Shown: positions 1 to 45,744 of the stretch, one piece after another
Numbering within the stretch: position 1 is the first letter of the stretch
Layout of the letters: every line of letters begins with the position of its first letter
From: a virus
IMG/VR virus record: IMGVR_UViG_3300005253_002051
DNA: 45,744 nt
Reading direction: 5' to 3' (one strand)
Program-made: the position numbers and the translations under genes
Notes under the pieces: generated by a model
Told to the model about the DNA's origin: nothing
Databases searched by the model: none
What the model saw: the letters and a program-made list of their open reading frames with translations, nothing else

Positions 1-910
1 GAAATCCATCTCGAGTACGAATAACATAGCCTTCTTGCTTGTCAAAGTCCATCTTTTTCTCAAGTTCTCTTACCTTATCGTAATCGTATATTCCCTCATA
101 CAAAACAGGACAAGGAACGATGCCAAGCAACTCAAACCACTCTAATGTTTCGTCCCAGCTAAGACATTCATTTTTATCATTCCACATAGCAAAGCCGTAG
201 AAATATGTATCCAAGTTGTCATAAGCGATACTGTGCTTGGCATACATATTTTCACCATTGATGCGCCAACCCCAAGGAATGTCGCCTTGGAATTGTGCGT
301 GAAATGCTTTAACCCAATTGCGTGATTCATGCCCGCCTGAATTTACAGAACGAGCATGGATATGGTCCTGATAGCAGGTAGTATTCTCGCCATCAAGTTT
401 ATCCATTATGACGATTTCTTTACCTTCAAACTGTTCCATGCTTTTATGAGCACGATCGTCATCATGTAATCCTGGAGACCACGGAACGTGAAATGTGCGT
501 GGATATTTGATGTGGTGTGTAAAATCTTCCAAAAACTTGCCTTGCTTTAAGATCTTCTGGACCGATTCATCTTCGAACAACTCACCACGCAAACGCTGTC
601 CATTATCCAAGATTGGATTTCCCCATTTGTCATACAACTGGTCATTATAAAGATGATCTGGCAGGATTACTTTTTTGATACCGGCAGCATGTCTTACATT
701 TTCAACCGAGATGCTAGTCTCCTCACACCAGATGTGGCATTGTCCGCACACCGAGGCACCATTATTGAGGTAGTATCCGCCGTCTGAAAACAACCTACGC
801 TCCAAGATATGGTGAGCATCTTGAGCGGGTTCAGAGCATAGGACACATTTGTGACCATCACGCTCGAATACGGCGTTCCTGAAATCGTCTCTGGTCAAAA
901 GTTTACACAT
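1..910 (-). CDS. RNA ligase (Rnl2-like KxDG nucleotidyltransferase) with N-terminal HNH-type Cys/His zinc finger; 5' partial, C-terminus runs off the left edge of the window
   Basis: Uninterrupted minus-strand frame from ATG (complement of 908-910) to position 1. It is absent from the ORF track because there is no stop inside the window. Translation begins MCKLLTRDDFRNAVFERDGHKCVLCSEPAQDAHHILERRLFSDGGYYLNNGASVCGQCH (HNH-like). It continues with KEIVIMDKLDGENT (motif I KxDG), FYGFAMWND and EGYVIRTRDG (motif IV-like). RBS AGGAGA lies 8 nt upstream. Confidence 0.6.
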   Translation of the reverse strand, partial: MCKLLTRDDFRNAVFERDGHKCVLCSEPAQDAHHILERRLFSDGGYYLNNGASVCGQCHIWCEETSISVENVRHAAGIKKVILPDHLYNDQLYDKWGNPILDNGQRLRGELFEDESVQKILKQGKFLEDFTHHIKYPRTFHVPWSPGLHDDDRAHKSMEQFEGKEIVIMDKLDGENTTCYQDHIHARSVNSGGHESRNWVKAFHAQFQGDIPWGWRINGENMYAKHSIAYDNLDTYFYGFAMWNDKNECLSWDETLEWFELLGIVPCPVLYEGIYDYDKVRELEKKMDFDKQEGYVIRTRDGF

Positions 911-1025
911 TGTTAACAGTCTCCTGATATGTTATATTAAGTATAGCATATTATTTAATTTTGTCGATGGTTTGGATTTTATATAGATTTTCCAGCTAAC
1001 TATTCATATAATAAATAACTACTGT

Positions 1026-1099
1026 GCGGGTATCGTATAATGGTATTACCTTAGCCTTCCAAGCTAATGACGCCGGTTCGACTCCGACTACCCGTTCCA
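1026..1099 (+). tRNA. tRNA-Gly (anticodon UCC), CCA encoded
   Basis: Cloverleaf by eye. The 7-bp acceptor stem gcgggta/tacccgt starts with a G-U pair. U8 is present. The 5-bp anticodon stem ttagc/gctaa carries the loop cttccaa with TCC at positions 34-36. The T-loop is ttcgact and the discriminator is U. One C-A mismatch sits in the T-stem. Confidence 0.75.
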
Positions 1100-1124
1100 G
1101 ATCGCAACATAAAGCAATAGAACC

Positions 1125-1418
1125 ATGTATCGCATCGAAAGTACAATCATAGAAAGACTAAAAGAGCAAGATCTAGGTATTGATGATCTTCTTCGTGGGC
1201 ACGCAAAGACAGAGGACAAAACAATAACAATCTCTGACACAGTGACATATCGTGATGATCCTTATGAAATTGTTACTTTTGAAAATACGGATGAAGCAGT
1301 AGTGGTACAGATGAAAGAATTGGGTTTTGATGAGAAAACCATCAAAGCTATCCAAGAGAATGCTATAAAGCATAATGAATCTATTAAAATTCTCAGGTTT
1401 CTTGAGGAAAAAGAGTAA
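1125..1418 (+). CDS. small protein, member 1 of a tandem 4-gene paralog family (conserved N-terminus MYRIESTIIERLKEQDL..DDLL, divergent C-terminus)
   Basis: ORF track, 97 aa. The first 30 aa are about 70-85% identical to the next three ORFs at both protein and DNA level. Confidence 0.75.
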   Translation: MYRIESTIIERLKEQDLGIDDLLRGHAKTEDKTITISDTVTYRDDPYEIVTFENTDEAVVVQMKELGFDEKTIKAIQENAIKHNESIKILRFLEEKE

Positions 1419-1422
1419 AGCC

Positions 1423-1608
1423 ATGTATCGTATCGAAAGTACAATCGTAGAAGAATTAAAAGAGCAAGATCTTAATGCGGATGATCTTCTACAAGCACAT
1501 ACTAAAAAATACACGAAACAAAAAATTGAAGTAGTAAGGCGGATAGTTGAAGATGAGGAATTTATTACAACGTTTTTTGATAATAAAATTGAAATAGTCA
1601 GGAAGTAA
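1423..1608 (+). CDS. small protein, paralog family member 2 (61 aa)
   Basis: ATG at 1423 gives MYRIESTIVEELKEQDLNADDLLQAH. The 1375 start in the ORF track would overlap the previous gene. Here AAAGAG precedes the ATG in the same arrangement as for its paralogs. Confidence 0.7.
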   Translation: MYRIESTIVEELKEQDLNADDLLQAHTKKYTKQKIEVVRRIVEDEEFITTFFDNKIEIVRK

Positions 1609-1618
1609 AGAGAAGAAA

Positions 1619-1873
1619 ATGACTAGATTTTACGTCGAAAGCACAATCGTAGAAAGACTAAAAGAGCAAGATCTTAACGCGACAGATCTGCTCCAAACAC
1701 ATGCTAATGTTAGAAAACATAAAGTTAAAAAAGTGAAAGAAGATATCTTACATGCAGTTGATAACTTAAATGAAAAAATAAAAAATTTGTCGAATGACGG
1801 AATGACCGACATAGAACTAATCAAACTTCTTGAAGATGCGGGCATGATAGTGAATAGAAATAAAAATGACTAA
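1619..1873 (+). CDS. small protein, paralog family member 3 (84 aa)
   Basis: ORF track. Translation is MTRFYVESTIVERLKEQDLNATDLLQTH. RBS AAGAGAAG is present. Confidence 0.7.
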   Translation: MTRFYVESTIVERLKEQDLNATDLLQTHANVRKHKVKKVKEDILHAVDNLNEKIKNLSNDGMTDIELIKLLEDAGMIVNRNKND

Positions 1874-2126
1874 ATTTTGCGTTGAAGATATACTTATAGA
1901 AGAGTTAAAAGAACAAGGTCTTAATGTGACGGATCTTTTCCAAGCACATGTTAAGAACAATAGAAAACAAACCAAAATAGTCAAGATTACATATTACATA
2001 GATAATGAAACTCAAGAAAAATTAATCGAAGCAGGTATAGATGACATGGAAGAACTCTTAGCGGCGCTTGAGAAGTGTCTTGATGGGTGTGATATCATAA
2101 TTGAAAAAAAAATAAAACAATGCTAA
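1866..2126 (+). CDS. small protein, paralog family member 4 (86 aa)
   Basis: ORF track. Translation is MTKFCVEDILIEELKEQGLNVTDLFQAH. It overlaps the previous stop by 8 nt. Confidence 0.7.
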   Translation: MTKFCVEDILIEELKEQGLNVTDLFQAHVKNNRKQTKIVKITYYIDNETQEKLIEAGIDDMEELLAALEKCLDGCDIIIEKKIKQC

Positions 2127-2344
2127 TCTGGAAACGAACACAATGTCCTAACTGCGGTGGCCATGGATTAGTTTGTGTCTATTCGTATAATGATTTTGAA
2201 TTTGAAGGTGCCGGAGAATGTAATATGTGCGATGGTCGAGGATCAATTGCGATAAGCCCAAAAGATCGTTTAGCAAAATATCCAGGAGGTCCGTTTTTGG
2301 GTTCAGAAGCTGACGCATATCAATATGCTAAGGAATTTTGGTAA
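2120..2344 (+). CDS. small zinc-finger protein with two DnaJ-type CxxCxGxG motifs
   Basis: The 74-aa translation contains CPNCGGHG and CNMCDGRG. Confidence 0.6.
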   Translation: MLIWKRTQCPNCGGHGLVCVYSYNDFEFEGAGECNMCDGRGSIAISPKDRLAKYPGGPFLGSEADAYQYAKEFW

Positions 2345-2360
2345 AGAGAATACAATATAA

Positions 2361-2678
2361 ATGAAAAAAATAACCGGATGGGACGACGATAACGAATTTT
2401 TACATTTAACAGCAGAAATAGTTCGAAAAAATCCAGAATGGTTTTTAGAAGATATTTGTAAAAAAGTTGGACAGAAAATTACATATAGACAAGTTCAAGA
2501 AGGTGAAAAATTTCCTGCTGCTGTTAGAAATGAAATACGAAATATCTATAACAAAAGAATGGCAATAGAAATAAAAATTGTAGAAGATTGTATGGAACAA
2601 TCTAAAAAAGAATTCCGTAAGATCGTGCCATATATAATTTTAGCTATTATGGTAGCGTTAACACTATTATCATTTTAG
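2361..2678 (+). CDS. hypothetical protein with C-terminal transmembrane helix
   Basis: ORF track, 105 aa. The C-terminus VPYIILAIMVALTLLSF is hydrophobic. Confidence 0.6.
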   Translation: MKKITGWDDDNEFLHLTAEIVRKNPEWFLEDICKKVGQKITYRQVQEGEKFPAAVRNEIRNIYNKRMAIEIKIVEDCMEQSKKEFRKIVPYIILAIMVALTLLSF

Positions 2679-2690
2679 GAGGGAAATAAA

Positions 2691-2882
2691 ATGGATTTAC
2701 TTTTGAGTTTAATATTTACTGTTGTAGGCTTCGGGCTGATTATTCTGTATATCTATTCGTTTGTTCTTTTATGGACAGACAAACAATTTGAAGATTTGAT
2801 TAAAATACTAGGAACAGTTCTTTTTCTTGTCTTTCCAGTAGCTTCTTGGGTCTATCTATTCTACCGTATGTTTAGGAGTTAA
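2691..2882 (+). CDS. small membrane protein (2 TM)
   Basis: ORF track, 63 aa. RBS AGGAGGGAAA is present. Two hydrophobic segments. Confidence 0.55.
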   Translation: MDLLLSLIFTVVGFGLIILYIYSFVLLWTDKQFEDLIKILGTVLFLVFPVASWVYLFYRMFRS

Positions 2883-2886
2883 GATA

Positions 2887-3024
2887 ATGGATAGCATTGG
2901 TAAAGGTATAGCAGTAGTAGGCATTTGGGCAAGTGTGGCTGTTACGGCAATATGGGCTGGAGAGGCAGCAATATTAGTAGCTCTTTTTGCTATGATTGCT
3001 ACTTTCTTCGTAGCAACAAATTAA
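2887..3024 (+). CDS. small membrane protein (45 aa)
   Basis: ATG at 2887 gives MDSIGKGIAVVGIWASVAVTAIWAGEAAILVALFAMIATFFVATN. RBS AGGAG lies 8 nt upstream. It falls below the ORF-track size cutoff. Confidence 0.45.
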   Translation: MDSIGKGIAVVGIWASVAVTAIWAGEAAILVALFAMIATFFVATN

Positions 3025-3047
3025 TAAAATAAAAAGGAAAAACAATA

Positions 3048-4301
3048 ATGAAAAAAATAAAAACACTATTTTTCTCTCTAGCACTAGCTGGATCGATATT
3101 TTTAGGAACTCCTACATACGCATTTCATAATAACACAGCCGAACCTACTACACAAACACAAGAAGAACTTCGAGTTCTTATGGAAATTATTGGCAGGGTT
3201 CTTAATAACTACGTTGAAGAGCGCGAAAGCCAAGAAGTTATTGACGCCGCAATCGATGGAGTTATTAAGTCACTCGATAAACACTCGAGTTATATGCCTC
3301 CCAAAGCAGCCCAAGATATGATGCAAGAAATGACTGGAAGTTTTTTCGGAATCGGCGCGGAGGTTAATAAACATAAAGAAACCAAATACATCGAAGTCGT
3401 ATCACCAATCGAAGGTTCTCCAGCAGAAGCAGCGGGTATACGCCCCGGAGACTTAATAAAAAGCGTTAACGGCGTTGAGTTGAAAGAACTTAGTCAAAAC
3501 GATGCTATAAAGAACATTCGTGGTCCGAACGGCACTAAAGCAAAAATGGTAATCGTGCGTGGTGAAGAAGAATTAACTATTATCGTAATACGAGCAAAAA
3601 TTCAACTAGTAGTCGTTCGTTCAAGAATGTTAGAGAATAATATAGCGTATGTCAGACTTACTACATTTAATCAAAAATCTTTGGGCAAAACTAAGGATGC
3701 ATTTCGGGAATTAAAAAGACAGTTAGGAGACGAAGAATTTAATGGTATGATTTTGGATCTTCGTAATAATCCTGGCGGTTTATTAGATCAAGCAATTGCT
3801 ATAAGTGATTTATTTCTTGATGCGGGAACGATCGTTACGACGAGAGAACGAGGCGGCGAGATTGCTTATATCGAATTCGCTACTCCAGGTCAAATTATCC
3901 CATCTAAGACGCCAATAATTGTTTTGATTAATGAAGGATCTGCATCTGCTTCTGAAATCGTAGCAGGAACATTACAAGATTTAGACAGAGCTACAATTGT
4001 TGGAGTTAAATCATATGGAAAAGGGTCTGTTCAGTCTATTATTCCACTAAGTAATGGTGGAAAGTTGAGACTCACAGTCGCAAAATACTATACCGCTGGA
4101 GGAACTACGCCGCATGATGTAGGAATCACGCCCGACGTAGTGGTCGAACTTCCAGAAGGATATTGGGATAATATTCCAGTTAGAGAACGTCGTAATCATA
4201 TTGATCCACAATTACAGAAAGCAATTGATATTCTTTCAAATGTGTCTAATGCTCCTGAAATTGATATTCCTGGACCAAATTGCGACGAAAATCCTTGCTA
4301 A
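3048..4301 (+). CDS. ctpA: C-terminal processing (tail-specific) peptidase, S41 family, with signal peptide and PDZ domain
   Basis: Signal peptide MKKIKTLFFSLALAGSIFLGTPTYA. Motifs FGIGAEV (PDZ), DLRNNPGGLLDQAI, NEGSASASEIVAG and KSYGKGSVQS. Confidence 0.85.
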   Translation: MKKIKTLFFSLALAGSIFLGTPTYAFHNNTAEPTTQTQEELRVLMEIIGRVLNNYVEERESQEVIDAAIDGVIKSLDKHSSYMPPKAAQDMMQEMTGSFFGIGAEVNKHKETKYIEVVSPIEGSPAEAAGIRPGDLIKSVNGVELKELSQNDAIKNIRGPNGTKAKMVIVRGEEELTIIVIRAKIQLVVVRSRMLENNIAYVRLTTFNQKSLGKTKDAFRELKRQLGDEEFNGMILDLRNNPGGLLDQAIAISDLFLDAGTIVTTRERGGEIAYIEFATPGQIIPSKTPIIVLINEGSASASEIVAGTLQDLDRATIVGVKSYGKGSVQSIIPLSNGGKLRLTVAKYYTAGGTTPHDVGITPDVVVELPEGYWDNIPVRERRNHIDPQLQKAIDILSNVSNAPEIDIPGPNCDENPC

Positions 4302-4313
4302 AAAGAATTTAGA

Positions 4314-4353
4314 GCGCGGCACATAGTATATAAAGTGTCGCGCCCTAATTTTT
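4314..4353. terminator. bidirectional rho-independent terminator between convergent genes
   Basis: Stem GCGCGGCAC (4314-4322), 12-nt loop, then GTGTCGCGC (4335-4343). The 9 bp include one G-U pair. A-run upstream and T-run (CCTAATTTTT) downstream. Confidence 0.7.
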
Positions 4354-4927
4354 AGCCTCTGGCGACTCTTCCTATTTCGTTGAAAAATTCATCAAAATTG
4401 GTGATGTTGTTATCCACAAATATCGCAGATACATTAATTTCATCGACTTGTTCTTCGGTAAGTCCTTGTTTTTCTATCAGATAATTTTTAAAATCGCCAG
4501 AAGTTGGTCGTGGTTGGGCTTGATTCCAATATCGAATCCAGCTATTATTAAACCTTTCTTCTTCTCCTGCTTTTTGTATTTTTTCGATACATTTGGTAGA
4601 TTCTTCCGACATTCGTTTATACAAGTTATCGAATTTTTGTGATTCAGTTTTCTGTTTATATGATACTAAATATGAATCTAATTTTTCACAATATGCTGTA
4701 AACCGTGGATATGTTTTGTCTTTTTCGTAATAATCACGATTAAAGGCAGAAAAAACCTCGAGTATAAAAATCCACTGCGTTATTTCATCCATATCTTTTT
4801 TAGCAACAATTTTTTTCATTTGGTCTTGATAGATTTTTCTGAGATCATCGTCAGAAATAGTCTTTGTGGTTAGTTTTATAAAGTATAATTTGATTTTGGC
4901 ACAGAATTGTGCTATGCTTGTGAACAT
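4352..4927 (-). CDS. hypothetical protein (191 aa)
   Basis: ORF track. RBS AAGGAG upstream on the minus strand. Ends at the bidirectional terminator. Confidence 0.6.
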   Translation of the reverse strand: MFTSIAQFCAKIKLYFIKLTTKTISDDDLRKIYQDQMKKIVAKKDMDEITQWIFILEVFSAFNRDYYEKDKTYPRFTAYCEKLDSYLVSYKQKTESQKFDNLYKRMSEESTKCIEKIQKAGEEERFNNSWIRYWNQAQPRPTSGDFKNYLIEKQGLTEEQVDEINVSAIFVDNNITNFDEFFNEIGRVARG

Positions 4928-5053
4928 TGATTTTACTCCTTATTAAGCAAGTTTATCATAAACGACCCAATTTCTCGCGATCGGTTAAAAATATTTTAAG
5001 TCCCGTGTAGGCGACTTAGTTATAAGGGTATTTAATAAAAAGTTAGAAATGTC

Positions 5054-5083
5054 TTGACATTCGGTTAGACAATCTGTTATACA
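5054..5083 (+). promoter_or_regulatory. sigma70/sigmaA-type promoter (TTGACA-N18-TATACA) for the TelA-like operon
   Basis: TTGACA at 5054-5059 and TATACA at 5078-5083, about 40 nt upstream of the 5125 start. Confidence 0.5.
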
Positions 5084-5124
5084 TCATTTATTGAAACGTT
5101 TCTGCGGAAAAAGAGGAGATCAAA

Positions 5125-6276
5125 ATGGCTACATTAACGAAAGATGACGCGGTCAAGGTTGAGATGGAAGTCAGCATGGCCGACAGCAAGGGTGCTTTAG
5201 CAGTCCTAGCGGACAATAAATCACCCGAAGATCAGGCTAAAGTTCTACAACTTATGGCCCAGATTAACATGGATGACACAACTTCTGTCATTTCCTTCGG
5301 TGTCAGCGCCCAGGCAGGCCTATCCGAGCAGAGTAGCGCGATGCTTGCTGGTGTGCGTAATAAGGACACTGGACCAGCCGGTCAAGTTATGAACGGTCTT
5401 ATGGTTCAGATTCGCGGATTGGGTCTAGACGACTTAGATCCGAATGCAAAGCGTGGCTTTATTGCTAAGCTGCTCAAAAAGCTAACACCGCTTCAGAAGT
5501 TCATTCAACAGTATGAAAGTATCGAATCACAGATTGATGCGACGGTTGCTAAGCTCGAAGGCGAGCAGAAGAAGCTCAATCGCGACGTCTTAATGCTTGA
5601 TGGCATGTATAACGAGGCATTAAAGTTCTTCAATGAGCTTGCTTTTTACATTGAAGCGGCTGAGATGAAGCTTGAAGACGTCCGTGCTGTTGATATTCCA
5701 GCACTACAAGCGCACGCGGACAAAACCGACAACATGATGGATCATCAGAAAGCTAAAGATATGGTGGATCGTTCCATGGATTTGGAGCGCAAGATTCACG
5801 ATCTTATGCTTACGCGCACTGTAACTATGCAGATGCTCCCTCAGCTTCGTATGATTCAGGATACAGACAAATCGCTTGTCACCAAGATTGGTTCTTCTAT
5901 CTTGGTAACGATTCCTGTCTGGAAGAATCAGATTGCTATGAGCATTGCTCTTCACAATCAGGCTGGTGCTGCTGCGGTTACTAAAGCAGTTGGCGATGCT
6001 ACAAGTGAGATGATTGAGACGACTGCCAAACAGCTCAGAACTGGTAATGCGGCAGCTCGTAAGGAAGTTGAGCGTGGCGTTATCGACATCGAGAGCATCA
6101 AGCGAGCTAATGAGGACTTGATTGCTACGATTGCTGAATCAATTCAAATCGCCGAGGAAGGTCAGCGTGCTCGTATTGCCGCCAAGGCAGATATGAATCA
6201 GTGTGAGACCGAGCTCAAAGCTGCTCTTCGTGATGCAAAAGGCACTGTAGTAGACGCAGTTGCTGATTCTATCTAG
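5125..6276 (+). CDS. telA: TelA / YaaN / KlaA family toxic-anion-resistance-like protein
   Basis: Family-typical blocks ISFGVSAQAGLSEQSSAMLAGVRNKDTGPAGQVMNGLMVQI, DGMYNEALKFFNELAFYIEAAEMKLED and LMLTRTVTMQMLPQLRMIQD..ILVTIPVWKNQI. Confidence 0.8.
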   Translation: MATLTKDDAVKVEMEVSMADSKGALAVLADNKSPEDQAKVLQLMAQINMDDTTSVISFGVSAQAGLSEQSSAMLAGVRNKDTGPAGQVMNGLMVQIRGLGLDDLDPNAKRGFIAKLLKKLTPLQKFIQQYESIESQIDATVAKLEGEQKKLNRDVLMLDGMYNEALKFFNELAFYIEAAEMKLEDVRAVDIPALQAHADKTDNMMDHQKAKDMVDRSMDLERKIHDLMLTRTVTMQMLPQLRMIQDTDKSLVTKIGSSILVTIPVWKNQIAMSIALHNQAGAAAVTKAVGDATSEMIETTAKQLRTGNAAARKEVERGVIDIESIKRANEDLIATIAESIQIAEEGQRARIAAKADMNQCETELKAALRDAKGTVVDAVADSI

Positions 6277-6303
6277 TTTTAACTTTAGAGAAGGAGAAGG
6301 AAA

Positions 6304-8079
6304 GTGAGAAAGATTTTTTCATTAGCGGCAATTGCTACTACGTTTTCGTTAGTAGCCGCTGCGTTTTCGCCTAACTCAGCAAGTGCTCAGAACTACGTCG
6401 AGATGAAACCTCTCGCTGAAGTTCTTGCAGGTGCCAGTGTTCGTGATTGTCGCGGCGGTGAAGGTCAAAATGTTACCATGATCACATGGGGTGCAGACAT
6501 TTTTACTCTTCATGCTAATGGCGCGTCACTTACTACACAGCCTGGGAGCATTTTTGCCGACGAAGGCTTAACTGTTACGTTGAAGAGAGAGGATGTTTTT
6601 GCAAAGCAGGTTGAAGCATATTTGCGTTGTGACACTCCGTATCTTCGTGGGACACTTGGACAGATTAACTTAGCTAGCGACATTACTGCTGTTAATCCTG
6701 GCACCGAGATGGTTCCGATCATTCAACTTAGCTGGTCGAATGGTGGTGATGCTCTTGTTGCTAAAAAGGGTATCAATAAGCCAGCAGATCTAAAGGGTAA
6801 GACAATCGTGGTTCAGGCTTATGGGCCGCACGTTGCTTATCTTAATAAGGTTCTTGCCGACGCCGGCTTAACGCCGAACGATGTCACTATCGTTTACACC
6901 AAAGACTTAGTTGGTTTCGATGACGATACGACACCTGGAAGCGCGTTCCTCGATGATCCAAATATTGATGCGGCAATGGTTATTATTCCAGATGCGCTAA
7001 AATTAACATCAGGTGGAACTGGCGGAACTGGCGCAGAGAATTCGTTCGACGGCGCAGAGATTATGCTTTCTACCAAATCTGCAAGCCGTGTTATCGCAGA
7101 CGTTTATGTCGTGCGCAAAGACTACCTTGAGGCAAACAGAGATGAAGTTCAGAAGTTTGTTCACGCTCTCTTAGTTGCCGAGGAAAGTCTTAGGAAGCTG
7201 GTTCTAGAGAAAGATACTCGGACAGATGAATACAACGCGATTATTGTTGCCGCTGCCGGTCATCTTCTCGATGCTCCAACTGACATCGACGACACGGAAG
7301 GTATGTATGCCGATGCCGAGACAATTGGGTTTGCTGGCAACAAGAAGTTCTTTGAAAACACTAAGTATCCAAGGAACGTCACTAAGCTTACCAGTGAGAT
7401 CCAGACGGCGTATGTCCAGCAAGGTATGTTGGCTGCTACTGCATCATTAGGTTCTGCTACTTGGAACTATGATGCTCTAAAGGCTGGCATCACTAACACG
7501 ATTGCTAAAACTACGCCTAAGTTCAATGCCGATAAGTTGGCCGCTGCTGTGACCAACATGGCATCAAGCGGCGCCTTAGATGATGGAACATTATTCGAGT
7601 TCCAAATCAACTTTCAGCCGGAACAGGACACATTCTCTGTGGAGATTTATGGAGATGCGTTTAAGCAGGTAGTTGACCTAGCATCTACTTATGCTGGCGC
7701 GATTATTACGGTTGAAGGGCACAGTGATCCAGCAAACTTCATTAAGAAGATGAAGAACGGTGCTGGTGAAGGTATTCTAAATCGTATTAGGCAGCGTGCC
7801 AAGAATCTTAGCGTTAGTCGCTCAACTGCGGTTCGTAAGGCTGTCTTGGACATGGCTGCTGCTTCTGGTGTTCCGATGGACCCAAGTCAGTTTGTGACTA
7901 TTGGTTATGGCATTTCAAACCCGGCTACTGGTGTCTGTCAGAGAAAAGATGAGCCACTTTGCTTAGCTGCTGGACTTCCAAGATATCCGGCAAATAAAGC
8001 GGAATGGCTTAACAACATGCGTGTTGTGTTTAAAATCATTAACGTCGAGGCTGAATCCTCAGCGTTCGAAACATTTTAA
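6304..8079 (+). CDS. secreted protein: periplasmic solute-binding-like N-domain plus C-terminal OmpA/MotB-like peptidoglycan-binding domain
   Basis: Signal peptide MRKIFSLAAIATTFSLVAAAFSPNSASAQ. C-terminus ITVEGHSDPANF..NLSVSRSTAVRKAVL..GYGISNP matches the OmpA_C motif. Confidence 0.7.
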   Translation: MRKIFSLAAIATTFSLVAAAFSPNSASAQNYVEMKPLAEVLAGASVRDCRGGEGQNVTMITWGADIFTLHANGASLTTQPGSIFADEGLTVTLKREDVFAKQVEAYLRCDTPYLRGTLGQINLASDITAVNPGTEMVPIIQLSWSNGGDALVAKKGINKPADLKGKTIVVQAYGPHVAYLNKVLADAGLTPNDVTIVYTKDLVGFDDDTTPGSAFLDDPNIDAAMVIIPDALKLTSGGTGGTGAENSFDGAEIMLSTKSASRVIADVYVVRKDYLEANRDEVQKFVHALLVAEESLRKLVLEKDTRTDEYNAIIVAAAGHLLDAPTDIDDTEGMYADAETIGFAGNKKFFENTKYPRNVTKLTSEIQTAYVQQGMLAATASLGSATWNYDALKAGITNTIAKTTPKFNADKLAAAVTNMASSGALDDGTLFEFQINFQPEQDTFSVEIYGDAFKQVVDLASTYAGAIITVEGHSDPANFIKKMKNGAGEGILNRIRQRAKNLSVSRSTAVRKAVLDMAAASGVPMDPSQFVTIGYGISNPATGVCQRKDEPLCLAAGLPRYPANKAEWLNNMRVVFKIINVEAESSAFETF

Positions 8080-8094
8080 GGGGAGGGTAGTAAC

Positions 8095-8898
8095 ATGTTG
8101 AAACTTAGATTATTTGCTGCTCTTGTCATAGCAGGTGGCGTGCTTGCCGCCTGCGACGACGCCCCAAGCCAGGGCAATGCAATCGGCACTACGAAAACGG
8201 CTACATCGTCGGGAAGTTCTTCTAGTGCTACGACAGTATCTTCTGTCAAGGCCAATGTAGTTTGGCCCGGTATGGCGCCCGAAGATATGAACGTTGCTAT
8301 CGATAGCAATCTAACACGTTCTAACTTTATGGTGGTTTACGATGGTTCGGGTAGCATGGATTACGATTCTTGTGGCTCAAATAGTCCAAACCGTCATGCT
8401 GATGGTGTCATAGCCCTTAAAGAGTTTGTCAAAGCAGTTCCAGACGACGCGAATCTTGGATTGTTTGTTTTCGACGGAAAAGGAATGGCTGTTAGAGTTC
8501 CTCTTGCTGTTGGAAACCGAGACATATTCTTAAGCGAGGTTGATAGCATTAGTATTGGCCAAGGAACTCCATTAAGGTCGGCGATTAAGACTGCCTACTT
8601 TGAACTTAAAAATCGAGCTTATCGTCAGCTTGGTTATGGTAGGTATTCGTTGGTTATTGTCACCGACGGAGAAGCAAACAGCGGCGAAGATCCAACAAGA
8701 ATCGTCAATGATATTATTGATGAGACTCCTGTTGAGGTTCATACCGTTGGGCTTTGCTTTAGTGGTAGACATTCGTTGAATCAGGCAGGTAGGACATTCT
8801 ACACCGACGCCCAAAATCCGGCGCAACTTATCGAAGGATTGAAGAGCGTTCTGGCTGAAACTTCAGTGGATGACGCTGCGGAGTTTAATACGCAGTAA
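8095..8898 (+). CDS. lipoprotein with von Willebrand factor A (vWA) domain
   Basis: Lipobox LAAC after an N-terminal hydrophobic stretch. MIDAS motif DGSGSM, followed by GTPLRSAI and VIVTDGEANSG. Confidence 0.75.
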   Translation: MLKLRLFAALVIAGGVLAACDDAPSQGNAIGTTKTATSSGSSSSATTVSSVKANVVWPGMAPEDMNVAIDSNLTRSNFMVVYDGSGSMDYDSCGSNSPNRHADGVIALKEFVKAVPDDANLGLFVFDGKGMAVRVPLAVGNRDIFLSEVDSISIGQGTPLRSAIKTAYFELKNRAYRQLGYGRYSLVIVTDGEANSGEDPTRIVNDIIDETPVEVHTVGLCFSGRHSLNQAGRTFYTDAQNPAQLIEGLKSVLAETSVDDAAEFNTQ

Positions 8899-8903
8899 AA
8901 GAC

Positions 8904-25350: not shown

Positions 25351-25644
25351 ATGAGTAAATCTAGCTTAACAAAAAAAGGAAAAGCATTAGTCGCTTCAGA
25401 AGAGAGACAGAAAATCGTCGCCGTGCCGATGTCCGAAAAGGAGAAAGCACTGATCGCCTTACAAGAGCGCCAAGCAAATCCGCCAGAGAAGATTGATAAT
25501 AGTTCTCTTTATGCTGGTTCGCCTATGTATTTTTATTGTAAAATATGCGATGGGGCAATTGTATTGCCTGAAAGTTTTACATGTGCTGTTCCAAAACTGT
25601 GTACGGAATGTGATTTTCTAAAAGAAATGGGCTGGCTCGAATAA
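25351..25644 (+). CDS. small Zn-ribbon protein (CKIC...CTEC)
   Basis: ORF track, 97 aa. Two CxxC pairs. Confidence 0.55.
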   Translation: MSKSSLTKKGKALVASEERQKIVAVPMSEKEKALIALQERQANPPEKIDNSSLYAGSPMYFYCKICDGAIVLPESFTCAVPKLCTECDFLKEMGWLE

Positions 25645-25661
25645 CTTATAAGGAGGCTGAT

Positions 25662-25970
25662 ATGTTTGATCAGGTTGCTTCTGAGTTACAAGAATGGAAA
25701 TGTAAGCATGGACATCATGACGTTCATGCGCGAAGACAATGGGGTCATATTTTTAATCAGCTTGAATATTGGCTAACTGGCGGTATCTGTGTACAGTGCG
25801 GAGAACCGCATCTTTATGTTTCTGATGGCCATGAAACTCTTTCTCCACTAGATCAAGCCCAAGAACTAGCAAAAGAATGGTTTCAAAATGAACAACGACT
25901 TTGGAAGAAAAGAAAATATCAAGCACGAAAAAATGAGGGTAAACTTCTATTCGAACAAATAGAATGTTGA
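25662..25970 (+). CDS. small Cys/His-rich (zinc-finger-like) protein
   Basis: RBS TAAGGAGG. Contains CKHGHHD...CVQCGEPH. Confidence 0.55.
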   Translation: MFDQVASELQEWKCKHGHHDVHARRQWGHIFNQLEYWLTGGICVQCGEPHLYVSDGHETLSPLDQAQELAKEWFQNEQRLWKKRKYQARKNEGKLLFEQIEC

Positions 25971-25980
25971 AAAGGAAAAT

Positions 25981-26283
25981 ATGAAAAACTATAAATCCGG
26001 AGACAAAATTACGATCTTAATAAACGGACAGTCATACGAAACTTACATCGACGAGCATGGAGTTCAAAGATTTCCTACTAACACCGTGCTCGATTATCTT
26101 TTTAATGTGGGCAGACTTGATTTAAATCAACTATGTATTGATTACCAGAACGGTAAGTTTGATAAAGACGACTATATGAAACTGAATATGGATCTTGGTT
26201 ATTCAATTTGCGGTTTTGCAGACCTATCTTCGTTCGAAGACTATGAAATAATAAATCCAGTATGGAATGAAGATGACGCTTAA
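25981..26283 (+). CDS. hypothetical protein (100 aa)
   Basis: ORF track. RBS AAAGGAAAA. Confidence 0.5.
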   Translation: MKNYKSGDKITILINGQSYETYIDEHGVQRFPTNTVLDYLFNVGRLDLNQLCIDYQNGKFDKDDYMKLNMDLGYSICGFADLSSFEDYEIINPVWNEDDA

Positions 26284-26764
26284 AGATTTAAAAATTTGGT
26301 GGACATTAATTTATGTCGCGTCAATTGTAATAGTAAACTATGCGTTTAGTGTTTTGCCGATATTGCCACTTGGAGAAGGTATCGTTATTCCAAGTGCAAC
26401 ATTTTTAGTTGGCTTGATTTTTGTGTTTCGCGATTTTGCTCAGAGGGAAGTTGGGCATTATGTTATCTTAGCAATGTTGCTGGCTGGTGCATTAAGCTAT
26501 GTCTTAGCAGATCCAACTATTGCTATCGCAAGCGTTACGGCATTTCTTGTTAGTGAGTTTGCAGATTGGGGTGTTTATTCGTTTACGGGACGTCCATTTC
26601 CGCAACGTGTATTGTTATCGAGCGTACTTGCAACCCCAATTGATAGCGCATTGTTTCTATATATGATTGGATTTTTCTCTATACAGGGTGTTATAATAAT
26701 GACACTGGTTAAGATGGTAGGCGCATTAGCAGTTTGGTGGATGATCAGAAAAAGGATGAGCTAA
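26267..26764 (+). CDS. membrane transporter, VUT/YhhQ (queuosine-precursor transporter, DUF165)-like
   Basis: Six predicted TM helices. AFLVSEFADWGVYSF and ATPIDSALFLYMIGF resemble conserved YhhQ-family blocks. Based on recall only. Confidence 0.4.
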   Translation: MKMTLKDLKIWWTLIYVASIVIVNYAFSVLPILPLGEGIVIPSATFLVGLIFVFRDFAQREVGHYVILAMLLAGALSYVLADPTIAIASVTAFLVSEFADWGVYSFTGRPFPQRVLLSSVLATPIDSALFLYMIGFFSIQGVIIMTLVKMVGALAVWWMIRKRMS

Positions 26765-26765
26765 T

Positions 26766-28289
26766 ATGAAAGAAAAAGTAGATTATCTTTTAAAAAGCAT
26801 GGGCGTTGTTCCATCTTCGTTTGAAGGAAACCGGCTCGTTTACACTCCGATTAATGGCACGGAGATCGGTTCAGTTCAAGACACTATCTCTTCTGTAAAA
26901 GAGATGTTGCCGACTATTAAACAGTCAACAGAAGCATTTAATGAGTGGAAAAATGTTCCAGGTCCACAACGTGGTGAGTTAATAAGACTTTTCGCTGAAC
27001 AGCTTCGTATATATAAACAGCCACTTGGAGAGCTTGTCACAATTGAGAACGGTAAAATTCTTCAAGAAGGACTCGGCGAAGTTCAGGAGATGATTGATAT
27101 CTGTGATTTTGCTGTAGGACTGTCGCGTCAACTATATGGTCTAACAATTGCTTCTGAGCGTCCTGGACATAAACTAATGGAAACATGGCACCCACTAGGT
27201 CCTGTCGCTGTTATCACTGCTTTCAACTTTCCTGTTGCTGTTTGGTCTTGGAACTTTGCGTTGGCAATAGTTTGTGGGGACAGTGTTATCTGGAAGCCAA
27301 GTGAAAAAACTCCTCTCACAGCGTTAGCTTGTCAGCAACTATTCTTGAATGCTGTGGACAATTTTGATGAAAAGTTTGATGACGTTCCTGAAAATCTGTC
27401 ACAAGTGGTTTTCGGTGGCTCGCAAGCTGGCGCCGCACTTGCTGAAAGCGATAAAATTAAGCTCGTGAGTGCTACAGGCAGCACACAGATGGGTCAGTTT
27501 ATTGCTCCCTATGTTGCAAGTCGTCTGGGACGTTATCTTCTGGAGCTGGGTGGCAATAATGGTATGATAGTCACACCATCTGCAGATTTGGATATGGCAC
27601 TTAAAGCTATCGTCTTTAGTGCTGTTGGAACTGCTGGACAACGTTGCACTACATTAAGGCGTGTTATTGTTCACGAAGATATTCATGATGATCTTGTGCG
27701 AAAACTTAAGAAGGCATACAATACAATCTCTATCGGAAATCCGCTTGATGAAAAAAATCTAGTTGGTCCATTGATTGATGGATCTGCGTTTGGTGATATG
27801 GAGCTTTCGTTATCCGTAGCTGCCAATGAAGGCGGAACTGTGTTTGGCGGTGAGCGCGTATTAGAAGATAAATTTTCTTCGTATGGATACTATGTAAAGC
27901 CGGCAATTGTTGAAATGCCAGAACAGTCAGCTATTGTCAAACGTGAGACATTTGCTCCTATTCTTTATGTAATGAAATACAGTGATTTTGATGATGCTCT
28001 AGAAATGCACAATGATGTCCCACAAGGATTAAGTTCTTGTATTTTTAGCACCGATATTAGAGAGACAGAAAAATTCCTATCGACAAGTGACTGTGGACTT
28101 GCTAATGTAAACATCGGACCAAGTGGCGCAGAAATAGGAGGCGCGTTTGGTGGAGAAAAAGAAACAGGTGGTGGTCGCGAAAGCGGAAGCGATGCTTGGA
28201 AGAGCTACATGCGTCGTGCTACTAACACGATAAACTATTCTACAGAGTTGCCATTGGCCCAAGGTATTAAATTTGATGTAGGAGATTGA
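26766..28289 (+). CDS. aldehyde dehydrogenase, ALDH7 (antiquitin / piperideine-6-carboxylate dehydrogenase) type
   Basis: Long near-identical blocks to ALDH7A1: EVQEMIDICDFAVGLSRQLYG, ITAFNFPVAVWSWN, LELGGNN, VGTAGQRCTT, ETFAPILYV and VNIGPSGAEIGGAFGGEKETGGGRESGSDAWKSYMRRATNTINYS. Confidence 0.9.
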   Translation: MKEKVDYLLKSMGVVPSSFEGNRLVYTPINGTEIGSVQDTISSVKEMLPTIKQSTEAFNEWKNVPGPQRGELIRLFAEQLRIYKQPLGELVTIENGKILQEGLGEVQEMIDICDFAVGLSRQLYGLTIASERPGHKLMETWHPLGPVAVITAFNFPVAVWSWNFALAIVCGDSVIWKPSEKTPLTALACQQLFLNAVDNFDEKFDDVPENLSQVVFGGSQAGAALAESDKIKLVSATGSTQMGQFIAPYVASRLGRYLLELGGNNGMIVTPSADLDMALKAIVFSAVGTAGQRCTTLRRVIVHEDIHDDLVRKLKKAYNTISIGNPLDEKNLVGPLIDGSAFGDMELSLSVAANEGGTVFGGERVLEDKFSSYGYYVKPAIVEMPEQSAIVKRETFAPILYVMKYSDFDDALEMHNDVPQGLSSCIFSTDIRETEKFLSTSDCGLANVNIGPSGAEIGGAFGGEKETGGGRESGSDAWKSYMRRATNTINYSTELPLAQGIKFDVGD

Positions 28290-28290
28290 T

Positions 28291-28533
28291 ATGTCAAATA
28301 TGCTTGACAAGATAAAAGAGACTGGTGTTGATGTTGACTTTATTATGTCCTTGCCATCGGTTACAGTAAGTGTTCTGGTGATCCTCTTTGTGATGGTTAT
28401 AGGTGTGTTAAGCAATAACTGGATTGAGTTTGCTACATGTTTAAGTGTCGTGATTGGGTGGATGCTTGGAGTATTTTTTGGTTTTAAGATACTCCTAATT
28501 AAAATAGAGGAGATAGATAAGGATGAAGGATAG
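28291..28533 (+). CDS. small membrane protein (80 aa)
   Basis: ORF track. The start ATGA overlaps the ALDH stop. Confidence 0.5.
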   Translation: MSNMLDKIKETGVDVDFIMSLPSVTVSVLVILFVMVIGVLSNNWIEFATCLSVVIGWMLGVFFGFKILLIKIEEIDKDEG

Positions 28534-28771
28534 GACTAAAGATTGGTTTGGAAACTTTATGATTAAGATGCTCGATGGCACAACCAAGCATCCAATTATT
28601 TCGATTATTATGTTGATTGTTTTCGTTATCCTGTTAGGATATGGTGGATGGCATCTTAAGCGTTGGGTTAATTGGGAGCTTGCTTATGGTGATGACGTAA
28701 AGCTTGCTGTCTGTGAGATGGTTAAGCCCGAGGCATTGAAAGATCCATCGGTGTGTGAAAATGATGAATAA
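28523..28771 (+). CDS. small membrane protein (82 aa, one TM)
   Basis: ORF track. RBS GGAGATAGATAAGG. Confidence 0.5.
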   Translation: MKDRTKDWFGNFMIKMLDGTTKHPIISIIMLIVFVILLGYGGWHLKRWVNWELAYGDDVKLAVCEMVKPEALKDPSVCENDE

Positions 28772-28881
28772 ATTTATGGAGATAGCAAAAGAAGAAGCTA
28801 TTTGGTCTGTTAAGATGTATTTTGAGCCAGTTACAGCGACGTTTCGATTTGTGAAGAAGCTAGTGAAGGGTAAGAGATAAA

Positions 28882-28955
28882 GCCCGGTTAGTTCAATGAT
28901 AGAACCGGACGCTCATAACGTTCTTATGGGGGTTTGATTCCCTCACCGGGTACCA
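28882..28955 (+). tRNA. tRNA-Met (anticodon CAU; initiator, elongator or Ile-lysidine type cannot be resolved by eye), CCA encoded
   Basis: The acceptor stem gcccggt/accgggt has a G-U first pair. D-stem gttc/gaac. Anticodon stem ggacg/cgttc carries the loop ctcataa (CAT). T-stem ggggg/ccctc. Discriminator A. Confidence 0.75.
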
Positions 28956-28988
28956 TTCTTTGACAGCTTTCTGGAGAGGTCAATAAAG

Positions 28989-29144
28989 ATGAAAAACCTA
29001 CTTTCTAAAATTGATACACTTAATGGATCAGTTATTGCCATTAGTAGTGTTCTATTTTTAATTGGGTTTGGAATAATTGTACCGGTTTTAGCACTAGTAA
29101 TATATTCTGTTCGTGATTACAGACGATTTGAGACTCAAAAATGA
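28989..29144 (+). CDS. small membrane protein (52 aa)
   Basis: ATG at 28989 gives MKNLLSKIDTLNGSVIAISSVLFLIGFGIIVPVLALVIYSV. The stop overlaps the next start (ATGA). Confidence 0.4.
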   Translation: MKNLLSKIDTLNGSVIAISSVLFLIGFGIIVPVLALVIYSVRDYRRFETQK

Positions 29145-29338
29145 AAAATTTACAAATGAAACTCGATACAGTTGGTTCAATATTTTTTTGTATCGGTACA
29201 TTTGTGTTTGCTTTTAATTTCTCCCCAATCAACCTTAGTTGGATAGGATACAGTAGCGCATTTTTAGCAATATTCGGCGCGATTATAGTTATTACAAGCG
29301 GTAGAATAACACGCTTCATTAAAGGAAAAGAAGAATGA
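29141..29338 (+). CDS. small membrane protein (65 aa, 2 TM)
   Basis: ORF track. Translationally coupled. Confidence 0.5.
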   Translation: MKNLQMKLDTVGSIFFCIGTFVFAFNFSPINLSWIGYSSAFLAIFGAIIVITSGRITRFIKGKEE

Positions 29339-29550
29339 GAATTTTTGTAAGATTTTTAATTGGCCTATGGGCTATTATATTTATCGGCAACGCTGGATTT
29401 TTTGTTTATAACTTAGTGGTTAGTGCTTGGGGGCCTTCCTTTGTTCTGTTCTTCGTTGTAAACTTTTTTCTAGCTATTTTTGCCGCAAGCATCTTAAATT
29501 TATCAAAGACACTGAAAGGAAAAAACAATGAAGAAAGCAGTAGTGGTTAG
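29335..29550 (+). CDS. small membrane protein (71 aa, 2 TM)
   Basis: ORF track. ATGA overlap with the previous gene. Confidence 0.5.
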   Translation: MRIFVRFLIGLWAIIFIGNAGFFVYNLVVSAWGPSFVLFFVVNFFLAIFAASILNLSKTLKGKNNEESSSG

Positions 29551-29728
29551 TTTTGCGTTGTTAGTTCTTCTAGCAGCTTGTTATCACAAAGATGAAGATG
29601 GTCGCAATAGCAACGACCGTTACTATTCCATGGATCCACAAACAGAATTATGCTTTGCCAACTCCGGAAGCCACCAGCTAGCGCATGTTCCCTGCACGGA
29701 CAAAGTGAAAGAGATGATAAACAAATGA
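29528..29728 (+). CDS. small lipoprotein (lipobox LAAC)
   Basis: ORF track. Begins MKKAVVVSFALLVLLAACYHK. The stop overlaps the rpiB start (ATGA). Confidence 0.5.
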   Translation: MKKAVVVSFALLVLLAACYHKDEDGRNSNDRYYSMDPQTELCFANSGSHQLAHVPCTDKVKEMINK

Positions 29729-30156
29729 GACATATTGGAATTGCTTGTGATCATGCTGGTTATGATTTAAAAAAGGCCATTATTGAGTTTCTTAGTGTGA
29801 ACGGTTTATCTGTTAGGGATTTTGGGACACATAGTAGAAGATCCTGTGATTATCCAACATATGCTAAAAAAGTAGCCGAATTTGTTAACGATGATCCTGA
29901 TAACATAGGCATTTTGGTTTGCGGAACTGGTATAGGAATGAGTATAACTGCTAACAGATATCTTAATGTTAGAGCTACATTGTGCCATTCAAATTATGAC
30001 GCCAAAATGTCAAGAAAACACATAGATGCTAATATAATATGTCTTGGTTCTAGAACAACTACACCAGAACTTGCCCGCGAATTTGTTGATGTTTTCTTAA
30101 GCACAGCATTCGAAGGCGGGAGACATAAAAAACGGGTAGATCAAATAAATCCTTAA
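29725..30156 (+). CDS. rpiB: ribose-5-phosphate isomerase B (RpiB/LacAB family)
   Basis: ATG at 29725 gives MRHIGIACDHAGYDLKKAI...CDYPTYAKKVA...GILVCGTGIGMSITANR...FEGGRHKKRVDQI. The longer 29650 start in the ORF track lies inside the preceding gene. Confidence 0.85.
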   Translation: MRHIGIACDHAGYDLKKAIIEFLSVNGLSVRDFGTHSRRSCDYPTYAKKVAEFVNDDPDNIGILVCGTGIGMSITANRYLNVRATLCHSNYDAKMSRKHIDANIICLGSRTTTPELAREFVDVFLSTAFEGGRHKKRVDQINP

Positions 30157-30204
30157 CTTTCTTAACCATTTTATTAAAATTTTAACCATTTTTAAATTTA
30201 TCGC

Positions 30205-30232
30205 TTGACAAATTTTTTATTCCTGTTATATT
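30205..30232 (+). promoter_or_regulatory. sigma70-type promoter (TTGACA-N16-TATATT) for the flp pilin gene
   Basis: TTGACA at 30205-30210 and TATATT at 30227-30232. The direct repeat TTAACCATTTT occurs twice upstream (30162-30172 and 30182-30192), 20 nt apart. Confidence 0.5.
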
Positions 30233-30249
30233 GATCATACACATGGACA

Positions 30250-30273
30250 TTAACGTCGTTAACGTCTTAACGT
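30250..30273 (+). promoter_or_regulatory. three tandem direct repeats TTAACGTC / TTAACGTC / TTAACGT in the flp 5' leader (candidate operator)
   Basis: Sequence TTAACGTCGTTAACGTCTTAACGTAA lies between the -10 element and the RBS AAGGGAGAC. Confidence 0.4.
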
Positions 30274-30294
30274 AAATCAGAAAGGGAGACCATT

Positions 30295-30492
30295 ATGCGT
30301 AAATTTATGACCAGACTCTGGAACGACGAGAGCGGCATTTCGTCTGTTGAGTATGCGCTGCTTCTAGCGTTCGTTGCGGCTGGCATTATCATTGGCGCCG
30401 AGGTGCTCAGTGAGGCCGTACAGGCCGAGATGGAAAGCACTGCCGAATGTATCAGCGACTCTGCTACCTGTGGTGCCGTAACCGGCGAGTAA
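30295..30492 (+). CDS. flp: Flp/Fap family type IVb prepilin
   Basis: Flp motif WNDESG|ISSVEYALLLAFVAAGIIIGAEV, with the processing site after the Gly. The protein is 65 aa. GC is much higher than in neighbouring genes. Confidence 0.8.
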   Translation: MRKFMTRLWNDESGISSVEYALLLAFVAAGIIIGAEVLSEAVQAEMESTAECISDSATCGAVTGE

Positions 30493-30510
30493 TCCGGTGA
30501 TCAATAATGG

Positions 30511-30549
30511 TTGACTCGGGTGCTATCGTTTTAATAGTAGCCGAGTCAA
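30511..30549 (+). terminator. long imperfect hairpin (about 16 bp) immediately after the flp gene (attenuator or partial terminator)
   Basis: TTGACTCGGGTGCTAT-cgtttta-ATAGTAGCCGAGTCAA with one mismatch and one G-U pair. A weak T-run follows. Confidence 0.5.
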
Positions 30550-30585
30550 TCATCGTTCTTAACTTCATGACGGAGGTGGTATGTT

Positions 30586-31683
30586 ATGTATAGGAGAAAT
30601 CGTGCGTTTCTAATGCTCGGACTAGCGGGATTGCTGGCTGGCGCCTCGGTGTATATGGCAAGGAATTGGATTCAGGATCAAACCCAATCGCCCGCGTCAG
30701 TGCAAAATGTCAAACAGATCGAAACAACTAAGGTTGTTGTTGCAGCCTCCAAACTCAGTTATGGAATCAAAGTGCAAAGTATGCATCTCCGTATTGTTGA
30801 TTGGCCAGTTAAGGCTGTTCCCGAGGGATCATTTTCAACTGTTGAAGAGATCCTCGGCGAGGGTGATCAACCCGTAAGCCGCGTTGTACTTCGCACTATT
30901 GAAATTAACGAGCCAGTTTTGAAAACCAAGGTTACTGGTTTTGGCGGCCGAGCAAGCCTGTCTACACTTATTGCTCCTGGTATGCGAGCTACTACAATTC
31001 GAGTGAACGATGTCAACGGAGTTGCTGGATTGGTGCTGCCCGGTGATCGTGTTGACATTTTACTTACACGAAGTCGGGATGCTAACGCTAGCAGGCGAAA
31101 CAAGAGTAATCTACAAACTGATATTTTCTTGCAAAATATGAAGGTCCTTGCTGTTGATCAGGATTCTAACGAAGAGAGAAATAAGCCGGCTGTGGTTAAA
31201 GCTGTCACTATTGAAGTGACTCCGACGCAGGCTCAGAAACTAACCCTCGCACAAAAACTCGGTTCTTTGTCGTTGGCGTTGCGTAATGTAAATGCTGTAG
31301 ATGTCGAAGATACGGGTCCTGTTAAGGCGCATGATTTAGGATTTGGTGAGGCAAATTTGGCGCCGACTCCTGTGGTCGAAGCTAGCAAGCCTGCAGAAAC
31401 TGTTAAAGCGCCAATTGTTATTAAGCCAGTAAAAACAGTTTCGCATAGTGTCGTGGTCAAGAAGGCGAAAAGAGCCTATACAGTTAACATTGTGCGCGGC
31501 GTGAAAGCGACCGAATACGAGGTCGAGCAGGAGAAGCCAACTTTTAGTGCTCCGGCGTTTTCTAAGCCTCTTAACTTGATCGCGCCCACGCTAACTATTT
31601 TGACTCCTACGAAACCTACTTTGGGAGTGGTATCTCTTGTGCCATGTAGTAGTGAGTTCACTTCAAACGAAGACTGTATGTAA
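30586..31683 (+). CDS. cpaB: Flp pilus assembly protein CpaB/RcpC-like
   Basis: N-terminal TM RNRAFLMLGLAGLLAGASVYMA is followed by an SAF-like block VVVAASKLSYGIKVQSMHLRIVDWPVKAVPEGSF and an RcpC-like beta domain. RBS GGAGGTG. Confidence 0.65.
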   Translation: MYRRNRAFLMLGLAGLLAGASVYMARNWIQDQTQSPASVQNVKQIETTKVVVAASKLSYGIKVQSMHLRIVDWPVKAVPEGSFSTVEEILGEGDQPVSRVVLRTIEINEPVLKTKVTGFGGRASLSTLIAPGMRATTIRVNDVNGVAGLVLPGDRVDILLTRSRDANASRRNKSNLQTDIFLQNMKVLAVDQDSNEERNKPAVVKAVTIEVTPTQAQKLTLAQKLGSLSLALRNVNAVDVEDTGPVKAHDLGFGEANLAPTPVVEASKPAETVKAPIVIKPVKTVSHSVVVKKAKRAYTVNIVRGVKATEYEVEQEKPTFSAPAFSKPLNLIAPTLTILTPTKPTLGVVSLVPCSSEFTSNEDCM

Positions 31684-31700
31684 AATAAGGGAGATTTCAA

Positions 31701-33458
31701 ATGCTGATATCATTTATTTTTGCTGTTATCTTTGCGGGTATTAGCTTTGCTTGTATCCGCGGAAGCACCGGCATTTTTACTGCTGTGCTAACAGGCATCG
31801 TGACTTATCTGTTAGTCTATTTCGGACTGCCAACACTTTCCTATGGATTCTACGGGATTCCTTTCTTTGCCGCGCTCTTAGGTGGTAGTATTATTATCAT
31901 CGGAGGGAACAAGAATAACGATATATCATTTGTATCAGGGCTTAGCATTTTCGTTGTTGGTCTTGTTTTCGTAATGGTTATCCCATTCTTCGCAACTCCT
32001 GTTATGATGGGCAATGCAGAAGCCTATCGCGCTATTCTAAGTGACGGCGAGGTGGATACGACTGGTGCGTTTGATTCTGATGTCGCCTACATTGATCCTA
32101 CTCAAACCCGAATGGTAGATCAGACACTTGCTGTTAAGCTTGCCGAAACCAAGCTGGGCGAAGATGCAGGGCTTGGAAGTCGAGTTACTATTGGCGCAAT
32201 GCGAATCCAAAATGTCGGCGGTAAACTATTTTGGGTTGGACCTCTTGAGTGGTCTACTCCTGTCAAATGGGCCTTTGGTGACGCAGGAACTCCTGGTTAT
32301 ATGGTAGTAAGTGCTTTCAATCAACGCGACGTTCGTTTGGTTAAGGAAGTTGCTGGTGAGCCATTAAGCCTTGAGATTGGTGAAGGTGCCTACATGTGGG
32401 ATGATCTGGACCGCTACGTTTGGCGTAACGGATATGCTTCTACGCCATATGCCGATTTCACTTTCGAAGTCAACGATGAGTGGCGTCCGTATTGGGTAAT
32501 CACACGGTATGAGAGGACAGTTGGATATTCCGGCAATGTTGCTAACGGCGTGATTGTTGTTGATCCGCAAACTCGAGAAATCGAGTCTTACGATATGGAT
32601 AAGGTTCCGGAATGGATTGACCGGGTGCAGCCCGAGTCGTTTATTGCCGAACAGGTTGACGATTGGGGCAAATGGGTTCATGGTTTTTGGGGCAACTTCG
32701 AAGGCCTTGATAAACTGAAGCACACTCCCGGCCAAGGCCAAGACAGCGGCTTGAGTCTTGTTTATGGCAGTGATGGTCGCGCCAAATGGTATACTGGCAT
32801 CCAGAGCGACGGCGCGGATCAAGGCACAACTGGCTTCATGTTGGTTGATACCCGCACCGGCAAGGCAAAGTATTACAGGCAGTCCGGTATCACGGAGCAG
32901 GCATGTCAGCGGAATATTGCTGGTCTGATTGCCGAGAAGACTGGTTGGTCTGTCACAAACTGTATCCTTTATAACGTCGCCGGGCATCCGACCTACATTG
33001 CGATCATTAAGGATGCTGACGGCAATCCGAAGCAGATTGGTGTGGCGAGCGTCGTTAACCGTGATGTTGTCGTAAGTCATAACCTTATCAAAGGCGCGCT
33101 TAGGGCTTTCCGTGCTAACCTCCGCAGCAAAGGCAATGTTGCTGGAACTGACTCTAACGTGGATGTTTTAACTGCTACGGGCATTGTTATGCGATTTGGT
33201 TCAGAAGTGCTCGAAGGGAATACTTATTTCTATGTCGTTATTGATACCGAGCCGCATAAGGTGTTTATGTCAGCACCCGGTCTCAACTCGGCAGAATTGC
33301 CTGTGACTTTGCCTGGTGATCGTGTCACAATTCACTATGACGATGCTGGACGTTCTATTGTCGATATGACTAGTTACGACAACCAGAGACTTACGTTTCA
33401 GCGATCCGAAACTGAGGTAGAGGTAGAGATTCAGCGTGAAGAGGTTCCTAAGCAGTAA
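31701..33458 (+). CDS. large membrane-anchored protein (4 N-terminal TM helices plus about 450-aa beta-rich extracytoplasmic domain), unknown function
   Basis: ORF track, 585 aa. RBS AAGGGAGAT. GC-rich like flp and cpaB. It occupies the position where cpaC/E/F would be expected but carries none of their motifs. Confidence 0.6.
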   Translation: MLISFIFAVIFAGISFACIRGSTGIFTAVLTGIVTYLLVYFGLPTLSYGFYGIPFFAALLGGSIIIIGGNKNNDISFVSGLSIFVVGLVFVMVIPFFATPVMMGNAEAYRAILSDGEVDTTGAFDSDVAYIDPTQTRMVDQTLAVKLAETKLGEDAGLGSRVTIGAMRIQNVGGKLFWVGPLEWSTPVKWAFGDAGTPGYMVVSAFNQRDVRLVKEVAGEPLSLEIGEGAYMWDDLDRYVWRNGYASTPYADFTFEVNDEWRPYWVITRYERTVGYSGNVANGVIVVDPQTREIESYDMDKVPEWIDRVQPESFIAEQVDDWGKWVHGFWGNFEGLDKLKHTPGQGQDSGLSLVYGSDGRAKWYTGIQSDGADQGTTGFMLVDTRTGKAKYYRQSGITEQACQRNIAGLIAEKTGWSVTNCILYNVAGHPTYIAIIKDADGNPKQIGVASVVNRDVVVSHNLIKGALRAFRANLRSKGNVAGTDSNVDVLTATGIVMRFGSEVLEGNTYFYVVIDTEPHKVFMSAPGLNSAELPVTLPGDRVTIHYDDAGRSIVDMTSYDNQRLTFQRSETEVEVEIQREEVPKQ

Positions 33459-33479
33459 GGGATCTGAGATAGTTGTGAC

Positions 33480-33512
33480 ATGGCGGGGGTAGAAGCCCGC
33501 CATATCATTTTT
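33480..33512 (+). terminator. rho-independent terminator of the flp-cpaB island
   Basis: ATGGCGGG-ggtagaag-CCCGCCAT, then TATCATTTTTG. Confidence 0.7.
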
Positions 33513-33523
33513 GATAAATATTA

Positions 33524-33551
33524 TTGACTTACAAATGTTTTTCTGTATAAT
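33524..33551 (+). promoter_or_regulatory. consensus promoter (TTGACT-N16-TATAAT)
   Basis: TTGACT at 33524-33529 and TATAAT at 33546-33551, upstream of the NADAR gene. Confidence 0.55.
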
Positions 33552-33604
33552 AAGTAAATGTTCTGAATGCTTCTTACAGAATCTTCAAAAATGAGGTTAA
33601 AATA

Positions 33605-34072
33605 ATGGATATTGGATCTGGCAGAGGATATCCGGCTTCTGCGCTATCAAACTTTCCTCCCCGTCCTTTCGTCTTCGATAACGTGGAATGTGCGAGCATG
33701 GAAGGTCTGCTCCAATCATTTAAGTTTGATAAACCACATATTCAAAAAGAAGTTTGTAAACTTGTTGGCAAAGCCGCAAAGTTCAGAGGAAAGAAACGCA
33801 ACAAAGCATGGAAGACCAAACAAACTCTTTGGTGGAACGGTGTAGCATTTGACAGACACGGTCCAGCGTATCAAGCACTTTTGGATGATGCGTATGACGC
33901 TTTGACTACTAACACCAAATTTCAGAAAGCGTTGTTAGCGTCAGACAAAGCAGTTTTGACACATTCAATCGGCAGCAATAACGCCAGCGAAACATGTCTT
34001 ACTACAAAAGAATTTGTTAGTCGTTTAACAAGAATTCGTTCAGAACTACAAAAAGAACAGAATACAAAATAA
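33605..34072 (+). CDS. NADAR (YbiA-like, DUF1768) domain protein - candidate ADP-ribose N-glycosidase
   Basis: YPASALSNFPPRPFVFDNVECASMEGLLQSFKF matches the NADAR signature LSNF..PF....F.S.E...QA.KF. Confidence 0.65.
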   Translation: MDIGSGRGYPASALSNFPPRPFVFDNVECASMEGLLQSFKFDKPHIQKEVCKLVGKAAKFRGKKRNKAWKTKQTLWWNGVAFDRHGPAYQALLDDAYDALTTNTKFQKALLASDKAVLTHSIGSNNASETCLTTKEFVSRLTRIRSELQKEQNTK

Positions 34073-34161
34073 ATACTAGTACTCCCTGTTCTTCAAAAAC
34101 ATAATATTCAGGATATCTCTGATTAAATGAAACTTGACATTTCCAATGAAATGGATGTATA

Positions 34162-34440
34162 ATGAAAATACAATTTAAGAAATTTTCTGCGCTTAATAGC
34201 GAAGAAATGAAATTCATTTACTGTATGCTTAGAAAGTATGGTGAAATGGAAGAGGCTAAAGAAAGAAATATTTCTAAGAAAAAATTTAAATCAACCAATA
34301 GAAGACCAAAACCAAAACCGAAAGTAAAGAAAGATTCGCCGTATCCTGATCTTTATGACTTTAATGATCTTAAATGGGAAAAGTGTACCGATGAAAAATT
34401 TCTTGCTTATCGAGAAATAATGGAAAGAGCAGGTGACTAA
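34162..34440 (+). CDS. lysine-rich small protein (92 aa); start uncertain
   Basis: ORF track. A TTGACA(34134)-N18-TATAAT(34158-34163) promoter overlaps the annotated ATG at 34162, so translation more likely begins at a downstream Met. Basic KPKPKVKK stretch. Confidence 0.4.
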   Translation: MKIQFKKFSALNSEEMKFIYCMLRKYGEMEEAKERNISKKKFKSTNRRPKPKPKVKKDSPYPDLYDFNDLKWEKCTDEKFLAYREIMERAGD

Positions 34441-35008
34441 AAAAATAGCATTTATCGGAAGTGCAGGCAGCGGAAAATCAACACTGGCAGCAGATGTTTT
34501 CGTCGAATTGAAGAAAAAAGGACATAAAGTAGAGTTAGTTACAGAGTGGATTCGTCAAGACATACAAGTCAACGGTCCTATGACGACAATATGGGAACAA
34601 TACAGAACTTTACATCATCAAAGAAGCATAGAAGACGCTGTACCCAAAGAGGCAGATTGGATGATTACGGATAGTGGCGTCTTAACTCCTTATTTTTATT
34701 CATGTTTATACACCAACAAAGCGAATGAACGCGAACGGCTTGTTTTAGCTGATATGTTTAAGTTTCTTATTGATGATTTGTATCAGAAACGTTATCATCA
34801 CGTGTTTTTCTTACCGGGTAAATATACCTATAGTACAAACAAAAATATAGCCAAAGATGGAACCAGATATCAATCAGACGAAGAGCTTCAAATTTTAGAT
34901 GACCATATGAGATTGGTTTTTACAAGAATGTTCAAGGTTGATAATATTATTGAATTAGATGTACCAATGACGAAAAGAACAAAAGAGGTCCTAAAAGTTC
35001 TGTTATAA
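34433..35008 (+). CDS. P-loop NTPase, AAA_28 / NadR-C-terminal (nucleoside/ribosylnicotinamide kinase)-like
   Basis: Walker A IAFIGSAGSGKSTLA. A 191-aa single-domain kinase fold. GTG start overlaps the previous stop. Confidence 0.5.
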   Translation: MTKKIAFIGSAGSGKSTLAADVFVELKKKGHKVELVTEWIRQDIQVNGPMTTIWEQYRTLHHQRSIEDAVPKEADWMITDSGVLTPYFYSCLYTNKANERERLVLADMFKFLIDDLYQKRYHHVFFLPGKYTYSTNKNIAKDGTRYQSDEELQILDDHMRLVFTRMFKVDNIIELDVPMTKRTKEVLKVLL

Positions 35009-35082
35009 TCTGATTGACATTAATAGAAAGCGTGTTAGTATACATTATAACAAATTGGTTTAATTTGGCTTGGGAGAGAAAA

Positions 35083-35418
35083 ATGACGGATATCTTAGAG
35101 ATCATTCAGATGTCGGATATTGCTGATCCGATTGAAGAGACCAAAACCAAAATCAAAACAGCCAAGCCAAAAATGTATCGTGTCATTTTTCTAAATGATG
35201 ACTTTACACCAATGGAGTTTGTTACGGAAATTCTACAGCAAATCTTTAGCAAATCGCGCGCTGAAGCAACTGCTATCATGTTGGAAGTTCATAACTTCGG
35301 TAAAAGCATCGTTGGAACGTATACATGCGAGATTGCCGAGCAAAAAGTTTATGAGACGATGGAGAACGCAAAGATTAGTGGTTATCCATTAAGCGCGATA
35401 ACCGAGCCGGCAGATTAA
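35083..35418 (+). CDS. clpS: ATP-dependent Clp protease adaptor protein ClpS
   Basis: MYRVIFLNDDFTPMEFVTEILQQIFSKSRAEATAIMLEVHNFGKSIVGTYTCEIAEQKV aligns with the ClpS core YKVILLNDDYTPMEFV...LAVH..GKA..G.FT.EVAETK. ATG at 35083 after GGGAGAG. The 35014 start in the ORF track is an artefact. Confidence 0.85.
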   Translation: MTDILEIIQMSDIADPIEETKTKIKTAKPKMYRVIFLNDDFTPMEFVTEILQQIFSKSRAEATAIMLEVHNFGKSIVGTYTCEIAEQKVYETMENAKISGYPLSAITEPAD

Positions 35419-35574
35419 TCACTTCGTTTTTGTCTTCTTCATATTTGGAAAAAGCTTTTTGATATTTTGGGCTAGTGTGCCTGGCCCGACGTCGGCTGTG
35501 GTGTTTTGTTTTGTGACGATTCCGACTGCTGCTGTCTCATCTACATAATTTTCAAGAAATTCTTCTGCCCGCAT
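35419..35574 (-). CDS. small protein (51 aa) whose N-terminus MRAEEFLENYV is paralogous to the upstream gene product (MRAKEFLESEV)
   Basis: Minus-strand ATG at 35574 shares a base with the TGA of the upstream gene (TGATG). Not in the ORF track. Confidence 0.35.
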   Translation of the reverse strand: MRAEEFLENYVDETAAVGIVTKQNTTADVGPGTLAQNIKKLFPNMKKTKTK

Positions 35575-36011
35575 CAGTAATCTTTTCCTTCGGCCTCTAA
35601 TTTGTCACGTAAATCTAAAAGAAATACACCAAATTTTTCTAGCGTAGGGGTGTCGGCTCGTTCTAAATCCATATAATCAGTTAGCGCATCTCTATCTGTA
35701 GATTTATCTTTTCCTTGCTGCCGCTTTACAGCTTGATCATATTTTTCTTGGTCGGACATTTTGCGATCATTATCTCTGCTAAGAGGTTCTTTACTATAAA
35801 GAACCTTAGGTCCTTTACCGCGTTTATGTAATTCTTCAGCAATAGCAAAAATAATGTCCATAGTCATTTTCAATTTGTCACCAGTTTTCACGAGGTGAAT
35901 AAAATTTCTATATAAGTCATCATAACTTACATCAAAAACAGGAAGATCTTTCTCCCTTTTCCATTGCTGTAAGTTAACGACTTCGCTTTCGAGAAATTCT
36001 TTTGCTCGCAT
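35574..36011 (-). CDS. hypothetical protein (145 aa), charged
   Basis: ORF track. Its ATG at 36011 lies 1 nt after the stop of the 441-aa gene. Confidence 0.55.
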   Translation of the reverse strand: MRAKEFLESEVVNLQQWKREKDLPVFDVSYDDLYRNFIHLVKTGDKLKMTMDIIFAIAEELHKRGKGPKVLYSKEPLSRDNDRKMSDQEKYDQAVKRQQGKDKSTDRDALTDYMDLERADTPTLEKFGVFLLDLRDKLEAEGKDY

Positions 36012-37337
36012 TTATCTGCCCAGTTCTCTTCCACGTTGTATCATTTCAGGAGTAGCAACATCACTACGCATATAGGTTCCAGGTTGAAAATTACCAGCAG
36101 ATCCTGTTAGAACAGCAAAAGCTACAATATCTTCATGGCGTCCTTTTGTACTCCACGTTTCTGATTTATTTTGTAAATTCCCCATTTTATCACGAATGTC
36201 TCTAGTTCCGTTGGCTGTTATTGCTTCACCTTGGCTTCCAACCCATGTTTTAAAATCTCTTGGAACTATAGGTTCAAATTTATCTGAATCGATTTTTGTT
36301 TTGAATCCAAGAGAAGCACCAAGATCTGCTGTAGGATATCCATGCTGCCATGACTTTTCACCGCCAACATCTGTTTTTGAATGAGGTTCCATTGGATCAG
36401 TTCTAATATCTTTCGCGATGTCCGTAGTTCCTGCACGGGTAAAACGTTGCTCGAGATCGTCTTTACGTGGAGGTGGTCTTTTCCCTCCAGCAAACGTTAC
36501 AGCCTCTTCAAGATCGTTTTGAAATTCTTCAAAAGCAAGCTGCTCTTGATATTCTTCATACATTCTTCCTAAGTCACCAGATTCATCATACTGTCCATGA
36601 TCCCAATCATCACCACCCATATAATCTTGCCATTCTTCACGTTCAGAAGGCTGACCGTCGTAATCATCTTCGGATCCCATTTCACGAGGACCATCGATAC
36701 CCATACTAGCAAATAAATCTTCAATTCGAGCAAAAACTACTTCGGAAGCAACCATATACTCACCATCCCAAGAAATATGATCTTTATATCTATCCATTAT
36801 AGCATTATAACCTTTTTCATCATTAACACTAAAAGTGATAGTTTCATCGGCTTCTGTATTATTGTAATCTTCGCCCATCCCTTTTTGTTCAGCTTCTAGT
36901 TTGTTGATTTTGTCTACAATCGCATAAGCATCCTTAACGCTTATTGGAAAATTGTCTAGAACTAAATCGTATCTTTGTTTACCCAATGGTCCTAGTTCTG
37001 CTTCAGCTTGTTTAATCTTATCCCAAATTTTCTTAAAACCTTCGCCTTCGAAATATGATGTATCATTGTAATCTTCGCCCATTTTGCTAACCGCTCCACT
37101 GGGCATGAGTTCTTGTGGATTTTCTATATAACGACTAACTGTGGCTAACAATTCTTCATAATCTACACCATTTTTCATAGCGTGATATTGAACTACCTTC
37201 TCTAGGGGATCGGTGTTGTTTTTACTCTGAAAGGCGCTAAGTGCATCACTAGCAGCACGGTCTAACGTGACAAATTCGGCGGTTGGCGCATATTCTTTAA
37301 GACCAGCTAATTCGGTCAATCTTTTTATATCAGTCAT
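36012..37337 (-). CDS. hypothetical highly acidic protein (441 aa)
   Basis: ORF track. D/E/Y-rich central region. Minus-strand promoter region is divergent from the SpoU promoter. Confidence 0.6.
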   Translation of the reverse strand: MTDIKRLTELAGLKEYAPTAEFVTLDRAASDALSAFQSKNNTDPLEKVVQYHAMKNGVDYEELLATVSRYIENPQELMPSGAVSKMGEDYNDTSYFEGEGFKKIWDKIKQAEAELGPLGKQRYDLVLDNFPISVKDAYAIVDKINKLEAEQKGMGEDYNNTEADETITFSVNDEKGYNAIMDRYKDHISWDGEYMVASEVVFARIEDLFASMGIDGPREMGSEDDYDGQPSEREEWQDYMGGDDWDHGQYDESGDLGRMYEEYQEQLAFEEFQNDLEEAVTFAGGKRPPPRKDDLEQRFTRAGTTDIAKDIRTDPMEPHSKTDVGGEKSWQHGYPTADLGASLGFKTKIDSDKFEPIVPRDFKTWVGSQGEAITANGTRDIRDKMGNLQNKSETWSTKGRHEDIVAFAVLTGSAGNFQPGTYMRSDVATPEMIQRGRELGR

Positions 37338-37358
37338 GGTTTAAAATCCAGTTTTTGC

Positions 37359-37386
37359 TTGACAAATCATTATAATCATGTATATT
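37359..37386 (+). promoter_or_regulatory. sigma70-type promoter (TTGACA-N16-TATATT) placing the transcription start at or next to the SpoU ATG (leaderless mRNA candidate)
   Basis: TTGACA at 37359-37364 and TATATT at 37381-37386. The ATG at 37394 lies 7-8 nt after the -10 element. No RBS. Confidence 0.45.
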
Positions 37387-37393
37387 TATTATT

Positions 37394-38020
37394 ATGTCAC
37401 AGAAGCCTGATTATCAAGAGCTGGGCAATGCGGATATTAGCGCCAGCATCAGCAATTTAAACGTTCATGACCACTTAAAGGATCTAAACGTTGAAGAGCT
37501 TCGTGCTCTTTGTGATGAAGATCGTGCTCCTTTTGGTGTATGTATCCTTAATATTACCGGTGAACTTAATGTAGGCACCATTGTTCGAAATGCTCTATTA
37601 ACTGGAGCACGGAAGGTAGCCATTCTTGGTCGTCGTAAGTATGACAAGCGTGGAACTGTTGGTAGTGAAAACTACATTGATGTTGAGCGTATTGAGGCTC
37701 TTAATGAAGATGGATTAACTATTAACAAGGACATCTTCTGGACCTGGATCGACGATAATAACTTTATGCCAATCTTCTGCGAACATGGCGGGATTCCTTT
37801 GACATGTGTTGATTGGAGTGAATGGATACGTGATATGAGCCCCCGAAATCCTTGTTTGGTTTTCGGTAATGAAAATCGTGGTGTTCAGGATGATATCTTA
37901 AATGACGATCGTGGTCACGTCGTGAGCATCCCCCAGCGCGGCGTGATAAGATCTTATAACGTCGCTAGTGCGTCTGGTATCGTGATGTATAGTATGACTG
38001 AGTGGATGCGGTGGCTTTAA
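37394..38020 (+). CDS. SpoU/TrmH-family (SPOUT) RNA 2'-O-methyltransferase
   Basis: SPOUT motifs LVFGNENRGV and VSIPQRGVIRSYNVASASGIVMY. Confidence 0.8.
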   Translation: MSQKPDYQELGNADISASISNLNVHDHLKDLNVEELRALCDEDRAPFGVCILNITGELNVGTIVRNALLTGARKVAILGRRKYDKRGTVGSENYIDVERIEALNEDGLTINKDIFWTWIDDNNFMPIFCEHGGIPLTCVDWSEWIRDMSPRNPCLVFGNENRGVQDDILNDDRGHVVSIPQRGVIRSYNVASASGIVMYSMTEWMRWL

Positions 38021-38235
38021 TCTATCGAGGAGTGACAATTGAAGATCGTAAACATTCAGTGCTTTTGTCTAAAGATAGCATTGCTGAACAAGAAACTGAA
38101 ATATTTCTCTGGTGTTATAATAATTTTGGTGACATAGATGATGGATATTGGGATTGGGAATGGAGATCCAGTTCACTGTGTTTTTACTTTTTTAAAGAGA
38201 TACATGCTGTGGCTTTTAAATTGAGATGGACATGA
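38002..38235 (+). CDS. small protein, paralog pair member A (C-terminal ...IHAVAFKLRWT)
   Basis: ORF track, 77 aa. W/D-rich. Overlaps the SpoU 3' end by 19 nt. Confidence 0.4.
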   Translation: MDAVALIYRGVTIEDRKHSVLLSKDSIAEQETEIFLWCYNNFGDIDDGYWDWEWRSSSLCFYFFKEIHAVAFKLRWT

Positions 38236-38453
38236 CCCGTGGTATTTTGTATTCTGAACTGCGACATCTTATGGTGCAAGATCCCGCGACCCATTATTGG
38301 AATCTTTCTGTGGAGTTTTGGAGTTGGATGGAAGAGAATAATATATATCCTAAAGAACAAGAATTTACAGTGGAAAATAGTCATAATCAATTTGGATTAT
38401 CGTTTGAGACAGATGAAGAAATAATGGCAGTTAAGTTAAGGTGGTTTAGATGA
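38226..38453 (+). CDS. small protein, paralog pair member B (C-terminal ...IMAVKLRWFR)
   Basis: ORF track, 75 aa. Shares the W-rich composition and C-terminal motif with the previous ORF. Confidence 0.45.
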   Translation: MDMTRGILYSELRHLMVQDPATHYWNLSVEFWSWMEENNIYPKEQEFTVENSHNQFGLSFETDEEIMAVKLRWFR

Positions 38454-38623
38454 AACAAGAAATCGAAGTTATTGATCGGCTTGATTATAGCGACGAATGG
38501 CTAAAAACAGCGATCGAAAAAGCTCTTGAGCTTCTGTCTGATGAAGAGATCGAAAAGATTAATAAGATCATCATCGCCCCAAACAAAGCTGGCGGCATTG
38601 TAAACTTTGTAATAAAGAAATAG
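38451..38623 (+). CDS. possible small protein (about 57 aa)
   Basis: ATG overlaps the previous stop and gives MKQEIEVIDRLDYSDEWLKTAIEKALELLSDEEIEKINKII. Coordinates are approximate to within 2 nt. Confidence 0.3.
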
Positions 38624-38920
38624 GTGAAGATTATGATAAAATTCACTATATCACTTATCGCAGCAATGTTATTAACTGCTATGGTTCAAGACGCACGAGC
38701 CGATTCGTTAGTGTGTAATCATAATGGTCAACAATTAATATATACGGAGGTAAAGGAATCTGATGATCCAAATGGTGTAAAGGCGGTATATCGAAGTGGG
38801 ATAGTAATTTTTCATAATGGAAAAGAATATCGTTACAATGATATTATTCCCTGTGCTATGATTGAAGAAGATAGAGGCAAAACTAAATTCTTAAAGGAAT
38901 ATCTGGCACAATTCGAATGA
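38624..38920 (+). CDS. small secreted protein (signal peptide, GTG start)
   Basis: ORF track. Begins MKIMIKFTISLIAAMLLTAMVQDARA. RBS AGGTGAAGATT. Confidence 0.5.
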   Translation: MKIMIKFTISLIAAMLLTAMVQDARADSLVCNHNGQQLIYTEVKESDDPNGVKAVYRSGIVIFHNGKEYRYNDIIPCAMIEEDRGKTKFLKEYLAQFE

Positions 38921-39225
38921 CCGAAGAATACGAAAAATGCCCTATATGTAATCGCGATATGATTCCAGGCAAAAGCTTGGACGATCATCATCTTATTCCA
39001 CGAACGTTTAAAGGCAAAGATCAAATAACGTTACATAAGGTGTGTCATCGTAAGCTCCATTCTTGTATCACAGAGAGGGAGATGCTACATCATTATCACA
39101 CTGTTGAACGTCTAACAGAACACGAAGAAATCCAAAAATTTGTGAAATGGATTAAAAAGAAAGATCCCGAATTTTATAGTGGAAGTAAAGAAACAAAAGG
39201 CAGGAAATCCAAGCGAAGAAGATAA
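38917..39225 (+). CDS. free-standing HNH-family zinc-binding nuclease-like protein
   Basis: CPICN....DDHHLIP....HKVCHRKLH is the C-x2-C...HH...H-x3-H HNH pattern. Basic C-terminal tail. Confidence 0.6.
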   Translation: MTEEYEKCPICNRDMIPGKSLDDHHLIPRTFKGKDQITLHKVCHRKLHSCITEREMLHHYHTVERLTEHEEIQKFVKWIKKKDPEFYSGSKETKGRKSKRRR

Positions 39226-39251
39226 ACCAAATGCGATAAATAGTAATATTA

Positions 39252-42200
39252 TTGCTATGGATCGTATATATGCCAGAATTAAAAGAATATATAATTCGCG
39301 TTCAAAACAAATCCGATGTCGACGGCTTAGTCACGGAACTCCAATCTTGGGGTGTCACAGTTGACCACGTTTACAAAAGAGCGATGTTTGGTGTTTGCGC
39401 TAAACTAACTACTCTTCTTGTCGACTGGTATAAAAATGACGCTCGTGTCATTAGTATCGAAGAATCTGCCACATTTGAATCATCGGACCGCCAAGACAAC
39501 GCTCCAGCCCATCTTGATAGAATAGATCAGACAGATCTTCCATTAAGTGGAAGCTTTACTTTTTCTTCTGATGGTACAGGAGTGACAGCGTATATAATCG
39601 ATTCTGGTGCTATCTTCAATCACATAGAATTTGAAGGAAGGATCTCTCCTGTAGATAAAATTGGTTTTCCAGGAACTCCTTTTGATCCATTTTCAAGTGG
39701 TGGCATCGACGAATTTGGACATGGAACACATGTTGCTGGTATTATTGGAAGCAAAACATACGGTGTCACAAAAAAGGTTGTAATGAAAACTGCAAAAGTT
39801 TTCAATCGAACAGGATTTACTACATCAGGAACAATAATTGCCGCAATTGATGCGGTTATCGAAGATTATACTAACGCAGGGAAACCAGCTTCTCTATGCA
39901 ATATGAGTCTTGGTGCTCCGGTAAGTTCAACAGCACCAGAAACTTCTGTGGAAACTGCTGTATTGGCTATGATAAGCGAAGGGATAACGGTAGTAGTTGC
40001 TGCTGGAAATAATAACACCGACGTTGAGAACTTCCAACCAGCAAGATTGCCAGAAGTGATAACTGTTGGTGCGGTAGACGATACTGACTCGAGAGCAGTA
40101 TTTTCTAATTTTGGTAATTCTGAAGGATCTGTATTAAATCCAGGAGGAGAGTTTGGTACTTTTGATGATGCAGCTTCTAATACTGGATCTGCTGTCGATG
40201 TTTTCGCTCCAGGAACAAATATAATTTCCACATGGATTCCTGAACCTGGTGAGACTGACGGGGTTAATACTCTTAGTGGAACAAGTATGGCAAGTCCAGT
40301 TGTTGCTGGTGTTGCTGCGCTCGTTTTAGAAAATGCTCCAAGCGCGCTACCAGCTCTTGTACAAAGTGACATTGTTTCGTTTGCAACATCCGGAAAAGTA
40401 ACAAACATTCCTGGTGGAACAACCGACAAACTAATCTTTTCAATATTTGTTGATCACGTTATTGAATGGATAACTCCTGCTGGCAATGTTGATTTTCCAG
40501 AAGGACAAACACTCAATATACCGTTAGAAGCTATTGGTTTTACTGGAAATGCTGTTGGGTTTTCGTTAGTTTCTGGAACGTTGCCGCCCGGCATAACTTT
40601 AAATGGCGTAACCGGACTACTGTCTGGTGTGGCAGCCGCAGTAACAGTAGACACGATAAGCACGTTTACAATACGGGCATCAGATACTGTTGTTTTTGAG
40701 AACCGAACATTTAGTATTACAATCGTGGATAACCCTTTGCCGCCGGTTTGGCAGACATCACCCAATTTAGGATCAATCGAAGAAGGGGGCACGATTGCTA
40801 TTCAGCTTACAGCGGTAAGTCTAAATGATGCTCCAATTGTATATAGTGGTTCGTTGCCTCATGGATGGTTTGTTAGCACAACTGGATTTGTTACAGGAAT
40901 AGCGCCGCTAGTCGTTAATGTTGATTTTGAAACCAATTTTACTGTAACAGCTGATGATGGAATTCTTAGCACTCCGCGGACATTTCTTATCACGATCGCA
41001 CAAAATGACGATTTCTTACCCCCAGCCGAACCAAGATGGATAACTCCTGAGGGCTCCATTGGCGAGGTAATAGACACAAATGTATTTAATTTTCAATTAG
41101 AAGCAATTGATGAAAATTTTGATCCTCTGCCATTAAAATATTTTCTAACGTTACAAACAGCAGATGGAAGCACTTTTGGGCCGGTAGGTGAATTGCCACC
41201 AGGATTGCTGTTGGGTGAAGATACGGGATTGATTTCTGGAACATTTTTCTCTAATACACTCGATGAAGTGTTGGATTTTACTTTCGCTGTTTTTCTTTCT
41301 GATGGGGCGAATATTGTTGCTCGAACATTTACTATTCGTACTAGAAAACAAGCAGAAAATTTACCTCCCGAATGGGTAACACCGCAAGGAAGTTTAGGTT
41401 TAGTAGTAGCCGGAAGCTTTGCTACATTTACTGTGGCGGCGACTGATCCTGATAGCGGCCCCAATGACTTGACTTATTTTTTAAGTTCGGGCAGTCTTCC
41501 ACCAGGATTTAGTATAGATGCCAACTCAGGAGAAATTTCTGGAGTTGCAGTGTTGGTTGCCTCTGATGAGTTTTTCCCATTCATCTTGGGCGTTACTGAT
41601 GGAGAAGATACTGTTGTAAGATCGTTTTCTCTTTTAGTAGAAAAACTAAATTCAAGACCCGAGTGGGTAACGCCAGAAGGATTGTTATTACGTATAAACG
41701 AAGGACAACTTGCTGTAATTACATTAGAAGCAACTGATCCGGAGGATGATCAATTAACATTTAGTATCGTAAGTGGCGTTCTTCCGCCTGACTTGATTCT
41801 AAATCCAAATACCGGATCGATTTCTGGTTCTATATCAGACGTAACTGAAGATACTACGTTTTCATTTACGGTGCGCGTGGACGATAGTCTAAGTAACAGT
41901 CTTGGAGAAGAGTTATTCGCGGACAGAGATTTTTTTATTGAAGTTATTGATGGAATATTAAACACTAACAGACCACCAGAGTGGATTACTCCTGAAGGTG
42001 TTTTAACACAAGCAAACGAAGGACAAGCATATTTCTTCCAACTTGAGGCAACTGATCCTGACAACGGTCCGCAATTGCTTAATTACACACTAAATGCTGG
42101 CAGTCTTCCAAATGGTTTAGCATTAAATGCTATCAGTGGTGTTATATCTGGGTTTCCAAATGATCCAGACACTATGGATACTGTTTCTATTTTTATTGTA

Positions 42201-45744: not shown

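Follow-up and report, generated by a model that had tools for sequence, protein, structure and literature searches.

What do four consecutive small phage genes encode that begin alike and then part ways, and how does such an array come about? This question is raised by a locus near the start of IMG/VR virus record IMGVR_UViG_3300005253_002051, analysed here as a window of 45,744 nt. The source looks to be a jumbo phage of the T4 superfamily, uncultured and native to marine sediment, with a lineage of T4-like appearance.

Gene calls and context of the array

The original prediction, made from the letters of the sequence, described four consecutive ORFs with a common N-terminal module, and our analysis confirms all four at the positions listed in Table 1. 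A single direct-repeat family with four copies of 99 nt, at 1109, 1407, 1609 and 1856, agrees with these calls, as does a 26-nt degenerate core (RTAGAARRNYTAAAAGARCAAGRTCT) with four matches, all in register in the four ORFs (chance expectation 0.01; none of 100 shuffles reached four matches). No fifth copy of the module is present in the 45.7-kb window. An AAAGAG-type ribosome-binding site, predicted for each gene, precedes ORF2 and ORF3, whereas ORF1 and ORF4 have A-rich leaders only. For ORF2, which has a short C-terminal tail ending in ...RRIVEDEEFITTFFDNKIEIVRK, the public annotation uses ATG 1375 (77 aa, P0010); homologues of 61-64 aa (P0019, P0021, P0025-27) support ATG 1423 as the probable start instead.

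Table 1. Features of the variable locus and its boundaries in the window
Feature	Position	Strand	Remarks
HNH-RNA ligase gene, left boundary of the variable locus	1..910	-	phrog_24030, E 1e-129; runs off window start
tRNA-Gly(UCC)	1026..1099	+	25 nt upstream of first cassette
Cassette gene 1, class A, 97 aa (P0002)	1125..1418	+	orthologues P0011, P0014, P0015
Module of cassette gene 1	1125-1208	+	MYRIESTIIERLKEQDLGIDDLLRGHAK
Cassette gene 2, class B, 61 aa (P0009)	1423..1608	+	module 1423-1506
Cassette gene 3, class C, 84 aa	1619..1873	+	module 1619-1708 = MT + RFYVESTIVERLKEQDLNATDLLQTHAN
Cassette gene 4, class D, 86 aa	1866..2126	+	module 1866-1955
CxxC Zn-finger protein, 74 aa, right neighbour	2120..2344	+	ATG overlaps last codons of cassette 4

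ORF3 and ORF4 share 8 nt at the ORF3 stop, ORF4 and the Zn-finger gene 7 nt, and because of these overlaps the cassette genes look translationally coupled. Within the array we found no terminators, and promoter-like sites number 11 versus 9.5 in shuffles.

An S41 protease gene on one side and the HNH-RNA ligase gene on the other enclose the array, the latter being retained beside it in most of the related contigs. The closest RNA ligase is that of Salicola phage SCTP-2, but this phage has no comparable array beside its ligase gene. The end of the tRNA gene, the spacer and the first module remain joined even where other genes have been inserted upstream (L014). The Zn-finger protein resembles the cysteine-rich region of DnaJ, with a match under the Pfam cut-off; its gene is present in L001, L002, L012, L013, L015 and L006, the last being a duplicate of the window array, and absent from L004, L005 and L014. 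In two relatives a gene set comprising a helicase and an Eco57I/N6-methylase is inserted at the locus. That the locus is a hot spot for phage accessory genes is supported.

Family distribution and constraint on module and C-termini

The metagenome search for the N-terminal motif that had been proposed with the prediction revealed a narrow distribution: an HMM search run exhaustively over 1.84 billion representative proteins returned ~30 clusters of 45-100 aa with the module at the N-terminus, one spurious 933-aa repeat match excepted, and a word-indexed search returned 44 proteins. Among 50,697 phage genomes (blastn, tblastn) there is no protein relative and the only DNA match is to the tRNA; scanning IMG/VR with the family alignment gave no relatives and a scan of JGI metagenomes six loci only. 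Wherever a source record or contig context exists for a member, it points to an uncultured metagenome, and the contigs examined are all syntenic. The family is lineage-restricted, its members are always small and the module is always N-terminal.

In 10 related genomes the same locus carries two to four members each, drawn from at least eight C-terminal classes, so that copy number, for which a comparison had been suggested, varies among relatives together with composition. The arrays are A-B-C-D (window), E-C-D', E-C-G, E-F-D, E-A-C-D', C-D, E-D', F-E-D', E-A-E-D' and C-D'. In each of the nine arrays that have their 3' end on the examined contig, the last gene belongs to class D or D'.

The module comprises ~28 aa, of which M1, E5, E10, L12, K13, E14, Q15, L17, D21, L22 and H26 are invariant in the alignment of the four ORFs. 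It is a coding module, as predicted: pooled pN/pS is 0.48 (28 unique modules from 11 genomes), third positions are the most variable (entropy 19.8 versus 15.0 and 13.9), synonymous codons vary at the invariant residues E10, L12, K13, E14, L17, L22 and L23, and RNAalifold finds no conserved RNA structure (alifold energy 0). The pN/pS value shows purifying selection, and the refuting alternative of a repeated regulatory DNA element, which its lack would have marked, fails. The identity of the module DNA had been overestimated at 75-85%, pairwise values in the window being 61-82% (codons 5-28), and this identity is accounted for by amino-acid constraint together with AT-rich codon usage. Nor is the proposed recent duplication supported, as module copies differ at pS ~0.48 and identity within a genome (71.4%) is no higher than between genomes (71.4-73.1%). 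General concerted evolution of the modules was rejected on the same equality.

AlphaFold2 (AF2) predicts the module, as a protein element hereafter termed the handle, to form two helices, at low confidence (pLDDT ~50-57) in the class D model, rendering its fold and oligomeric state as a two-helix element tentative. The C-terminal domain of that model (pLDDT 72-82; 64 overall) is separate from the handle and has a predicted beta-alpha-alpha-beta order; Foldseek found no match for the model in PDB and BFVD at E < 0.1. The class C model is all-helical (pLDDT 78; helices 3-16, 21-59 and 64-73), the handle running on into the long helix. The models fit a handle that would fold on a partner or by oligomerising. 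[LIV]-x-E and L-x-E motifs are common in the Glu/Leu-rich helices of the family.

The C-termini are under purifying selection within classes (pN/pS 0.24-0.72, class A 0.24), supporting that they are real domains, each conserved in its class. Profile comparison links class A to class D' as distant kin (90%, E 1.7e-6) and class D' to class D, i.e. ORF4 (97.6%), whereas A and D compared directly reach a probability of 0.3; A and D are related only transitively, since each is linked to D' with no direct match between them. For classes B and C no relation to another class is detectable, and apart from the two links to D' the C-terminal classes are mutually unrelated. The complete divergence of the C-termini claimed for the four genes thus does not apply to all of them. 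A ribbon-helix-helix identity of classes A, D and D' was considered and found no profile support.

Pfam and PHROGs searches with the four ORFs and 20 further family members returned nothing but Portal_T4/phrog_213, for class F and P0059. Classes A-D have no match in Pfam, PHROGs, PDB sequence search or Foldseek, and PDB sequence-profile searches with A2 and A3 queries retrieved designed helical bundles and noise only.

Cassette-swap breakpoints fall within the module

Between two near-identical genomes, the breakpoints of cassette swaps lie within the module. The window and L001 are unrelated upstream, ~99% identical from codon ~5 of the module in C up to codon 12 of that in D, divergent beyond it (D versus D') and again ~99% identical from the last four codons on, the right-hand breakpoint of this swap being the conserved 3' junction at the Zn-finger gene. 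For class F, L007 and L010 share a flank at 100% and the C-terminus at 97%, the module just at 74%. The gene conversion suggested for the array thereby survives in modified form, as recombination or conversion with breakpoints inside the module. Sequences upstream of the cassettes are not conserved (30-57% identity between cassettes). Since the cassettes share their first ~85 nt and end at conserved gene junctions, we propose that homologous recombination in the handle-coding DNA would add, delete and swap cassettes among co-infecting relatives. The array exemplifies modular gene shuffling by homology within a coding region, with breakpoints placed at base level.

Possible functions of the array

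We favour reading the region as a hypervariable array, set in an accessory ('hyperplastic') stretch of the genome, of modular small binder/inhibitor proteins whose common handle serves docking or assembly; to this reading we assign a probability of roughly 45%. Each gene would encode the two-helix handle of ~28 aa and a C-terminal domain exchangeable among at least eight kinds, the latter acting as target-binding 'warheads', i.e. inhibitors, decoys or regulators of various host or rival-phage proteins, and the handle giving all members one common property, most likely self-assembly or docking to a partner shared by all. The cassette genes would be expressed jointly from a translationally coupled operon downstream of tRNA-Gly. 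We infer binder/inhibitor tails, a docking or assembly handle and a conflict-related role, and the anti-defence, host-takeover or polymorphic-effector function originally predicted may be what the array serves.

Polymorphic toxin/effector loci resemble it in that C-termini are exchanged behind a conserved N-terminus, at which recombination takes place, but they are cellular secretion loci, whereas the genes here are phage-encoded, span 60-100 aa and come without secretion or toxin domains or immunity genes. Searches of Pfam and PHROGs revealed no trafficking N-domain, toxin, immunity, secretion or known anti-defence domain in the family and no adjacent immunity gene, the neighbours being other cassettes and the Zn-finger gene.

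By analogy, the capsid-targeting sequence (CTS) of T4 IPII/IPIII is best read as the closest counterpart of the array. Taken literally, the module would be a capsid-targeting propeptide that loads the proteins into the scaffold core, is trimmed by a gp21-type protease at I-x-E (residues 8-10) and/or L-x-E (12-14), and lets them enter the capsid with the DNA and, once injected, act as first-line counter-defence like T4 IPI*; we consider this unlikely, with real arguments on its side. T4 ipIII and ipII lie side by side in tandem; their first 10 aa (MKTYQEFIAE) and their 5' DNA are identical, the rest being unrelated, and capsid targeting is the one well-documented meaning that an N-terminal leader common to unrelated small proteins has in T4-type phages. 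Likewise, the locus here combines tandem, polymorphic genes in a T4-type phage with small proteins that have their extreme N-terminal leader in common and are otherwise unrelated. T-even internal proteins form a diverse set with only the CTS in common, those of T4 being fast-evolving and serving counter-defence (PMC3012670); residues 8 and 10 of the T4 CTS govern processing, gp21 cutting after L/I-x-E (PMC9026906). As a candidate cleavage site, I-x-E occupies residues 8-10 of the module as it does in the T4 CTS; in the T4 register from Met1, 57 of 60 members carry [LIV]-x-E at 8-10 and 55 of 60 L-x-E at 12-14. A Phage_30_3 homologue in the window is consistent with a T4-like lineage, as are the portals closest to the class F tail found in relatives, which are of jumbo T4-type and come from genomes carrying a scaffold core and, beside the portal, gp21/S77-type proteases.

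Several observations argue against a propeptide. The T4 leader has 10 aa, whereas the module has 28 and is conserved to residue ~28, far past both candidate cleavage sites, with no consistent cleavage motif at its end. It has no significant similarity to the T4 CTS, only M1, I8 and E10 coinciding with MKTYQEFIAE, and tblastn of the phage collection with a class-D query carrying the consensus module gave one noise match (E = 4) and none to a T-even ip gene. IPII and IPIII are basic (pI 9.3 and 9.5), whereas classes A-D are acidic (pI 4.9-6.1), in disagreement with basic, DNA-associated mature proteins. In the mature parts [LI]-x-E is enriched instead of depleted (113 observed versus 83 expected). 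No T4-type late promoter (TATAAATA) is found near the array (whole window: 2 versus 3.9 expected by chance), and no prohead protease of the lineage was recovered among the best 120 protease homologues listed for a jumbo-phage protease profile; extending the genome from a window protein yielded no additional sequence. For a terminase-binding portal mimic, action in the cytoplasm would be more sensible.

Such a mimic is suggested by class F, which is absent from the window and informs on the family by analogy only for that reason. Its 53-aa tail matches Pfam Portal_T4 (PF07230, E 6e-18), is 64% identical to a jumbo-phage portal and aligns to T4 gp20 residues 257-309, including the clip-tip residues N291, M292, R295 and K296. 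The gp20 segment comprises stem helix alpha5 and the clip tip contacting the terminase gp17, and a 24-aa gp20 peptide (residues 288-311) is cited to bind gp17 and to inhibit packaging (both PMC4493910, the latter as cited there). The class F proteins (82-94 aa) cover only positions 178-236 of the 433 in the Portal_T4 profile, and with this partial match the dodecamer-forming portal fold of wing, stem, clip and crown is absent. Judged by its sequence, class F is a mimic of the stem/clip of T4-type portals. It resembles the T4 clip peptide in spanning the gp20 segment with the clip-tip positions and differs in occurring naturally, as a gene of its own with the handle fused on, the T4 peptide being synthetic. 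To our knowledge, portal-clip mini-proteins would be the first natural counterpart of the packaging-blocking synthetic peptide.

Generalising from class F, the handle could be a new lineage-specific platform displaying mimics of other proteins' interaction surfaces, the class F mini-protein inhibiting the packaging motor of rival phages or acting as decoy for Avs4-type portal-sensing receptors and classes A-D being analogous mimics or inhibitors; we hold this to be rather improbable as a general account. The handle has no significant homology to the portal segment ahead of the stem helix. Class F makes a specific hypothesis, terminase inhibition or immune decoy, testable.

Improbable, too, and to a greater degree, is that the proteins are small DNA/RNA-binding regulators, which would share in the handle (helix, G/D-L-N-x-T turn, helix) a motif for dimerisation or for binding nucleic acid, with variable tails to adjust specificity or bring in partners. 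Small regulators are frequent among early phage ORFs; a pattern of helix, G, hydrophobic residue, two variable positions and helix recurs in the module and several tails (LKEQ-GL-NATDLL, LIEA-GI-DDMEEL, LLEDA-GM), and the beta-alpha-alpha core of classes A, D and D' recalls ribbon-helix-helix (RHH) proteins. Against regulators stand the acidity of the proteins, the class D model ending in a second strand unlike RHH, the portal-mimic class being unsuited to nucleic-acid binding, and searches of 15 members for HTH, RHH, SAP and HeH families, which gave none even at E 10, nor against PDB profiles.

Selection acting on the repeat chiefly as nucleic acid, be it for recombination, translation initiation or regulation, with an incidental peptide, i.e. 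a coding analogue of the PeSL (promoter-early stem-loop) cassettes, is largely refuted as the main explanation and very unlikely. PeSL are mobile regulatory cassettes of T4-type phages, whose repeated motifs recombine and thereby reshuffle the ORFans of hyperplastic regions (Arbiol et al. 2010, PMC2839356), with insertions, deletions and replacements among close relatives. The equivalent mosaic is seen here, with short repeats flanking ORFans in a variable region and inter-repeat recombination replacing ORFs among close relatives; the swap breakpoints lie within the repeat, which begins ~16 nt upstream of the ATG. The repeat is, however, coding and protein-constrained, as shown by its pN/pS, variable third positions and differing codons for invariant amino acids; conserved RNA structure and terminators are lacking, promoter-like sites stay near the shuffled number, the cassette upstream sequences are divergent, and the intergenic sigma70-like promoter and stem-loop terminator that define PeSL are not part of the repeat. 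Recently duplicated ORFans drifting apart without distinct functions are hardly credible: the genes are small, unannotated and variably present among relatives, but orthologues of every class occur in several genomes and are under purifying selection, the modules are old by their pS with no excess of within-genome identity, classes B, C, E, F and G do not stem from simple duplication because their tails are unrelated, and within-class conservation of the sequences contradicts the idea.

For the four genes of the window, the practical gain is a family with its start codons and class boundaries defined. Should the handle serve as a signal for delivery or docking, it would provide a simple sequence tag for finding further members, and a whole set of otherwise unannotatable ORFans would join one functional system of uncultured jumbo phages.

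Coding capacity and distribution of the cassette family

The four tandem ORFs with a shared N-terminal module of ~28 aa, here called the handle, lie exactly at the positions of the original prediction. The window contains one family of direct repeats, i.e. four copies of 99 nt starting ~16 nt 5' of each ATG, with a 26-nt degenerate core (RTAGAARRNYTAAAAGARCAAGRTCT) having exactly four matches in 45.7 kb at a chance expectation of 0.01. Residues M1, E5, E10, L12, K13, E14, Q15, L17, D21, L22 and H26 are invariant in the protein alignment of the module. At the DNA level the module copies of the window are 61-82% identical to each other, less than the predicted 75-85%, and the AAAGAG sequence thought to precede every ORF is present upstream of two but not of the other two. 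According to its 61-aa homologues, ORF2 starts at 1423 and not at the publicly annotated 1375. Overlaps of 8 nt (ORF3/ORF4) and 7 nt (ORF4/next gene) suggest translational coupling at both junctions.

Positions of the array, its neighbours and related features
Feature	Sequence	Position	Strand	Remark
HNH endonuclease domain-RNA ligase fusion gene	window	1-910	-	upstream of array; phrog_24030, E 1e-129
tRNA-Gly(UCC)	window	1026-1099	+	25 nt ahead of first cassette
Cassette ORF1, class A	window	1125-1418	+	97 aa
Cassette ORF2, class B	window	1423-1608	+	61 aa
Cassette ORF3, class C	window	1619-1873	+	84 aa
Cassette ORF4, class D	window	1866-2126	+	86 aa
CxxC Zn-finger protein	window	2120-2344		74 aa; directly 3' of array
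Regions of gene content atypical of phage	window	5125-10516; 17380-19956		
Further cell-like genes	window	23172-23933; 30586-31683; 35014-35418; 39252-44264		all on one strand
tRNA-Leu	window	23935		
tRNA-Met	window	28882		
Class F member	L004	3654-3905		absent from window
Class F member	L007	119-370		absent from window
Class F member	L010	564-815		absent from window
Helicase and methyltransferase gene set	L005	2303-6627		
Helicase and methyltransferase gene set	L014	2879-7266		
Second tandem duplication	L001	3346-4173	-	outside window

A repeated regulatory DNA element in place of a coding segment would leave a different pattern of variation from the one observed in 28 distinct module DNAs of 11 genomes. 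Pooled modules have a pN/pS of 0.48 (pS 0.476), the summed entropy is 19.8 at third codon positions compared to 15.0 and 13.9 at positions 1 and 2, and codon use varies at invariant residues (L12 CTA/TTA; E14 GAG/GAA; L17 and L23 CTT/CTC/CTA/CTG). RNAalifold gave no consensus RNA structure for the module, with an energy of 0 that did not improve on column shuffles, promoter-like sites are at chance level and no terminators were found, all of which argues against the regulatory repeat and for a coding segment. The C-terminal parts are kept within each class (pN/pS 0.24-0.72), and the four genes are real, coding and lineage-restricted.

A word-indexed search returned 44 family proteins, and exhaustive HMMER searching of 1.84 billion representatives (E <= 1e-3) only 30 clusters. 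Apart from a Zn-ribbon-module fusion and a spurious 933-aa repeat match, all of them measure 45-100 aa and carry the module N-terminally. No members were found in 50,697 phage genomes or IMG/VR and, class F apart, the family has no Pfam or PHROG matches. The metagenomic protein P0069 (94 aa), in which an upstream CxxC Zn-ribbon ORF is fused in frame to the handle (residues 61-90), is the sole member whose module is not N-terminal, and probably arose by recombination or deletion.

Besides singletons, at least eight tail classes can be told apart (A, B, C, D, D', E, F, G). By hhalign only D is linked to D' (97.6%) and A to D' (90%), all others being unrelated. The proposed complete divergence of the C-termini thus holds for B and C but not for A and D, which are joined via D'. 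In the AlphaFold2 model of class D (pLDDT 64) the handle forms helices 6-16 and 21-32 (pLDDT ~50-57), set apart from a beta-alpha-alpha-beta C-domain (pLDDT 72-82), while class C (pLDDT 78) is modelled as all-helical with the second handle helix extending into a 39-residue helix. Foldseek found no match to the class D model in PDB or BFVD with E below 0.1. The models fit the handle being a small amphipathic hairpin, ill-defined alone, which may serve as docking or oligomerisation element.

Cassette exchange in an accessory hot spot

The window derives from an LCGC14 marine sediment metagenome. The best relatives of its HNH-RNA ligase are found in jumbo phages, i.e. Salicola SCTP-2 (440 kb; closest, 64% identity), Ralstonia RsoM2USA and the Caulobacter CcrBL9 group, and the window encodes a T4 30.3-like protein also found in ~1,500 T4-type and large myophages. 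These and other genes lead us to assign the element to the uncultured jumbo phages of the T4 superfamily. A syntenic 142-kb contig additionally encodes ribosomal protein S21, a class II aminoacyl-tRNA-synthetase-like protein (PF00152) and NifU. The RNA ligase gene divergently adjoins tRNA-Gly(UCC), suggesting a role in tRNA repair.

Farther downstream the window encodes small membrane proteins, an S41/PDZ protease, TelA, vWA and vault-shoulder-domain proteins, among others. The two regions atypical of phage hold a TelA, NMT1-like, vWA and OmpA-domain cluster and an 858-aa protein with major-vault-protein shoulder and repeat domains. Products of the further cell-like genes include a ClpS-like adaptor, a histidine kinase core and an RcpC/CpaB pilus-assembly homologue; a 1,670-aa S8 subtilase with eight He_PIG Ig repeats is another, and single tRNAs are dispersed among these genes. 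The duplication in L001 comprises two genes (60-aa membrane protein and 59-aa protein) twice in succession.

The array occupies the identical locus in every syntenic contig, with the RNA ligase on one side and the Zn-finger/105-aa/S41 genes on the other. Copy number does vary among related genomes, a check set by the original prediction, with two to four members of differing composition: A-B-C-D (window), E-C-D' (L001), E-C-G (L003, contig ending after G), E-F-D (L004), E-A-C-D' (L005), C-D (L008/12/13), E-D' (L009), F-E-D' (L010), E-A-E-D' (L014) and C-D' (L015). D or D' is last in 9/9 arrays with their 3' end on the contig. The Zn-finger gene is variably present (window versus L004, L005, L007 and L014), and in its absence the last cassette ORF reads into the next gene's start, gaining a C-terminal '...DNWMGRR'.

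Module identity is 71.4% within and 71.4-73.1% between genomes, leaving neither a sign of the suggested recent duplication nor of general homogenisation. Recombination inside the module did occur: window and L001 are unrelated upstream, share ~99% identity between codon ~5 of the C module and codon 12 of the D module, gene C included, diverge thereafter (D versus D') and regain ~99% identity with the last four codons, where the Zn-finger gene starts. Class F genes of L007 and L010 have 100% identical flanks and 97% identical tails but modules of only 74% identity. These breakpoints support handle-coding DNA and conserved gene junctions as the homology arms through which cassettes are exchanged. 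In L005 and L014 the RNA ligase and the array are separated by an inserted helicase and Eco57I-like/N6-methyltransferase gene set reminiscent of restriction-modification or defence systems, which identifies this site as a hot spot for accessory genes.

Known systems and portal-like tails

Among known systems the internal proteins of T4 come closest, for which the adjacent genes ipIII and ipII share an identical N-terminus (MKTYQEFIAE) and identical 5' DNA with unrelated remainders. T-even internal proteins are a diverse counter-defence set with the capsid-targeting sequence (CTS) as only common part (PMC3012670); CTS processing is governed by residues 8 and 10, gp21 cleaving after L/I-x-E (PMC9026906). 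In agreement with a CTS-like handle, [LIV]-x-E stands at residues 8-10 in 57/60 members and L-x-E at residues 12-14 in 55/60, a motif common in such Glu/Leu-rich helices. Against it, the handle has no sequence homology to the CTS and stays conserved as far as residue 28, where the module ends without a cleavage motif, and the proteins are acidic (pI ~5, compared to 9.3-9.5 for T4 IPII and IPIII). [LI]xE is enriched, not depleted, in the mature parts (113 vs 83), no T4-type late promoter (TATAAATA) lies close to the array, and the lineage's prohead protease was not found among the best 120 protease homologues listed. We therefore keep this function as a less likely rival and do not class the genes as internal proteins. 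Promoter-early stem-loop cassettes (PMC2839356) shuffle alike but differ in the nature of the repeat, and the array lacks what polymorphic-toxin architecture requires.

The array encodes a hypervariable set of modular small proteins that have their N-terminal handle in common. It occupies an accessory hot spot in a T4-type jumbo phage, cassettes being exchanged through the handle-coding DNA. For the function of the proteins we tentatively propose as the likeliest mechanism, with a probability of about 0.45, that the tails would bind targets as small inhibitors or decoys and the handle would supply docking or assembly common to all members.

Class F of sister arrays (at least 14 clusters; stand-alone ORFs of 82-94 aa) consists of the handle and a 53-aa segment aligned to T4 gp20 residues 257-309. 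The tail matches Pfam Portal_T4 (E 6e-18) and phrog_213 and is 64% identical to the Vibrio jumbo phage 2.275.O portal and 58% identical to the XacN1 portal; class F has not even 5-residue words in common with any full-length portal. A second portal-like fragment is almost absent from cultured phages (2,179 matches spread over 2,177 records). Class F is thus a natural mini-protein of handle and portal stem/clip. In gp20, residues 255-278 form stem helix alpha5 and the clip extends from 279 onward, its tip (N291, M292, R295, K296) contacting terminase gp17; a 24-aa gp20 peptide (residues 288-311) binds gp17 and inhibits packaging (PMC4493910). By analogy, and not as evidence about classes A-D, the class F case suggests that the tails are small surfaces for interaction, with a binding or inhibitory role.

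Follow-up and report, generated by a model that had tools for sequence, protein, structure and literature searches.

Tip, Aqs1, PfsE and Zip are small inhibitors of type IV pili which bind PilB, PilC or PilZ. They are unrelated to pilus parts, whereas the phage genes described here are homologues of such parts, with the same likely outcome, modification of the host pilus against superinfection. Once built into the type IV pilus, prophage FimU keeps out phages that bind the tip; virulent phages, too, have PilA-like genes (PMC12952977). In these Pseudomonas and Xylella systems (P-FimU and phage PilA; Sztanko et al., Cell Rep 2026, PMC12952977) a phage-borne type IV filament subunit uses the host machine, its assembly part being conserved and its exposed part diversified; blocking of pilus-dependent phages was demonstrated for FimU and proposed for PilA. 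The provirus SNJ2 of Natrinema encodes major pilins (PilA1/2) that stem from the host chromosome; host secretion machinery builds them into pili, and these prevail on the cell surface (Xiang et al., Cell Rep 2025, PMC12426801). These traits have an actual or proposed counterpart in the locus treated here, but SNJ2 is an archaeal, temperate pleolipovirus without an alignment-complex gene, and its pili give another virus its receptor and favour biofilm formation. Bacterial tad/cpa loci (Caulobacter pilA-cpaA-K, Aggregatibacter flp-tad, Pseudomonas flp-rcp-tad) share with this locus the order flp, hairpin, cpaB, a prepilin with the G/XXXXEY motif and a CpaB with transmembrane, SAF and RcpC domains. 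In the Tad machine CpaB makes up the alignment cage at the inner membrane, and in Caulobacter its C-terminal region contacts the outer-membrane subcomplex (PMC13170226).

A phage operon with flp and cpaB

The window, which means the whole stretch of 45,744 nucleotides analysed (IMG/VR virus record IMGVR_UViG_3300005253_002051), carries on its plus strand a three-gene operon with a promoter at the 5' end and an intrinsic terminator at the 3' end. Its genes are tightly spaced and form one transcription unit.

30295..30492, plus strand: flp, Flp/Fap prepilin of 65 amino acids, with leader MRKFMTRLWNDESG, mature protein ISSVEYALLLAFVAAGIIIG... and a C-terminal Cys-x7-Cys loop
30507..30553, plus strand: stem-loop of 13+6 bp, a putative attenuator or mRNA-3'-end hairpin
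30586..31683, plus strand: cpaB, CpaB/RcpC alignment-subcomplex protein of 365 amino acids, with N-terminal transmembrane anchor, SAF and RcpC domains and a C-x9-C-M end
31701..33458, plus strand: inner-membrane protein of 585 amino acids, with four transmembrane helices, putatively PepSY-like alpha/beta modules in tandem and an OB fold at the C-terminus

P-FimU and PilA are type IVa subunits; here a phage of an uncultured alphaproteobacterium carries genes for a major pilin of type IVc (Tad/Flp) and for the non-pilin CpaB, and the operon hairpin was captured along with the genes. The carrier is best taken for a large marine-sediment phage of at least 142 kb with an alphaproteobacterial host. 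Its relatives come from marine-sediment metagenomes, and a neighbouring gp30.3-like gene has its best cultured-phage matches in jumbo phages of Caulobacter and Sinorhizobium, a hint at the host. The module is carried by at least five distinct phage variants and occupies a variable spot between rpiB and the older phage gene for the 585-residue protein. A comparison with 50,697 deposited phage genomes gave no match to Flp and only one weak partial match to CpaB. The window also contains many host-like genes for envelope and stress functions (an OmpA-domain protein, VWA, TelA, Hsp20 and ABC transporter parts).

An earlier note on this DNA had stated that no cpaC/E/F or tadB/C genes follow cpaB, and had named tad genes elsewhere in the same element as the point on which its reading would fall. 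In a Pfam scan no open reading frame of the 45.7-kb window corresponded to CpaC/E/F, TadB/C, TadV or TadE, and in the 142-kb relative L001 no further tad genes lie within 10 kb on either side of the module (21.8 kb inspected). A complete Tad machine (CpaC, CpaE/TadZ, CpaF/TadA, TadB/TadC, TadV, TadE/F) is thus encoded neither in the window nor in this part of L001. Exploitation of the host Tad apparatus, one of the possibilities which the note had listed, was graded the best reading. In the form which we favour, tentatively and at somewhat less than even probability, Flp and CpaB replace pilus components by way of the host Tad machine, which would yield altered pili and probably superinfection exclusion.

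Flp and CpaB

The flp product has the build of a type IVc prepilin (about 50 to 80 amino acids, G/XXXXEY, then a hydrophobic helix some 20 residues long), as seen in ...DESG/ISSVEYALLLAFVAAGIIIGA..., and its processing site, ...DESG/ISSVEYALLLAFVAAGIIIG..., contains the motif G/ISSVEY. The Pfam model Flp_Fap, proposed in the earlier note as a check, matched with E=1.8e-7 and 31.3 bits, 0.9 bit under the gathering threshold of 32.2, and precomputed database annotation assigns PF04964 (PF04964.20) to the exact phage Flp and to all 120 listed of its 1377 homologues. Residues 1-28 of the mature protein are identical between the window and the bacterial contig L097. Aligned over 32 sequences from phages and bacteria, Flp shows no variation at most of residues 11-45, nor anywhere in the block 13-26, and has a hypervariable Cys-loop tail. 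Phage Flp would be a substrate for cleavage of the TadV/CpaA type and for polymerisation by a Tad machine, the latter being plausible since it shares its polymerisation helix, residue for residue, with host Flp.

CpaB was recognised by TIGR03177 with 228.6 bits (cut-off 71) and by PF16976 (RcpC) with 111.5 bits (cut-off 28.8), which bears out the second proposed check; the SAF domain scored 23.6 bits. The protein combines a transmembrane anchor (FLMLGLAGLLAGASVYMA, residues 8-25) with SAF and beta-clip domains at 49-115 and 124-233, and the A2 profile built from aligned phage and bacterial CpaBs matches RcpC in the PDB (9gzr, E=2.4e-12). Every A2-invariant residue of the phage and bacterial set is retained, as is the conserved FSAPAFSKPLNL segment. 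The C-terminus is where the phage copies depart from bacterial loci, being shortened and cysteine-containing: all seven phage-clade sequences end with a short linker and C-x8-9-C-M/I, and the tail of the bacterial sister clade, a long proline-rich linker followed by EPISLL...GDDG, is absent from all seven. The bacterial relatives have cpaC directly after cpaB, whereas the phage copy of the tad locus ends there; no cpaC/rcpA secretin gene adjoins it, and the gene for the 585-residue protein and a terminator stand in that place.

A different use of the same two proteins has also been considered. Flp, CpaB or both might poison the host Tad machine in a dominant-negative manner, by saturating TadV or the platform or through alignment rings unable to couple to the secretin, so that piliation would be abolished and pilus-dependent superinfection blocked. 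The missing proline-rich linker and EPISLL...GDDG end, replaced by C-x9-C-M, would fit such jamming, as the C-terminal region is the part through which Caulobacter CpaB meets the outer-membrane subcomplex (PMC13170226); the near-consensus promoter predicts strong expression of flp, and the same possibility has been raised for truncated phage PilA (PMC12952977). The outcome would match that of Tip, Aqs1 and PfsE, though achieved via homologous parts. However, Flp keeps the whole architecture of functional host alleles including the Cys-Cys loop and varies as bacterial alleles do, which would be needless for a mere plug; CpaB keeps all A2-invariant residues and the FSAPAFSKPLNL segment, and some sister phages have no cpaB. 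We regard jamming as possible but unlikely.

Origin and age of the module

Uncultured alphaproteobacteria of 58-68 % GC, whose Flp has the same G/ISSVEY motif, are nearest among bacteria, in line with the higher-GC donor suggested in the earlier note. Three of their contigs (L097, L103 and L010) show the order flp, hairpin, cpaB, cpaC and share the Flp sequence G/ISSVEYALLLAFVAAGII. cpaF and tadB are present in L010 and L103 and tadC in L103, which also encodes T2SSE, two T2SSF, TPR/TadD and Peptidase_A24 proteins and whose locus ends with tadV; a complete tad locus and a TadV peptidase, for which the note had advised a search of the host, thus occur in the donor lineage. Comparison with these contigs shows that flp, hairpin and cpaB of the phage are the captured 5' part of a tad operon from an uncultured alphaproteobacterial host lineage. 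The contrast in base composition from which the note had argued was overstated. It had put the two genes at roughly 50 % GC against about 30 % for neighbours; flp has 54.5 % but cpaB only 46.5 %, and the neighbours span 30-43 %. The 585-residue protein gene has 47.9 % and the window 40.3 %, and genes equally rich in GC occur elsewhere in it (5125-8898 at 46-47 %, 11662-12693 at 50 %).

The note had also called the acquisition recent, a view which has to be abandoned. The phage CpaBs are monophyletic, their clade being sister to the alphaproteobacterial donor group in the tree, they have a phage-specific C-terminus, and they diverge by 38-40 % (62 % identity) between sister phages with flanking genes 86-96 % identical, at dN/dS values of 0.12-0.20; by these measures the capture is not recent. 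Between the window and the diverged sister phage L009 dN/dS is 0.12 for flp, 0.20 for cpaB and 0.12 for the 585-residue protein gene; the phage CpaBs are under purifying selection. Reading frames are intact in every variant, and promoter, ribosome binding site and hairpin are conserved across the phages at dS of about 0.5-1.5. That the module might be a decaying piece of host DNA carried along without function has been considered, since only a piece of the operon is present and cpaB was lost in some relatives. The selection data (dN/dS 0.12-0.20), the intact frames and the conserved signals contradict it and leave this explanation close to negligible.

A further explanation takes the genes as aids to adhesion: the phage would boost or maintain Tad piliation and keep infected cells on sediment particles or neighbouring cells, which would favour phage production or local transmission, much as SNJ2 pilins promote biofilm (PMC12426801). 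It draws on this precedent, on the origin of the relatives from marine sediment, on the abundance of host-like envelope and stress genes in the window, and on Flp and CpaB looking fully functional in sequence. But two of about 12 Tad components would help only if exactly those two were limiting, and the hypervariable exposed loop together with the fast cpaB (62 % versus 86-96 % for the flanks) suggests an arms race, not housekeeping. This explanation appears distinctly unlikely.

The 585-residue membrane protein

The third gene codes for a protein without any Pfam, PHROG, NCBIfam or PADLOC match. The four transmembrane helices described in the earlier note stand, but its ectodomain is not simply beta-rich; it is mixed alpha/beta and ends in an OB fold, a five-stranded beta-barrel superposable on known OB folds. 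Its alpha/beta modules tentatively recall PepSY-domain proteins of the YpmB/YpeB/FoxB type. Nor is the protein an orphan of unknown family, since its uncharacterised family counts about 2,700 clusters when grouped at 50 % identity and extends over bacteria and unrelated phages, Gram-positive Herelleviridae among them. Stand-alone homologues are encoded in Bacteroidota, in phages of Lactobacillus and Enterococcus and on a 570-kb phage-like contig, with no pilin gene in the vicinity. The note had placed this protein in the stead of the tad machinery, which does not fit relatives L109 and L107, where the gene occupies the same locus without flp or cpaB. Upstream of it in relatives lacking these two genes is a tRNA or nothing, and all phages which carry it show its excess of GC. 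The comparison marks this gene as the older, ancestral resident of the phage locus.

Could the three proteins work together? A joint envelope device specific to the phage, with the 585-residue protein as membrane platform for Flp and CpaB and with only partial reliance on the host Tad machine, would agree with the single transcription unit and its tight spacing, with flp lying directly before the 585-residue protein gene in relatives L002-L005, and with the Cys-loop motifs at the ends of both Flp and CpaB. Against it stand L109 and L107, the stand-alone homologues in other phages and bacteria, and the lack of an encoded ATPase or secretin, and it must be considered very unlikely indeed. In a related proposal, to which we give little credence, Flp would be the substrate of a phage envelope device in which the PepSY-repeat/OB-fold protein is the working partner handling processed pilin and CpaB an optional adaptor to the host secretin, with expression perhaps tied to CtrA. 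If true, it would give a first function to an orphan family of about 2,700 clusters and describe a minimal, host-parasitic pilus-like system.

Transcription signals

The following signals surround the three genes:

30162..30172, plus strand: distal TTAACCATTTT box, an exact repeat containing the CtrA half-site word TTAACCAT
30182..30195, plus strand: proximal TTAACCATTTT box, readable as TTAA-N6-TTAA, ending 9 nt 5' of the -35 hexamer
30205..30232, plus strand: sigma-70-type promoter TTGACA-16-TATATT with extended -10 TG, 11 of 12 consensus matches
30250..30273, plus strand: three tandem TTAACGT(C) leader repeats, starting at 30250, 30259 and 30267 with periods of 9 and 8 nt
30284..30288, plus strand: Shine-Dalgarno sequence GGGAG of flp, as read from the sequence
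33480..33512, plus strand: intrinsic terminator closing the operon, an 8-bp stem (33480-33503) with six GC pairs, then the T-run ATCATTTTTG

The three leader repeats and the two TTAACCATTTT copies (at 30162 and 30182) were found as the earlier note had described them, and so was its strong terminator, a GC-rich stem-loop followed by a T-run as is typical of Rho-independent termination. The phage flp promoter is AT-rich, in contrast to the GC-rich upstream region of the donors. Two further strong promoters of similar type lie downstream at 33524-33551 and 34134-34163. Of the repeats, which to the note looked like operator or activator sites, only the proximal box is strictly conserved. A block of about 53 nt comprising this box, the -35 element and the spacer is invariant between the window and L009 despite a synonymous divergence of about 0.5 in neighbouring genes, but the distal box is degenerate in L009 and two of the three leader repeats are substituted there. 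Half of the TTAACGT copies of the whole window (three of six) sit in the flp leader.

TTAACCAT is known as a CtrA half-site (PMC3692519, PMC6180460). Two copies of it and one TTAA-N6-TTAA precede the -35 element of flp, which resembles CtrA-controlled pilA (PMC11264516) and the CtrA-box promoters associated with 'lytic deferment' (Mascolo et al. 2022, PMC9437464), which belong to pili- and flagellotropic phages of alphaproteobacteria (PMC9437464). Unlike in those promoters, the full site TTAA-N7-TTAA is absent from the flp promoter region, the words do not overlap the -35 element and the promoter is already near consensus; with four copies in the window against 2.6 expected TTAACCAT is not above chance. 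These are candidate words, and CtrA control of flp is a lead only.

The hairpin after flp, compared in the earlier note to pilin-operon attenuators, is well founded as a conserved feature of such operons. The 96-nt stretch which contains it has a folding energy of -32.7 kcal/mol (z = -4.2), equalled by none of 200 shuffles. A hairpin is found at the same position in L001, L009, L002 and L011 with unrelated stem sequences, in five phage variants with three unrelated stems, and also in the bacterial tad operons L097, L103 and L010.

A possible rewriting of host pili

For the favoured replacement of pilus components the following course may be proposed. Comparison shows that flp, hairpin and cpaB of the host lineage were inserted ahead of the 585-residue protein gene and are driven by a strong phage promoter of the sigma-70 type. 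Upon infection phage Flp would be overproduced, because the hairpin would lower read-through. Host TadV prepilin peptidase would cut it at G/ISSVEY, and the host CpaF/TadBC/CpaC machine would polymerise it. The exposed C-terminal disulfide loop is presumably the only part in which it differs, so that the surface of the pilus would be changed. Phage CpaB would join the periplasmic alignment ring with its A2-invariant residues kept and its extreme C-terminus different. By swapping a putative receptor component the phage may exclude pilus-dependent competitor or sibling phages from the infected cell, comparable to prophage P-FimU, and the 585-residue protein would be a separate envelope protein which is merely co-transcribed. 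Some observations speak against pilus replacement: the conserved N-terminal helix of Flp would equally suit a poison subunit, the Pfam score of Flp falls slightly short of the gathering threshold, and cpaB is dispensable, since it is missing from L002-L005, where flp directly precedes the 585-residue protein gene.

Phage-encoded pilus subunits which rewrite the host surface have only just been recognised, with P-FimU, P-PilA and SNJ2 as examples, and the locus would extend the idea to Tad/Flp (type IVc) pili and to a large phage whose host is an uncultured alphaproteobacterium of sediments. To our knowledge CpaB is the first case of a non-pilin component of the machine on a phage. The series of variants with flp-cpaB-585, flp-585 and tRNA-585 is a ready-made comparative experiment, and the locus draws attention to a very large membrane protein family without a Pfam model which is common to bacteria and unrelated phages. 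The identical assembly helix and the hypervariable loop lead to a testable prediction, that the phage may mask receptors on Tad pili.

Organization of the flp-cpaB Operon

The genes between positions 30160 and 33512 form a single compact transcription unit on the + strand, which is composed of the following features.

30205-30232, + strand: near-consensus sigma-70-type promoter TTGACA-16 nt-TATATT with TG upstream (11 of 12 matches)
30295-30492, + strand: flp reading frame, 65 amino acids, preceded by a Shine-Dalgarno sequence; product reads MRKFMTRLWNDESG/ISSVEYALLLAFVAAGIIIG... (slash, processing site) and ends in a Cys-x7-Cys loop
30507-30553, + strand: strong stem-loop; the 96-nt stretch containing it folds with -32.7 kcal/mol
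30586-31683, + strand: cpaB reading frame, 365 amino acids
31701-33458, + strand: reading frame of the 585-residue protein, starting 17 nt after cpaB
33480-33503, + strand: intrinsic terminator with T-run
From 33524: next strong promoter, 3' of the operon

Profile searches bore out the naming of cpaB in the earlier note and agree with that of flp. The cpaB product is an unambiguous CpaB/RcpC protein (TIGR03177, 228.6 bits at a cut-off of 71; PF16976, 111.5 bits; SAF domain also matched). The flp product matched Pfam Flp_Fap with E = 1.8e-7 and 31.3 bits, slightly below the gathering score of 32.2, and PF04964 is the precomputed annotation of the phage Flp and of every homologue listed (1377 found). 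The 585-residue protein had no match in Pfam, PHROG, or NCBIfam, and searches of PADLOC, PDB sequences, and Rfam yielded none for this protein or the leader. Pfam scans of essentially all other reading frames of the window found no secretin, T2SSE, T2SSF, Peptidase_A24, TadE, or CpaE, so that the rest of the tad machinery is indeed missing from the window. The DNA inspected was that of the window, itself an entire contig, together with 10 kb to either side of the relatives' loci.

The Phage and Its Gene Content

The element belongs to a phage that infects an alphaproteobacterium. Three tRNAs lie in the window, together with densely packed and mostly codirectional small reading frames; many reading frames have strong PHROG matches. 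A gene of the T4 gp30.3 family is also present and, among 50,697 phage records, is best matched in the Caulobacter phages CcrPW and CcrColossus and the Sinorhizobium phages phiN3, phiM12, phiM7, and phiM19. When compared to these records with blastn, neither the region nor 5000-12900 gave a nucleotide match to a deposited phage. Metagenome assemblies hold near-identical and diverged relatives, one being a 142-kb contig, scaffold_169 of ENA ERZ23499028, and one labelled marine sediment. Single-protein searches of viral contigs and genome contigs found no related loci; of these approaches an alignment-based genome scan alone was successful.

Several other genes of the window were recorded. An 858-residue reading frame at 17380-19956 has major vault protein domains (MVP_shoulder 2.8e-20, Vault_3 5.7e-11), which is unusual for a phage. 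A 1670-residue subtilase (Peptidase_S8, 39252-44264) with many He_PIG/cadherin-type Ig repeats is conserved in all relatives and could be a secreted protease or sit on the virion surface. Host-like genes with envelope, stress, and metabolic functions form an extended series (3048-16779 and 22593-28289), which includes an S41 peptidase with PDZ domain, TelA, a VWA protein, Hsp20, a pair of periplasmic proteins of NMT1/phosphonate-binding-like type, one of them with an OmpA domain, an ABC permease and ATPase, a radical SAM protein, an aldehyde dehydrogenase, and a HisKA/HATPase histidine kinase at 23172-23933; beyond these ranges lie RpiB (29725-30156), ClpS (35014-35418), and a SpoU methylase (37394-38020). 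Five to six small predicted membrane proteins (51-82 amino acids) cluster directly 5' of rpiB at 28291-29550, and this cluster differs between the window, the 142-kb contig (L001), and the phage relative L009. Near-consensus sigma-70 promoters stand directly 3' of the operon at 33524-33551 (11/12) and 34134-34163 (12/12), which suggests that several early-type cassettes follow one another here, each transcribed strongly and on its own.

Origin and Evolution of flp and cpaB

The nearest relatives of the phage CpaB, with 60-64% identity, are encoded on short contigs of uncultured bacteria, and the nearest named ones (at most 56%) belong to Rhodospirillales and Kiloniellales MAGs and other Alphaproteobacteria. 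Three bacterial contigs of this donor type have the following gene orders.

L010: flp-cpaB-[IS]-cpaC-tadG-tadE-tadE-cpaE-cpaF-tadB
L097 (58.6% GC): flp-cpaB-cpaC
L103: flp-cpaB-cpaC-...-T2SSE-T2SSF-T2SSF-TPR-TPR-Peptidase_A24

The earlier note had asked for a complete tad locus and a prepilin peptidase in the host; in this donor lineage the complete machine is present, with Peptidase_A24 in L103. A small protein of 84-87 amino acids is encoded after cpaC. Alphaproteobacterial MAGs with Flp loci of the G/ISSVEY type include GCA_012974725.1. Phage Flp and the Flp of these loci have the unusual sequence G/ISSVEYALLLAFVAAGII in common, and flp of L097 and of the phage are identical over the first 18 nucleotides of the gene. 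A scan with the 18-mer ATGCGTAAATTTATGACC gave ten loci with two real matches (L094 and L097); L093, L095, L096, L098-L101, and the IMG/VR contig L092 were rejected as chance matches, and L092 was also dropped as a further contig broken inside flp. Across 32 aligned Flp sequences from phages and bacteria residues 11-45 are mostly and 13-26 wholly invariant, and variation is confined to sequence and length of the C-terminal Cys-loop tail. Since a GC-rich hairpin lies directly 3' of flp in all three donors (terminator-like in L010), the phage is seen, from gene order and sequence, to carry the 5'-terminal part of a tad operon from the host lineage, its putative attenuator included.

The proposal that the two genes were recently acquired could not be upheld. 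The seven phage-type CpaBs group together as a single clade in a neighbour-joining tree, where the bacterial group is their sister, and unlike their bacterial homologues they are devoid of a Pro-rich linker and have a C-x8-9-C-M/I end in place of ...EPISLL...GDDG. Between window and L009 the flanking genes encode proteins 86-96% identical, Flp is 86% and the 585-residue protein 89% identical, whereas CpaB is just 62% identical (dN 0.295, dS 1.48); dN/dS is 0.12 for flp, 0.20 for cpaB, and 0.12 for the 585-residue protein's gene. The separate clade, the phage-only features, the divergence, the dN/dS values, and the amelioration described below argue that flp and cpaB are old and maintained by selection, cpaB being the fast-evolving part. 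The selection data (dN/dS 0.12-0.20) rule out that flp-cpaB is an inert fragment.

The contrast in base composition on which the earlier note had relied is real, with 54.5% GC in flp (GC3 0.61), 46.5% in cpaB, and 47.9% in the gene of the 585-residue protein compared to 40.3% in the window and 30-43% in small reading frames nearby, but it had been overstated, as other long genes of the window have an equally high GC content (46-47% at 5125-8898, 50% at 11662-12693). Across phages cpaB has ameliorated to 42-46% GC, whereas flp is still at 53-55%. In the window, L009, and the phage relative L011 the GC3 of flp is about 0.61-0.63 compared to a phage-like 0.32-0.41 in the co-captured cpaB; this retention might come from recurrent gene conversion by host flp or from selection acting on the mRNA. 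The GC excess of the third gene was rejected as a sign of horizontal transfer: it amounts to 2-8 points above the genome in every carrier phage, so that its composition is uninformative on transfer.

The 585-Residue Membrane Protein and the Variable Locus

The third gene had been thought to stand in place of the missing tad genes, and turned out to be an older resident. The more distant phage relative L109 (58% identical) is syntenic, with rpiB, a 600-residue reading frame, AAA_28, and ClpS, and has a tRNA where flp and cpaB are absent; L107 (64% identical) is also without both. The phage relatives L002-L005 (585-residue protein 84% identical) have, directly 5' of the third gene, the 3' end of flp, a perfect hairpin, and the ribosome binding site of the third gene with no cpaB. 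As L109 and L107 have the gene without flp-cpaB, the comparison indicates that flp-cpaB was inserted 5' of a pre-existing phage gene; in view of L002-L005, cpaB is optional. An obligate pair of Flp and the 585-residue protein, prompted by L002-L005, was rejected, as flp is missing from the same locus in L109 and L107. A rival explanation, of low probability, would join Flp, CpaB, and the 585-residue protein to a three-protein phage device; the three genes share one transcription unit in the window, and the third occurs by itself in these two relatives.

The tRNA of L109 (5029-5127, 99 nt; Rfam RF00005, 50.9 bits) lies exactly at the place of flp-cpaB, which marks the interval between rpiB and the third gene as an insertion hot spot; it was missed by ARAGORN, probably due to a long insert or variable arm. 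In L002-L005, four independent assemblies, the contigs all end inside flp (first 180 nt; relatives of window 30400-31700). In phages which have diverged elsewhere, the promoter and the 5' half of flp are still near-identical as DNA, and part of this sequence is common to host flp. This probably causes branches in assembly graphs, so that metagenome assemblies may systematically break up phage loci which carry flp.

The family of the 585-residue protein is large and uniform in architecture, with 2,699 clusters at 50% identity for E <= 1e-3 and 1,107 for E <= 1e-30. Homologues occur as stand-alone chromosomal genes in Flavobacterium, Bernardetia, Flammeovirga, a Romboutsia MAG, and a proteobacterial MAG, and pilus genes are absent from their neighbourhood. 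Phage homologues are encoded in the early region of Lactobacillus Herelleviridae and by an Enterococcus phage, and a further one by a phage-like contig of 570 kb; BFVD holds one viral homologue only. AlphaFold models suggest three parts including four N-terminal transmembrane helices (full length pLDDT 80; central domain pLDDT 88.5, pTM 0.88). Members of 530-650 amino acids conserve a P-x3-YGF-x-G-x-P loop between the second and third helix and many invariant Gly, Trp, and Pro residues in the ectodomain, and have no Pfam model; some UniRef entries are named "cell shape-determining protein" on a basis which is not visible.

Hairpin, Promoter, and Repeats

The 96-nt stretch with the stem-loop folds with z = -4.2, and none of 200 shuffles folded equally well. 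Five phage variants have a hairpin directly after flp, whichever gene comes next, with stems of three unrelated sequences (window/L001/L009, L002, and L011 type). Position being kept despite unrelated stems and differing next genes, the hairpin is probably a selected RNA structure. As in pilin operons, it would keep expression of the pilin high and that of the following genes lower.

The leader and upstream repeats were found exactly as first described: TTAACGT at 30250, 30259, and 30267, three of six copies in the window, and TTAACCATTTT at 30162 and 30182. A block of about 53 nt, which extends over the proximal TTAACCATTTT box, -35 hexamer, and spacer, is invariant between window and L009 despite a dS of about 0.5 in neighbouring genes. 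Conservation in L009 does not include the distal box, and two leader repeats out of three differ by substitutions. The CtrA half-site is TTAACCAT and the full site TTAA-N6/7-TTAA (PMC3692519, PMC6180460, PMC11264516); CtrA controls Caulobacter pilA, and in pili- and flagellotropic phages of Alphaproteobacteria promoters are marked by CtrA boxes (PMC9437464). Here the proximal box has the form TTAA-N6-TTAA. It does not overlap the -35 hexamer, no full site with N7 was found at the flp promoter, and TTAACCAT is not above chance in the window (4 observed, 2.6 expected). A CtrA link of this promoter is therefore a candidate, to be taken as a lead only. Upstream regions of donor flp are GC-rich and have a different conserved motif in common and no TTAA boxes; inheritance of the boxes from a CtrA-controlled donor promoter was thus rejected, and they are phage sequence.

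Potential Role of the Phage-Encoded Pilus Components

The predicted processing site and polymerisation helix of the phage Flp were shown to be identical to those of the lineage with full Tad machines, and the phage CpaB retains every residue invariant in the aligned phage and bacterial CpaBs, its C-terminus being its own. Host TadV may cleave the phage Flp and the host machine may polymerise it, so that pili of infected cells would then display a different exposed loop, and the phage CpaB would enter the alignment cage at the inner membrane which has been described for Caulobacter CpaB and Pseudomonas RcpC (PMC13170226; PDB 9gzr). The likeliest pay-off would be superinfection exclusion through replacement of a receptor component. 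Such replacement has been demonstrated for the prophage FimU, P-FimU, and has been suggested for the PilA-like genes which virulent phages carry (PMC12952977). The SNJ2 pilins are a second precedent of viral pilins assembled by the host (PMC12426801). A conflict of phage versus phage is in keeping with three findings, namely the hypervariable loop, the unusually rapid evolution of cpaB, and the polymorphism in gene presence. Alternatively the phage genes might provide poison subunits which jam the host machine, or might promote adhesion in sediment.

Among 50,697 deposited phage genomes no match was found for Flp and one weak partial match for CpaB, in the Microcystis phage MaAM05 (MW495066.1, 25695-34141), where a CpaB-like gene (34% identity over 158 amino acids) with small reading frames upstream adjoins an 886-residue secretin annotated sctC. 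Either Tad-like parts have entered a phage independently for a second time here, or the record is contaminated; both are possible. A full-text search found no literature linking phage, Flp pilin, and CpaB. While viral pilus subunits that use host machines are already known, the capture of a Tad/Flp pilin together with an alignment-complex gene and, as it appears, the operon's attenuator by a large environmental phage is new.

Follow-up and report, generated by a model that had tools for sequence, protein, structure and literature searches.

The gene described here encodes a 155-residue protein of the phage NADAR (gp30.3/AdfN) family, an assignment that can be regarded as established as far as sequence and predicted structure permit, and it lies in the window, by which we mean the whole 45,744-bp contig from the Loki's Castle marine-sediment metagenome that was analysed. 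It is a new and divergent member of a family already characterised. Taking sequence, structural model and analogy with the T4 protein together, we propose that it is a stand-alone, core-only NADAR of the His type, which probably removes ADP-ribose from guanine and serves in counter-defence against a host toxin on a probable huge phage.

The gp30.3 proteins constitute the "phage NADAR" family within the NADAR superfamily (Schuller et al. 2023, PMC11543638; Toxins 2024, PMC11125620), and gp30.3 was renamed AdfN (anti-DarT factor NADAR) by Johannesman et al. (PMC11257639; Nat Commun 2025). T-even phages need AdfN to escape DarTG1, and AdfN suffices for this escape. The enzyme strips ADP-ribose from DarT1-modified DNA and does not bind DarT1; the substitutions E36A and K43A each destroy its function, as does removal of the C-terminal helix, and in the RB69 allele a truncation that takes away this helix abolishes function (PMC11257639). 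T4 gp30.3 hydrolyses guanine-ADPr, not thymidine-ADPr or cytidine-ADPr; G-ADPr on RNA is also removed by all NADAR families. When rescue from DarT1 toxicity is scored on host DNA that is unmodified, however, T4 gp30.3 gives none. Phage NADARs were predicted in 2012, their activity was shown in 2023-2024 and the defeat of DarTG1 in 2024-2025.

Family assignment, active site and predicted fold

A Pfam search with the 155-residue protein returned PF08010 (Bacteriophage protein GP30.3) with an E value of 1.3e-58 (bit score 197, the cut-off being 36), which places the homology far above chance, and the match spans residues 8-146 of the protein and positions 1-138 of the 138 of the profile. By BLASTP it is 37% identical to T4 gp30.3 (translated from LR597657) over 150 residues (E 5e-29); the alignment extends through the final residue of the T4 protein and so includes the C-terminal helix. 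The original prediction, which called the product YbiA-like, had proposed the Pfam NADAR model PF08719 as a check, and this model gave no match to the protein even at E <= 10; in Pfam the phage branch has an entry of its own, PF08010, and the missing match reflects the limited sensitivity of the sequence model and does not contradict NADAR membership. The link to the superfamily rests on the fold, the motifs, the literature and a weak hhalign match, in which the family profile was aligned with the single E. coli YbiA sequence on SNF...E..Q..KF (E 6e-5, probability 65%).

Homologues were found by tblastn in 1,507 phage records, with Caulobacter phage CcrPW at the top (64%) and T4-like phages at about 36%, and a search of 5.8 billion proteins gave 2,225 relatives, with PF08010 present in all 120 among the matches listed; an identical protein was retrieved only from two short sediment contigs. 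The protein also matches PHROG 652, a family to which no function is assigned. NCBIfam and PADLOC searches with the protein returned nothing meaningful, PDB sequence searches (with the single sequence and with a 34-sequence profile) gave chance matches only and no NADAR chains, a 2.5-kb megablast query matched none of 50,697 phage records, and an exact 41-mer was found neither in IMG/VR nor in JGI metagenome contigs. Within the sub-group that contains the window protein, identity stays at 60-70% between jumbo and huge phages with unrelated hosts, metagenome-assembled genomes (MAGs) of small-genome bacteria, Patescibacteria chromosomes and contigs binned to archaea.

The motif region of the protein reads ALSNFPPRPFVFDNVECASMEGLLQSFKF; LSNF, PF, S.E and LQ.FKF, that is, all the elements of the signature quoted in the original prediction, are present, with a spacing that differs by one or two residues from the one quoted. 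Conservation was assessed in 161 sequences, namely 159 homologues from 80 genome and 80 IMG/VR loci, T4 and the window protein. Three positions are invariant in this set, N16, E33 and K40 (161/161 each), and the others of the motifs vary little: H120 is kept in 160 of the 161 sequences, F17 and Q37 in 159 each, and S15 in 152. The equivalent of E33 in PnNADAR is E43, a residue in contact with the distal ribose. The catalytic position on the last strand is occupied by His in phage NADARs, by Glu in YbiA and by Asp in the DarT1-associated NADARs (PMC11543638, PMC11125620), and by H120 the window protein belongs to the His-type family, so that the label YbiA-like does not hold in the sense of family. 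As judged from the alignments, E33, K40 and H120 are the intact predicted catalytic residues. The comparison of catalytic Glu/Asp residues that had been suggested is thus borne out for E33, with K40 kept as well, while the third position is not acidic; since His is the hallmark of phage NADARs, an acidic residue missing there is expected and not disqualifying. The absence of a PF08719 match and the loss of conserved catalytic acidic residues had been named as findings that would speak against the NADAR assignment, and with a negative PF08719 search and a His in the place of the "catalytic acid" both would have misfired.

An AlphaFold2 model built with 34 sequences (mean pLDDT 83.4) shows a pair of small beta-hairpins and a helical core, with a long helix (134-154) at the C terminus. 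The predicted structure fits the alpha+beta fold of YbiA/NADAR proteins, a helical core with small beta-hairpins on either side. Membership in the NADAR superfamily, as originally claimed, is therefore sustained by a full-length PF08010/T4 AdfN homology, by the predicted fold and by the conservation of the catalytic residues.

Set against the known systems, the window protein is most like T4 AdfN, with which it shares the core-only NADAR fold (155 against 152 aa), the SNF, E..Q..K and His residues, an intact C-terminal helix, and a gene that stands alone without a cognate toxin on a large, probably phage, genome. It differs in its sequence and in belonging to a far more widespread sub-group, in the location of its gene away from the DNA ligase and the T4 30.x cluster, and in its carrier, an uncultured marine-sediment element, whereas T4 AdfN is tuned to hydroxymethylcytosine DNA. 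DarG1 (BC4488-type; E. coli C7, Geobacter lovleyi 8BAT) sits in a DarT1-NADAR operon, carries Asp at the last-strand position and has an N-terminal extension made of a helix and a beta-sheet, whereas the window protein has His, consists of the 155-residue core only and is encoded with no DarT1 adjacent; membership in the DarG1 family was ruled out on these three grounds. E. coli YbiA (2B3W; PF08719 family) has the family-defining Glu, is about 16-22% identical to the window protein, and belongs to a LexA-controlled cellular operon with an N-glycosidase role on riboflavin intermediates; the YbiA family proper was likewise ruled out, by H120 instead of Glu and by the lack of a PF08719 match. NADAR-Bas32 and NADAR-Bas60 (T5-like phages and Vequintavirinae) are also orphan phage NADARs that neutralise DarT1, but they were acquired independently, fall in archaeal-like and bacterial non-YbiA branches, are not of the PF08010 type and are active on unmodified DNA. 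DarG2 and phage macrodomain antitoxin-like proteins follow the same strategy, in that removal of base-linked ADP-ribose cancels a DarT toxin, but they do so with the unrelated macrodomain fold and on thymidine-ADPr made by DarT2.

Regulatory anatomy and gene neighbourhood

The features of the locus are collected in Table 1. The interval first proposed for the gene, from 33524 to 34072, runs from the first base of the -35 hexamer to the last base of the stop codon.

Table 1. Features of the NADAR locus in window coordinates
Feature	Coordinates	Strand	Remarks
Intrinsic-terminator-like hairpin and T-run	33480..33513 (stem 33480-33503)	+	closes the upstream 585-aa membrane-protein gene
Sigma-70-type promoter	33524..33551	+	-35 TTGACT 33524-33529, 16-nt spacer, -10 TATAAT 33546-33551; 11/12 matches (promoter scan)
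Shine-Dalgarno GAGGT	33593..33597	+	7-8 nt 5' of ATG; read from sequence
CDS, phage-type NADAR (gp30.3/AdfN family), predicted ADP-ribosylglycohydrolase	33605..34072	+	155 aa; ATG start, TAA stop
S15-N16-F17 codons, SNF motif opening the NADAR core	33647..33655	+	aligns with SNF of T4 gp30.3 and E. coli YbiA
E33...Q37...K40 codons, motif E-G-L-L-Q-S-F-K	33701..33724	+	E33 = T4 AdfN E36; K40 = T4 AdfN K43
H120 codon, last-strand catalytic position	33962..33964	+	aligned with His of T4 LKHS
Perfect sigma-70 promoter TTGACA-18 nt-TATAAT	34134..34163	+	12/12; serves the downstream 92-aa, AAA_28 kinase-like and ClpS genes; outside the NADAR gene

The stem of the upstream hairpin has 8 bp, of which 6 are G:C, with ATCATTTTTG directly 3' of it; the folded RNA has an energy of -19.6 kcal/mol (z = -4.0), none of 200 shuffled sequences being equally stable, and in the relative L177 the stem is kept by a compensatory change from G:C to A:T and by a G:U pair. 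The promoter that follows has both hexamers unchanged in L176 and L177, whose proteins are 90-92% identical to that of the window, and identical hexamers are also present in L003. Transcription is predicted to start at about 33558, giving a leader of about 46 nt in which no significant structure was found by folding, and the AGGT of the Shine-Dalgarno sequence is kept in the relatives. The promoter had been described as strong, standing alone right after a terminator; the hairpin and the close match to consensus agree with this description, but such promoters are general on the contig, where nine sites with at least 11 of 12 sigma-70 matches were counted on the plus strand against 0.8 expected, and most of the near-consensus promoters stand a short way 5' of ORF starts. 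Since they are so common, the NADAR promoter looks real but is not special to this gene, and early expression, for which this promoter of a kind shared by many genes of the contig is the one basis, would be a tentative reading.

Between the NADAR stop codon and the perfect promoter downstream no terminator-like hairpin was found; the -10 hexamer of that promoter overlaps an annotated ATG at 34162, and the promoter is conserved in L176 and L177. An Rfam scan of the window returned nothing beyond three tRNAs, which are scattered.

The local gene order is RpiB, (CpaB), the 585-aa membrane protein, NADAR, a 92-aa ORF, an AAA_28 protein, ClpS, a minus-strand island and SpoU. It is kept in close relatives, and neither this order nor the immediate neighbours (92-aa ORF, AAA_28, ClpS) recur in 160 more distant loci. 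Of the ten ORFs compared with PADLOC, the immediate neighbours included, none matched DarT or another defence model; the Pfam scan of window ORFs brought up no ADP-ribosyltransferase domain, and no toxin-like family recurs beside the relatives in 159 loci. With no DarT toxin nearby, the gene is an orphan. The neighbours that do recur in the 159 loci are ATP-dependent DNA ligase (9), NT5C (7), Pol III alpha (7), Macro (5) and NAMPT (5), together with DUF4326 and RecJ, and no neighbour cluster exceeds 9; across its relatives the gene is a loner amid replication, nucleotide and NAD-related genes. Two homologues, each 66% identical, have contrasting surroundings: one is flanked by ribonucleotide reductase and dUTPase on a phage contig of 353 kb, and the other lies among ribosomal protein L19, ClpB, PolA and GatB on a Patescibacteria contig, which is a genuine chromosomal setting.

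In T4 the gp30.3 match stands three ORFs 5' of a 1,464-bp gene labelled hypothetical in the record, which we take to be the DNA ligase gene, gene 30. The DNA ligase beside nine of the relative loci echoes this T4 arrangement. The AAA_28 P-loop kinase encoded downstream of the window gene weakly matches a PHROG family that bears the label nicotinamide-nucleotide adenylyltransferase, in the kinase part of this family; a link with NAD salvage through this neighbour was considered and found no support, the matches being those of a generic P-loop kinase and NCBIfam giving no assignment.

The carrier contig

The aldehyde dehydrogenase (ALDH) of the window is KKN46794.1 (LCGC14_0669220), and an ALDH at least 90% identical is encoded on a contig of 142 kb. 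Besides ALDH, the window encodes an S41/PDZ protease, TelA, VWA, OmpA-domain and substrate-binding proteins, an ABC permease and ATPase, an 858-aa major-vault-protein-like protein, HSP20, a histidine-kinase core, an RlmN-like radical-SAM enzyme, RpiB, RcpC/CpaB, ClpS, a SpoU methylase and a 1,670-aa subtilase with Ig repeats. Many of these genes look cellular. The layout is dense: nearly all genes share one strand, many of the small ORFs match no family, and consensus promoters recur along the contig.

A block of six successive window genes (6304-15354) is found in the same order in part of the 595-kb phage LR756511.1, in which homologues of ALDH and of the ORF at 16180-16779 lie inside the same 13 kb, and jumbo-phage homologues exist for TelA, the 585-aa membrane protein and the ORF at 16180. 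The vault-like protein was found, among the 50,697 phage records, only in LR756500, LR756501 and LR756503, all complete huge phages, with 39-40% identity over the full length; it has no close relatives in IMG/VR, and no further synteny was found around its gene in LR756500 and LR756501. The colinear block and the vault-like protein shared with published huge phages point to a huge-phage fragment, and we consider it quite likely that the contig derives from a phage or a similar mobile element.

The contig might instead be cellular, for example from a small-genome episymbiont, with the NADAR as a chromosomal orphan that shields the nucleic acids of its own cell from ADP-ribosylating toxins made by competitors, hosts or phages, and not as a gene for phage counter-defence. 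This is rather unlikely, even if it accords with the S41 protease, TelA, VWA, OmpA, ABC transporter, ALDH, RpiB, CpaB, ClpS, SpoU and subtilase genes, with the lack of capsid, tail, terminase or other virion genes in the 45.7-kb window, with the Patescibacteria homologue amid L19, ClpB, PolA and GatB, and with the many relatives binned in Patescibacteria, Melainabacteria and other MAGs. Against it stand the clustering of eight window genes in 13 kb of the 595-kb phage, the restriction of the vault-like protein to three huge phages within the phage collection, the dense single-strand layout with its family-less small ORFs, scattered tRNAs and string of consensus promoters, and the fact that these 45.7 kb hold no ribosomal or other core housekeeping gene.

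Proposed role and its meaning for the family

On the preferred reading, that of counter-defence on a mobile genome, the sigma-70 RNA polymerase of the host would transcribe the gene from the near-consensus promoter in front of it, and the carrier would most probably be a huge phage from marine sediment. The enzyme would bind ADP-ribose carried on the guanine N2 of DNA, perhaps also of RNA, and its E33/K40/H120 centre would cleave the N-glycosidic bond between ribose and base, restoring the unmodified base. As an "orphan antitoxin", it would undo the damage done by a host ADP-ribosyltransferase of the DarT1 type (or of the pierisin/ScARP type), and by removal of ADP-ribose the DNA replication and transcription of the element could continue. 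The candidacy for counter-defence put forward in the original prediction is in this respect upheld by analogy, published experiments on enzymes of this kind having demonstrated both the reversal of guanine ADP-ribosylation and, in phages, the countering of DarTG1. Guanine-ADPr as the substrate and a DarT1-like enzyme as the target toxin are best read as expectations from the family, and with 37% identity to the sole characterised member, itself tuned to hydroxymethylcytosine DNA, the substrate preference of T4 AdfN is not transferable to the window protein.

Other substrates could be served by the same fold, such as soluble ADP-ribose derivatives, be they products left over from RNA repair or immune signals or toxins of the kind of the cyclic ADPR variants; the ADP-ribose might also be removed from RNA and not from DNA. 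We hold this to be unlikely. Iyer et al. (PMC9503650) made a contextual argument for it, all NADAR families act on G-ADPr RNA as well, Macro-domain and NAMPT/NadV genes recur beside relatives in five loci each, and the AAA_28 neighbour has its weak match to the adenylyltransferase-labelled PHROG; but the only member tested, that of T4, works on DNA guanine-ADPr and rescues the phage from DarTG1, the residues serving the G-ADPr reaction are invariant here, no conserved neighbour is found across the 159 loci, and the AAA_28 protein has no specific NAD-related assignment. A related reading, suggested by the contrast between 60-70% identity across the sub-group and 37% to T4 AdfN, is that the sub-group may be a functionally distinct branch of His-type NADARs, acting on a wider range of substrates or on another one, for instance RNA, unmodified DNA or a soluble ADP-ribose signal, or having a dual role in phage counter-defence and in the cellular immunity of episymbionts; this we regard as quite unlikely. 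It is very improbable that the protein reverses or tunes ADP-ribosylation by the element's own transferases, as with Alt, ModA and ModB of T4, and not by a host toxin: T4-like phages do co-express NADARs and early ADP-ribosyltransferases (Iyer et al., PMC9503650), but the Pfam-scanned ORFs of the window have no such domain and the role shown for T4 AdfN is anti-DarT1. Extremely improbable, finally, is a metabolic N-glycosidase of the YbiA kind that detoxifies intermediates of the riboflavin pathway, to which the fold and the SNF/E..Q..KF motifs common to E. coli YbiA, and the name "YbiA" given to relatives in some databases, might point; the protein belongs to the His-type phage family and not to the Glu-type YbiA family, a riboflavin gene context is absent, and the activity tested in the family concerns ADP-ribosylated guanine.

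Conceptually the gene adds little, and what is worth noting concerns method and distribution. The PF08719 model misses the whole family, so that a survey relying on it will find too few phage NADARs unless PF08010 is used as well. A His-type NADAR in a genuine Patescibacteria chromosome means that counter-defence is not the sole possible role of the family, and this "phage" NADAR of Patescibacteria may deserve separate study. Moreover, AdfN-type counter-defence would be extended to an uncultured deep-sea-sediment element, probably a huge phage, and the presence of such a gene there suggests that guanine-ADP-ribosylating defences, or toxins of the same chemistry, matter in that environment.

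Relationships to huge phages

Six consecutive genes of the window are colinear with positions 310,664-323,686 of LR756511.1, a published 595-kb huge phage (20664-33686 in locus L175), the encoded proteins being 27-40% identical, and an ALDH gene (window 26766-28289) together with one further ORF (window 16180-16779) was also matched near the colinear block in that genome. The six-gene block represents an envelope/transport module conserved in huge phages. The 858-aa vault-like protein is matched, within the phage collection, by only three complete huge-phage genomes, at 39-40% identity over its full length.

Features of the window
Feature	Coordinates	Description
tRNA-Gly (TCC)	1026-1099	one of three dispersed tRNA genes
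Colinear genes	6304-15354	substrate-binding-like protein, VWA protein, substrate-binding/OmpA fusion, substrate-binding protein, ABC permease, ABC ATPase
Vault-like protein	17380-19956	858 aa; major-vault-protein shoulder and repeat domains
tRNA-Leu (CAA)	23935-24018	
tRNA-Met (CAT)	28882-28955	
RcpC/CpaB-like gene	30586-31683	SAF and RcpC domains; between RpiB and a 585-aa membrane protein
Sigma-70 promoter	within 34134-34210	perfect (TTGACA-18 nt-TATAAT); 3' of the NADAR stop
AAA_28 P-loop kinase-like and ClpS adaptor homologue genes	34433-35418	directly 3' of the NADAR unit
Island	35419-37337	minus strand; three ORFs (51, 145 and 441 aa)

A histidine-kinase-like gene lies directly 5' of the Leu tRNA. 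The RcpC/CpaB-like gene is absent from the relative contig L177, which is elsewhere syntenic with the window, and this difference reflects a recent gain or loss.

Genes downstream of NADAR

The perfect sigma-70 promoter is kept in the relative contigs L176 and L177. The ATG at 34162 that opens a 92-aa ORF overlaps the -10 hexamer of this promoter; the ATG at 34207 may be the true start of this gene, or alternatively its first 15 codons may lie off the transcript. The AAA_28 protein matches PHROG families that carry the labels 'thymidylate kinase' and 'nicotinamide-nucleotide adenylyltransferase', and the ClpS homologue bears an additional N-terminal segment of about 50 aa; that a probable phage should encode ClpS points to manipulation of host N-degron proteolysis.

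The island that follows runs opposite to the rest of the contig, which is otherwise one-strand. Its first two ORFs share the N-terminus MRA(K/E)EFLE, and shorter versions (369 and 116 aa) occur in close relatives. Neither the 145-aa nor the 441-aa ORF has a match in Pfam or PADLOC, and the latter has none in PHROG or NCBIfam.

NADAR homologues in other genomes

Across the loci of more distant homologues (L005-L164), no DarT-like partner was found within 4 kb of NADAR. The genes that recur, though infrequently, within this distance in the window's NADAR sub-group encode ATP-dependent DNA ligase (9 loci), NT5C nucleotidase and Pol III alpha (7 each), AAA_33 kinase (6), and Macro domain, NAMPT/NadV, DUF4326, RecJ and SF1 helicase proteins (5 each).

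At 8001-8477 the Patescibacteria contig L171 encodes P0036, a His-type gp30.3 NADAR that shares 66% identity with the protein of the window. Its neighbourhood, which includes SHMT, ribosomal protein L19, ClpB, PolA and GatB, is genuinely cellular, and the 'phage NADAR' family therefore extends beyond phages.

Follow-up and report, generated by a model that had tools for sequence, protein, structure and literature searches.

To our knowledge, almost all described virion-borne phage enzymes cut sugars (capsule, LPS, peptidoglycan). Two proteins of cultured jumbo phages have been annotated as S8 peptidases, namely gp329 of Agrobacterium phage Atu_ph07, an 'extracellular serine proteinase precursor' of 1251 aa, and an S8 family peptidase of 1287 aa in Sinorhizobium phage Phosso. 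The gene described here is a homologue of both and is therefore not unprecedented; neither relative is characterised beyond its annotation. After PEG-only purification, ESI-MS/MS of gel fragments 1, 2 and 13 gave 3 peptides of gp329 (2.08% coverage), and the gp329 gene closes the virion gene cluster 'CDS 284-329', in which gp325-328 were also detected (PMC6102473). A second group of relatives (phrog_13911) comprises RaK2 gp160, 121Q gp54 and phAPEC6 gp158c, labelled 'virion structural protein', which are ~775-800 aa in size and without an S8 domain, Pfam-detectable He_PIG repeats or a FliD-like module. CsCl-purified virions of RaK2 contained gp160 (6 peptides, 8.1% coverage; PMC3622015), and gp158c, the identity of which with 121Q gp54 we checked, is part of the phAPEC6 virion proteome (9 peptides, 17.1% coverage; PMC7247149). 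Orthologues of the RaK2 gp160 type were present in 73 cultured jumbo phages. Unassigned flexible fibres on head and sheath give 121Q, phAPEC6 and Atu_ph07 a 'hairy' appearance; the cryo-EM paper on phiKp24 assigned no decoration protein that would place the gp160 homologue.

The window, that is, the whole stretch of viral DNA analysed here, is 45,744 nucleotides in length. Positions 39252-44264 on the plus strand form a single uninterrupted ORF, encoding 1670 aa if read from TTG 39252, and the gene is real. Sequence comparison makes ATG 39270 the likely start, resulting in a polypeptide of 1664 aa, with every close homologue beginning MPELKEY at this point. Residues are counted from this ATG throughout, and numbers in an earlier note on this DNA are higher by 6. 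An I9-like propeptide opens the polypeptide and leads into the S8 domain, which is of the proteinase K type. Behind it come eight He_PIG repeats in tandem and then a non-repeat block, which separates them from the ninth He_PIG repeat. Antisense ORFs within the gene (for example, 39866-40429, minus strand) were rejected as shadow ORFs of the long coding region. Scans for promoters and terminators around the gene gave sites no commoner than in shuffled sequence, and a megablast search with the gene against 50,697 phage records returned no match. The features are as follows.

39270..44264, plus strand: whole gene, 1664 aa and stop (the mechanical ORF starts at TTG 39252, the homologues at ATG)
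39270..39494, plus strand: I9-like propeptide, ~aa 1-75, no signal peptide before it
39495..40445, plus strand: Peptidase S8 catalytic domain, proteinase K type, ~aa 76-392
39600-39602, plus strand: codon of catalytic Asp111
39720-39722, plus strand: codon of catalytic His151
40008-40010, plus strand: codon of oxyanion Asn247
40284-40286, plus strand: codon of catalytic Ser339
40452..42851, plus strand: eight tandem He_PIG (dystroglycan/cadherin-like Ig) repeats, defined by Pfam, an own-built repeat HMM and orthologous positions in the family
aa 395-488, 489-584, 585-696 and 697-793, plus strand: He_PIG repeats 1-4
aa 794-899, 900-1000, 1001-1097 and 1098-1194, plus strand: He_PIG repeats 5-8
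42858..43502, plus strand: family-defining domain with a 2H-phosphoesterase-like fold, aa 1197-1411, without a Pfam model, contains HHRTF
43503..43790, plus strand: optional module resembling FliD D2-D3, ~aa 1412-1507 (~95 aa)
43539-43664, plus strand: Pfam Flagellin_IN match, aa 1424-1465
43815..43826, plus strand: single TTFD motif, aa 1516-1519, in a low-confidence loop
43836..43946, plus strand: conserved small beta segment KGxGLxFxGRxxxVDRYLFE...WIKF, ~aa 1523-1559
43959..44261, plus strand: ninth, C-terminal He_PIG repeat, aa 1564-1664
44319..45744, plus strand: tail-fibre-like neighbour, cut by the window end, matching PHROG tail-fibre families (context only)

The S8 domain was identified by Pfam Peptidase_S8 with 105.8 bits against a cutoff of 21.8 (E 3.4e-30). 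Of the solved structures, keratinase, aqualysin and proteinase K come closest (E 1e-55 to 1e-43), with E ~2e-55 for keratinase 5wsl and aqualysin 4dzt and E 4e-43 to 3e-50 for proteinase K, in agreement with the proteinase-K-like protease proposed in the earlier note. D111, H151, N247 and S339 align with the aqualysin and keratinase motifs, in the order Asp-His-Ser for the triad, and all four are invariant in 19 relatives; the catalytic triad, which had been described as intact, is indeed unsubstituted at Ser, His and Asp. Among 53 distant proteins containing S8 and 2H-like domains, the triad and the oxyanion Asn were found in ~49-52, down to 25% identity. An insertion of ~20 aa is located within the domain at aa 283-303. 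Judged by its sequence, the S8 domain is apparently an active proteinase-K-type protease.

The I9-type propeptide that had been proposed ahead of the protease is supported only at the level of the family. A family profile of the N-terminal 85 residues matched pro-proteinase K (8rse_A, residues 38-117) with E 7.5e-11, as well as the separate prodomain chains 8c4x_B (3e-6) and 8c4z_A (1e-3), and Pfam Inhibitor_I9 was matched by 9 of 15 family members (best E 1.6e-9). In Pfam, the window protein itself scored 12.9 bits, below the Inhibitor_I9 cutoff of 21.2, with the isolated N-terminus also unmatched. No signal peptide was identified: the prodomain begins directly, residue 6 being aligned to residue 38 of pro-proteinase K, so that secretion of the Sec type is not supported. 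A signal-like N-terminus was likewise found in none of the 53 distant S8-bearing relatives. Searches with Pfam, PHROGs and by fold identified no beta-helix or other glycan-degrading catalytic domain of the trimeric-fibre depolymerase type.

The fusion of the protease to He_PIG repeats was confirmed by Pfam He_PIG (PF05345), which matched eight stretches (238 bits, E 8.8e-72). The own-built repeat HMM revealed nine units (eight tandem and one C-terminal), a number also given by orthology across the family and lower than the more than 10 originally counted. Among family members of 38-96% identity, the repeat count was constant at nine. DNA copies of the repeats are 60-80% identical, the sole exception being one 20-nt stretch at 95%, and Tandem Repeats Finder and a direct-repeat search on the gene found no array and no near-identical DNA repeats. 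The gene had been thought to contain such repeats and to be recombinogenic and variable in length; because none were found, and with divergent copies and nine repeats throughout the range of 38-96% identity, this reading was rejected.

Between repeats 8 and 9 lies the non-repeat block (~aa 1195-1563). An insert had been correctly recognised here, and its position is subterminal rather than central. The block holds two folds, a family-wide 2H-like domain and an optional module resembling FliD D2-D3, and most of the 'insert' is the family-defining 2H-phosphoesterase-like domain, which the earlier note missed. The domain has the bilobed alpha+beta fold characteristic of the 2H phosphoesterase superfamily. 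The two HxT/Sx catalytic motifs are absent from it: the second His motif is missing, the second-lobe strand ALEVAFV contains no His, and H94 is the one widely conserved His (108 of 150 family representatives), with a variable Thr/Ser partner. Nor is the His-His motif conserved in RaK2 gp160, which reads Pro-Gln (PQ) at this position. Canonical 2H catalysis was rejected given the missing second HxT/Sx motif. Polar residues of the domain that are conserved family-wide are H94, Y118, Y122, D127 and R155. No Pfam family, whether 2H or other, matched the domain region, even at E up to 10, and the 2H match of the domain in a Foldseek search against the PDB was non-significant (E 0.5). A profile of the insert against PDB sequences gave nothing meaningful, the best match being a designed protein (E 0.008), and a word-indexed protein search with the insert alone yielded only four fragmentary, uninformative matches.

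Homologs of the 2H-like domain made up a family of 1,052 phage protein cluster representatives, and no relatives of the domain turned up when 185,579 cellular species genomes were scanned twice. This family, undescribed by Pfam, connects dozens of 'virion structural proteins' of cultured jumbo phages, and the scaffold of He_PIG repeats and 2H-like domain is widespread in phages. In a neighbour-joining tree of the domain, built to see if the S8 fusion had a single origin, the presence of S8 was clustered, with 11 changes compared with ~32 for shuffled labels; the count is unreliable because of metagenomic proteins that are N-terminally truncated.

The likeness of the insert to FliD, offered in the earlier note, holds both for HMM and for fold. 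The Flagellin_IN match is marginal (24.2 bits against a cutoff of 22.7, E 4e-5), the module has the D2-D3 fold of FliD, and Foldseek against the PDB supports the FliD-like part. The module is internal, and Flagellin_N/C and FliD_N/C, representing the terminal D0/D1 coiled-coil segments on which export and filament assembly depend, had no Pfam match in the window protein, which is thereby ruled out as an axial protein of the flagellum. Among 150 family representatives, the module was present in just 7; it acts as an insertable domain, one relative (P0012) having a second copy inside its S8 domain. The TTFD motif, single in the window protein, is multiplied into 7-residue repeats in relatives, and a VDRY-type motif following the 2H-like domain is also present in Atu_ph07 gp329.

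A BLASTP search against Atu_ph07 gp329 gave E values of 2e-40 and 3e-26, and tblastn with aa 1098-1664 aligned the last repeat and the 2H-like domain to the S8 genes of Phosso (E 2e-20) and Atu_ph07 (E 2e-15). The window protein was linked to RaK2 gp160 by hhalign (probability 92%, E 6.8e-7, 167 columns), by hmmsearch (E 1e-8) and by a bridge through the metagenomic locus L009. RaK2 and phAPEC6 members are ~22% identical to the window protein in the shared domain; phrog_13911 was matched neither by the full window protein nor by its C-terminal 470 aa (aa 1195-1664), with which the PHROG search returned zero matches. An association with the virion, as suggested in the earlier note, is backed by proteomics on homologues, weak for Atu_ph07 gp329 and solid for RaK2 gp160 and phAPEC6 gp158c, which lack S8.

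The gene is located directly upstream of a tail-fibre-like gene, as the earlier note had it: the neighbour from 44319 matches PHROG tail-fibre families, and its counterpart in L001, a 96%-identical relative, is 1072 aa in size and contains PF26209 (Phage_phiTE_241_C). The window, L001, Atu_ph07 and Phosso each have fibre or minor-tail genes within 1-3 genes downstream. Two further relatives (L002 and L003) and RaK2/121Q lack the fibre neighbour, which argues against this adjacency as a conserved functional link. In L001-L003, RaK2, 121Q and phAPEC6 the gene lies upstream of a Pol III alpha fragment, cpn10 and clamp loader, the last of which is also downstream in the S8-less metagenomic loci L009 and L015; its surroundings are genes for replication and auxiliary functions rather than a classical structural module. 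Relatives were found at 56 loci in viral contigs, with IMG/VR contigs of 140-600 kb. The phage context is supported, the gene order being shared with Atu_ph07, RaK2, 121Q and phAPEC6.

Cell-like genes in the window include those for ABC transporter parts, a histidine kinase, an aldehyde dehydrogenase, RpiB and an OmpA-domain protein. The window also has scattered tRNAs and near-uniform strand use, which are typical of huge phages. Some He_PIG/S8 proteins in databases are labelled as originating from bacterial MAGs.

The best explanation, which we favour with moderate confidence, is a virion-displayed protease on an Ig-like stalk in a huge phage of the Atu_ph07/Rak2-like lineage. Because an intact S8 domain is joined to a domain of proven virion proteins, the particle of the window phage probably carries a protein-cutting enzyme. 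The ancestral core would be the He_PIG Ig-like stalk followed by the conserved 2H-like domain, common to the jumbo-phage virion proteins detected by MS, and one branch of the family, to which the window protein belongs, carries S8 N-terminally together with an I9-like prodomain. The protein would be made in the cytoplasm, having no signal peptide, and the prodomain would fold the protease and hold it latent until autocatalytic cleavage. Regarding location and orientation on the virion, we infer that the conserved C-terminal region would anchor the protein on the particle and that the eight-repeat stalk would place the protease tens of nanometres off it. Active after assembly, the protease could then cut a host-associated protein (for example, of an S-layer, pili, flagella or matrix), giving better access or attachment, and the optional FliD-head-like module may add an extra binding surface. 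Against this reading, gp329, the only S8-bearing homologue with proteomics, could be lysate carry-over; the well-supported virion members are protease-less and very distant (~22% identity); the gene is set apart from structural genes, and the fibre neighbour is missing in L002 and L003; phrog_13911 is not matched directly by the C-terminal part of the window protein; and an intact triad alone is no proof of activity after maturation. In PCSK9, for example, the triad is kept, yet the enzyme is blocked by its prodomain.

The weakness of the gp329 data (3 peptides and 2.08% coverage after PEG-only purification) would also suit a soluble, non-structural protease that is freed at lysis, binds debris or neighbour cells by its Ig-like repeats and FliD-like module and degrades host proteins, for instance to remove receptors on debris, release progeny or loosen biofilm, virion traces being contamination. 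Such a protein would leave the cell only at lysis since it has no signal peptide, and the mostly non-structural neighbourhood fits as well. We regard this as unlikely, as the scaffold of He_PIG repeats and 2H-like domain was present in CsCl-purified RaK2 virions and, with good coverage, in phAPEC6 virions, the Atu_ph07 gene closes a cluster made up almost wholly of virion proteins, with its four neighbours gp325-328 detected, and a C-terminal non-Ig domain kept in >1,000 phage protein clusters is harder to reconcile with a free enzyme than with a module for docking on the particle. Less probable still is a structural protein in which S8 acts only in cis or in assembly, autoprocessing and then either remaining blocked by its prodomain, as in PCSK9, to act as a binding head, or trimming other virion proteins in morphogenesis. 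One of the significant solved relatives is PCSK9, the alignment of which spans prodomain and catalytic domain (E ~1e-20), the prodomain is conserved throughout the family, and gp329 peptides from the gel top and from the low-mass fragment 13 would fit a retained cleaved prodomain, a lead only as these peptides are unmapped. However, the nearest relatives by far are not convertases but aqualysin, keratinase and proteinase K (E 1e-55), which work outside the cell and with broad specificity, and the oxyanion Asn and substrate-binding motifs are conserved as in active enzymes. The RaK2 and phAPEC6 virion proteomes moreover each include a separate T4 gp21-type prohead protease, and head maturation therefore needs no S8 enzyme.

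Family-wide conservation of H94, Y118, Y122, D127 and R155 could indicate that the 2H-like domain is a working phosphodiesterase, directed at surface phosphodiester polymers or cyclic-nucleotide immune signals, with the protease as an accessory. This we consider improbable in view of the missing HxT/Sx pair, with one His conserved (108/150) and none in the ALEVAFV strand, the Pro-Gln of RaK2 gp160 at the His-His position, and the outcome of the Pfam and Foldseek comparisons with 2H proteins (no match, and E 0.5 in the PDB). The many cell-like genes and the bacterial MAG labels of some He_PIG/S8 proteins could be taken to mean that the window is of cellular origin and that its gene encodes an ordinary adhesin-protease of a bacterial surface. 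This is very improbable: a bacterial surface protease would need a signal peptide, the gene order is common to Atu_ph07, RaK2, 121Q and phAPEC6, and relatives lie on IMG/VR contigs of 140-600 kb and were found in none of the 185,579 species genomes. The scattered tRNAs, the near-uniform strand use and the adjoining tail-fibre-like gene also speak against a cellular origin.

If the virion-displayed protease is real, a stalk-held enzyme of broad specificity would represent a different way to breach or cling to the host surface, and one that is present in a whole branch of the largest known phages. More tentatively, and with the odds against it, the He_PIG and 2H-like scaffold might be the subunit of the 'hair' or 'whisker' fibres on the heads and tail sheaths of Rak2-, 121Q- and Atu_ph07-like phages, the degenerate 2H-fold domain being re-used as the particle dock and the fibre tips being armed, in the huge-phage branch, with a latent proteinase-K-type enzyme and, in some phages, a FliD-head-like adhesin. 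RaK2 gp160, 121Q gp54, phAPEC6 gp158c and Atu_ph07 gp329 are candidates for the hairy fibres, all in culturable systems, and in this reading the S8-bearing fibres would present a virion protease directed against protein barriers, unlike the glycan-cutting enzymes known so far.

Compared with tailspike and tail-fibre depolymerases, the enzyme of the window protein is a protease. Capsid decoration proteins of the T4 Hoc type may offer an analogy, with an Ig-like string followed by a C-terminal non-Ig domain as a possible particle dock; nothing in sequence or fold was found to relate it to Hoc, and the window protein is far longer and carries an enzyme. The module in the block shares its fold and Flagellin_IN with the D2-D3 head of FliD (HAP2) and the outer domains of flagellin, without the D0/D1 segments. 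Members of the 2H superfamily (LigT, CPDase, Usb1, the AKAP18 central domain and Acb1) differ from the 2H-like domain, which is without both HxT/Sx motifs and without a sequence-level match and is built into virion proteins rather than into proteins of RNA repair or signalling. With RaK2 gp160, 121Q gp54 and phAPEC6 gp158c the window protein shares this domain near the C-terminus and the same genomic slot.

Atu_ph07 gp329 and the Phosso protein, although only ~25-33% identical to the window protein overall, have the same order of parts: an N-terminal extension, S8, He_PIG repeats, the 2H-like domain and a VDRY-type tail. They too belong to jumbo phages, where fibre or minor-tail genes follow at a distance of 1-3 genes and MazG and a Pol III alpha fragment lie nearby. 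They differ in having a longer region (~150 aa) ahead of S8 and four repeats, compared with 8+1 in the window protein, and in having neither the FliD-like module nor the C-terminal repeat. With proteinase K, aqualysin I and keratinase (S8A), finally, the window protein shares the D-H-S triad, the oxyanion Asn, the typical motifs and an I9-type prodomain; it is distinguished from them in being phage-encoded, in beginning without a signal peptide, in its insertion of ~20 aa and in a C-terminal extension of 1,270 residues after S8.

The gene encoding the S8 protease lies in a single, uninterrupted open reading frame at 39252–44264 (+), which specifies 1670 amino acids counted from TTG. Since every close homologue begins with MPELKEY, corresponding to ATG 39270 in the window, the gene is probably best placed at 39270–44264, encoding a polypeptide of 1664 amino acids; residues are numbered here from this ATG, and those of the earlier note, counted from TTG 39252, are six higher. 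A small ORF directly 5' of the gene (38917–39225 (+)) has a CxxC...HH...H...H pattern like an HNH-type zinc motif and gave no match in a Pfam search; ORFs of similar size (~98–102 aa) just precede the S8 gene at three related loci on other viral contigs (L001–L003).

Pfam identified a Peptidase_S8 domain (105.8 bits, E 3e-30), and residues 1–410 matched keratinase, aqualysin I and proteinase K best among solved structures (E 2e-55 to 4e-43), with the motifs IIDSG, HGTHVAG, AAGNNN and SGTSMASP aligned with those of solved S8 relatives. D111, H151, N247 and S339 were invariant in an alignment with 18 relatives (33–96% identity), and these four catalytic residues were present in essentially all of 53 distant proteins with S8 and 2H-phosphoesterase-like (2H-like) domains (S8 identity down to 25%), confirming and extending the earlier note's claim of an intact catalytic triad. 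The I9-type propeptide that it also proposed stood at the level of the family but not, by Pfam, in the window protein itself. Inhibitor_I9 gave no match there in a first Pfam search and reached 12.9 bits in the family scan, below the cutoff of 21.2; nine of the 15 family members matched (best E 1.6e-9), and a profile of the first 85 residues matched the pro-region of pro-proteinase K (8rse_A residues 38–117, E 7.5e-11) as well as two separately crystallised S8 prodomains. In the alignment, residue 38 of pro-proteinase K falls opposite residue 6 of the window protein; hence there is no signal peptide, and none was found in any relative either. The description of the protease as secreted, in the usual sense, was therefore wrong, and the protein's only routes out of the cell are lysis or inclusion in a particle.

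The protease domain is followed by He_PIG repeats, recognised by Pfam in eight stretches (E 9e-72) and overlapped by a weak Cadherin match. Nine He_PIG-type units were counted, eight in tandem (aa 395–1194) and one at the extreme C-terminus (aa 1564–1664), and not more than ten as first thought. Nor did the expectation of near-identical DNA repeats forming a recombinogenic, length-variable array hold: Tandem Repeats Finder detected no tandem DNA array in the gene, whose repeat families are 60–80% identical except for a single stretch of 20 nt at 95%, and 16 of 19 relatives (38–96% identity) also have nine units, the exceptions being one deletion variant with six and two with ten, counts inflated by overlapping or partial HMM matches. 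Because the count is near-constant, individual units keep position-specific insertions across relatives and the DNA copies are divergent, the repeats are old, positionally orthologous domains, their number ranging from 2 to 9 over much deeper divergence.

The repeats are interrupted by a non-repeat block (aa ~1195–1563) with three parts.

Parts of the non-repeat block (alignment A1, 19 proteins)
aa 1197–1411, ~215 residues: part A, the 2H-like domain, conserved in every member
~aa 1412–1507, ~100 residues: part B, the FliD-like module with the Flagellin_IN match, absent from relatives P0006–P0011 and P0014, which have short TTFD repeats in its place
~aa 1523–1559: part C, conserved segment KGxGLxFxGRxxxVDRYLFE...WIKF

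The Flagellin_IN match was barely over the Pfam cutoff (24.2 vs 22.7 bits). An AlphaFold2 model from alignment A1 (mean pLDDT 79, both folded parts mostly >80) was searched against PDB with Foldseek, and FliD and FliC D2/D3 independently ranked first (E 7e-3, probability 0.84), which bears out the resemblance to FliD proposed in the earlier note. Compared with real flagellar proteins, the module lacks the terminal coiled-coil segments and is optional within the family. As the relative P0012 (1841 aa) has a second FliD-like/Flagellin_IN copy inserted within its S8 catalytic domain (~residues 260–330), the module behaves as a mobile, insertable domain. For the 2H fold, the PDB match to ASCC1 was non-significant (E 0.5), and a Foldseek search of predicted viral structures returned phage proteins annotated as '2'-5' RNA ligase superfamily' or 'phosphoesterase', together with gp329 of Agrobacterium phage Atu_ph07. 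A T[TS]FD motif was present in 1–8 copies per family protein against ~0.13 expected, often exactly 7 residues apart (window 43815–43826, aa 1516–1519; P0005–P0017, L002, L003, L006); some members have it in place of the FliD-like module, others as C-terminal tails, and copies are also inserted within He_PIG repeats. No other ORF of the window or L001–L006 had at least two copies.

A word-indexed search recovered ~17 full-length relatives (38–96% identity); the contigs that carry them reach 142, 359 and 570 kb. The neighbourhood is conserved at L001–L003, comprising ClpS, a SpoU methylase, small ORFs, the S8 gene, MazG, a Pol III alpha fragment, an RFC/gp44-like clamp loader, PhoH and a topoisomerase, with a tyrosyl-tRNA synthetase additionally at L002. 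The window, which has three tRNAs at scattered positions and a large set of cell-like auxiliary genes, nearly all on one strand, is a huge-phage genome.

Other features of the window
1026–1099: tRNA-Gly(tcc)
3048–4301 (+) and 5125–6276 (+): CtpA-like S41 peptidase with PDZ domain and TelA/tellurite-resistance-like gene; the tellurite-resistance gene of phage RaK2 (ORF172) lies a few kb from gp160
6304–15354 (+): cluster like an ABC import system, with VWA protein, BPD_transp_1 permease, ABC ATPase and two substrate-binding-protein-like genes, of NMT1/THI5 type and of phosphonate-binding type, the latter with a C-terminal OmpA domain
17380–19956 (+): 858-aa protein resembling eukaryotic major vault protein (MVP_shoulder E 3e-20, Vault_3 repeat E 6e-11), unusual for a phage genome; Band_7/SPFH genes occur at L002 and L003
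23172–23933 (+): compact histidine kinase (HisKA and HATPase_c, 253 aa), with tRNA-Leu(caa) immediately 3' at 23935–24018
26766–28289 (+): aldehyde dehydrogenase of full length (Pfam E 6e-123); the uncultured 636-kb phage LR756504.1 has a gene with 55% identity
28882–28955: tRNA-Met(cat)

Through the aldehyde dehydrogenase match the window is linked to the largest phage genomes known. The position beside a fibre-like gene is real in the window, in L001 (the 96%-identical relative), in Atu_ph07 and in Sinorhizobium phage Phosso, but is not kept in L002, L003, RaK2 or 121Q, and is thus weak evidence. Downstream of the fibre gene, L001 encodes two RCC1-repeat beta-propeller proteins (18278–20470 and 20551–21678; 730 and 375 aa); at L002 (15527–16645, no Pfam match) and L003 a gene of comparable size (372–429 aa) directly follows the S8 gene. 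Atu_ph07 gp320 ('hemagglutinin', adjoining MazG) may be the counterpart.

A tblastn search of cultured phages with the C-terminal third of the protein revealed the S8 genes of Phosso (469 kb, E 2e-20) and Atu_ph07 (490 kb, E 2e-15), with alignments spanning the last repeat and part A. BLASTP and local HMMs gave the same order of parts for both phages (S8, four He_PIG units, 2H-like domain, VDRY tail), and in each of them annotated tail-fibre or minor-tail genes lie one to three genes downstream. A profile of part A alone (A2) matched 1,052 cluster representatives at E <=1e-3 among 1.84 billion proteins (711 at E <=1e-10) and 56 loci in the viral contig collection. As the ORF at 55 of these loci consists of one to six He_PIG units and then the 2H-like domain, without a protease, and the best 150 representatives include S8 in 36 and the FliD-like module in 7, the He_PIG and 2H-like unit is the ancestral scaffold, to which protease and FliD-like module are additions. 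A quick neighbour-joining tree of the 2H-like domain showed S8 presence to be clustered (11 changes vs ~32 with shuffled labels), a count blurred by truncated metagenomic proteins.

The S8-less locus L009 matched by tblastn the 'virion structural proteins' of Rak2-like jumbo phages (RaK2 ORF160, K64-1, 121Q gp54, XaC1, XbC2 and others), and also phrog_13911; the A2 profile matched RaK2 gp160 at residues 527–736 (probability 92%, E 7e-7), and 73 cultured jumbo phages have an orthologue. One cultured phage record, that of Escherichia phage vB_EcoM_CRJP21 (OQ708376.1, 257147–259537), annotates it as a '5'-nucleotidase'; every other record calls it hypothetical or virion structural protein. In RaK2, 121Q and phAPEC6 the orthologue is directly upstream of the Pol III alpha fragment, cpn10 and the gp44 clamp loader; because the same block follows the S8 gene in L001–L003, the S8 protein is the positional counterpart of RaK2 gp160. 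In the S8-less L009 and L015 the clamp loader lies 4–5 kb downstream.

RaK2 gp160 was recovered from CsCl-purified particles as a 'putative virion protein' (87.7 kDa, 6 peptides, 8.1% coverage; PMC3622015), and phAPEC6 gp158c from the virion proteome (90.3 kDa, 9 peptides, 17.1% coverage; PMC7247149); the latter is 97% identical to 121Q gp54 and occupies the same genomic position. The S8-bearing Atu_ph07 gp329 was detected in gel fragments 1, 2 and 13 of PEG-purified phage (3 unique peptides, 2.08% coverage), as were its neighbours gp325–328, and the third cluster of virion genes defined in that study is 'CDS 284–329' (PMC6102473). From these recoveries, S8-less members are well supported as particle components, whereas the S8-bearing gp329 is weakly supported. 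Flexible fibres on capsid hexamers and at three sheath rings make 121Q, phAPEC6 and Atu_ph07 'hairy' phages (PMC7824862; PMC7247149); the idea that such fibres consist of scaffold-family proteins is speculative.

T4 Hoc is an Ig-like decoration protein. By analogy with it, and since minimal members consist of Ig repeats and the 2H-like domain only, the conserved C-terminal region would anchor the protein in the particle. Its Ig-like stalk would hold the N-terminal protease at a distance from the particle, latency until autoprocessing would be due to the prodomain, and the enzyme would then act on protein parts of the host envelope or matrix. Sequence comparison shows a proteinase-K-type domain that is catalytically complete and strongly conserved, has a prodomain of its own and lacks an export signal, and a long Ig-like stalk; the C-terminal domain is common to proven virion proteins, the family is restricted to phages and gene position is conserved. 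Taken as a whole, a virion-assembled, stalk-displayed and initially latent protease acting on host envelope or matrix proteins is the reading we favour by a little over even chances.

Exit at lysis would also suit a soluble protease released at that stage, which we consider rather unlikely given the particle recoveries of homologues. The prodomain could instead belong to an enzyme active only in cis or during assembly, or prodomain-blocked like PCSK9; with the catalytic residues so widely retained, this seems improbable. A functional phosphodiesterase role of the 2H-like domain, which its fold might suggest, is quite improbable, as the domain lacks the pair of HxT/Sx motifs that marks the 2H phosphoesterase superfamily. 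His-His (HHRTF in the window protein) is invariant at the start of one strand, with Thr retained in no more than roughly half of the close relatives, and the counterpart of that strand in the other lobe (ALEVAFV) lacks His; across the 150 representatives the second His alone is common (108), and RaK2 gp160 reads Pro-Gln where the window protein has His-His. Y118, Y122, D127, R155, P168 and W170 of the domain are conserved family-wide. A cellular origin, to which the cell-like auxiliary genes might point, is very improbable, no relatives having come up in single-protein and profile scans of the genomes of 185,579 bacterial and archaeal species.

Deposited homologues in two cultured jumbo phages already bear the names 'protease' or 'S8 family peptidase', and relatives without S8 are on record as virion structural proteins, so that the gene is not categorically new. 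Within the limited literature searched, the architecture itself, the 2H-fold domain without a Pfam model that unites these proteins and the FliD-head-like insert appear undescribed, and the window protein, with its 8+1 repeats, FliD-like module and terminal repeat, is the most elaborate form seen.
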